A stretch of DNA of 20,000 nucleotides from an uncultured virus (IMG/VR IMGVR_UViG_3300020048_000118). Its lineage: Duplodnaviria; Heunggongvirae; Uroviricota; Caudoviricetes; Crassvirales. The notes below the pieces were generated by a model. The model made no database searches and was not told where the DNA came from. It worked only from the letters and a program-made list of their open reading frames with translations. A program made the position numbers and the translations under genes. The stretch is from the IMG/VR virus record IMGVR_UViG_3300020048_000118; one strand, 5' to 3'. This document shows, one piece after another, positions 1-20,000 of this stretch (positions are counted from its first letter, which is position 1; the number at the start of each line of letters is the position of its first letter).

Positions 1-1865
1 TTATAAGCAGGACTAGTAGTGCCAATACCCACGTTTGGAGATGATGTTCTTGTAATAGACATAGCATTATAGAATGTCCCATTTTGAAGAACGTCAAATG
101 CTAAACCTCTAACTAAATTATCATCAGTATAAATTTTAGCTCCGTAACCTGCATTATATATTAAAAAGTTTATACCTGCCGTGTTTGTACTACCACCAGC
201 TGCACCTACACTTATAAATTCATCTCTTACTGCTACGGAACTATTTTGATCGTATCCTACATACAATCTTGTTGACAAACCAGTGTATGGAGAGCTTGTT
301 GCAATACCTACTACCCCACCACTTGTGATACGCATACGTTCGGTCTGACTAGTCCACATAGACATCCCGTCTGAACCATATAATCCAAGTCCGTCCGCAT
401 TTCCTCCGTTGTGGTCAATAGGAGTAATACCTACACCTCCAGAGCCATTATTAGCAAAACCTGTACGTAGACGAATCTCTGTGCCACTATTTAAAGCACC
501 CATAGACAAAATTCCTCCTGCTAAATCTAAGCGAGTATCAGGACTAGTAGTACCTATACCTACGTTGCCGTTAGTATCGATAAGCATATCGTAACGACTG
601 TCACTATTGTTATAAAAGTACCATCCTGATGAATCTAATCCAATACTCCTTGTTTCGTATGGAGACCTTTCAAATAGTATACCCTGTGATTTTATACTTC
701 CATTTACATTTAATTTATAACCATCATCTGTTGTTGTACCAATAAGTACGTTACCGCCAGAGGTAATACGCATACGTTCGGTAGCCGCAATAGGGTAAAC
801 GTCTCCTGCAGTATATGATGTAGCAGATGTATGAAATGTTATACCCTCGCTATAATATTGTTTAATCATAGATGAATACCATCCACTATTAACGACATTT
901 ACTTGATTGGCAACCGAATTACTGGCTCTAAGATTATGACCAAGTATGCCCATAACACCAGAGATGGTCTGGCTATAAAAATTATAACCTCCAACATTCA
1001 ATCCCAACGGAGATGATGAAATGTCTCCATTAACATCTAACTTTGCCCCTGGACTAGTAGTACCTATACCTACGTTACCAGTTGCTCCTTTAATTCTAAG
1101 TACGTCAGCCATTGATCCACCGGTATTCATCAACTGAATTCCTAAATCAGCTTCAAGATTATTTGTTGGGTTTATATTTTGAAACCTTACTGTTACTGCA
1201 GCATCACTATAATTAGACTCTAAAAATGTAAATGGATTACCCATAGATGGAAATCCTGTTGTTTTAATTCCTCCATTCCATACGTGTAGTTTTGATGTGG
1301 GAGCAGTAGTACCTATACCTACGTTGCCGCTGCCATTAAAATAAAGTCTTGCTGTACCTGCATTAATTGGGTCACCACCACCAGAATTACTTTGATAAAT
1401 ACCAAAATCACTTGCTGCTAAGTTTGTTGTTGCAAATCCCCAACTGGTAGTACCGCTTGTTGACCTCATTTTAAATGTTGCTACATCTGGCGTTATAATT
1501 GTTATGCCATTATATGTAGATGCTACAACTTGAAGTTTATCTGCAGGACTAGTAGTTCCAATCCCTATATTGCCATTGTCTTGCATCACCATGTGCCAAG
1601 ACGTACCGGCATTGTTTCCGATGTACATCTGACCATTGTAGTAATCCATTTGAAAACCGTCTCCCCCACCGTCAGCAGCAAAAAGAAAGTCCCCTGAGTT
1701 TATAGTAATACTGCCACTAGTATATACAGGAGAGTATATAGTTCCTTCTACATGAAGTTTATAGCTAGGCGTACTAGTTCCAATCCCTACCGTTCCCAAT
1801 ACATAGGCATTCTGTTCCACGCCAAGGTTAGCCTTGGCGAGTATGTCAGTTATAAATTTTCTCAT
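1..1865 (-). CDS. Tail/virion fibre protein built from GNVGIGTTSP-delimited modules; truncated by the left window edge
   Basis: Not in the ORF track because no stop lies in the window. ATG at 1865 (MRKFITDILAKANLGVEQNAYVLGTVGIGTSTP...). The frame was spot-checked at about 740, 543 and 3 and is consistent. About 8 G-[NTV]-[VI]-[GL]-I-[GA]-T-T/S modules, typical of phage fibres. Confidence 0.85.
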   Translation of the reverse strand, partial: MRKFITDILAKANLGVEQNAYVLGTVGIGTSTPSYKLHVEGTIYSPVYTSGSITINSGDFLFAADGGGDGFQMDYYNGQMYIGNNAGTSWHMVMQDNGNIGIGTTSPADKLQVVASTYNGITIITPDVATFKMRSTSGTTSWGFATTNLAASDFGIYQSNSGGGDPINAGTARLYFNGSGNVGIGTTAPTSKLHVWNGGIKTTGFPSMGNPFTFLESNYSDAAVTVRFQNINPTNNLEADLGIQLMNTGGSMADVLRIKGATGNVGIGTTSPGAKLDVNGDISSSPLGLNVGGYNFYSQTISGVMGILGHNLRASNSVANQVNVVNSGWYSSMIKQYYSEGITFHTSATSYTAGDVYPIAATERMRITSGGNVLIGTTTDDGYKLNVNGSIKSQGILFERSPYETRSIGLDSSGWYFYNNSDSRYDMLIDTNGNVGIGTTSPDTRLDLAGGILSMGALNSGTEIRLRTGFANNGSGGVGITPIDHNGGNADGLGLYGSDGMSMWTSQTERMRITSGGVVGIATSSPYTGLSTRLYVGYDQNSSVAVRDEFISVGAAGGSTNTAGINFLIYNAGYGAKIYTDDNLVRGLAFDVLQNGTFYNAMSITRTSSPNVGIGTTSPAY

Positions 1866-1874
1866 CGAGTGATA

Positions 1875-3308
1875 TTATGCTATTTTGATTACAAGTACTC
1901 TTAGTGTGTTAATTGGTTGTGGTAAAGCGAATCCTAGTGTCACTACGTTTGTAGTAGTGCGAATCATGTCGCACTCGATATTATCACCAGTTGCTATCTC
2001 GTATACCTGCACCATGACGTCTAGCGTTCCCAAGTTATGAGTGACGACCATGCTAGTTGCTAAAGAAGCAGGCCCTGTTGCAGCGTACCTAAGTCCCGCT
2101 AGTCCAGAAGGAGTGACTACAACCGTGCTACTGCTCAAGGCGTTTACCTCAGCTGTAGTAGCTAGCTCAACAACTCCGACTGCGGTAGTCGTAGCATTTG
2201 TTCCAGCGATACCGATAGACGTTGTACCCGATCCAGTTACAGCGACCCCATTAGATCCTGTGATTGAAATGTTGGCAATAACATCACCGGCTAGATCAGC
2301 TGCAGTCAAGTACTCAACTACACCTCCATCAGACACTAAGTACTTATTGCCAGAGTATGCGGCACCTGCGTCAGCAATCGATCCAATCTGGAAAGGCTTG
2401 TCAACAGTTGACCAGTACCCGCCAGACTCGATCCACAAGAAAGAAACGTTTGGACTAGTTCCACGCTCAATCTCAATACCTGCGTTCAGAGATGGAGTTC
2501 CAGTCTCGTTCTTGTTTAATACAATGATGTTGTCACCAATCTCTAGCGTGGTAGAGTTGATATATGTAACCGTTCCGTTTACCGTCAAGTTACCACCGAT
2601 GGTAACAGTGGTACCGTTATCCGTGATAGTGCTATTTACTAGCTGAGACCCGTTCCACTTAGTTAAAGTGTTAGCGGTCAAAGATCCTGCACCGGCAAGT
2701 GCTACATCGTCAGCGTTGACCGTGATACCTGTCCCTGCACCTACTGTGAATGTGCGAGATGTTGTGATGTCTCCGCCACCTGTCAAACCTGCACCAGCTG
2801 TAAGTACTACAGCCGAGTGGTCAGTGTTACGGGTAGAGGCAGTGTCCAACGCTACATCGTCAGCGTTAACGGTAATGCCCGTTCCTGCTCCGATGTTCAG
2901 AGTAGTTGAGCTACCCAAGGCAACTGACCCACCACCAGTAAGACCAGACCCCGCTGTTACTGTCAGTGCAGAGTTGACCAACATTGCGTTGGTAACACCG
3001 CTAGCCTTAATGAACAATTGGTTCGATCCGTTTACTCCGATAGACGAATCATCGTACACCGTGTTTACAGTGATGTCACGAGTACCGGTTACAGATATAC
3101 CCATACCAGCCACGATAGACCTCAAGTCACCGCCTACATCGATCCATGCAGTTCCGTCCCAGAAGTAGATAGACTTGTCGCCAACACTACTGTCGTAGTA
3201 AATCTGACCCTCTACTGGAGTTGATGGTGCTGTGGCAAGGTTTTGGATCCTTGCGTTTTGTAGTTCGTTTTGGTTTAAGTCTAGGGAGACTAAAAATTTT
3301 CTTGCCAT
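1875..3308 (-). CDS. Gly/Thr-rich fibre or structural protein, 477 aa
   Basis: Repeated (V/L)TAGxGLTGGG and GAGTGITVNADDVAL motifs, a GNLTVNGTVTYINSTT...DNIIVLN...AGIEIERGT module, and a C-terminal THNLGT..V.VQVY domain. Lies between other fibre genes. Confidence 0.8.
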   Translation of the reverse strand: MARKFLVSLDLNQNELQNARIQNLATAPSTPVEGQIYYDSSVGDKSIYFWDGTAWIDVGGDLRSIVAGMGISVTGTRDITVNTVYDDSSIGVNGSNQLFIKASGVTNAMLVNSALTVTAGSGLTGGGSVALGSSTTLNIGAGTGITVNADDVALDTASTRNTDHSAVVLTAGAGLTGGGDITTSRTFTVGAGTGITVNADDVALAGAGSLTANTLTKWNGSQLVNSTITDNGTTVTIGGNLTVNGTVTYINSTTLEIGDNIIVLNKNETGTPSLNAGIEIERGTSPNVSFLWIESGGYWSTVDKPFQIGSIADAGAAYSGNKYLVSDGGVVEYLTAADLAGDVIANISITGSNGVAVTGSGTTSIGIAGTNATTTAVGVVELATTAEVNALSSSTVVVTPSGLAGLRYAATGPASLATSMVVTHNLGTLDVMVQVYEIATGDNIECDMIRTTTNVVTLGFALPQPINTLRVLVIKIA

Positions 3309-3309
3309 G

Positions 3310-3678
3310 TTAGTTTAGATATGCCTTGCCGGCGAATGATGATGAAAAAGTTATTGTTAAATTGTTTACGTCAATGAAATGAACGTCTCCTTCGACCTCG
3401 TTGTTTGCCGAGTCGACAACGCTCACTGATGGGAACTTGTCTAGCCCGTGGCTAACGTTCCATGTACTAGACGGAGCTCCTTGTGTGAACACAAAGTTCT
3501 TGTCCGTCCCTAATGCAGATATAGTTACAATGCCCTCGCCAGAGCCAGGACTGATGGTAATGTTAGCGCCGGCAACAATCTTAGACACGTACTTTGCGTT
3601 GACACGCTTTAGTATGTAGTCTATAGATTTCCTTACATCAATTAAGTATTCGGAGTATTTGGTTGGCGGCCTAAACAT
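3310..3678 (-). CDS. Small virion protein or fibre connector, 122 aa
   Basis: IVAGANITISP fibre-like motif and a C-terminal FTQ..PSSTWNVSHGL.KFPSVSVVD domain. Preceded by a TATCTTTG box. Confidence 0.75.
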   Translation of the reverse strand: MFRPPTKYSEYLIDVRKSIDYILKRVNAKYVSKIVAGANITISPGSGEGIVTISALGTDKNFVFTQGAPSSTWNVSHGLDKFPSVSVVDSANNEVEGDVHFIDVNNLTITFSSSFAGKAYLN

Positions 3679-3683
3679 TTACA

Positions 3684-3691
3684 CAAAGATA
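3684..3691 (-). promoter_or_regulatory. Bacteroidota -7 promoter box TATCTTTG, 5 nt before ATG 3678
   Basis: Exact match to TAnnTTTG; intergenic. Confidence 0.7.
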
Positions 3692-3709
3692 ACCAACTAT
3701 TGCGTTAGT

Positions 3710-3979
3710 TTACTTCTTTGTTGATTTTCCGTTTGACCCCTGCCTTGCTCGGTTTTTTGACTTATTCTCGAGCACCATCTTGCCATCTTTTTTGTGGCTC
3801 AAGTCAAGAGATTTTGAAGCTCTCTTGCCGTAGATACCTCTCTCTCGTGCCTCTGCGTTCAGCTCACTGCGATACGCTACGCGTTTCGCGGTAGACTGGT
3901 ATGCCTTCTCCTTAGAGTAGTCACGCCCTGTGGCCTTGTTACTGCCCGGCCTAGTGTTTTTCCCTGTAATCTTTGCCAT
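3710..3979 (-). CDS. Basic protein, degenerate HNH-like, 89 aa
   Basis: RDYSKEKAYQ...DLSHKKDGKMVLENKSKNRAR resembles small phage HNH-like proteins (D.SH...NRAR). Confidence 0.6.
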   Translation of the reverse strand: MAKITGKNTRPGSNKATGRDYSKEKAYQSTAKRVAYRSELNAEARERGIYGKRASKSLDLSHKKDGKMVLENKSKNRARQGSNGKSTKK

Positions 3980-4061
3980 CCAAGTACTCTCCTATAATGT
4001 ATGAAATTCCAATCGTAAAGGTAATGAATAATAGCCCGAACAAGAATCCCTCGAGCATCAT
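3951..4061 (-). CDS. 36-aa single-TM protein (MMLEGFLFGLLFITFTIGISYIIGEYLDGKDYREKH)
   Basis: Translated by hand. Start overlaps the upstream stop (TAATG). One hydrophobic segment. Confidence 0.6.
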   Translation of the reverse strand: MMLEGFLFGLLFITFTIGISYIIGEYLDGKDYREKH

Positions 4062-4207
4062 TATTTCTTCTTAGCTGTCTTCGCTGACTGTTTGAATGCT
4101 TTCGCTGTCGGTGCACCCTTGGTGCCCGGCTTTCTCATTGTCTCACCGCTACCGGCTGCAATGCGCTTCTTCTTAGCGTTAATGTTTGCGTAAAGTCCGT
4201 TTTTCAT
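4061..4207 (-). CDS. 48-aa Lys-rich phage protein (MKNGLYANINAKKKRIAAGSGETMRKPGTKGAPTAKAFKQSAKTAKKK)
   Basis: Translated by hand. ATGA overlap with the upstream gene. The GLYANI.AK..RI..GSGE.MRK motif is familiar from aquatic phages. Confidence 0.8.
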   Translation of the reverse strand: MKNGLYANINAKKKRIAAGSGETMRKPGTKGAPTAKAFKQSAKTAKKK

Positions 4208-4326
4208 CCTTGTCTGTTATATGGCTTTGAGCTGTTGTGCTTGTTAGCGTGCTTGGTGTGCCTGCGCAATTTCTTGCGTGGCTTTGCTCTGAAGGTAGAG
4301 ACGTTTGATTTTACCTTGGCCGCCAT
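4204..4326 (-). CDS. 40-aa highly basic protein (MAAKVKSNVSTFRAKPRKKLRRHTKHANKHNSSKPYNRQG)
   Basis: Translated by hand. TGATG overlap upstream and ATGA overlap downstream. Confidence 0.75.
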   Translation of the reverse strand: MAAKVKSNVSTFRAKPRKKLRRHTKHANKHNSSKPYNRQG

Positions 4327-4505
4327 CAGTTCTTTTTAAATATCCCTTTGATGTAATAGATACTTGCCAATACCCCTGACACGATTCCGATCAGGCCAAC
4401 TACCAATGAAATGATAGGCTGCCACGACGTGGCGAAAGATGCTACGGCTGCTACACCAGAGACGGTGGCAAGCGTGTTAGCTACTGAGTCAGTTTGTTGA
4501 ATCAT
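4326..4505 (-). CDS. Putative holin, 59 aa (MIQQTDSVANTLATVSGVAAVASFATSWQPIISLVVGLIGIVSGVLASIYYIKGIFKKN)
   Basis: Two hydrophobic segments and a basic C-terminus. Coupled to both neighbours and located downstream of fibre genes. Confidence 0.6.
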   Translation of the reverse strand: MIQQTDSVANTLATVSGVAAVASFATSWQPIISLVVGLIGIVSGVLASIYYIKGIFKKN

Positions 4506-4651
4506 TGCTCTAACTCTCCAAATTCTGGCTGTTCGTTTACAACTTCAATTGCCTTTACGATATTCGTAACCTCTACTAGGTTAAAGCAACCCTTTAATAC
4601 GGCTATATTCATAGCCTCGGCAATTACTTGTTTTGCTGTACTTATGTCCAT
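4502..4651 (-). CDS. 49-aa hypothetical protein (MDISTAKQVIAEAMNIAVLKGCFNLVEVTNIVKAIEVVNEQPEFGELEQ)
   Basis: Translated by hand. Fills the gap and overlaps both neighbours. Confidence 0.7.
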   Translation of the reverse strand: MDISTAKQVIAEAMNIAVLKGCFNLVEVTNIVKAIEVVNEQPEFGELEQ

Positions 4652-4968
4652 GGGAGTGGCGTATTTTCTGGTGAAACAGGTGGGTTGATCTGTGAATCGA
4701 TCTGTCCCTGGATTGACTCCTCGTAGTTGGCCACGGTGTCAGGCCCAAGTACTGACTTGATCCATCCGATAACGATATCATTTGTCAACTCTTCGTAAGG
4801 GATAAAGTTGTCTACGTTCACTGTGCTGAACATTGACGAGTCCGAGATGCTAGAAGAGTACTCTCCGTCAACACCGGTCACATCATAGTTTGCAATTACT
4901 ACATAGTCTTTCTCACCGTCAATCTCTTGAGTGAATAGCTGATTTACTGTCCAGGTATAAGTTGTCAT
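4642..4968 (-). CDS. Fibre-associated protein (possible fibre chaperone), 108 aa
   Basis: TYTWTV...FIPYEELT..IVIGWIKSVLG...QINPP...LPW pattern, commonly seen directly downstream of phage fibre genes. TAATG-coupled to the fibre gene. Confidence 0.75.
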   Translation of the reverse strand: MTTYTWTVNQLFTQEIDGEKDYVVIANYDVTGVDGEYSSSISDSSMFSTVNVDNFIPYEELTNDIVIGWIKSVLGPDTVANYEESIQGQIDSQINPPVSPENTPLPWT

Positions 4969-6800
4969 TATGCTTTTAATAAGATCTTGTATGCTGTTCC
5001 GTTAATTCTCACACTCCAAGTTGCATCAGTTACTACTGTCTCTGATGTTACTGCTCCTGCTGGAGTCCCTGTGCTACCTACTACAAATTGATTATTTGCA
5101 GTTGCTACTGCATCTTTACCAAGAATAGTAGAACCACTAAAGTTTCCCGATTGAGTATTGAAACCTAAAGCAGTATTATTGGCTCCTGATGTATTTAAAT
5201 TTAAAGCGCTCAATCCAATTGCTGTGTTACTTGCACCCGTTGTGTTTGACGATAAAGCACCATATCCTAAAGCAGTATTATTGGCTCCTGTTGTGTTTGC
5301 TGCTAGTGCAGATAAACCTACTGCAGTATTATTATTTCCTGTTGAAAGAGTTAATGCCTGATAACCTACAGCAGTGATGCCTGTTCCACTTGTGTTTGCG
5401 TTTGCCGCCTGATAACCTATTGCTGTGTTGTTAGAGGCTGTGTTTGCCGAAAGTGCAGAAGTACCTAAAGCGGTATTATTTGCTCCAGTTATGTTGTCTT
5501 TTAAAGCACTAGCACCAATTGCAGTATTACTTGATGCAGTAGTATTATTTAATAAAGCCTGATTACCTACAGCAGTATTAACTGTTCCTGTTGTATTTAA
5601 TTGAAGTGTATTAGAACCTACTGCTGTATTGTTAGATGCAGTGTTTGTTCTTAATGCTAAATAACCAAGAGCAGTAAGACCCGTCCCACTTGTATTAGTC
5701 AAAGCAGCTTCATAACCTATGGCAATGTTGTTGGATGCAGTGTTATTATATAAAGCAACAGTTCCTATAGCGGTATTATTCGCTCCTGACGTATTAGAAA
5801 ATAATGCCCTATCTCCTAGAGCCGTATTGTTATTACCCGTACTCAATTTCAACGCTTGATACCCTATCGCAGTTATACCCGTTCCAGTTGTATTGGTTGT
5901 AGCCGCCTCATAACCTACGGCTGTGTTGTTAGAGGCGGTATTGCCTTGTAAAGCACTAACACCAAACGCAGAATTATTACTTCCCGTAAAGTTGTTAAAA
6001 GAAGCGTTTACACCTATGGCAACATTATTAATACCAGTTGAGTTTCTAAATGCTGACCAATAACCTACTGCCGTATTACTATTACCTGTTGAATTACGTA
6101 ACGCTTGATAACCTATTGCTGTAAGGTTTGTTCCAGCCGTATTGGTAATAAGAGCACTATCGCCAAATGCCGTGTTTCCTGCTACGCTACCGCCACCTAA
6201 ATTGAAAACACTACCCGCATCATTTACTTGCAAACTTGAAAGTCCCGCACTATTCTGCACCAAAAGCGATGTCGTGGCGGATGTTGATCCGCTGCCTACT
6301 ACCTGTAATTTAGCCGTACCCGTAATTGTATTGATACCTACGTTTCCTGTACTCCTTTTAATAAATACAGTCGTACTCAACAAAGTTCCTGCATCATTAT
6401 AAGCACGTACAGCAAAATCACTACCTGCATTAGAACCACTTTCAGCAGTATTGTTAACGTATAATCCGAATCTTTGTAATCCTGCTGTACGATATGTGAT
6501 AATTTTACTCTGTCCTGCATCACCATCCATTACCATGCGTGTAGTAGCAGCAGTGCTTTTAAGATGTAAAATACCTAAAGGAGTAGTAGTACCAATCCCC
6601 ACCCTTTTATTGGCGTTGTCCCAATTCAAGCCAGTTGCCCCACCGATCTGCAATGCAGTGGTGGAGATGCTAAGCATTGTATCGTTTCCGGCACCGTCAG
6701 ATAGTGCCTTTAATGATGCTGAAAGTGCAGCGTTGTCTCCAAACTTTATTAACCCAGAGTATGTGTTCTGAGGAAGTAATCCGATTAAACTTGTTCCCAT
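4968..6800 (-). CDS. Fibre/adhesin with about 14-aa NNTA(I/V/L)G..AL..NT(T/S)G beta-roll repeats; probable start 6800 (610 aa)
   Basis: More than 20 tandem repeats. The start was moved from 6875 to MGTSLIG because a TATCTTTG box lies 4 nt upstream of it and a separate ORF occupies 6818-6958. Confidence 0.85.
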   Translation of the reverse strand: MGTSLIGLLPQNTYSGLIKFGDNAALSASLKALSDGAGNDTMLSISTTALQIGGATGLNWDNANKRVGIGTTTPLGILHLKSTAATTRMVMDGDAGQSKIITYRTAGLQRFGLYVNNTAESGSNAGSDFAVRAYNDAGTLLSTTVFIKRSTGNVGINTITGTAKLQVVGSGSTSATTSLLVQNSAGLSSLQVNDAGSVFNLGGGSVAGNTAFGDSALITNTAGTNLTAIGYQALRNSTGNSNTAVGYWSAFRNSTGINNVAIGVNASFNNFTGSNNSAFGVSALQGNTASNNTAVGYEAATTNTTGTGITAIGYQALKLSTGNNNTALGDRALFSNTSGANNTAIGTVALYNNTASNNIAIGYEAALTNTSGTGLTALGYLALRTNTASNNTAVGSNTLQLNTTGTVNTAVGNQALLNNTTASSNTAIGASALKDNITGANNTALGTSALSANTASNNTAIGYQAANANTSGTGITAVGYQALTLSTGNNNTAVGLSALAANTTGANNTALGYGALSSNTTGASNTAIGLSALNLNTSGANNTALGFNTQSGNFSGSTILGKDAVATANNQFVVGSTGTPAGAVTSETVVTDATWSVRINGTAYKILLKA

Positions 6801-6804
6801 TGTA

Positions 6805-6812
6805 CAAAGATA
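6805..6812 (-). promoter_or_regulatory. -7 box TATCTTTG, 4 nt before ATG 6800
   Basis: TAnnTTTG match. Confidence 0.75.
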
Positions 6813-6817
6813 ACAAT

Positions 6818-6958
6818 TTAACAGACATTCCACGGAGTGGAGACAGAGCTCCAAGCAACCGAAGATAATTCCCACGCAGTATTAGCAAAGCAAGATCCTG
6901 GAGGATAAGATCCAACAAGGCTAGCCCTTCCTACGTATATCCCTATCGATATGATCAT
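6818..6958 (-). CDS. 46-aa protein (MIISIGIYVGRASLVGSYPPGSCFANTAWELSSVAWSSVSTPWNVC); possible spike-base-binding adaptor
   Basis: Translated by hand. Starts 1 nt after the spike-base stop. Alternating hydrophobic N-terminus and a W-x6-W-x6-W tail. Confidence 0.6.
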   Translation of the reverse strand: MIISIGIYVGRASLVGSYPPGSCFANTAWELSSVAWSSVSTPWNVC

Positions 6959-6959
6959 C

Positions 6960-7217
6960 TTACCAAAGGGCTACGATGCTTGTCGCACTTGTTCCTGTAG
7001 CGTACACACGTGTAACGTTTACTGGGATAAAAGAACCACCAAGTACACCGGTAAATGTAACTGTATCTCCGCCAATTGTGTCAACGGTCAAGTCACCAGA
7101 ACCACCTACGTACAATACGCAGCCATTGTTGCTGGTGCCTCCAGATACTGATGGAATGTCTACTGTGTTTGATGGAGTTACCGCAGCGGCACGTCCAGCT
7201 TGTAGTTTAAAATTCAT
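6960..7217 (-). CDS. Head spike base-like protein (RcGTA Rcc01079-like), 85 aa
   Basis: AAAVTPS...LYVGGSGDLTV...GGDTVTF.GV..GSFIPV.VTRVYATGTSATSIVALW matches the family pattern as I recall it. Confidence 0.75.
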   Translation of the reverse strand: MNFKLQAGRAAAVTPSNTVDIPSVSGGTSNNGCVLYVGGSGDLTVDTIGGDTVTFTGVLGGSFIPVNVTRVYATGTSATSIVALW

Positions 7218-7221
7218 ATTG

Positions 7222-7229
7222 CAAATATA
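7222..7229 (-). promoter_or_regulatory. -7 box TATATTTG, 4 nt before ATG 7217
   Basis: TAnnTTTG match. Confidence 0.75.
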
Positions 7230-7257
7230 ATGATATTATACGACTCTGTCACATAAT

Positions 7258-7419
7258 CTACTTCTTGGTGTCTTTTGAGTAAGGCACCAGCTTGTTCAGC
7301 TTTTCCTGCCTCACGTCGCAACCGCAATTCTCTCCGAAGATGCTCTTTACCAGCATCTCGATGCCGGTGGCCTTGGTAATGGCGGCTACGGTGTCGCCCA
7401 ATCCCTTTTGCTTGTCCAT
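7258..7419 (-). CDS. 53-aa phage protein (MDKQKGLGDTVAAITKATGIEMLVKSIFGENCGCDVRQEKLNKLVPYSKDTKK)
   Basis: Translated by hand. The GLGDT...TKATGI...CGC..R.EKLN motif is familiar from phages. Preceded by TATTTTTG-N4-ATG. Confidence 0.8.
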   Translation of the reverse strand: MDKQKGLGDTVAAITKATGIEMLVKSIFGENCGCDVRQEKLNKLVPYSKDTKK

Positions 7420-7423
7420 GTAA

Positions 7424-7442
7424 CAAAAATAGGCTAAATTTG
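7424..7442. promoter_or_regulatory. Back-to-back -7 boxes: TATTTTTG (minus, 7424-7431) and TAAATTTG (plus, 7435-7442)
   Basis: Both match TAnnTTTG, and each points toward one gene of the divergent pair. Confidence 0.65.
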
Positions 7443-7486
7443 TTAATCTTTTCGTACCAAAGGTACGACAAGATTACTAAAATTAG
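7434..7486. repeat. 53-nt imperfect inverted repeat (operator or leader hairpin)
   Basis: Core TAATCTT-T-TCGTACC-AAA-GGTACGA-C-AAGATTA (7444-7476). The symmetry extends to 7434/7486 with few mismatches. Confidence 0.75.
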
Positions 7487-7492
7487 ACTCAA

Positions 7493-7960
7493 ATGGACTC
7501 AATTGAAATGGCCCGGTACGTCAGGTACCTGCCGATTATTAAAAGACTTTACATGGAGAAGTATGACCTGTCCTCCACACAGGTCGATATCCTGATCTTC
7601 ATCCACGGTACACGGACATTCCGCCTAAGAGTGCTGTACGACTTCGCGTCTACCATGAAGTGGCAGGCAAGGCTCTTCTCGGACATGAAGTCTCGTGGAT
7701 TTATTAAGTTCCACAAGGACTCGTCCCGTAAGCTCGGTGTTATCTACCAGTGCTCTGTCAAGACAGACAAGATAATGAAGGAATTGTTTGATCTGGTACT
7801 AGAGCAGACCAAGTTCTCAGATGATCCTGCTGAGAACCCGATCCACAAGAGAGAAAATTACACGCAGAAGTACCACTCCCTTTTCATGAAGAGGATCAAT
7901 CTAGAACGAGAACAACGTCCCGCTCAAGTATTATATGATACTGACGACTCTGAATTCTAA
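7493..7960 (+). CDS. Putative winged-helix (MarR-like) DNA-binding protein, 155 aa
   Basis: KYDLSSTQVDILIFIH...FSDMKSRGFI...GVIYQCSVKT resembles a wHTH. It is the only plus-strand gene in the late arm, and its 3' end overlaps groES by 65 nt. Confidence 0.6.
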   Translation: MDSIEMARYVRYLPIIKRLYMEKYDLSSTQVDILIFIHGTRTFRLRVLYDFASTMKWQARLFSDMKSRGFIKFHKDSSRKLGVIYQCSVKTDKIMKELFDLVLEQTKFSDDPAENPIHKRENYTQKYHSLFMKRINLEREQRPAQVLYDTDDSEF

Positions 7961-8159
7961 CGCCGTGGCCAGCGCGTCTATCGTAGTATACGATAGACTC
8001 ACTCGCTATGTCAGATACAACATCCCCGCCCACGTGTACTACGTGGGCCTTGCCGTACCTGAGCTCGTTCTCATCGTCGTTTGTCATGATCAGACCTGAC
8101 TGAGACTTGGTCTCCTCAAATATCGGATCAATCACGATGTACTTTCCTATAGCTCTCAT
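7896..8159 (-). CDS. groES: Co-chaperonin GroES (cpn10), 87 aa
   Basis: MRAIGKYIVIDP..EETKSQSGLIM (mobile loop)...VVHVG...IILERDVVLV. ATGA-coupled to groEL. Confidence 0.85.
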   Translation of the reverse strand: MRAIGKYIVIDPIFEETKSQSGLIMTNDDENELRYGKAHVVHVGGDVVSDIASESIVYYDRRAGHGVRIQSRQYHIILERDVVLVLD

Positions 8160-9727
8160 TTTGCTCTTACGTTAGTAATGATACAGTTGGTGCTCAAGAT
8201 CGTTGTTGCAACGCTGACAGCGTTCTCCAGAGCACTCTTGGTAACCTTTAGCGGGTCGATGATGCCCATCTCGATCATATTTCCTACAACACCCTCTTTC
8301 ACGTCGAAGCCGTAACCGAAACTATTTTGATAGTTTAGGGCAATGTCACCCTTTACCTCGTTCGGGTCATACCCGCCGTTCTCTAGGATCGTGTTGAATG
8401 GCTGCTGCAGTGCGTACTTGATGATGCTCTTAGCTGTAGAGCATCCGCAGATCTCACCGGCTATGTTCAGCAAAGCAATACCACCACCAGGCAGAATTCC
8501 GCCCTCCATCGCTGCCTTGGTCGCATACACTGCGTCCTCGACACGGTCCCTCTTCTCCTTCATCTCGACATCGCTCTGCGCTCCGACGTAGATAACGCCA
8601 ACGCCGCCCGCAAGGTTAGCGAGCCTCTCCTCCAAGAACTTCTTCAGTCCCTCGTTGGTAGCCTCTGCCAAGTTATTGCGGATGCCCTCAATCCTCATCG
8701 ATAGATCGTCAGACAGATCGTTGTCGGTGATAATGATCGTAGACTCCTTTCCGACCACCACCTTCTGGGCATGGCCCAGGTCGGTGAATGATACAAGTCC
8801 TAAATTGTCTCCGGTTCCGTCAGAGATGAATCGTGCTCCGGTAGCGGCAGCGATGTCCTCCATGATCTCGGAACGCATCTGCCCGAAGCTCGGTGGAACG
8901 ATGGCGCATGCTTTGATCACACCCTTGAGCCTGTTAAGGTTGAGTGAGTTCAGTGCGTTCTCCGACATCTCGGCGATAATAAGTATGCTCTTTCCGCTCT
9001 GCACCACTGGTGCCAAAAGGTGCTCGATATTGTTCAATGACGTGATCTCCTGGTCAGAGATTAAGATGTAACAGTCCTCTAGGATCGCCTCGTTCTTCTT
9101 CTGGTCCGTCACGAAGTACTTTGACATCCATCCGCGCCCAAGCTTCATGCCAGATACCACCTCAGAGTAAGTCTTTGAGCTTTGAGACGTCTCAACAGTT
9201 ACCACACCGTCTTTACCGACCATGCTGTAAGCGTCTGAAATGATCTGCCCTAGTTCTGGGTCATTGTTGGCGGAGATCGTGGCTACAGAGGCCATAGAAT
9301 CGTCTGTAACGGGGATAGCCATGCTGTCCAATGCCTGTGCAACTGACAGTGCTAGCTCTTTTACCTCTCTCAACACCTTTGTTGGGTTGTCCTCGGCCTT
9401 CATAAACTGCTGTGAGCCATGAATCAGACCCTGTGTTAGCACAATCGAGGTAGTGGTACCGTCACCAGCAGCTGTTGCCGTCTTCTCGGATGCCTCTTTT
9501 ACCATTTGTACCGCAAGGTTCTGCGTTGGGTCGTCCAAAACAATGGACCTTGCAACACTTACACCGTCTTTTGTGATGTGGATACCGTGTGTGTACTGGT
9601 CTGACTCGATCAGAACGGTCTGTCCACGTGCACCCAAGGTGCTCTTGACGGCATTTGCTATAATGTCTATACCAGACACTAGCTTTTCACGGGCCTCGGC
9701 CCCAAATTCAACTTGTTTAACGATCAT
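8156..9727 (-). CDS. groEL: Chaperonin GroEL (cpn60); probable start 9727 (523 aa)
   Basis: Motifs AVKSTLGARG, ITKDGVSVA, AGDGTTT, VATISANND, ERLANLAGGVGVIYVGA, DRVEDA, GIIDPLKVTKSALENA. No GGM tail. The ORF-track start at 9787 would run through a terminator and a promoter. Confidence 0.97.
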   Translation of the reverse strand: MIVKQVEFGAEAREKLVSGIDIIANAVKSTLGARGQTVLIESDQYTHGIHITKDGVSVARSIVLDDPTQNLAVQMVKEASEKTATAAGDGTTTSIVLTQGLIHGSQQFMKAEDNPTKVLREVKELALSVAQALDSMAIPVTDDSMASVATISANNDPELGQIISDAYSMVGKDGVVTVETSQSSKTYSEVVSGMKLGRGWMSKYFVTDQKKNEAILEDCYILISDQEITSLNNIEHLLAPVVQSGKSILIIAEMSENALNSLNLNRLKGVIKACAIVPPSFGQMRSEIMEDIAAATGARFISDGTGDNLGLVSFTDLGHAQKVVVGKESTIIITDNDLSDDLSMRIEGIRNNLAEATNEGLKKFLEERLANLAGGVGVIYVGAQSDVEMKEKRDRVEDAVYATKAAMEGGILPGGGIALLNIAGEICGCSTAKSIIKYALQQPFNTILENGGYDPNEVKGDIALNYQNSFGYGFDVKEGVVGNMIEMGIIDPLKVTKSALENAVSVATTILSTNCIITNVRAK

Positions 9728-9744
9728 ATTTGATTTAATTTGTG

Positions 9745-9752
9745 CAAATATA
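9745..9752 (-). promoter_or_regulatory. -7 box TATATTTG for groEL-groES (17 nt before ATG, A-rich leader)
   Basis: TAnnTTTG match immediately downstream of a terminator. Confidence 0.75.
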
Positions 9753-9780
9753 AACAAAAAAGGGACCATTGGCCCCCTTT
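9753..9780 (-). terminator. Intrinsic terminator
   Basis: Minus strand reads AAAGGGGGCC-AAT-GGTCCCTTTTTTGTTT. Confidence 0.75.
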
Positions 9781-9799
9781 CTGTCAAATTGTCGTAAAA

Positions 9800-9925
9800 T
9801 TACTTCTTTTTAGTGATTACACCCTTGGCAATCAATACATCTTTCTTGGTTACCTTGCCGTCCTTGTTCATGTCAGGGAAGGATTTCTTCGCAGCCTTTC
9901 CGGCGCTCTTCATTACTTTTTTCAT
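9800..9925 (-). CDS. 41-aa basic protein with EF-hand-like loop (MKKVMKSAGKAAKKSFPDMNKDGKVTKKDVLIAKGVITKKK)
   Basis: Translated by hand. D-x-N-x-D-G-x-V-T-x-x-D loop. ATGA-coupled. Confidence 0.75.
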   Translation of the reverse strand: MKKVMKSAGKAAKKSFPDMNKDGKVTKKDVLIAKGVITKKK

Positions 9926-10095
9926 TTCTTTTTTATTTTTATAGTGTCAGTTGCAACAGCCTTTACAAAGGTTCTGTTCTTGCCCTTTGGCTTTAAGTTC
10001 GGATCTCTTGTGATATTAAACGCAGCAACGCTGTCCTGGTAGCTCTTTGACGGTGCACTCAATTTGTACACGTTTGTCTTCTTTGGAGGAGTCAT
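9922..10095 (-). CDS. 57-aa basic hypothetical protein (...KKTNVYKLSAPSKSYQDSVAAFNITRDPNLKPKGKNRTFVKAVATDTIKIKKK)
   Basis: Translated by hand. TATCTTTG-N4-ATG upstream. Confidence 0.7.
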   Translation of the reverse strand: MTPPKKTNVYKLSAPSKSYQDSVAAFNITRDPNLKPKGKNRTFVKAVATDTIKIKKK

Positions 10096-10099
10096 AGTA

Positions 10100-10107
10100 C
10101 AAAGATA
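10100..10107 (-). promoter_or_regulatory. -7 box TATCTTTG, 4 nt before ATG 10095
   Basis: TAnnTTTG match. Confidence 0.7.
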
Positions 10108-10108
10108 A

Positions 10109-10696
10109 TTATAAATCTTTACTCTCGATCAATGTGTACGTGAAGCTGTTCCCATGCATCTTGGCCGATTTCTCGACAATAACCATGAATGCAGCGAAAT
10201 CTTTTATTCTCTTGAACACTTGGCATCCATGCGACCATTCGCCAATAAGGACGGAGTCCGCTCCAGCATGGTGGATATTGATACCATCAAGGTTGCTGTC
10301 AACGATCTTGTCTGTGTCGTACTCTAGATCCTTGTCGGCGTCCCTGTACAAGCGTAGCTTTCCCTTCTGCTTCAACGCACGGTACTTGCCTTGGTGTAGT
10401 CCAATCATGTGGCTACCCGGATATTGTCCCGGCACAACTCTCGCAGTTCCTCGTCCGTTATTTCCACGAAGCATTGGATCCTTTCCTGGGTCCGTGGTCG
10501 CAGACCAACTGAAGAACTTCCATACACCGCCGTCCTTGTAAGAGATCGTCATCCAATCGTCAAAAGCGTTAGTAACTGCGTTACCAACAGTTGAATTTCT
10601 GATACCAATAATGTTGACGTTGAAGTCTCCATTCTCAAAATACTTGTGACCCAATTTATAGCAAGCAGCCATGACGGTCTCTCTTGTTAGCTCCAT
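10109..10696 (-). CDS. Putative endolysin, L,D-transpeptidase (YkuD)-like Cys peptidase, 195 aa
   Basis: NIIGIR...NAFDD...TTDPG...GINIHHAG...WSHGCQV contains the His...S-H-G-C catalytic signature. Confidence 0.7.
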   Translation of the reverse strand: MELTRETVMAACYKLGHKYFENGDFNVNIIGIRNSTVGNAVTNAFDDWMTISYKDGGVWKFFSWSATTDPGKDPMLRGNNGRGTARVVPGQYPGSHMIGLHQGKYRALKQKGKLRLYRDADKDLEYDTDKIVDSNLDGINIHHAGADSVLIGEWSHGCQVFKRIKDFAAFMVIVEKSAKMHGNSFTYTLIESKDL

Positions 10697-10700
10697 GGAT

Positions 10701-10708
10701 CAAAGATA
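10701..10708 (-). promoter_or_regulatory. -7 box TATCTTTG, 4 nt before ATG 10696
   Basis: TAnnTTTG match. Confidence 0.75.
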
Positions 10709-10760
10709 AGAAAACTTGATCAATCAGCACGGAGACATGAAAAACGTCTCCATACCGATA

Positions 10761-10970
10761 TGTCGATTTTCGGTGTCTCTACTCTATATATATAAAAACT
10801 GTATTCTATATATATTTTTTTTTATTACTAATGAACAGAGAAAAAACGACACAAAAGAAATAAGATATTAAAGATCAATTAGTTAACCCATGTCACCTAC
10901 AGTGTCACTTTAAGTAGAATCGACACTTGTCAACACAAAACCGACACTTGTCCACAAATATCGACACAAA
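10761..10970. repeat. Origin-like non-coding region: AT-rich tract plus CGACAC iterons and DnaA-box-like 9-mers
   Basis: CGACAC at 10847, 10921, 10942 and 10962. TTGTCAACA at 10927 and TTGTCCACA at 10948. TATATA and poly-T tracts at about 10784-10832. Confidence 0.55.
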
Positions 10971-10994
10971 AAAAGAGCTTTTTAGGGCTCTTTT
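10968..10994 (-). terminator. Intrinsic terminator, possibly bidirectional
   Basis: AAAAGAGC/GCTCTTTT stem with a T-tract on the minus strand, downstream of gene 11016-11189. Confidence 0.7.
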
Positions 10995-11015
10995 AATTAA
11001 GGTGGTCGAATTTTA

Positions 11016-11189
11016 CTACTTACCGCAGCTGCCTTTCACCTTCATGTTGTCCTTCATCTTCGATGCCATTGTCATGGCTTCTGCCATCATCATGGTCTTT
11101 TTCATCTGCTTCATCTGTGACTTGGCCTCGGCCATTTTAGCAATGCCAGACATCTGTGGTGGCATCGGATTGTTTAGTGGTTTCTTCAT
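11016..11189 (-). CDS. 57-aa Met/Lys-rich protein (MKKPLNNPMPPQMSGIAKMAEAKSQMKQMKKTMMMAEAMTMASKMKDNMKVKGSCGK)
   Basis: Translated by hand. Promoter box at 11194-11201 and a terminator downstream. Confidence 0.75.
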   Translation of the reverse strand: MKKPLNNPMPPQMSGIAKMAEAKSQMKQMKKTMMMAEAMTMASKMKDNMKVKGSCGK

Positions 11190-11193
11190 AATG

Positions 11194-11201
11194 CAAAGAT
11201 A
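11194..11201 (-). promoter_or_regulatory. -7 box TATCTTTG, 4 nt before ATG 11189
   Basis: TAnnTTTG match. Confidence 0.7.
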
Positions 11202-11205
11202 GGGA

Positions 11206-11340
11206 CTACCACATGAACGTGATACGGAAGAAAAGTAAGTTTATGTCGATCTCGTTTGTCTCTCCGGGGTAGTTAGACTCAAAGTACTCGATCCCAAGTA
11301 AGATCGCGTCCGGTACAAGTAATGATATTTCTATAGCCAT
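11206..11340 (-). CDS. 44-aa protein (MAIEISLLVPDAILLGIEYFESNYPGETNEIDINLLFFRITFMW)
   Basis: Translated by hand. TATATTTG-N4-ATG upstream. Beta-strand-like pattern with a terminal Trp. Confidence 0.65.
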   Translation of the reverse strand: MAIEISLLVPDAILLGIEYFESNYPGETNEIDINLLFFRITFMW

Positions 11341-11344
11341 GTGG

Positions 11345-11352
11345 CAAATATA
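11345..11352 (-). promoter_or_regulatory. -7 box TATATTTG, 4 nt before ATG 11340
   Basis: TAnnTTTG match. Confidence 0.7.
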
Positions 11353-11459
11353 GATATAAGGCGCCAGACTTATAAGTGCCAATTATCAACCTACAGGTTA
11401 ATAATCGACCATGTGGTTTATACCTATGAGTATAATACCAGGAACTAGATATGCTGAGG

Positions 11460-11640
11460 TTTTGGGTAATACCCCCATATTGCGTCACGCCGGCCGCGGG
11501 GAAAACCGATTATTTTTGCCCCATGGGTTGTCGGTGTGTCGGCCTTGCCCCAAATTTTTGGCCTTTTGCCCGTGCGCTCCGCATGGGCTAACAGCCCGCC
11601 CGCTCCCTAGGTGGGCGCCCCGTCATGCTAAGGAAACTGC
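11460..11640. other. GC-rich non-coding segment at the strand switch; possible genome terminus or packaging site
   Basis: Abrupt GC rise, G/C runs alternating with A/T runs, and short palindromes (GGGTAATACCC, GGGCTAACAGCCC). Lies between the divergent arms. Confidence 0.4.
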
Positions 11641-11793
11641 GGAAACGCTCAGAGTTTCCATTACACCCCGCACATGGTCGCATCATGAATCTGCCATCTG
11701 TAAGGCCTTGATAGTCACTTGCGATAATCCGTACAAGGTTTTCAAATCAGTTGCGAAAATCCGTAAACAAAGTTGAAAATAAATGTTGACATG

Positions 11794-11825
11794 TTTGGTG
11801 TTGTCAACAATCGGTCGTAACATTG
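11794..11825 (+). promoter_or_regulatory. Early promoter TTTG-N20-TAACATTG
   Basis: Bacteroidota -33/-7 architecture with one mismatch in the -7 box. The same layout recurs at 12617 and 14456. Confidence 0.7.
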
Positions 11826-11849
11826 TATTGTAATAAAACACAAACGGAT

Positions 11850-12116
11850 ATGATAAACTACAGCAAATTGATGAGCCACAACCCTACCTCTTATGGGGTA
11901 ATGATGAACGACAAAGGACAGCAGATTGAGTTCTTCGAGCACCCAACATTGGGAGACGAGAGCGACATCATCTGCGCTTGCCACGAACTACAAGTAGCCG
12001 ATTACTCGGGCTTCTACGAGACTGACGACATGATTGCTGAGCACGGCGAATATCAGCCATGGTTCAACGAGGACGGCCAGTTGCAAATGGGAGAACTTGG
12101 GAGCCCAAACGAATAA
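11850..12116 (+). CDS. First early gene; acidic hypothetical protein, 88 aa
   Basis: ATG 11850 follows an A-rich leader downstream of the promoter (MINYSKLMSHNP...). Confidence 0.8.
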   Translation: MINYSKLMSHNPTSYGVMMNDKGQQIEFFEHPTLGDESDIICACHELQVADYSGFYETDDMIAEHGEYQPWFNEDGQLQMGELGSPNE

Positions 12117-12183
12117 GGTTAACTGACGAGTCCTAAATGGACGAAACATGGGTGAGCATAGCGAACTCATCCATGTCTTAACC
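12117..12183 (+). ncRNA. Hammerhead ribozyme type I (HH1); predicted cleavage after C12177
   Basis: GGTTAA-CTGACGA-GTCC(TAAAT)GGAC-GAAA-CATGGGTGAG(catagcgaa)CTCATCCATG-TC-TTAACC. Complete core, three stems and a GUC triplet. Confidence 0.95.
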
Positions 12184-12197
12184 AAAACAACAACGAT

Positions 12198-12416
12198 ATG
12201 AACAACAATCAAAAATCATCAGCAGACCACATCATCGAGCAACTAAAGTCAATTGACATTGATGGAGAGACAATGGAGTACATCATCAACGGAGTTGGCA
12301 TGAGTTATCAAATGCTAAGACAATTGATAATAAATTCAAGCGACTTTGACATCAACAACATCATCTCAGAGAGGGATGAAATTCACGACCAAGGAAGAAA
12401 CAAGCATTTAGGTTAA
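12198..12416 (+). CDS. Hypothetical protein, 72 aa, bracketed by two hammerheads
   Basis: In the ORF track. Its stop codon TAA forms part of HH2 stem I. Confidence 0.8.
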   Translation: MNNNQKSSADHIIEQLKSIDIDGETMEYIINGVGMSYQMLRQLIINSSDFDINNIISERDEIHDQGRNKHLG

Positions 12417-12464
12417 CTGATGAGGTCTTAATGACCGAAACGGGGCTCACGCCCCGTCTTAACC
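12411..12464 (+). ncRNA. Hammerhead ribozyme type I (HH2); predicted cleavage after C12458
   Basis: GGTTAA-CTGATGA-GGTC(TTAAT)GACC-GAAA-CGGGGC(TCAC)GCCCCG-TC-TTAACC. Confidence 0.95.
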
Positions 12465-12477
12465 AAAAAACATAGAC

Positions 12478-12606
12478 ATGAAATATTACATCCAAGACAA
12501 CATCGACGAAACGAGAATGCCCGTAGTGTTCGACAACCACAGCGACGCGCTCGACTACATTTTCGACAATGACCTAACAATGACTCACGAAATAATTGCA
12601 GAATAA
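12478..12606 (+). CDS. 42-aa acidic protein (MKYYIQDNIDETRMPVVFDNHSDALDYIFDNDLTMTHEIIAE)
   Basis: Translated by hand. A-rich leader directly after HH2. Confidence 0.75.
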   Translation: MKYYIQDNIDETRMPVVFDNHSDALDYIFDNDLTMTHEIIAE

Positions 12607-12616
12607 CGAAAATAAA

Positions 12617-12648
12617 TTTGCATAATACGTATATTATAACTAACATTG
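12617..12648 (+). promoter_or_regulatory. Early promoter TTTG-N20-TAACATTG
   Basis: Same boxes and spacing as 11794-11825. Confidence 0.7.
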
Positions 12649-12671
12649 TGAACACTTTAATAACAAACGAC

Positions 12672-13388
12672 ATGAATACACCACAAACCCTCATCGCACA
12701 CTTGCGTAACGCTGAAACAAACCACATCGGTTTCTCTTACAACATCAACACGGGCGACCACAACCCCGACCAAGGCTTCATGGTATCTATCAAGGGATAC
12801 GAGGAGACGGCTCCAAGTGGTTGCGACCTTATCGCATTCGGTAGGTCTTACTTCTTGCGCCATGCCGAGCATTTGGCCAACCCGAACTACTACATGGGAT
12901 GTTGGGTCAATGCGGGACGATTTGTCTTTGACATCTCAGAGAACGTACAGACCAAGGAGGTCGCCATCGTTCTAGGACAGCACCATGACCAAGAGGCCAT
13001 ATGGGACTGCGCTAGTGGGTCAGAGTACAGATTAATGAGAGAGGGAGACGAGCCAAGCCAAAGGCTCGAGGAGTTGAGAGAGGCTCTTAGGTCTGAGTCA
13101 ATTAGTTATGGCGAACTTGCAGAACTTCAGTCATTGTCAGAGCACATCGACAAGGACGACGTAGAATTGCTATTTGCCTCGGGGCTTGCAGAGTTCGAGT
13201 CAGACGAGAAGTCATTGGGCGACTACACAGATGCCGACTTCGATGCCATGCTACACACATTGGACGTGGCGATGGACGAGTTCTCTCAAATCTACAACCA
13301 CTCAGCCTCGAACGACTTCCGAGAGTACTACGAGATTCACATGACCCAATTGGACAACATCATCAACCTAATCAACAAACTAAAATAA
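12672..13388 (+). CDS. Multi-module early protein (238 aa from ATG 12672); N-terminal domain possibly SAM-lyase-like, acidic C-terminus
   Basis: GFMVS...YMGCW...FDISE...AIVLG...QEAIWD domain followed by a RLEELR...ESISYGELAELQSL module. Start placed downstream of the promoter. Confidence 0.75.
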   Translation: MNTPQTLIAHLRNAETNHIGFSYNINTGDHNPDQGFMVSIKGYEETAPSGCDLIAFGRSYFLRHAEHLANPNYYMGCWVNAGRFVFDISENVQTKEVAIVLGQHHDQEAIWDCASGSEYRLMREGDEPSQRLEELREALRSESISYGELAELQSLSEHIDKDDVELLFASGLAEFESDEKSLGDYTDADFDAMLHTLDVAMDEFSQIYNHSASNDFREYYEIHMTQLDNIINLINKLK

Positions 13389-13702
13389 TGAAATACAACG
13401 TAGTAATTAGCAGAACCTACGCCACAGAGTTGGTAGTAGATGCAGAGAACATCCAAGAGGTACATGATTGGTTAGAATCCAACAAGGAGACCATCAACTA
13501 CCAAGAGTTGGAGCAGTGCAACATCATCGTCGAGGACACCAACATCGAGTTGGTCAGCCCAAGCCCGAACGAGGCAAGCGAACTGCAAGACCTAGTATGG
13601 CACATCAAGGGCAAGTTAAAAGAGTACAGCCACGTCGAGGACTTCATCCCCAAGGATTTGTACAAGGCCTTGGAGCAGATGCTCGGACACGACGAGGACT
13701 AA
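13388..13702 (+). CDS. Acidic hypothetical protein, 104 aa
   Basis: TAATG-coupled. MKYNVVISRTY...VVDAE pattern typical of small phage early proteins. Confidence 0.8.
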   Translation: MKYNVVISRTYATELVVDAENIQEVHDWLESNKETINYQELEQCNIIVEDTNIELVSPSPNEASELQDLVWHIKGKLKEYSHVEDFIPKDLYKALEQMLGHDED

Positions 13703-13747
13703 CCAATAAAGGAAACGAGAGGGGTTCAATTCCCCTCATTGGTTCAA
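13701..13747 (+). ncRNA. tRNA-like minihelix (T-arm plus acceptor-stem mimic)
   Basis: AACCAAT-[11 nt]-GAGGGG-TTCAATT-CCCCTC-ATTGGTT-CAA. Has a T-loop but no D or anticodon arm. Intergenic. Confidence 0.65.
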
Positions 13748-13764
13748 ATTAAAATCAAATAGAC

Positions 13765-13977
13765 ATGAACAACAAAAACTTTATCACCGACTCTTGCCTA
13801 TCATGGCACGCCAATGACATGCGAAATGCAATTGAAATGGCCAACGGAATTCCTCCATCATTAAATGATGAGGACTGCAATCAGATGTTAACAAAATTCT
13901 TTTCAGAATATAGACAAACAATCATTGGTGAAATAAATGAACTTATGGTTATATGGGTTAAAGAAAACAAGATATGA
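13765..13977 (+). CDS. Hypothetical protein, 70 aa
   Basis: In the ORF track. A-rich leader and ATGA coupling downstream. Confidence 0.75.
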   Translation: MNNKNFITDSCLSWHANDMRNAIEMANGIPPSLNDEDCNQMLTKFFSEYRQTIIGEINELMVIWVKENKI

Positions 13978-14243
13978 ACATACAAACAATTTACTCAAGA
14001 CAAAAGTCAGCGGGCGTTGACTACATGCAACGACTCATCAACAACGGCTCGGTTTGGAAGATGGAAGGCTCAATGGGACGCGAGGCAATGCGACTGCTCG
14101 AGATGGGCATCTGCATGCTACCAAAGAAATCATTCACCGACTACTACGGAAACGTCATCCCATCACGGGACGATTTGAAAGGATGCACAAAGGGAACGTA
14201 CGCCAACGCTGTAAGGTACTGGTCTAATGGATGGGAGGACTAA
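13974..14243 (+). CDS. Conserved phage early protein, 89 aa
   Basis: MQRLINNGSVWKMEGSMGREAMRLLEMGIC fits the recurring Q.LI..G..W.L.G..GR.A..L.E.G.C motif. Confidence 0.8.
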   Translation: MNIQTIYSRQKSAGVDYMQRLINNGSVWKMEGSMGREAMRLLEMGICMLPKKSFTDYYGNVIPSRDDLKGCTKGTYANAVRYWSNGWED

Positions 14244-14245
14244 TC

Positions 14246-14443
14246 ATGAGCAATTTAACTGCACTACAACTTCGCCAGTTCCTCAATGAGATTGAGGCAG
14301 ACGGAAACGACCTATCTCTCATCGAGATAAACTTCAGACATGACGAGGACTCAGACGTAATACCAATCAACTTTGTGTTCGAGGACTTGCACGACGAAAA
14401 CAATAGCATGCTCACATCAATTGTGCTATTAAATGACAATTAA
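14246..14443 (+). CDS. Acidic hypothetical protein, 65 aa
   Basis: ATG 14246 lies just after the previous stop (MSNLTALQLRQFL...). Confidence 0.75.
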   Translation: MSNLTALQLRQFLNEIEADGNDLSLIEINFRHDEDSDVIPINFVFEDLHDENNSMLTSIVLLNDN

Positions 14444-14455
14444 ATGACAAATAAA

Positions 14456-14487
14456 TTAGGTTATACACAAGATAGTAACTAATATTG
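14456..14487 (+). promoter_or_regulatory. Early promoter TTAG-N20-TAATATTG
   Basis: Same spacing as the other two early promoters, and the same AAATAAA upstream as 12617. Confidence 0.6.
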
Positions 14488-14502
14488 TACATGCAAAACG
14501 AT

Positions 14503-14916
14503 ATGAACACAATGACAACACAAGACGGATTTACATGGTACGTTCTGCAACCCAAGGTTGCCAAGTACCTACACGAGGCCAACTACGAGGTCTATGAACT
14601 ACACGACGACGAGAGCGAGTCTCTTTGCATCGATGGTCGTAAAATTAAGGATGATAGTGGCGTAAGATACGGCATCGAGTCACCACTAGACAAGCAAATA
14701 GTTCACGCACTATGCGGAGCGGAACTGGTTCATGTATACGAGATAGTCAGAGACTTCGAGGTATGCTACGAGATTATCTTTGAGAAAAGAAGGGGTGACC
14801 TTGTATTCTTCTCTCCCCTTGCTAAGCCAAAGGCAGTCATCGACAACTTACGTGGATGTAACGCAGTAACATTCATCAGCCCAGAAGACTTCTTAAGAAT
14901 TTTAAGACATGGTTGA
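14503..14916 (+). CDS. Hypothetical protein, about 137 aa
   Basis: Frame from the ORF track; start chosen at AAACGAT-ATG. YEVYELHDDESESL motif. Confidence 0.75.
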   Translation: MNTMTTQDGFTWYVLQPKVAKYLHEANYEVYELHDDESESLCIDGRKIKDDSGVRYGIESPLDKQIVHALCGAELVHVYEIVRDFEVCYEIIFEKRRGDLVFFSPLAKPKAVIDNLRGCNAVTFISPEDFLRILRHG

Positions 14917-15070
14917 ATTTAAGATTATATACCAAGACGAGGATGGTAACGACCTATTCACTAGGAGCCTTTACTTCCCAGACAAGGAGCATGCACGCGA
15001 GCACGCCAACAAGACGATTGAGAAGCCAAACTCAAAGGCATCTCAATACGAAATACTAGAGTTGGGTTAG
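14909..15070 (+). CDS. 53-aa hypothetical protein (MVEFKIIYQDEDGNDLFTRSLYFPDKEHAREHANKTIEKPNSKASQYEILELG)
   Basis: Translated by hand. Overlaps the previous stop. Confidence 0.75.
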   Translation: MVEFKIIYQDEDGNDLFTRSLYFPDKEHAREHANKTIEKPNSKASQYEILELG

Positions 15071-15248
15071 TCCCCAACCTAGTACAACACCTACACGAGT
15101 CCCGTGTACTAAGCCAAGTCGGATCGCTTGGGGTTAGGGACACCATCTCTACGAGATTGTGCCACGTTCTTTGACATATTGGAAAAGTAATTTGGCAGTC
15201 GAATGACTGACCACTATGTACGCACACTTCATTGTGATGCGGTGAACA

Positions 15249-15284
15249 GCACGGGACAGGGTTCGAAGCCCGTCCCGTGCACAA
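15249..15284 (+). ncRNA. tRNA-like minihelix
   Basis: GCACGGGAC-A-GGG-TTCGAAG-CCC-GTCCCGTGC-A-CAA: a 12-bp helix capped by a T-loop, followed by N-CAA. Confidence 0.65.
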
Positions 15285-15343
15285 AGGCTAGCCAGCACTA
15301 GCCCTCAACGAAAGGTTGTGAAATATTGTTGTGTTTTGTTGTA

Positions 15344-15372
15344 AAAGAGCGATTGCTGGGTCGCTCTTTAAT
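15344..15372 (+). terminator. Terminator- or attenuator-like hairpin
   Basis: AAAGAGCGA-TTGCTGGG-TCGCTCTTT-AAT. The U-tract is short. Confidence 0.45.
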
Positions 15373-15382
15373 TAAAAGAAAT

Positions 15383-15619
15383 ATGGAATTCAAAGATATA
15401 CTAATCGAAGCCTTCCCATCAATCGTGATAGTGGAAGAGCCATGCATCATGGCCTACGCTGAATGCTTTAGCGTTACATCTAAGGGCAAAGACTCCAAGG
15501 GATTCCCACTGATATCAATCAGCGTGGGTAACTCAGAGGAGTTTGAGGACTTTTTATTTGAACACGGATACTTCTCCGAGTTCATCTCTGAAATTGAACT
15601 AGCAATTTGTAAAGAATGA
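15383..15619 (+). CDS. Acidic hypothetical protein, 78 aa (MEFKDILIEAF...)
   Basis: Start moved to the ATG after the hairpin and A-rich leader. Confidence 0.75.
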   Translation: MEFKDILIEAFPSIVIVEEPCIMAYAECFSVTSKGKDSKGFPLISISVGNSEEFEDFLFEHGYFSEFISEIELAICKE

Positions 15620-16047
15620 TATACTACGCAACCAACTCAGCAGAGGCTCGAAGCCTTCTCGCTCAAATTCATGGCACCCAGTCAGACATCCTAACACTGC
15701 ACACATGTGCATGCGGTGACGGACATGCCATCTCAGACTCAATAGACGAGACCCACAAGGTGGTCATCTGTCAGACATGCAAGCCCAAGAAGGGGAACAT
15801 CGTAAAACTACTCGACAACTTATCTGACGATGGCTTTGCGTATGACTTCTGCTTCGGACTGGTCATGCCGATGCCCAATGAGTACAAGTGGGTAGAGGGA
15901 ACAACCAAGCACACGACCAAGGAAAGGTTAAAAGAAGACACGGCAAGGTACATCATGGCCAAATCCGAGATGCTGGCATGGGACAACATGTACCTAGTTC
16001 TATTAGTAGACGGGAATGACATCACCTTAAACATCGCGGAGAAATGA
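15616..16047 (+). CDS. Hypothetical protein with CxC...CxxC putative Zn site, 143 aa
   Basis: HTCACG...VICQTC. ATGA-coupled on both sides. Confidence 0.75.
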   Translation: MIYYATNSAEARSLLAQIHGTQSDILTLHTCACGDGHAISDSIDETHKVVICQTCKPKKGNIVKLLDNLSDDGFAYDFCFGLVMPMPNEYKWVEGTTKHTTKERLKEDTARYIMAKSEMLAWDNMYLVLLVDGNDITLNIAEK

Positions 16048-16247
16048 AGACACGCTTGTTGAAGAAATTAAAGAAACGATACGTGTACGCATGGATAGGT
16101 GATAAGCTTATCGCATGGGACAAGAAGAAGGACGAGGAGGTTACACGATATCAGTGCACGACTTACTGGCTCATACGCACTGCGTGTGGCCTTGGAGTCG
16201 GACAGAAATACTTAAATAGAATTATATGGAAAGCATCACAACGATAG
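16044..16247 (+). CDS. Basic hypothetical protein, 67 aa
   Basis: MKTRLLKKLKKRY start; ATGA-coupled. Confidence 0.75.
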   Translation: MKTRLLKKLKKRYVYAWIGDKLIAWDKKKDEEVTRYQCTTYWLIRTACGLGVGQKYLNRIIWKASQR

Positions 16248-16396
16248 TACTAATCATTTTAGCGTCGATGCCACACCCGAGCGGTGGGTACAGGTACGCA
16301 TGCAAGGACACCACAGGAAAGACCTACAGCCTGATGATGTTGGAAGAGAAAAATGTAGGGGACACAGTAAAAATAAACCAATGCTCAACGCACTAA
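16226..16396 (+). CDS. 56-aa hypothetical protein (MESITTIVLIILASMPHPSGGYRYACKDTTGKTYSLMMLEEKNVGDTVKINQCSTH)
   Basis: Translated by hand. Fills the gap with short overlaps. Confidence 0.6.
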   Translation: MESITTIVLIILASMPHPSGGYRYACKDTTGKTYSLMMLEEKNVGDTVKINQCSTH

Positions 16397-16545
16397 TCAC
16401 AGCACTAATTGTAATCATCGGCCTTTTCTTTGTAGCATGGGCGATCTACTCACCAATGTCAATCGTTCTAATCCTCGGAGTACTGGGAGGCATTGGATTC
16501 GTTCGTTTCACCTACCTTACAGTAAAATACTACAGAGCACGATGA
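16381..16545 (+). CDS. 54-aa two-TM membrane protein (MLNALITALIVIIGLFF...)
   Basis: Hydrophobic part of ORF-track entry 16300..16545; start placed at 16381. Confidence 0.7.
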   Translation: MLNALITALIVIIGLFFVAWAIYSPMSIVLILGVLGGIGFVRFTYLTVKYYRAR

Positions 16546-16757
16546 GACAGGCAAAAAGATACGCATGGGTACTATCGAATGTAGACGGAATCGTCTGCGC
16601 ATTCGACTCAGAGCCTTCTGAGGCAGACCTGTCATACACACTTGACATTTACCACGAAGAAGAGGGCAAGTTCGCAATGACACACCCAGATACATACACT
16701 TGGACAAGCGATCACCAGTCCGTAGAATACACACTAATTAAAACAGACTTACTATGA
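16542..16757 (+). CDS. Hypothetical protein, 71 aa (MRQAKRYAWVLS...)
   Basis: ATGA-coupled on both sides. Confidence 0.75.
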   Translation: MRQAKRYAWVLSNVDGIVCAFDSEPSEADLSYTLDIYHEEEGKFAMTHPDTYTWTSDHQSVEYTLIKTDLL

Positions 16758-16930
16758 CAAACAATAAACAACAGACGGCAGTGGAGTGGTTCAGTTTATT
16801 ATTATCCATCATTTGCTTTTTAATTTTTGCGTATGAGATGGAGAACGACAGAGATTTTTACACATGGCTTTGGTTATTTAATGCCATGATTTTTTATACA
16901 AACTATCTAAAATTTAATTGGAACAAATGA
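16754..16930 (+). CDS. Cassette gene 1, 58 aa, membrane (MTNNKQQTAVEWFSLLLSIICFLIFAY...)
   Basis: Translated by hand. ATGA-coupled on both sides. Confidence 0.8.
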   Translation: MTNNKQQTAVEWFSLLLSIICFLIFAYEMENDRDFYTWLWLFNAMIFYTNYLKFNWNK

Positions 16931-17100
16931 CAAACATACAAAAAACTGGACTAAAAGAGCATATTGAATGGCTCAAAAAACAATACCAAGAAAGTATCAA
17001 TAATGGTTATAGCCAAAGTGTAATTACTGCTTTCCGATTGTCCATAAAACACGCTAAATTAATGCTTGAGAACGAAACCTACGGAGGAGGTGAGCAATGA
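16927..17100 (+). CDS. Cassette gene 2, 57 aa (MTNIQKT...ENETYGGGEQ)
   Basis: Frame from the ORF track; start at the ATGA overlap. Confidence 0.8.
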   Translation: MTNIQKTGLKEHIEWLKKQYQESINNGYSQSVITAFRLSIKHAKLMLENETYGGGEQ

Positions 17101-17327
17101 CAAACAATAAAAAACAAACTCCAGTGAAATTAATCATTGAAGCCTTGGACATTGAATGCAAATCAAGAGGTATGAATGTAAATTGGGATATGTATTTAGA
17201 AATGGAGAAGCAGGAGATGATTGAATTTGCTAATGATTTATTGGCACAAAATGACACCAATTATACTGGAGTGCCGAATTTAGCAGAACAATACTACGAA
17301 CAAACCTACGGAGGAGGTAACAAATGA
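17097..17327 (+). CDS. Cassette gene 3, 76 aa (MTNNKKQT...EMEKQE...AEQYYEQTYGGGNK)
   Basis: In the ORF track; carries the family motifs. Confidence 0.85.
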   Translation: MTNNKKQTPVKLIIEALDIECKSRGMNVNWDMYLEMEKQEMIEFANDLLAQNDTNYTGVPNLAEQYYEQTYGGGNK

Positions 17328-17527
17328 TAATAACTATTAACAGAACTAACGAAGAAAGACAAACTGCAATTGTAACAATTGACACAAAGTCTTGTAATTA
17401 TACTTATGCTATTAGAGAAGCACTTGAATTAGCATTAAAACTTGATGGATATAGTAATGATACTATTGATGAAGTTTTTGAGAGAAACCAAGATTGCAAA
17501 AAGGAGGCGAGCAATGACAAACAATAA
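17324..17527 (+). CDS. Cassette gene 4, 67 aa, unrelated interior
   Basis: In the ORF track. Reads through the junction repeat in another frame (...EASNDKQ). Confidence 0.75.
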   Translation: MIITINRTNEERQTAIVTIDTKSCNYTYAIREALELALKLDGYSNDTIDEVFERNQDCKKEASNDKQ

Positions 17528-17705
17528 ACAACAACCAAACGCATACTTAATATTCTTTTTATCATTGATATTTATATATTTAATGGTATCATTTGGAGTA
17601 TGGGATTTCAACCCATCTCATTGGGATAAAGCATTAAGAATGACATTTGCATTTGTTGCACCTATAATGGCTATGATGTGTGTAGCATTTACCAAAATAA
17701 ATTGA
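17514..17705 (+). CDS. Cassette gene 5, 63 aa, two-TM (MTNNKQQPNAYLIFF...WDFNPSHW...)
   Basis: Start placed at the repeat ATG 17514. Confidence 0.8.
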   Translation: MTNNKQQPNAYLIFFLSLIFIYLMVSFGVWDFNPSHWDKALRMTFAFVAPIMAMMCVAFTKIN

Positions 17706-17711
17706 TATAAA

Positions 17712-18035
17712 ATGACAAACAATAAACAACAAACGGAGATTAATGCAGTTGAGTACCTTGATAAGGTTAATCAATTTGCAAAGGAAAACAACACGGGTAA
17801 GCCAAAACAACAAACTGCAATTGAGTGGTTGGAACAAGAAATGTTAAAACCAAATTTAAGTATGAAAGAAATACTTGAACAAGCCAAAGAAATGGAGAAG
17901 CAAATGACAATAAAACTTTACGCTGATTATGAAAATTATTTAGAAGAAGCATTCAAAAACCAATGCGGTGGTCAAGCGGTGATATTGTCATTTCAAGAAT
18001 TTTACGAACAAACCTACGGAGGAGGTGAGCAATGA
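17712..18035 (+). CDS. Cassette gene 6, 107 aa (two KQQT motifs, AKEMEKQ, YEQTYGGGEQ)
   Basis: In the ORF track. Confidence 0.85.
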   Translation: MTNNKQQTEINAVEYLDKVNQFAKENNTGKPKQQTAIEWLEQEMLKPNLSMKEILEQAKEMEKQMTIKLYADYENYLEEAFKNQCGGQAVILSFQEFYEQTYGGGEQ

Positions 18036-18412
18036 GCCTTGACTTAAACAAACTTGAAAACAAACTTGACGAAGCATTAATTAAGGAAACAACTGAAACA
18101 CTAACTAAATTTTTAAACGATAAAAGAATGACAAACAATGAACAACAAACAACACTGCAAATTTTAATCAATGGACTTATTGATAGAAAGAAAAACATAA
18201 TTGAAAATGCAGACAGTATGCCTAATGATATGCTTGAAGGCGGTGTTATGGCATTTGAAAGTGCTATTGACTTAGCGCAATCTTTGCTTCAAATGGAGAA
18301 GGAAAGAATTATTGATGCTCATTATGAAGGGCAATGCAATCAAACTGAAGGGTATCCTTTACAAATAGCAGAACAATACTATAACGAAACATACGGAGAT
18401 GACAAACAATAA
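18032..18412 (+). CDS. Cassette gene 7, 126 aa (32-aa leader fused to an internal MTNNEQQT unit)
   Basis: In the ORF track. Internal repeat at 18128. Confidence 0.85.
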   Translation: MSLDLNKLENKLDEALIKETTETLTKFLNDKRMTNNEQQTTLQILINGLIDRKKNIIENADSMPNDMLEGGVMAFESAIDLAQSLLQMEKERIIDAHYEGQCNQTEGYPLQIAEQYYNETYGDDKQ

Positions 18413-18743
18413 ACAACAAACGGCAGTGGAGTGGTACATTGAAGAACTTGAATACAAGGGAGATTTGCGAGAAACTCCATCGATAAGAAACATTCAATTA
18501 AACATTGATACATCTGATTATATGGAATTGAAAGTACAAGCAAAAGAAATGTACCAGAACGAAATAGATCAATCTTATCGCGATGGTTTTGAATTTGCTT
18601 TAATTAATGAATGCGCCAAAGAATCTACCAGCGCGGCTAGTTCCTATTCTGACGGCTACAAACAAGGTTATAACCGAGCTATTGAATTAACAAAATGGGC
18701 AATATCAAACTTAATACCACCACACAATGAGACGCTTACTTGA
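18399..18743 (+). CDS. Cassette gene 8, 114 aa (MTNNKQQTAVEW...AKEM...YSDGYKQGYNRA)
   Basis: In the ORF track. Confidence 0.85.
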   Translation: MTNNKQQTAVEWYIEELEYKGDLRETPSIRNIQLNIDTSDYMELKVQAKEMYQNEIDQSYRDGFEFALINECAKESTSAASSYSDGYKQGYNRAIELTKWAISNLIPPHNETLT

Positions 18744-18909
18744 GATACTGGCAATAGCACTAACGCTGTTGACCGCCCTTGGAATGGTTGCATTCTGCAT
18801 CTACAACCCAGTCGCTTGCATGGTCATCACGCTGACCGTCAGCGGATGCCTTTTAACTTACTCAGCAGTACAAGTAATTAAATACAAAATCAATGAGCAA
18901 AATAATTAA
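18727..18909 (+). CDS. 60-aa two-TM membrane protein
   Basis: In the ORF track; hydrophobic. Confidence 0.7.
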   Translation: MRRLLEILAIALTLLTALGMVAFCIYNPVACMVITLTVSGCLLTYSAVQVIKYKINEQNN

Positions 18910-19039
18910 TCTAATCAAGAACTTATTTAATATAGAGACGGAGGTGGCTGAGGCCACCCCGTATGAGTTTGAGTATGACCGCCCGATTGAAGGGTTTAAT
19001 GAATTTCACGACAACTTAAAGACATGGAGAAAGAATTAA
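18893..19039 (+). CDS. 48-aa hypothetical protein (MSKIINLIKNLFNIETEVAEATPYEFEYDRPIEGFNEFHDNLKTWRKN)
   Basis: Translated by hand. Fills the gap. Confidence 0.7.
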   Translation: MSKIINLIKNLFNIETEVAEATPYEFEYDRPIEGFNEFHDNLKTWRKN

Positions 19040-19476
19040 TCAAATACTTTAACGATCGCCCGTACAATAACTTTGCAGGCAATGACGTGGCAAGCATCAT
19101 CAGTAAGATGTGTGAGCCCAAGCGAAAGAGCCTTGGCATGACATTTATGGGTACAGAGGACAGAAGAGAACTGATAGAGATCATTGAGGCAGTAGAGATC
19201 GTGACAGGCATGAACTTCGACGACTTTAATGTCAAGACCAGAACACAACAACACGTAGAGGCCCGCTTCCTGTTCATGCACTTTGTATACACAAGGATGA
19301 GACTCACGCTGAAGATGATCGGTGAGTTGATGGGAGGACGAGACCACTCAACTGTGATCCACGGGGTGCAGTTGGTGGCCGACTGGATTGCTAACAAGAA
19401 ATTTTACACAAGAGAAAACAAACTAATCGATGACATTACAAGAAATTTGGAACGAAGCGCTGAGACACAAGGATAA
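19024..19476 (+). CDS. Stand-alone DnaA C-terminal (domain IV) HTH protein, 150 aa
   Basis: KTRTQQHVEARFLFMHF...LTLKMIGELMGGRDHSTVIHG matches the DnaA signature R...AR...MY...SL..IG..FGGRDHTTVIHA. No AAA+ domain. Confidence 0.85.
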   Translation: MEKELIKYFNDRPYNNFAGNDVASIISKMCEPKRKSLGMTFMGTEDRRELIEIIEAVEIVTGMNFDDFNVKTRTQQHVEARFLFMHFVYTRMRLTLKMIGELMGGRDHSTVIHGVQLVADWIANKKFYTRENKLIDDITRNLERSAETQG

Positions 19477-19861
19477 TTCCTTCTTCATCGGCAACGACTC
19501 ACTATTCACGATCCAGAACGGATGCAAGATAGAGAGATTTAATAACGGAAAGATCATCATCAAGAACACTAGGCTGGGAGGAGACTTCTACAAGAAGCTG
19601 AAGGACTCAGAGTACGCGGTCTTCGAGGCCGACGGATGGATCATGGGAACCAAGTTTGTAGAACTACAGACCTACAAGTACCAGATCGATGCGTTGAACA
19701 GGATCATCCAGAACAGACTATCTGCCGGACAGGACCCGACAAAGTATCAAGAACAGAGAACTAACATACTAAAGAAGACATATGAAAACCCCTATTCAAA
19801 AACTATTACAGCAGGTGGAGGCCAGGATCTCCTTCCACTCGCAGGCACAGACACTCAGTAA
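19430..19861 (+). CDS. Hypothetical protein, 143 aa
   Basis: In the ORF track. Codon usage matches the neighbouring genes. Confidence 0.7.
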   Translation: MTLQEIWNEALRHKDNSFFIGNDSLFTIQNGCKIERFNNGKIIIKNTRLGGDFYKKLKDSEYAVFEADGWIMGTKFVELQTYKYQIDALNRIIQNRLSAGQDPTKYQEQRTNILKKTYENPYSKTITAGGGQDLLPLAGTDTQ

Positions 19862-20000
19862 CGACTCAAGCTTTCACATGGGAGCACTGCAGGAGGCTGT
19901 CAGCCTTAAGGAACAGTTATTGCAATCTCTTGCGGATGAAAAGAAATGTATTGTTCAAGCGTGCACTGACGGGATGTATGAGCCTTGGATCGCCGGCGGC
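19782..20000 (+). CDS. Hypothetical protein, truncated at the right edge (MKTPIQKLL...DEKKCIVQACTDG...)
   Basis: Translated by hand; open to the window end. Distantly resembles the KT...EK..I..A..(D/E)G pattern of the cassette family. Confidence 0.65.
   Translation, partial: MKTPIQKLLQQVEARISFHSQAQTLSNDSSFHMGALQEAVSLKEQLLQSLADEKKCIVQACTDGMYEPWIAGG

Follow-up and report, generated by a model that had tools for sequence, protein, structure and literature searches.

Two hammerhead ribozymes that bracket a single small gene in the DNA of an uncultured freshwater tailed phage are best read as cutting a polycistronic transcript into linear single-gene mRNAs, a reading to which a probability of roughly 0.7 is assigned here. 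The pair lies in a rightward operon of small genes, on the plus strand of the stretch analysed, which is 20,000 nucleotides long and is referred to below as the window. The first ribozyme, HH1, occupies positions 12117-12183, with self-cleavage predicted after C12177, and the second, HH2, occupies positions 12411-12464, with self-cleavage predicted after C12458. As judged from their bases and modelled folds, both are genuine, active-looking type I hammerheads, and on the evidence of their sequences they belong to a large, compact type I subfamily of phages. Among the possibilities raised by an earlier, sequence-only reading of the locus, protein-free processing of the early polycistron is the best supported; it is also the reading put forward in a published study (PMC3088659). 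Cleavage in vivo and its benefit are what we infer from the observed motif, fold, family, covariation, and placement of the two copies.

In the proposed mechanism, the upstream gene of each unit would end at or inside the first ribozyme bases, the RNA would cut itself after GUC while still being transcribed, and the next gene would start 19-20 nt past the cut on an unstructured, A-rich leader. Upstream pieces would end in a stable stem III hairpin with a 2',3'-cyclic phosphate, and downstream pieces would begin with a 5'-OH and a short A-rich leader. The gene between the two ribozymes, designated gene X, would be freed as its own 281-nt mRNA, with its stability and translation uncoupled from those of its neighbors.

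The elements of a type I hammerhead can be read directly from both copies. In HH1, stem I pairs GGUUAA with UUAACC, and the core CUGACGA is followed by a stem II of GUCC/GGAC with the loop UAAAU, by GAAA, and by an 11-bp stem III that leads to GUC and then to UUAACC. Stem I and its flanks are as in HH1 in the second copy, where the core is CUGAUGA, stem II is GGUC/GACC with the loop UUAAU, and GAAA precedes a stem III of 7 bp that is unlike that of HH1 in sequence and is again followed by GUC. The features that identify a type I core, namely CUGA(C/U)GA, GAAA, and an A-U pair closing stem III, are present in HH1 and HH2 alike, and the cleavage triplet is GUC, with H17 = C, in each. Three helices surround the core, stems II and III being closed by loops and stem I being open. 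The earlier description of two complete type I hammerheads is thus borne out base for base by the sequence, the folds, and the covariance model introduced below, as is, by the sequence, its statement that stem I is the same in the two copies while stems II and III differ and nevertheless pair.

Folded alone, HH1 and HH2 adopt the three-way junction as both MFE and centroid structure (z -4.28 and -3.68, respectively), and 0 of 200 shuffled controls fold as well. HH2 and 57 phage relatives were used to build a covariance model, R1, from which HH1 was left out. HH1, outside the training set, scores 58.3 bits against this model (rough E ~1e-17), and HH2, as a training member, scores 64.0 bits by construction. 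Both are aligned end to end by R1, which finds exactly two copies over the 20-kb window, the next best match reaching 10.7 bits. The distance from HH1 to HH2 is 294 nt, with one gene bracketed, in a window that also carries phage structural genes.

The Rfam hammerhead models, with which the sequence-only reading had proposed to check its call, give sub-threshold scores only. A scan of the window in gathering mode returned no match. In E-value mode, HH1 scores 25.5 bits against RF00163 (Hammerhead_1; gathering score 34) and 27 bits against RF03152 (gathering score 56.3), and the top Rfam hammerhead score of HH2 is 16 bits, against RF02275, for which the gathering score is 52. Because the core and helices of HH1 and HH2 are perfect, the shortfall is a limitation of the seed models and not of the two motifs. 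The curated thresholds of Rfam miss a common compact subfamily of phage hammerheads.

The genes around the ribozymes are arranged in close register with them. Gene A (11823-12116, plus strand; 97 aa from TTG 11823 or 88 aa from ATG 11850 in the list of open reading frames) ends in a TAA stop at 12114-12116 that abuts HH1. The predicted HH1 cut would give a 5'-OH end to the A-rich leader of gene X (12178-12197, plus strand, 20 nt), a segment whose sequence contains no Shine-Dalgarno motif. Gene X itself (12198-12416, plus strand) is listed as an ORF of 72 aa to which no function is assigned, and its TAA stop at 12414-12416 falls inside stem I of HH2. Past the second cut, a 19-nt A-rich leader (12459-12477, plus strand) precedes ORF Y (12478-12606, plus strand; 42 aa in the same list), so that the next ATGs stand at 12198, 20 nt past the HH1 cut, and at 12478, 19 nt past the HH2 cut. 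The product of double cleavage is predicted to span 12178-12458. All of the coordinates involved hold against the sequence and the list of open reading frames, both for the earlier claim that each ribozyme begins at a stop codon and cuts 20 or 19 nt before the next AUG and for the claim that cutting twice would free a one-gene RNA of 281 nt. A conserved gene, gene B (12672-13388, plus strand; 238 aa from ATG 12672), lies farther downstream, and genes A and B frame a variable, hammerhead-punctuated block.

Gene A matches the PHROG family phrog_11770 (E 8e-12) and has relatives in 7 viral contigs, with identities of 98%, 94%, and 66-70%. Gene X is a real gene; 29 homologous proteins of ~72 aa have 63-100% identity to it, none of them named, and Pfam and PHROG searches with gene X gave no match. 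ORF Y has a weak match to phrog_11909 (E 3.5e-4). In the wider window, the minus strand from 3 to 10696 encodes a tail fibre, virion proteins, a GroEL-type chaperonin, and an endolysin-like protein, and the plus strand from ~10927 carries many small genes without assigned function. No terminator-like site was found on the plus strand between 10500 and 12800, and therefore genes A, X, and Y are probably co-transcribed. BLASTN of positions 10700-14500 against 50,697 phage records gave no DNA-level match; the sequence of the window is present at >=99% in contigs of two aquatic-metagenome DNA runs (X1 and X2) of one study.

Scans of viral contigs place HH1 and HH2 within a family of similar elements. 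In the first scan, the 5' strand of stem I and the core motifs were fixed, and at least 129 viral loci were found. Of the 134 distinct matches listed, a strict parser accepts 89, inspection by eye identifies another 25 as hammerheads that contain a bulge or mismatch, and the other 20 are look-alikes in coding sequences. In the second scan, stem I was left free, and the fixed positions were those of the core, the pair that closes stem II, and two loop U's; 136 of its 143 distinct matches parse as type I hammerheads. Stem I in this second set is diverse and covarying, with GGUUAA the commonest variant. As this variant accounts for just 18 of the 136 when stem I is free, the idea of stem I as a universally invariant sequence was rejected. 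The length of stem I is exactly 6 bp in 134/136, its outer pair is G-C in 129/134, and an unpaired A is found directly 5' of it in 133/134 and directly 3' of it in 134/134. Stem II is a 13-nt hairpin of 4 bp and a 5-nt loop in 116/130 (first scan, among the matches listed), and across the family this loop mostly begins and ends with U. Stem I has no internal loop in HH1 and HH2, and the A/A flanks of stem I are the putative docking site for loop II, in a tertiary contact of the kind that gives fast cleavage at low Mg2+.

Covariation points to the same three-helix structure. Over 58 aligned members, 99.9% of cells pair and compensatory changes are seen at 13 of 16 pairs, although for stems I and III the pairing percentage is partly circular because the parser that pre-selected the rows demanded that these two stems pair. 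When the partners are slid by 1-3 columns as a control, just 33-36% of cells pair, and the covariation score falls from 0.908 to 0.06-0.11. Stem II is the unbiased part of the comparison because only its closing pair was selected; taken alone, 99.6% of its cells pair, and 3 of its 4 pairs covary.

The family is also regular in its position with respect to genes. Among the matches listed in the first scan, the stop codon of an upstream ORF with 40 or more codons ends 0, 1, 6, or 10 nt into the motif in 83/113, that is, just before stem I, as a UAA in stem I, or as a UGA in the core. Likewise, an ATG that opens at least 30 codons is found 16-29 nt past the cut in 98/109 (same scan, among the matches listed). 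With both stop and ATG in fixed positions, the ribozyme is therefore a self-contained stop-cut-start unit, and HH1 and HH2 fit the family placement exactly. A literature search with limited coverage of subscription papers found no description of this compact subfamily. Five related or family contigs carry 3-4 hammerheads each, in a single cluster of 0.8-2.1 kb. Such a number of copies per phage, all in one small cluster, is odd for a general mRNA-processing device.

If the transcript is processed as proposed, the benefit is more likely to lie in uncoupled stability or stoichiometry than in the unmasking of start sites. For the leader and first 12 nt of gene X (12178-12209), the predicted unpaired probability is 0.72 in uncut RNA and 0.82-0.89 in cut RNA, and for the leader and first 12 nt of ORF Y, predicted accessibility goes from 0.81 uncut to 0.88 cut. 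As these predicted changes are small, cleavage as a means of unmasking start sites was rejected. Other observations count against processing. In an uncut context of 798 nt, the predicted equilibrium probability of stem I is 38% for HH1 and only ~1% for HH2, the latter because of a competing helix. Moreover, one contig that represents a relative in an RNA library spans an HH2-like hammerhead uncut; this contig may be carried-over DNA.

The contigs that carry relatives of gene A provide a view of how the block between genes A and B varies. R1 finds 4 hammerheads in the contig designated L130, 3 each in L131 and L136, and 1 in L135, with none in the more distant relatives L132-L134. The gene A protein encoded in L130 is 98% identical to that of the window. 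A hammerhead follows gene A in the window, in L130, and in L131, and between genes A and B these three differ in their small genes, with hammerheads at the joints and with DNA homology that breaks inside the ribozymes. HH1 is chimeric with respect to L130, sharing stem II with the second copy of that contig and stem III with the fourth, and stem III of HH2 is common to the first copy of L131. The window, L130, and L131 have 9 hammerheads between them, all with the same stem I. One hammerhead of L130 sits inside a homologue of gene B and splits the gene into two ORFs. Residues 1-127 of gene B are 91% identical to an L130 ORF that ends in the UAA of stem I, and residues 176-238, the C-terminal 63, are 84% identical to the second L130 ORF, which starts 18 nt past the cut.

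Whether relatives gain or lose ORF-plus-hammerhead units, as the sequence-only reading had suggested checking, is answered in the affirmative. Units do differ between the same flanks, but gene X travels without its ribozymes. Relatives of gene X are encoded in 13 viral contigs, and within 1.2 kb of them no hammerhead is present; the sole hit is a 21-nt partial one of 16.4 bits. The suggestion of a mobile "ribozyme + gene" cassette finds no support in this comparison, and a fixed cassette of gene X plus two ribozymes was rejected on the same 13 contigs.

The mosaic structure of the block is the main source of a different explanation, in which the hammerheads are a recombination module or selfish punctuation cassette. 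Short patches of homology, made up of the segments that are conserved (stem I plus core, GAAAC, and GUC plus stem I plus leader), would be where phages swap small genes and the main reason why the hammerheads persist, the stop-cut-start unit would be insertable between or inside genes at no cost, and cleavage would be real but permissive. The varied small genes between A and B, with hammerheads at the joints and homology breaking inside them, favor this explanation, as do the chimeric hammerheads seen against the L130 and L131 copies, the splitting of a homologue of the 238-aa gene B, the confinement of copies to a single variable stretch of 0.8-2.1 kb in each contig, and the distant relatives that lack hammerheads altogether. 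It is nonetheless unlikely as the principal account of the locus. Core positions, exact stem lengths, and A/A flanks are strictly conserved in hundreds of diverged copies, which argues for selection on catalysis itself, and the narrow range of the spacing to the ATG (16-29 nt) points to a role at the RNA level. Conservation also weighs on the possibility that HH1 and HH2 are inactive look-alikes that fail to cleave at cellular Mg2+ because a short, open stem I lacks the usual loop-loop contact. Consistent with inactivity are a stem I of just 6 bp with no internal loop and scores that fall short of the Rfam thresholds. Core conservation across the family, strong covariation, the near-invariant A/A flanks (133/134 and 134/134), and the 58 bits that HH1 attains with a model built without it all speak for functional ribozymes, making inactivity highly improbable. 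Within the preferred reading of transcript processing, recombination retains one explanatory role. Stems I and leaders are identical between HH1 and HH2, whereas stems II and III are unrelated, a pattern consistent with recombination and concerted evolution acting on the longest of the conserved stretches. The identical stems I are best explained by concerted evolution or recombination at conserved segments and not by a need for the excised RNA to re-form a ribozyme.

Two further explanations turn on how the excised RNA folds. In the MFE structure of the 281-nt piece, positions 12216-12228 (plus strand) pair with the 5' strand of HH2 stem I and its core in an 11-bp competing helix (duplex -15.4 kcal/mol). 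This could make HH2 a conditional switch, its 5' half held by 12216-12228 until ribosomes on gene X open the helix and allow it to cut. The helix lowers the equilibrium probability of HH2 stem I to ~1%, and its duplex energy has a z of -2.39 against shuffles. The family gives no sign of such a design, however. Over 114 hammerheads (first scan, among the matches listed) there is no trend, the mean z being -0.1 with 6% below -2, and a general "anti-hammerhead" complement in upstream ORFs was rejected for that reason. In addition, gene X is rich in AUCAUC-type codons, which complement the UGAUGA core by composition, and no relative compared has the same arrangement of gene plus hammerhead. The complementarity of 12216-12228 is probably a chance match, and the switch is very improbable. 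The other explanation is that the excised RNA becomes a coding circular RNA, its 5' UUAACC pairing with the GGUUAA of HH2 and its ends then being joined, either through reversal of the hammerhead reaction or by an RtcB-type ligase of the host, into a circular mRNA for the 72-aa protein. The geometry described in the sequence-only reading is correct at the level of bases. The new 5' end is complementary to GGUUAA of HH2, and with identical stems I and A/A flanks, the excised RNA therefore carries a full hammerhead in permuted form. A stem I common to every one of the 9 copies in the window, L130, and L131 also favors a circle, as does the HH2 core's sequestration in the predicted fold of the excised RNA, which would protect it from being cut again. 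Tandem type I hammerheads of metazoan retrozymes are reported to give circles through RtcB (PMC7229834), and the possibility is already named by Perreault et al. (PMC3088659). Against a circle, the helix needed to close the ring is predicted to be occupied at only 5e-5 in the excised RNA (ddG +6.1 kcal/mol), because the 5' half of HH2 pairs with 12216-12228, and a hammerhead that did re-form would cut the circle again. Matching stems I are no rule in the family either. In the 21 contigs with at least 2 parsed copies, which were unselected on stem I (4 further groups with fewer than 2 distinct parsed copies were dropped), the 3' strands of stem I are identical in 10 and different in 11, so that re-formation is not the selected function or a requirement of the family. 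Relatives of gene X in 13 viral contigs have no hammerhead nearby, and RtcB (PF01139) was not found in 5 viral contigs that carry hammerheads, including 2 with a completeness of at least 97%; an RtcB-type enzyme of the host is possible. Perreault et al. also searched for circular or spliced RNAs arising from tandem hammerheads and report that they detected none. A coding circle at this locus is accordingly very improbable. A broader form of the proposal, in which doubly cut RNAs are re-closed at least as minor species into exonuclease-resistant coding circular mRNAs, with the helix at 12216-12228 silencing the ribozyme inside, is conceivable because every hammerhead copy in the phage lineage keeps the same stem I and A/A flanks, but it has just as little likelihood.

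Sequencing data and the literature were also searched for circles. Twenty sequencing runs were listed for the sequence, one of them RNA (share 0.09), with data in the form of contigs. The contigs of four runs (X20, RNA; X1, X2, and X4, DNA) contain no joint from 12458 to 12178; the RNA run does not cover gene X, with no cover over 12204-12404. Joints in run X4 that appear to "go back" were rejected as RNA circles, as they represent a relative's DNA arrangement like that of L130. No paper showing circular RNAs from phage hammerheads was found in a literature search with limited coverage of subscription papers. The coding circular RNA of the sequence-only reading finds no support here, with stems I that match in 10 of 21 contigs, a closing helix at ~5e-5, and no RtcB in 5 contigs.

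Tandem hammerheads that bracket a single phage gene are a layout known since 2011 (PMC3088659), and the locus leaves the general picture unchanged. Its value is as a clean, compact example for testing why phages keep ribozymes, the purpose of self-cleaving ribozymes in bacteria and phages being described as still undefined in a 2019 review (PMC6765202). It offers two perfect ribozymes, one small gene between them, a defined stop/start geometry, and close relatives in which other sets of genes lie between the same flanks. The regularities of the family, including the 6-bp stem I with A/A flanks, the built-in stop, the ATG at 16-29 nt, the single variable cluster, the chimeric joints, and the gene-splitting copy, are handles for experiments on mRNA punctuation and mosaic gene exchange.

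Comparison with known hammerheads brings out both resemblances and differences. HH1 and HH2 have the same catalytic core as RF00163 and clan CL00010 and the same topology with stem I open, but RF00163 anticipates a stem III of very few base pairs and mis-aligns the one in HH1, which has 11. RAGATH-1 (RF03152) is likewise associated with phages and resembles type I, its stem I being short and AU-rich, and it provides the top-scoring Rfam alignment over the full length of HH1, at 27 bits. In RAGATH-1, stem II is minimal and the loop of an upstream hairpin pairs with the ribozyme, whereas the ribozymes described here have a regular 4-bp stem II. Identity with RAGATH-1 or pseudoknot hammerheads was rejected, given 27 bits against the required 56.3 and a putative upstream hairpin with non-standard pairs.

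Metazoan and plant retrozymes and viroid-like RNAs (PMC7229834, PMC5680766, and PMC7761336) resemble the locus in having two direct-repeat hammerheads ~300 nt apart and an excised piece, here a predicted one, with 5'-OH and 2',3'-cyclic-phosphate ends and a permuted hammerhead. In contrast to the repeated, mobile, non-coding elements of those sources, the unit here is a single-copy, protein-coding phage gene, and HH1 and HH2 differ from each other in stems II and III. No sign of reverse transcription or of a retrozyme-like repeat family was seen. A parallel in placement comes from type I hammerheads of RNA viruses, which also fill a small intergenic UTR and cut a few nucleotides before the next start codon (PMC13725137). 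Those belong to eukaryotic RNA viruses and are given an IRES-like role, whereas the present pair is found in a DNA phage that uses bacterial translation. The same paper describes type I hammerheads as otherwise DNA-encoded in bacteria, phages, and metazoans, and PMC7761336 likewise has them DNA-encoded in bacteria and phages.

The system most like the present one is that of Perreault et al. (2011, PLoS Comput Biol; PMC3088659). In the prophages and phages of that study, hammerheads occur in clusters on either side of single genes or short gene blocks; cleavage in vitro was shown for three tandem arrangements, a tandem set was expressed from a plasmid in E. coli, and the authors proposed a role in mRNA processing. 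In both cases, several hammerheads on the same strand bracket varied small genes in phage DNA, and the same two hypotheses, single-gene mRNAs and spliced or circular products, were considered there. What may distinguish the pair described here from those clusters is that both of its members are type I, with a 6-bp stem I and A/A flanks and a 4-bp stem II with a 5-nt loop, and that the stop codon and the spacing to the next start are built into the unit itself.

The architecture of stem I is stringently constrained across the hammerhead family. Among the ribozymes sampled from it (L137-L268), the length of this stem is exactly 6 bp in 134 of 136, and an unpaired A stands on either side of it (133/134 on one side and 134/134 on the other). 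The corresponding flanking positions in the window, on the + strand, are 12116 and 12184 for the first hammerhead, HH1 (12117-12183), and 12410 and 12465 for the second, HH2 (12411-12464). Loop II, 5 nt long, may dock at these two A flanks. In a few family members (L138 and L137, which lie on one contig, L169 and L248), a second copy of the stem I 5' strand lies a few bases downstream of the 3' strand, so that, judging from these sequences, the new 5' end of the cut-off mRNA could fold into a small hairpin; this copy is absent from both hammerheads of the window.

The remaining stems are combined in varied ways among close relatives. Comparison of the window's two hammerheads with those of the closest relatives' viral contigs, L130 (3295-5126) and L131 (3271-4764), reveals that HH1 carries the stem II of one L130 hammerhead and the stem III of another, and that the stem III of HH2 also occurs in an L131 hammerhead whose stem II differs. 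Such chimerism suggests, at the level of sequence comparison, that recombination between relatives has occurred at the conserved core segments. In L130, the closest relative, a hammerhead (5060-5126) interrupts the homologue (4679-5627) of the window's 238-aa gene (12672-13388). The N-terminal 127 residues of this split gene terminate at the UAA of the hammerhead's stem I, and a second open reading frame, starting 18 nt past the cut, differs in its middle region while having its C-terminal 63 residues in common with the window gene.

An 11-bp complement between positions 12216-12228, within the 72-aa open reading frame, and 12411-12423 (z of -2.39 against shuffles) can sequester both the stem I strand and the core of HH2. 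As no trend toward a competing complement of this kind is found in the hammerhead family, this one is probably a chance match. Also probably without meaning is a weak and partial match of the RAGATH-17 model (RF03095) to 12441-12490, a segment running from stem III of HH2 through the leader into the beginning of the following open reading frame; the match reaches 25.3 bits where the gathering score is 102.3, and it lacks the 52 central positions of the model.

Two contigs of a relative from an RNA sequencing run (X20) cover this region. One (window 11417-12158) carries the relative's version of the gene upstream of HH1, then a hammerhead as far as 8 nt of its stem III, where it switches, about 5 nt ahead of the predicted cut, to other letters that we take to be sequencing adapter. 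The other crosses an HH2-like hammerhead uncut. Because each is a single contig, neither is treated as evidence of transcript ends.

Elsewhere, the window encodes a full-length GroEL-type chaperonin (8156-9787, - strand; PF00118, E 4e-59; phrog_5725, E 2e-138). The hammerhead-led genes have no Shine-Dalgarno-like site, unlike the genes of 17060-18400, where a near-identical stretch of about 25 nt containing GGAGGAGG, situated at the end of the preceding gene, precedes those starting at 17097, 17324 and 18032, with a partial version at the gene at 18399. The genes here resemble a family of small paralogues arranged in tandem, whose conserved C-terminus appears to double as a Shine-Dalgarno-like site.

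Follow-up and report, generated by a model that had tools for sequence, protein, structure and literature searches.

What are two short tRNA-like elements doing in the early region of a phage genome? In the window, which is the whole 20,000-nucleotide stretch analysed, the first-pass annotation had described two of them, E1 and E2, both reading T-loop, 12 paired nucleotides, one nucleotide and CAA. Sequence and scan agree with this description, the strict pattern giving two matches in the window and none in any of 300 dinucleotide shuffles (0/300). E1 and E2 are real and above chance.

Architecture of E1 and E2

E1 and its flanks comprise the following features.

13388..13702, + strand: 104-aa ORF upstream of E1, ending in TAA 13700-13702
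13702..13747, + strand: E1, tRNA top-half mimic, 6 bp + 11-nt linker + 6 bp, T-loop, N-CAA
13702-13707, + strand: outer half of the 5' strand, ACCAAT
13708-13718, + strand: 11-nt linker, AAAGGAAACGA
13711..13712, + strand: GG in the linker, candidate mimic of D-loop G18/G19, as GG is conserved in class linkers
13719-13724, + strand: inner half of the 5' strand, GAGGGG
13725-13731, + strand: T-loop, TTCAATT
13732-13743, + strand: 12 paired nucleotides of the 3' strand
13744, + strand: discriminator-like T
13745-13747, + strand: CAA
13748..13977, + strand: A-rich 17-nt leader and 70-aa ORF (ATG 13765) downstream of E1

All pairs of E1 (6+6) are Watson-Crick by sequence and pattern scan, and a 13th pair, A13701-T13744, is possible. 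Position +1 is the final base of the upstream TAA and the element ends 17 nt before ATG 13765, so that the coordinates agree with the placement at a stop codon claimed earlier. The leader is similar to that of hammerhead 2 (repeat D17). E1 reads GG-TTCAATT-CC with 12 bp, in agreement with the GGTTCRANYCC-type t-element motif and with acceptor/T-arm geometry. Folded alone it has a computed minimum free energy (MFE) z of -2.5, with equally good folds in 4 of 200 shuffles; this MFE structure omits the outer helix as drawn, and the outer helix therefore rests on covariation. Two compensatory pair changes are present in the orthologues L001, L002, L004 and L183. Model R1, built from other phages, finds E1 as its sole match in the window (23 bits, E 9e-4). 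At E1 and E2 a sigma-70 scan, which does not extend to Bacteroidota promoters, identified no promoter-like site, and no terminator-like site was listed on the + strand.

E2 lies in a different setting.

15071..15382, + strand: non-coding stretch around E2, structured, with several hairpins (z -5.4, 0/100 shuffles)
15166..15187, + strand: boxA-like motif with a near-identical counterpart immediately downstream of a tRNA in the flavobacterial rRNA spacer of L322
15249..15284, + strand: E2, reduced mimic, 9 bp + bulged A15258 + 3 bp, loop TTCGAAG 15262-15268
15269-15280, + strand: 12 paired nucleotides of E2, followed by A15281 and CAA 15282-15284
15285..15372, + strand: region 3' of E2 with hairpins, one of them terminator-like, and a segment rich in U and G

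The stop at 15070 lies 179 nt ahead of E2, and ATG 15383 follows its end by 98 nt. E1 is at a stop/start junction, whereas E2, inside a non-coding stretch, is no junction mark between protein genes. E2 keeps the T-loop-to-+1 distance and the geometry (12 bp), its loop ends in G and falls outside the GGTTCRANYCC-type motif, and its computed fold (MFE z -6.2) closes the loop to 3 nt. The linker GG is missing and R1 gives no match. Alleles in relatives are 9+7+3 and 7+15+5, and the three E2 alleles retain 12 bp, a purine and CAA despite linker loss. E2 represents a reduced allele that lacks the GG linker.

Relatives conserve the surrounding stretch, though with indels and altered stems. Its motif at 15166..15187, which we take to be an antitermination boxA, is also found near tRNA-like sequence in several large-phage loci; a promoter at 15166-15196 was considered and dropped, as the comparison with the flavobacterial spacer points to the boxA-like motif. 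The segment 15285..15372 is a possible small RNA whose 5' end would be set by E2. A weak FopS match (E 1) was identified for this segment in L179. Pairing of its U-rich part with phage start regions was unsupported (mean -10.4 vs -9.5 kcal/mol; 6 of 26 starts at or below -12 kcal/mol vs 18% of random windows).

Copies in other phages

By its sequence, E1 is a member of a widespread class of 'top-half' tRNA mimics. The class layout combines a two-part 12-bp stack with a T-loop and a short linker in which a GG resembles that of a D-loop; N-C follows. The collection comprises 158 distinct non-tRNA copies on the sense strand, most of them preceded by a stop codon and followed by an A-rich leader, with stems that covary freely. 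Hammerhead-bearing loci gave 12 distinct sense matches and 0 antisense, against 0-1 per shuffle. One pattern search returned 5 loci, 4 of them with elements (two near-identical), its gap being too long for L006-type copies. Unannotated copies were identified in three cultured phages: Konstantine (M. smegmatis) and Vanseggelen (S. coelicolor), with 6-7 copies each, and BF1-TP2. Konstantine and Vanseggelen grow on laboratory hosts, so that end mapping is directly feasible. The 18 kb examined of the cultured Flavobacterium phage elemoB contained no convincing copy, and the early region had no blastn match in cultured phages.

The mimics are widely present, yet overlooked by tRNA finders and Rfam. 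ARAGORN found no tRNA in the window, as had been expected, and the Rfam tRNA model (RF00005) was unmatched at E<=5. At that threshold Rfam weakly found one hammerhead in the window, and neither E1 nor E2. No Rfam 15 match at gathering covers an element in the window or in sets of 8, 5 and 6 loci. L241 presented two weak tmRNA T-arm matches, and in the 5-locus scan DUF805b adjoins one element without overlapping it. The class is not described in the literature searched; the Weinberg 2017 supplement or the Fremin 2023 files may contain the motif.

Mimicry of a tRNA acceptor/T-arm, claimed by the first-pass annotation, is supported at the sequence level by covarying stems, a stack of 11-13 bp and a host-like N-C end. 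With a seed carrying no pairing information the stack was present in 82 of 103 viral matches. Pairs 1-12 are kept in 80-96 of 96 and pair 13 in 40 of 96. In a length-free test, 57 of 60 non-seed stacks measured 11-13 bp (13 of the 60 being an 11-bp subtype), none reached 14, and no stack occurred in a shuffle. Non-seed elements have C74 in 64 of 72. Covariation in homologues, the absence of which the first-pass annotation had named as refuting, is present. The aligned class is 99% paired with covariation 1.15 vs 0.21 shuffled, values that are partly circular, the rows having been chosen for pairing. GG is found in 64 of 69 non-seed linkers and in 32 of 69 control stretches; this conserved GG, likely a D-loop/elbow mimic, had been overlooked in the first reading.

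Position is also constrained. An upstream stop lies 5-17 nt before +1 in 51 of 102 elements, and an ATG lies 11-20 nt past N73 in 33 of 127 vs 32 of 635 controls. The stop overlaps the element in 12 of 102: in 7 it ends at +1, E1 and its orthologues accounting for four, and in 5 it ends within the 5' strand.

An origin as attP sites or decaying tRNA genes is extremely improbable and largely rejected. It would account for 3' halves resembling those of tRNAs, and the anticodon-less but D-arm-bearing tRNAs of L228 and L318 could be intermediates. However, loci carry up to 7 copies, each with its own complementary 5' strand and compensatory changes. Among 252 tRNA genes (the true host's not included) the best match was 20/25 for E1, 18/25 for E2 and at most 22/25 for any of the 158 elements, and no integrase was named among the 24 ORFs scanned in the window.

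The genes on both sides of E1 vary among close relatives, same-locus copies are more alike (6.9 of 12) than between-locus copies (5.0), and copies in L006 and L228 share flanks. Such variation would suit cassette boundaries acting at the DNA level, i.e. PeSL-like recombination points for early-gene shuffling with an incidental RNA fold, for which T4-type phages give a precedent (PMC2839356). This is quite improbable: strict strand bias, the invariant T-loop core, the linker GG and C74 are RNA signatures, pairing is kept while stems vary freely, and E1 and E2 have no common sequence for recombination. DNA-level recombination is likely a side effect and not the selected function.

A role in trans for released mini-tRNAs, which would divert or inhibit either tRNA-targeting defence enzymes or the enzymes that mature host tRNAs, has a similarly small probability. 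Cuts at both ends would free a tRNA-like RNA of ~42 nt, and tandem clusters without ORFs occur in L318, L336 and L264. The mimics, however, lack an anticodon arm, the target of anticodon nucleases; gene junctions hold one copy each with unrelated stems, which suits a cis role, and similar elements are found in host rRNA leaders. The decoy alternative offered in the first reading is weaker than a cis role, since the positions are fixed and there is no anticodon arm.

Hammerheads, host enzymes and the proposed processing

The hammerheads of the window comprise these features.

12117..12183, + strand: hammerhead ribozyme 1, at a junction from stop to start codon; cleavage predicted 3' of C12177, leaving 20 nt to ATG 12198
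12198..12416, + strand: 72-aa ORF behind the hammerhead, with a 66%-identical homologue behind a tRNA mimic in L006
12411..12464, + strand: hammerhead ribozyme 2 (fold z -4.1; repeat D3; TAA 12414-12416 in stem I); cleavage predicted 3' of C12458, leaving 19 nt to ATG 12478

Hammerhead 1 scores 25.5 bits with RF00163 and 27 bits with RF03152, both below gathering, and its fold agrees; both hammerheads have varied copies in relatives. The parallel drawn earlier between hammerheads and mimics is supported, homologous genes following either element: among downstream proteins 7 of 113 showed the interchange, and among upstream ones 6 of 92. A large number of related genes are preceded by neither, as was the case for the relatives of the 12198 ORF (14 loci, 5 inspected). 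The interchange offers a way to approach why phages place ribozymes between genes, as one element can be exchanged for the other and the outcomes compared.

On the host side, the 3' triplets of the elements (CAA, CTA, rarely CCA) are those of Bacteroidota tRNA genes. In two Bacteroidota genomes C74 was present in 51 of 51 tRNA genes scored, with CAA in 24 and CCA in 4; among the elements a CCA end was found in 8 of 158. C74 slows the RNase Z of B. subtilis. All five Bacteroidota genomes scanned contain RNase P RNA, and in three of the five RNase Z scored over cut-off, these genomes representing the host group and not the actual host. The five host-type RNase P RNAs all contain a GGGT[A/G]G motif, which by context, without alignment, is presumably in L15. 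RNase P reads the 12-bp stack, the T-loop and N73-C74, and that of E. coli uses RCCA pairing (PMC11143913); for this pairing with GGU of the P15 loop, E1 and E2, like host tRNA genes, have C74 and not C75 (CAA). Of the features of an RNase Z substrate (PMC3790967), stacked acceptor/T helices and the lack of an encoded CCA were found, and the enzyme is present in the host group.

Looser copies were identified in 8 of 40 Bacteroidota 16S rRNA leaders, with 0 antisense. This count was taken from separate leader scans and not from the R1 genome search, because R1 scored just 59 candidates per genome and matched in only 3 of 101 Flavobacteriaceae genomes.

Like plant mitochondrial t-elements, the mimics probably act in cis as signals to host RNase P, RNase Z or both. 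The linker GG would dock on the T-loop, rebuilding the tRNA elbow even though D and anticodon stems are lacking; host RNase P would measure from this elbow and cut 5' of +1, and/or RNase Z would cut after N73, as required for the host's own N-CAA pre-tRNAs. If RNase P alone cuts, the new 5' end of the downstream gene would be the base-paired mimic; a RNase Z cut would leave an A/C-rich leader of ~14-25 nt, the kind of product left by a hammerhead. Stability and translation of small genes would be uncoupled within a long transcript, and the repeated junctions may double as swap points for gene modules. E2 would act in the same way within a non-coding transcript. At E1 the RNase P cut is predicted to fall inside the upstream stop codon, and in the 12 of 102 elements with stop overlap, E1 included, it would leave a message without a stop. 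Cutting by both enzymes appears the likeliest form, because C74 suggests RNase P whereas the overlapping stops and the hammerhead parallel suggest a 3' cut.

A broader reading, about as likely to be right as wrong, is that ~42-nt mimics with a stemless GG linker form a phage-wide punctuation class recruiting RNase P and RNase Z, interchangeable with hammerheads and with a counterpart in Bacteroidota rRNA leaders. It covers phages of Bacteroidota, Actinomycetota and other hosts, each small gene being given its own 5' end; within it, phages may have taken the element from Bacteroidota rRNA operon leaders.

RNA run X1 contains 0.05 of the words, solely as contigs of a relative, and assembled contigs cannot show ends. 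One contig ends with adapter ~5 nt before the hammerhead-1 cut site, and depth drops from 14 to 0.5, which is weakly suggestive for that ribozyme only. Another spans E1 uncut and may be DNA or precursor. This contig counts against processing, as do the stop overlaps, the slowing effect of C74 on RNase Z, the rarity of CCA, the 11-bp subtype, the related genes with neither element, and the lost GG and closed computed loop of E2; the element-to-ATG distance could be a mere ribosome footprint. A cis element that is never cut would fit the spanning contig, the small second hairpin often following N-CAA, and every arrangement, including the 12 of 102 with a stop overlapping the stem. Its stable fold, or a site for an elbow-reading protein (a modification enzyme, ribosome site or phage factor), would insulate the ribosome landing site or block decay. 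This is unlikely, as it leaves unexplained both the copying of host pre-tRNA ends (stack length, N73, C74) and the interchange with self-cleaving RNA.

Relation to known systems

Among the closest known systems for the putative processing signals are plant t-elements and mitochondrial tRNA punctuation, with tRNA-like structures that have the T-arm motif and mapped ends, some t-elements being cut inside reading frames (PMC1920247, PMC3790967). In both systems tRNA-like ends would define mRNA ends via RNase P and RNase Z. The t-elements belong to an organelle with a protein-only RNase P and are larger, near-cloverleaf remnants in few copies, whereas the mimics belong to bacterial viruses, are ~42 nt, lack D and anticodon stems, have many unrelated stems and are known from sequence alone. 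If cut, they would give bacterial viruses their own counterpart to the tRNA punctuation of mitochondria, and few natural substrates of RNase P/RNase Z would be smaller.

RNase P model substrates share the acceptor-stem/T-arm, 12-bp stack, T-loop and N73-C74 with the mimics, but are synthetic continuous hairpins with CCA, and the natural phage substrates C4 and M3 RNA are single small RNAs (PMC11143913); the mimics have split helices and a GG linker and are repeated between protein genes. Tandem hammerheads flanking phage and prophage genes are, like the mimics, at stop-to-start junctions (PMC3088659, PMC6765202; RF00163, RF03152), with a similar leader before the ATG and homologous genes downstream. 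They self-cleave and leave a 5'-OH, whereas the mimics would need a host enzyme and leave a 5'-phosphate. PeSL cassettes, too, recur between genes, in regions of small non-essential genes where the neighbours vary, but consist of promoter and terminator stem-loops (PMC2839356), whereas the mimics are T-loop elements without a U-tail. Theta ribozymes at phage tRNA 3' ends share Bacteroidota phages, CCA-less tRNA ends and RNA-encoded processing; they are HDV-like and lie behind true tRNAs, and the main text of PMC10879173 mentions neither tRNA-like elements nor RNase Z. The C74-without-CCA signature of the mimics bears on tRNA-end maturation in Bacteroidota.

A reduced tRNA mimic is also known in mascRNA/menRNA (RF01684), which has no match in the window. 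mascRNA is processed by RNase P and then by RNase Z. Its context is a vertebrate lncRNA, and the likeness to E2 is in shape only: with the 7+15 E2 allele of L179 the model aligned acceptor and T arm at 14.6 bits (E 5.9; gathering 42.5).

Mimics of the window and their alleles

A strict scan of the window identified two acceptor-stem/T-arm mimics of the tRNA top half, E1 and E2, as its sole matches, with any match in 0/300 shuffles; scan and sequence together bear out the geometry that the first-pass annotation had claimed for both elements.

Features of the window
13702-13747, + strand: E1, 6 bp, 11-nt linker and 6 bp, loop TTCAATT, then T and CAA
15249-15284, + strand: E2, 9 bp, A and 3 bp, loop TTCGAAG, then A and CAA
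12117-12183 and 12411-12464: two hammerheads

Both mimics were missed in the window by Rfam and, as had been expected, by the tRNA search with ARAGORN. A covariance model of the class (R1), formed by 67 copies from other phages with the close relatives of the window left out, has E1 as its sole match in the window (E 9e-4) but does not match E2. The hammerhead-like placement proposed for E1 holds, the element being located at a stop-to-start junction; E2 sits away from gene junctions, in non-coding sequence that is structured over 310 nt (z -5.4). In the computed folds E1 in isolation lacks the outer helix and the T-loop of E2 is closed up.

Relatives' loci (L numbers designate the viral and cellular loci compared) were collected via neighbouring proteins and via a nearby motif. 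The pairing of E1 is kept through two compensatory changes (L001, L002, L004 and L183), and the genes flanking it on either side vary. That the elements are DNA cassette boundaries is considered improbable. L003 and L005 contain an extra mimic, with an unrelated 7+5 stem, immediately upstream of the homologue of ORF 13974. The alleles of E2 are 7+15+5 with GG in the linker (L005 and L183, with one mismatch in L003 and L004), 9+7+3 (L002, L184 and L186) and 9+1+3 (the window and L001). The window E2 is most likely a reduced allele, since larger GG-linker alleles occur in relatives and the 12-nt 3' strand, the purine and CAA are retained in all nine copies.

Distribution and anatomy of the class

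The strict scan of 127 hammerhead-bearing viral loci (777 kb) produced 12 distinct sense matches, one of them a plain hairpin that is probably due to chance, and 0 antisense; five shuffles of these loci produced 0-1 match each. A second pattern, the seed, specified nothing beyond linker, T-loop and one C and left pairing free. The stack forms in 82/103 distinct viral and 14/28 cellular-genome seed matches among those listed. Of the 103 listed seeds, 96 have an inner stem; in fixed register, each of pairs 1-12 is formed in 80-96 of these and pair 13 in 40 of them, counts that presuppose the stack length because the seed fixes the C. In 60 non-seed copies, where length was not assumed, the stack comprises 9 (1), 10 (2), 11 (13), 12 (23) or 13 (21) pairs and exceeds 13 in 0/60, and one shuffle gave no stack at all. 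The 11-bp subtype, followed by purine and C (13/60 non-seed copies), is common in actinophages, with examples in L481, L482, L250 and L251.

At least 158 distinct strict non-tRNA elements were gathered, listed seed matches included. By tRNA-style numbering of the 3' end, C74 is present in 150/158 among the matches listed and in 64/72 non-seed ones; the 3' triplets of the 158 listed are CAA (43), CTA (39), CTC (21) and CCA (8). The linker GG was identified in 64/69 non-seed elements vs 32/69 control stretches.

The class is widespread and cultured phages, in which it can be tested, carry unannotated intergenic copies: six in Mycobacterium phage Konstantine, seven in Streptomyces phage Vanseggelen (mostly the 11-bp subtype), one in Bacteroides phage BF1-TP2 and, in a looser form, one in Arthrobacter phage Glenn. 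No convincing mimic was seen in the 18 kb examined of elemoB, a cultured Flavobacterium phage. The mimics belong to none of the Rfam families tested, and no description of the class was found in the literature searched, although supplements or other papers may hold one; it is absent from term searches of the main texts of Weinberg 2017, Fremin 2023, Kienbeck 2024 and the Patience paper.

Two more junction elements, L006 2045-2095 and 2768-2818, keep flanks and stack with non-canonical loops. The genes at L228 671-730 (-), L318 2418-2482 (+) and L005 7859-7914 resemble tRNAs in having a D and a T arm but are nearly devoid of an anticodon arm (those of L228 and L318 score 45 bits with the Rfam tRNA model); they are possible intermediates between tRNAs and mimics. 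That the elements are themselves attP sites or decayed tRNAs is very improbable.

Gene junctions, host enzymes and proposed processing

Positions were counted, among the matches listed, in the 127/158 elements that had a 500-nt flank and whose linker was at least 7 nt long; 102 of them have an identified upstream stop, whose end lies 5-17 nt before +1 (the first nucleotide of the 5' strand) in 51/102, immediately before it in 3/102, at +1 in 7/102 (E1, three orthologues and three others) and within the 5' strand in 5/102. An ATG lies 11-20 nt past N73 in 33/127 listed elements vs 32/635 random positions, and 20/127 listed have none within 150 nt. Phage hammerheads occupy the same kind of position (PMC3088659, PMC6765202), and the predicted cut of those scored here is 11-30 nt upstream of an ATG in 86/95. 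Of 113 proteins downstream of a mimic, 7 have a homologue downstream of a hammerhead (for example, the window 12198 ORF vs L006, 66%, and L157 vs L050, 61% over 244 aa), and upstream proteins present the same interchange in 6/92.

ORF-less tandems of four mimics within ~450 nt, with purine-rich repeats between, were identified in L336 3760-4150, L318 3733-4210 and L264 3888-4280. A Duncaniella MAG and a Bathyarchaeota MAG have elements that are near-identical. In the RNA run X1 (record 1, window 12158) a relative's contig stops in adapter sequence ~5 nt short of where hammerhead-1 is predicted to cut, and depth goes from 14 to 0.5; there is a weak hint that hammerhead-1 is cleaved in vivo.

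On the host side, tRNA ends were scored in 22 and 29 genes of two Bacteroidota genomes, from 30 loci each. C74 is encoded in 51/51, CAA in 24/51 and CCA in 4/51, and a -1:73 pair forms in 33/51 vs 71/158 of the elements among the matches listed. RNase P RNA is present in 5/5 Bacteroidota genomes and RNase Z above cut-off in 3/5. According to PMC11143913, bacterial RNase P recognises the T-loop/elbow, counts off 12 bp and base-pairs with N73, C74 and C75, and hairpins made of acceptor stem and T arm are cleaved by it at their canonical site; PMC3790967 describes RNase Z as facing the stacked acceptor and T helices, other parts being largely dispensable.

The elements are fairly probably cis signals for RNase P and/or RNase Z, because they conserve the features that these enzymes read and copy the CCA-less ends of the host. 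C74 would favour RNase P as the cutting enzyme; a 3' cut would be favoured by 12 overlapping stop codons, that of E1 among them, and by the leader after N73 (20 nt in E1), resembling hammerhead products (20 and 19 nt), a likeness that may reflect the ribosome footprint alone. Cutting by both enzymes would be the preferred form. The elements would act in the manner of plant mitochondrial t-elements (PMC1920247). The first-pass reading of processing signals is supported in part, and we infer every step beyond the comparative anatomy. Run X1 contains contigs of a relative only, one of which spans E1. That the elements are uncut structural elements is considered unlikely; the decoys also offered by that annotation are a still more doubtful reading.

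In the Bacteroidota genome G001, R1 also matches both rRNA operons, in their 5' leaders. Among 58 16S loci taken, weighted towards relatives of G001, 40 had a leader of at least 350 nt; a sense T-arm was located 186-240 nt upstream of the 16S start motif in 8/40 leaders and an antisense one in 0/40, and several of the 8 also present the outer stem, the GG linker and N-CAA. The paper search on such a mimic of Bacteroidota 16S operons found no description.

Looser leader mimics, upstream of a boxA-like motif
L414 1501-1550, - strand: G001 rRNA leader
L424, L436, L442, L443, L444, L451 and L456: further copies

At L413 1467-1503 (-) a DUF805b RNA (RF02914, above gathering) lies immediately 3' of a mimic, as if the latter set its 5' end.

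Surroundings of E2 and layout of the window

A conserved structured motif (15060-15140) directly follows the stop of ORF 14909-15070. The loop of its hairpin and 4-5 nt further downstream could base-pair, both having varied together in L187, and two further stems are present; it has no Rfam match and presumably resembles a pistol-type ribozyme. A boxA-like motif at 15166-15187 is almost identical to flavobacterial rRNA spacer sequence, was also identified in L193, L195, L199, L233 and L240, and suggests antitermination across the non-coding stretch. Located 3' of E2, a candidate small RNA (15285-15372, also in L187) comprises a U-rich segment and a terminator-like hairpin. It is duplicated in L001 and L184, FopS matched weakly in L179 (E 1), and no enrichment was seen for pairing between this RNA and phage start regions.

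The - strand contains virion, tail-spike, endolysin-like and GroEL genes, and the + strand, from 11850 onward, a series of small ORFs with no function assigned, regarded as "early" from the gene layout. The motif TAA(C/T)ATTG is repeated at 11818, 12641 and 14480, each time preceded by similar A/T-rich sequence and located 23-32 nt (or slightly less) upstream of ATGs; it is promoter-like, and the copies are likely phage early promoters of Bacteroidota type. These promoter-like repeats, the A-rich leaders without Shine-Dalgarno and the motif common to flavobacterial rRNA spacer point to a Bacteroidota host. Several small ORFs at 17040-18420 have repeated starts and ends in common (e.g. ATGACAAACAATAAACAACAAAC, GAACAAACCTACGGAGGAGG), which suggests a duplicated gene family. 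The region 11480-11700, between divergent gene blocks, is GC-rich and could be an end of the genome or a region for packaging.

Follow-up and report, generated by a model that had tools for sequence, protein, structure and literature searches.

Introduction

In the hyperplastic regions of T4-type phages, PeSL cassettes are small genes of poorly known function flanked by repeated short motifs; in the sections cited, these motifs bound the indels and replacements between close relatives, and motif-motif recombination is proposed as the driver (Arbiol 2010, PMC2839356; Comeau 2014, PMC4122927). The locus described here resembles these cassettes in all three respects, including motif-bounded indels and replacements between close relatives. 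It lies in a 20,000-nt stretch of DNA, hereafter the window, from an uncultured virus of the Crassvirales (IMG/VR record IMGVR_UViG_3300020048_000118). The PeSL motif, as given in the same sections, is an intergenic sigma-70 early promoter with a stem-loop terminator, whereas the motifs of the present locus are translated, lie inside ORFs that overlap by ATGA, and show neither stem-loop nor promoter signal. In addition, a third motif inside the gene marks the exchange of half-genes here, and PeSL mini-circles were physically demonstrated, whereas our cassettes are known from assembled contigs alone.

The origin of phage mosaicism is an old question, with homologous exchange at boundary sequences on one side and random illegitimate joining plus selection on the other. 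In the modular theory of lambdoid phages, homologous recombination acts at short conserved sequences at module junctions, and the part of the source cited here states that at most mosaic junctions no boundary sequence can be detected (PMC3029335). In our locus conserved DNA does stand at junctions between unrelated sequence (64 of 77 segment ends lie in motifs), and, unlike the lambdoid case, the boundary sequences sit inside coding sequence. Because such motifs are present at most junctions of this locus, are translated, and appear to act within genes too, the question of mosaic origin becomes testable.

The gp38 adhesins of T-even phages offer a comparison at the protein level, since their hypervariable segments are split by conserved glycine-rich motifs, a structural core (Trojet 2011, PMC3157838, in the section cited). 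Both systems have one protein made of interchangeable variable segments parted by conserved motifs; gp38 is a single-copy tail-fibre adhesin, whereas the present genes form tandem arrays in what would be the early region and have no tail-protein match. Integrons likewise line up small genes with varied functions in an array, and in both systems close relatives differ in the genes that they carry; integron cassettes mostly lack promoters, as the genes here may do too. Integrons differ from the locus in that no IntI, attC hairpin, attI or Pc is found here, the junctions are coding, and exchange appears to happen inside genes too. In CdiA/Rhs polymorphic toxins, a conserved demarcation motif with its DNA parts the swappable modules and is the crossover point. 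Those proteins are very large bacterial toxins with immunity genes, and neither similarity to them nor a toxin signature was seen here. A full-text search of the literature outside subscription journals returned no paper with the peptide motifs or describing such cassettes.

Results and Discussion

Layout and Motifs of the Array

Eight small overlapping ORFs (g1 to g8) tile positions 16754-18743 on the + strand, and GC content drops to 0.32-0.34 over 17001-18500 from 0.44-0.47 on both sides. This agrees with an earlier note, made from the letters of the window, that had described eight tightly packed small genes in an AT-richer island. The cassettes and the flanking genes are listed below.

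16542..16757, + strand: upstream flank gene (71 aa), conserved; its TGA overlaps the ATG of the first cassette
16754..16930, + strand: cassette g1, 37-nt head (MTNNKQQTAVEW) fused to a small hydrophobic protein
16927..17100, + strand: cassette g2, variant head MTNIQKT, soluble interior, full tail YGGGEQ-stop, ATGA overlap
17097..17327, + strand: cassette g3, canonical; head, N module, centre (~17197-17214), C module, tail variant YGGGNK-stop
17324..17527, + strand: cassette g4, without head; ends NDKQ-stop
17514..17705, + strand: cassette g5, head fused to a protein with two hydrophobic segments
17712..18035, + strand: cassette g6, head, 31-aa extension, internal head (17805-17832), N module, centre (17884-17901), C module, tail
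18032..18412, + strand: cassette g7, 32-aa extension (MSLDLNKLE...), internal head (18128-18147), N module, centre (18288-18305), C module, shortened tail; ends YGDDKQ-stop
18399..18743, + strand: cassette g8, 37-nt head as in g1, N module, centre variant (18536-18553), C module of a different class, without tail
18727..18909, + strand: gene for a 60-aa hydrophobic protein, a movable unit with the bounds CAATGAG/ATGA
18893..19476, + strand: downstream flank, conserved; a 48-aa gene and a DnaA_C helix-turn-helix protein (19024-19476)

Three motifs recur in these genes: the head (20-37 nt, ATGACAAACAATAAACAACAAACGGCAGTGGAGTGG, encoding MTNNKQQTAVEW), the tail (...TACTACAACGAAACCTACGGAGGAGGTGAGCAATGA, encoding YYNETYGGGEQ-stop) and the centre motif of the main family (GCCAAAGAAATGGAGAAG, encoding AKEMEK). 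With three or fewer mismatches allowed, the head 20-mer has six matches (16754, 17097, 17514, 17712, 18128 and 18399) against 0.01 expected, and six were reached in none of 200 shuffles; together with weaker copies at 17793-17832 and 16926-16944, they bear out the seven heads, variants included, of the earlier count. The copies at 16754 and 18399 are equal in 38 of 40 nt, and their first 37 nt hold a single mismatch, as described before; the statement that they bound the array had to be dropped: they lie on the first and last genes, and the island has other bounds. Compared with the array-less relative L136 (L-numbers denote viral contigs compared with the window), the island begins with the ATGA at 16754-16757 and closes with that at 18727-18730. 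The tail 26-mer is identical at 17075-17100 and 18010-18035 and has a third copy with three mismatches at 17302 (expected matches 0), and degenerate copies were found at 17502 and 18372-18412. This pair and its variants had been reported earlier and were recovered, as were the common TAGCAGAACAATACTA at 17281 and 18366 and the recurring internal (AK)EMEK motif, whose coding repeat stands at 17200, 17890, 18291 and, in variant form, 18536.

Tails join heads through ATGA, with start and stop overlapping, and at two junctions the sequence is read in another frame, also as proposed: g4 ends in NDKQ and g7 in DDKQ because the stop codon sits within the head of the next gene. The suspected fusions are visible as the internal heads of g6 and g7. 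Strongly hydrophobic 19-residue windows number one in g1, two in g5 and zero in the remaining six cassettes, which matches interiors described as ranging from soluble to two-TM; the cassette proteins are 57-126 aa long. The motifs are widely distributed, with at least 135 viral-contig stretches holding the exact head 20-mer and at least 125 the exact tail 24-mer, and head and tail are also carried by unrelated proteins (membrane, lipoprotein-like, HExxH and MKLYTEE-type).

Patchwork of Segments and Modules

The array in the window can be divided into 14 or more segments whose matches, at 85-98% identity, are each to a different contig. The whole of g1 is 87% identical to L157, where it lies within another array. 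The N module of g3 (17097-17209) is 85-90% identical to L054, L255, L007 and L135, and its C module (17198-17327) matches L049, another contig than those matching the N module, at 90%. The g4 stretch 17313-17507 is 98.5% identical to L046, in which a g7-type gene follows directly, with the breakpoint at AGGAGGYGAGCAATGA. The best matches of four g6 segments fall in different contigs, among them 17711-17831 (96% to L078), 17805-17896 (90-96% to L023, L009 and L052) and 17884-18021 (92-93% to L057, L089 and L092). For g7 the corresponding matches are 91-92% to L247, L104, L245 and L079 (18000-18150), 93% to L210 (18127-18304) and 95% to L191 (18292-18398). In g8, segment 18387-18551 is 91-95% identical to L084, L101 and L074, each bearing another C module, followed by 18538-18684 (76% to L139) and 18664-18730 (92.5% to L101). 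Motifs cover 28.9% of the array and hold 64 of the 77 segment ends (binomial p 7e-23, with ends that are not independent).

The same mixing of halves was found across the protein family. When 127 proteins of the family were clustered by half, 76 N and 63 C clusters were obtained, which occurred in 113 combinations; 21 of the 76 N clusters had at least two C partners, 19 of the 63 C clusters had at least two N partners, and one C module was found with 24 N partners. Only one four-gamete square was found at 60% clustering. The modules appear, from these counts, to combine freely. In pairs with the same N and different C modules the shared tract ended 6-29 nt past the centre-motif start in 72 of 73, and in pairs with the same C and different N modules it ended -15 to +8 nt around that start in 617 of 629; these pairs are not independent, and the statistic is partly circular because the modules were cut at the centre motif. 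Cassette GC was 0.346 +/- 0.021 against 0.32-0.49 in the backbones, and the cassettes were the lower-GC partner in 34 of 40 loci. The interiors gave a pooled pN/pS of 0.30, below 1 in 21 of 22 comparisons, and are real genes under purifying selection.

Relatives at the Locus

The earlier note had held that the same genes in the same order in related phages would speak against shuffling. The five relatives that share flank with the window (L136 and L139 on both sides, L023 upstream, L137 and L138 downstream) differ from it and carry no cassette, one other gene, or different cassettes. L136, with flanks 96-97% identical, has zero cassettes, and the ATGA of its upstream flank gene directly starts the 60-aa gene; L023, with a flank 94% identical, has at least five other cassettes; L139 has a single 139-aa gene; L137 and L138 have other cassettes. 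The conserved surroundings are the upstream flank from 16500 (89-96% identity in L136, L139 and L023) and the downstream flank 18893..19476 (97% in L136, L137 and L138), whose DnaA_C protein matches PF08299 with E 4.3e-15; DnaA_C-type neighbours were found at 26 cassette loci. The 60-aa gene is present in L136, L077 and L197 and missing from L137, L138 and L139. Since close relatives have different genes or gene halves joined at the motifs, we concluded that the motifs mark swap points. The presence or absence of the whole array relative to L136 is a separate event: the letters common to both sides of this indel are ATGA only, so motif recombination does not explain it and flank exchange or illegitimate recombination is needed.

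Searches of GenBank phages by blastn and megablast with the locus and the entire window, and by tblastn with g6 and one canonical family member, gave no match. The relatives of the GroEL protein (Vibrio, Flavobacterium, Bacteroides and other phages) are below 60% identity and do not identify the host, which is probably a Bacteroidota bacterium.

Proposed Exchange at the Motifs

In our judgment homologous recombination at short translated boundary motifs probably shuffles a common pool of cassettes. The island would belong, as a hyperplastic locus, to the replication-side, early part of the genome, with cassettes taken from a pool common to many phages. The motifs are short tracts of nearly identical DNA set between interiors that are otherwise unrelated, so that homologous recombination or strand annealing could cross over there, either between co-infecting phages or between copies within one array; and because the motifs are in frame, every exchange would give an intact gene. 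Whole-cassette swaps, swaps of N or C halves, in-frame fusions such as g6 and g7, deletions and duplications would be the expected outcomes.

Conservation of the Motif DNA

Codon use differs strongly between motifs and interiors. With each motif scored only in loci chosen without that motif, GCC was used in 93% of cases in motifs versus 6% in interiors, ACG in 82% versus 12%, GAG in 75-93% versus 13%, ACC in 83% versus 10%, and TAC in 94-100% versus 34%. The motif codons are fixed on codons that are rare in interiors, and protein constraint alone, the other objection foreseen in the earlier note, is therefore insufficient to account for the DNA identity at the junctions. In unrelated pairs the centre 18-mer was 86% identical, and its flanks were 60% identical versus 59% in shuffled controls. 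It is possible, if rather doubtful, that head, centre and tail are kept at the nucleotide level as recombination linkers, a natural design for in-frame DNA shuffling. If so, many unrelated backbones of one habitat could share a library and build small proteins combinatorially, and no other natural example would show the boundary-sequence model of mosaicism so clearly, here below the gene level.

The head and tail DNA may instead be conserved as a transferable region in which translation starts and reinitiates, with recombination as a by-product, which we consider unlikely. Such a role would suit the A/C-rich head and the unstructured junctions (no hairpin was conserved in six folded junction/motif stretches, with z-scores of -1.6 to +0.9). 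It would also suit cassettes without promoters or terminators of their own, as scans of the array for sigma-70-like promoters and terminators stayed at chance level and no TANNTTTG box was found on the + strand within 16754-18743. In 79 of 139 distinct contexts the head stands without an upstream tail, so it functions whatever precedes it. An expression role does not, however, account for the rare codons fixed in AKEMEK and in TAVEW, 24-36 nt into the gene, and alone it leaves the clustering of breakpoints at all three motifs unexplained. The GGAGG in the tail is unlikely to be a Shine-Dalgarno sequence, because none of 33 backbone genes has one; for the same reason the translational coupling suggested earlier is doubtful as far as it would run through GGAGG.

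Sequencing Runs and Assembly

All comparative data are short-read metagenome assemblies, and assemblers might create mosaics by passing from one phage to another wherever the two share a repeat of 20-40 nt. We regard this as a highly improbable source of the patchwork. Twenty sequencing runs contain part of the stretch, and the assembled contigs of four were aligned to the window. Among the Logan k=31 unitigs listed, those of X1 end at or near several motifs (~16762, 17111, 17289, 18032, 18139, 18428 and 18541), which leaves the original assembly as the basis for the order of the cassettes; the exact proteins of g6, g7 and g8, like those of g3 and g4, were each found on two contigs only. Against assembler jumping, one X1 unitig spans 17289-18032 (g4-g5-g6) with 0 differences and another spans 18110-18428 (N module, centre and C module of g7) with no differences, and mosaic proteins recur, with examples on 54, 21 and 12 contigs and the exact g1, g2 and g5 proteins on 9, 13 and 8. 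The motifs are also shorter than the usual final assembly k-mers and read lengths. Some junctions may be chimeric joins at shared repeats. One solid joint was seen in the runs, 18724>18891 in a contig of X4 (depth 139.9, side 61, 7 shared letters), and it equals the arrangement of L138; the other 14 of the 15 listed joints have sides of just 20-30 nt, were flagged as unreliable, and probably derive from other cassettes bearing the same motifs.

Recombination Genes

The earlier note had suggested looking for a single-strand annealing recombinase, and a Sak gene was found in the 96-97% identical relative L136 (4639-5223; PF06378, E 1.2e-35, bit score 122.7 with the curated cut-off at 22.3; PHROG 659, E 2e-55). 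For the adjoining ORF the matches were PF12684 (PDDEXK) and a PHROG of exonuclease VIII, and the pair lies ~2.7 kb downstream of the locus. We infer that the phage of the window carries this Sak gene too, past the point at which the window ends. The Sak-type annealing protein with its exonuclease would then be the likely catalyst in this lineage; short, diverged homologies are recombined by Rad52-like phage recombinases, according to the cited part of De Paepe 2014 (PMC3945230). Next to other cassette loci we found ERF in 8 loci and YqaJ in 12. Among five large phage records (104-166 kb) bearing family members, ERF, Sak and RecT were each found in none and a RecA-like gene in one, and the link between single-strand annealing proteins and the arrays is not a general one.

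We give hardly any credence to a dedicated site-specific system, in which an unrecognised recombinase or nuclease would read head and tail as sites in the manner of attC. The motifs are highly uniform over hundreds of contigs and many neighbouring ORFs have no known function, as such a system would allow, but Pfam and PHROGs gave no match to an integrase, transposase or reverse transcriptase among 24 window and 13 L136 ORFs, no hairpin is present, breakpoints at the centre motif are spread over 6-29 nt rather than placed at one position, and exchange is also seen at the internal motif and at plain ATGA/CAATGAG. From the earlier proposal of integrase-free, integron-like shuffling we therefore keep the swapping at motifs with the frame preserved and give up the dedicated integron-like system, for which an attC-like fold and a promoter for each cassette are missing and the breakpoints too spread; with no integrase and no hairpin site, "integron-like" is an analogy. 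A diversity-generating retroelement was rejected, as no reverse transcriptase was found among the scanned ORFs and the variation consists of whole-module replacement, and so was spread driven by a homing endonuclease, the sole one seen lying ~8 kb off in L136.

Virtually no likelihood is left for a gene family duplicated and diverged in place as tandem paralogues, with the motifs held by protein constraint only: the single domain architecture of g3, g6, g7 and g8 and the position of the conserved motifs in the three helices of the g3 model would fit it, but synonymous sites are fixed on rare codons, interiors of different clusters resemble each other no more than shuffled DNA, the nearest relative of each module is on a different contig, close relatives have different cassettes, and unrelated proteins bear head and tail.

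Cassette Proteins

A profile search (E <= 0.001) placed 6775 clusters at 50% identity in the family, which was found in viral and metagenome sequence only, save one MAG contig: of 348 stretches in bacterial and archaeal genomes that fit the pattern, one locus was confirmed, on that contig, with no host assignment. In Pfam and PHROGs the cassette proteins had marginal matches below the cut-offs only and no Pfam family, and PADLOC gave two marginal matches (E 0.004 and 0.0065). Foldseek with the g3 model found no match at E <= 0.001 in PDB and BFVD, and a protein atlas search with this model returned unnamed viral clusters only. The proteins are predicted to be small three-helix or membrane proteins; our guess, offered with low confidence, is that they may be accessory proteins for host takeover or counter-defence. 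The locus also leads to a very large protein family without a Pfam entry, whose modular build suggests quick adaptation of early phage functions. The AF2 model of g3 consists of three helices (pLDDT 77.9), and in many family representatives the domain starts at residue 33, as in g7.

Repeated translated motifs in an array of small genes

The window is phage DNA with the following features.

Features of the window
3-10696, minus strand, tail-fibre and virion proteins, GroEL and an endolysin-like protein
8156-9787, minus strand, phage-encoded GroEL-type chaperonin (PF00118, E 4e-59; PHROG 5725)
10109-10696, minus strand, 195-aa protein with strong matches to PHROG 3000 and an endolysin PHROG
from about 11400, plus strand, run of small genes ending with a DnaA_C helix-turn-helix protein
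16754-18743, plus strand, eight overlapping ORFs (g1-g8), the cassette array
18727-18909, plus strand, 60-aa hydrophobic gene
19024-19476, plus strand, the DnaA_C helix-turn-helix protein

No DNA-level resemblance to the locus or the window was found among 50,697 GenBank phage records. The array has a GC content of 0.32-0.34, and both flanks 0.44-0.47. Its genes, or cassettes, are joined by ATGA overlaps and share three short translated motifs: a head at the gene start (MTNNKQQ), a centre in the interior (AKEMEK) and a tail at the gene end (YYNETYGGGEQ). The head 20-mer matched six times at ≤3 mismatches (0.01 expected) and the tail 26-mer three times (0 expected); a repeat finder added weaker copies of the head (16926 and 17793) and the third repeat, coding for (AK)EMEK (17200, 17890 and 18291, plus a variant at 18536). 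The stop codons of g4 and g7 fall within the head of the next gene, giving the endings NDKQ and DDKQ. Strongly hydrophobic segments were found in g1 (one) and g5 (two), and the other six cassettes are soluble. The repeats, the ATGA joins with frame-shifted endings and the range of interiors from soluble to two-TM, all described in the earlier note, were thus borne out.

None of the 33 backbone genes of the window has a Shine-Dalgarno sequence at its predicted start, and TATCTTTG boxes lie just 5' of several minus-strand genes (minus strand, 3684, 10100, 10701 and 11194). Both would be in keeping with Bacteroidota-type translation and promoter signals, and hint at a Bacteroidota host. TANNTTTG occurred 26 times in the window versus 16 expected. 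The nearest GenBank phage relatives of the GroEL are <60% identical and scattered over Vibrio, Flavobacterium, Cellulophaga and Bacteroides phages. The 195-aa protein (10109-10696, minus strand) gave a weak YkuD (L,D-transpeptidase) match, below cut-off (E 0.0027).

Cassette content of relatives sharing the flanks

Using the downstream DnaA_C protein as a query brought up four relatives among viral contigs, and blastn of the array a fifth. N and C modules are the gene parts on either side of the centre motif.

Flank identity and array content of the five contigs
L136, 96-97% on both sides, array absent
L023, 94% in upstream genes, at least five other cassettes
L139, 78-90%, single 139-aa gene with only the C module of g8 in common
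L137, about 97% downstream, different 81-aa cassette, 60-aa gene absent
L138, about 97% downstream, 115-aa fusion cassette, 41-aa lipoprotein-like gene and 32-nt remnant of the g8 3' end, 60-aa gene absent

Because content differs in all five, gene content and order at the locus are not conserved among these related phages, and the variable content proposed earlier was found. In L136 the ATGA closing the upstream 71-aa gene directly opens the 60-aa hydrophobic gene, which follows the array in the window. Only ATGA is common to both sequences at this whole-array difference. Exchange by way of the homologous genes in the flanks, or an illegitimate event further in the past, explains it better. 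The 60-aa gene itself comes and goes as one unit flanked by two CAATGAG/ATGA sites: L136 and two other loci (L077 and L197) have it, L137, L138 and L139 lack it, and the same joint without it was seen on a contig of sequencing run X4 at backbone depth. In L077 the cassettes lie after the 60-aa gene, not before it. A second indel relative to L136 (window 16247-16380, L136 1810-1817) separates one fused 63-aa ORF in L136 from a 56-aa and an 81-aa ORF in the window.

Mosaic structure of the array

A blastn comparison of 16500-19100 with all compared loci gave 43 distinct matches of ≥60 nt and ≥85% identity. The best relative of each window module sits in a different contig.

Closest relatives of window modules
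17097-17209, g3 N module, L054, 90%
17198-17327, g3 C module, L049, 90%
17313-17507, g4, L046, 98.5%
17711-17831, g6 extension, L078, 96%
17805-17896, g6 N module, L023 and L009, 95%
17884-18021, g6 C module, L057, 93%
18000-18150, g7 extension, L247 and L104, 91-92%
18127-18304, g7 N module, L210, 93%
18292-18398, g7 C module, L191, 95%
18387-18551, g8 N module, L084, 95%

Of 77 match ends in the array, 64 fell within motif intervals (padded by 5 nt), which make up 28.9% of it (binomial p 7e-23, the ends not being independent); four of the remaining 13 are found at the ATGA of 18726-18731. A g7-type gene comes directly after the g4 homologue in L046; compared with that contig, the window therefore carries g5 and g6 as an insertion between two AGGAGGYGAGCAATGA copies. 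Exact copies of the g1, g2 and g5 proteins were found on 9, 13 and 8 contigs, respectively, and those of g3, g4, g6, g7 and g8 on two contigs only. All comparative data are short-read assemblies. Sequencing run X1, a possible source sample, contained 89% of the words sampled from the stretch. The k=31 unitigs listed for it stop at or close to several motifs. The segments 17289-18032 (g4-g5-g6) and 18110-18428 (g7 N module, centre, C module and tail) are each covered by one X1 unitig with zero differences; these mosaics are therefore present in the reads.

Spread of motifs and module combinations

Exact copies of the head 20-mer were found in at least 135 viral-contig stretches and those of a tail 24-mer in at least 125. 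At 27 of 121 distinct tail junctions the exact head follows; other genes follow at the rest. Among 139 distinct head contexts, 54 come after one of three tail forms, six come after a different GGAGG-like sequence, and no tail lies upstream of the other 79. Heads and tails are also borne by unrelated membrane, lipoprotein-like, HExxH and MKLYTEE-type proteins. Proteins seen with an MTNNKQQT head are one with an HExxH motif, one of 238 aa and lipoprotein-like ones that carry a lipobox-like LIGMISGC; the loci concerned are L103 and L131 (head-bearing ORF), L047 162-878 and L077 3001-3267.

The centre motif is present in 127 of 192 head- or motif-bearing ORFs. Clustered at 60% identity, these 127 ORFs comprise 76 N-module and 63 C-module clusters in 113 combinations; at least two partners were found for 21 N and 19 C clusters, and 24 N partners for a single C module. 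At this sampling the 60% clusters form only one four-gamete square. In pairs with the same N and different C modules, the nucleotide identity tract ends 6-29 nt past the start of the centre motif in 72 of 73, and in pairs with the same C and different N modules it ends from 15 nt before to 8 nt after that start in 617 of 629, counts that are partly circular because the cut that defines the modules was placed at the centre motif. The spread of tract ends over the motif is more in keeping with homologous exchange than with cleavage at a single bond. Pairs differing in both modules are 86% identical in the centre 18-mer and 60% in the 69 nt on each side (shuffled, 59%).

Cassette GC was 0.346 ± 0.021 and that of long neighbouring ORFs 0.32-0.49 (correlation 0.21), cassettes being lower at 34 of 40 loci. 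We concluded that the cassette pool is common to different phage backbones. The commonest neighbour families were DnaA_C HTH (26 loci), DnaB helicase (21), YqaJ exonuclease (12), ERF annealing protein (8) and C5 methylase (8); the arrays therefore sit in replication/recombination regions. The five large phage records behind L004, L030, L044, L190 and L013 (G001-G005) are 104-166 kb long, each with 2-4 family matches that form one or two clusters; four are ≥94% complete and two have direct terminal repeats.

Codon use and selection

Codons were scored for each motif only in loci selected without it. In the motifs, conserved residues are encoded by codons seldom used in the interiors of the genes that carry them.

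Codon shares in motifs and interiors
A of AKEMEK, GCC, motif 93%, interiors 6%
second E of AKEMEK, GAG, motif 75%, interiors 13%
second K of AKEMEK, AAG, motif 76%, interiors 20%
T8 of head, ACG, motif 82%, interiors 12%
E of TAVEW, GAG, motif 93%, interiors 13%
T of tail, ACC, motif 83%, interiors 10%
Y of tail, TAC, motif 94-100%, interiors 34%

DNA identity at the junctions thus goes beyond what protein constraint alone explains, as the earlier reading implied. The interiors are genuine genes, since pooled pN/pS against 86-98% identical relatives was 0.30, with 21 of 22 comparisons below 1.

A large protein family

An alignment of 48 sequences gave the consensus MTNNKQQTAVEWL...QAKEMEKE.I...YYNETYGGGEQ. 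Its profile matched 6775 clusters (50% identity) at E ≤ 0.001 and 741 at E ≤ 1e-10, as well as 7433 of 8000 word-sharing candidates at E ≤ 1e-5. Among the matches listed, no Pfam domain is present in any of 120 family candidates; where a source name differs from "hypothetical protein", as it does in a few cases, it resembles a mis-annotation. The best 150 representatives include 45 with an exact MTNNKQQ start, 88 with AKEMEK and 120 with the tail within the last eight residues; proteins with two or three heads, like g6 and g7, occur in the family. A search of 185,579 species genomes confirmed only one family locus, on a MAG contig, and a protein atlas search returned unnamed viral clusters only. 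The predicted model of g3 (pLDDT 77.9) has three helices (residues 9-23, 31-52 and 62-70), in which the head, centre and tail motifs lie; its fold search gave no PDB or BFVD match at E ≤ 0.001. From position and turnover, our guess is that the cassette products may be early accessory proteins.

Comparison with known systems and possible mechanism

The earlier note had proposed an integrase-free, integron-like system. Its integrase-free part held, as no integrase, transposase or reverse transcriptase matched among the ORFs scanned in the window and L136; the integron likeness did not extend to the junctions, for which folding gave no hairpin. Promoter and terminator scans found none per cassette. 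GGAGGAGG in the tail resembles a Shine-Dalgarno sequence, although no such sequence precedes any of the 33 backbone genes of the window; across loci an upstream Shine-Dalgarno was found for 61 of 188 family ORFs versus 12 of 261 long ORFs. Among known systems, PeSL-mediated modular shuffling in T4-type phages (PMC2839356, PMC4122927) comes closest; the boundary-sequence model of lambdoid mosaicism (PMC3029335) and the conserved-motif/variable-segment design of gp38 adhesins (PMC3157838) are also close. In contrast to these three, the adaptors of the window are translated, act on whole genes and within genes, lack regulatory elements and are part of a very large undescribed family. Full-text searches of openly accessible literature found no paper on the motifs or such cassettes.

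A single-strand annealing recombinase, which the earlier note suggested looking for, was found in L136, the relative with 96-97% identical flanks: a gene for a Sak-type annealing protein (PF06378, E 1.2e-35), with one for a PDDEXK exonuclease after it, lies about 2.7 kb downstream of the locus, at a position corresponding to just past the end of the window. Rad52-like phage recombinases (including Sak and Erf) far outdo RecA on short, diverged homologies (PMC3945230). Annealing at identity islands of 18-40 nt would produce in-frame swaps, fusions, deletions and duplications like those observed; the likely catalyst in this lineage would be a phage protein of the Sak type together with an exonuclease. 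The link between annealing protein and arrays is not universal: ERF, Sak and RecT were found in none of the five large phage records, and a RecA-like gene in one. Past the point where the window ends, L136 (4639-5954 and 10957-11592) encodes, together with the Sak protein and exonuclease, a homing endonuclease of the GIY-YIG type, a ribonucleotide reductase and two helicase-type proteins, namely a primase-helicase and an SNF2-type helicase.
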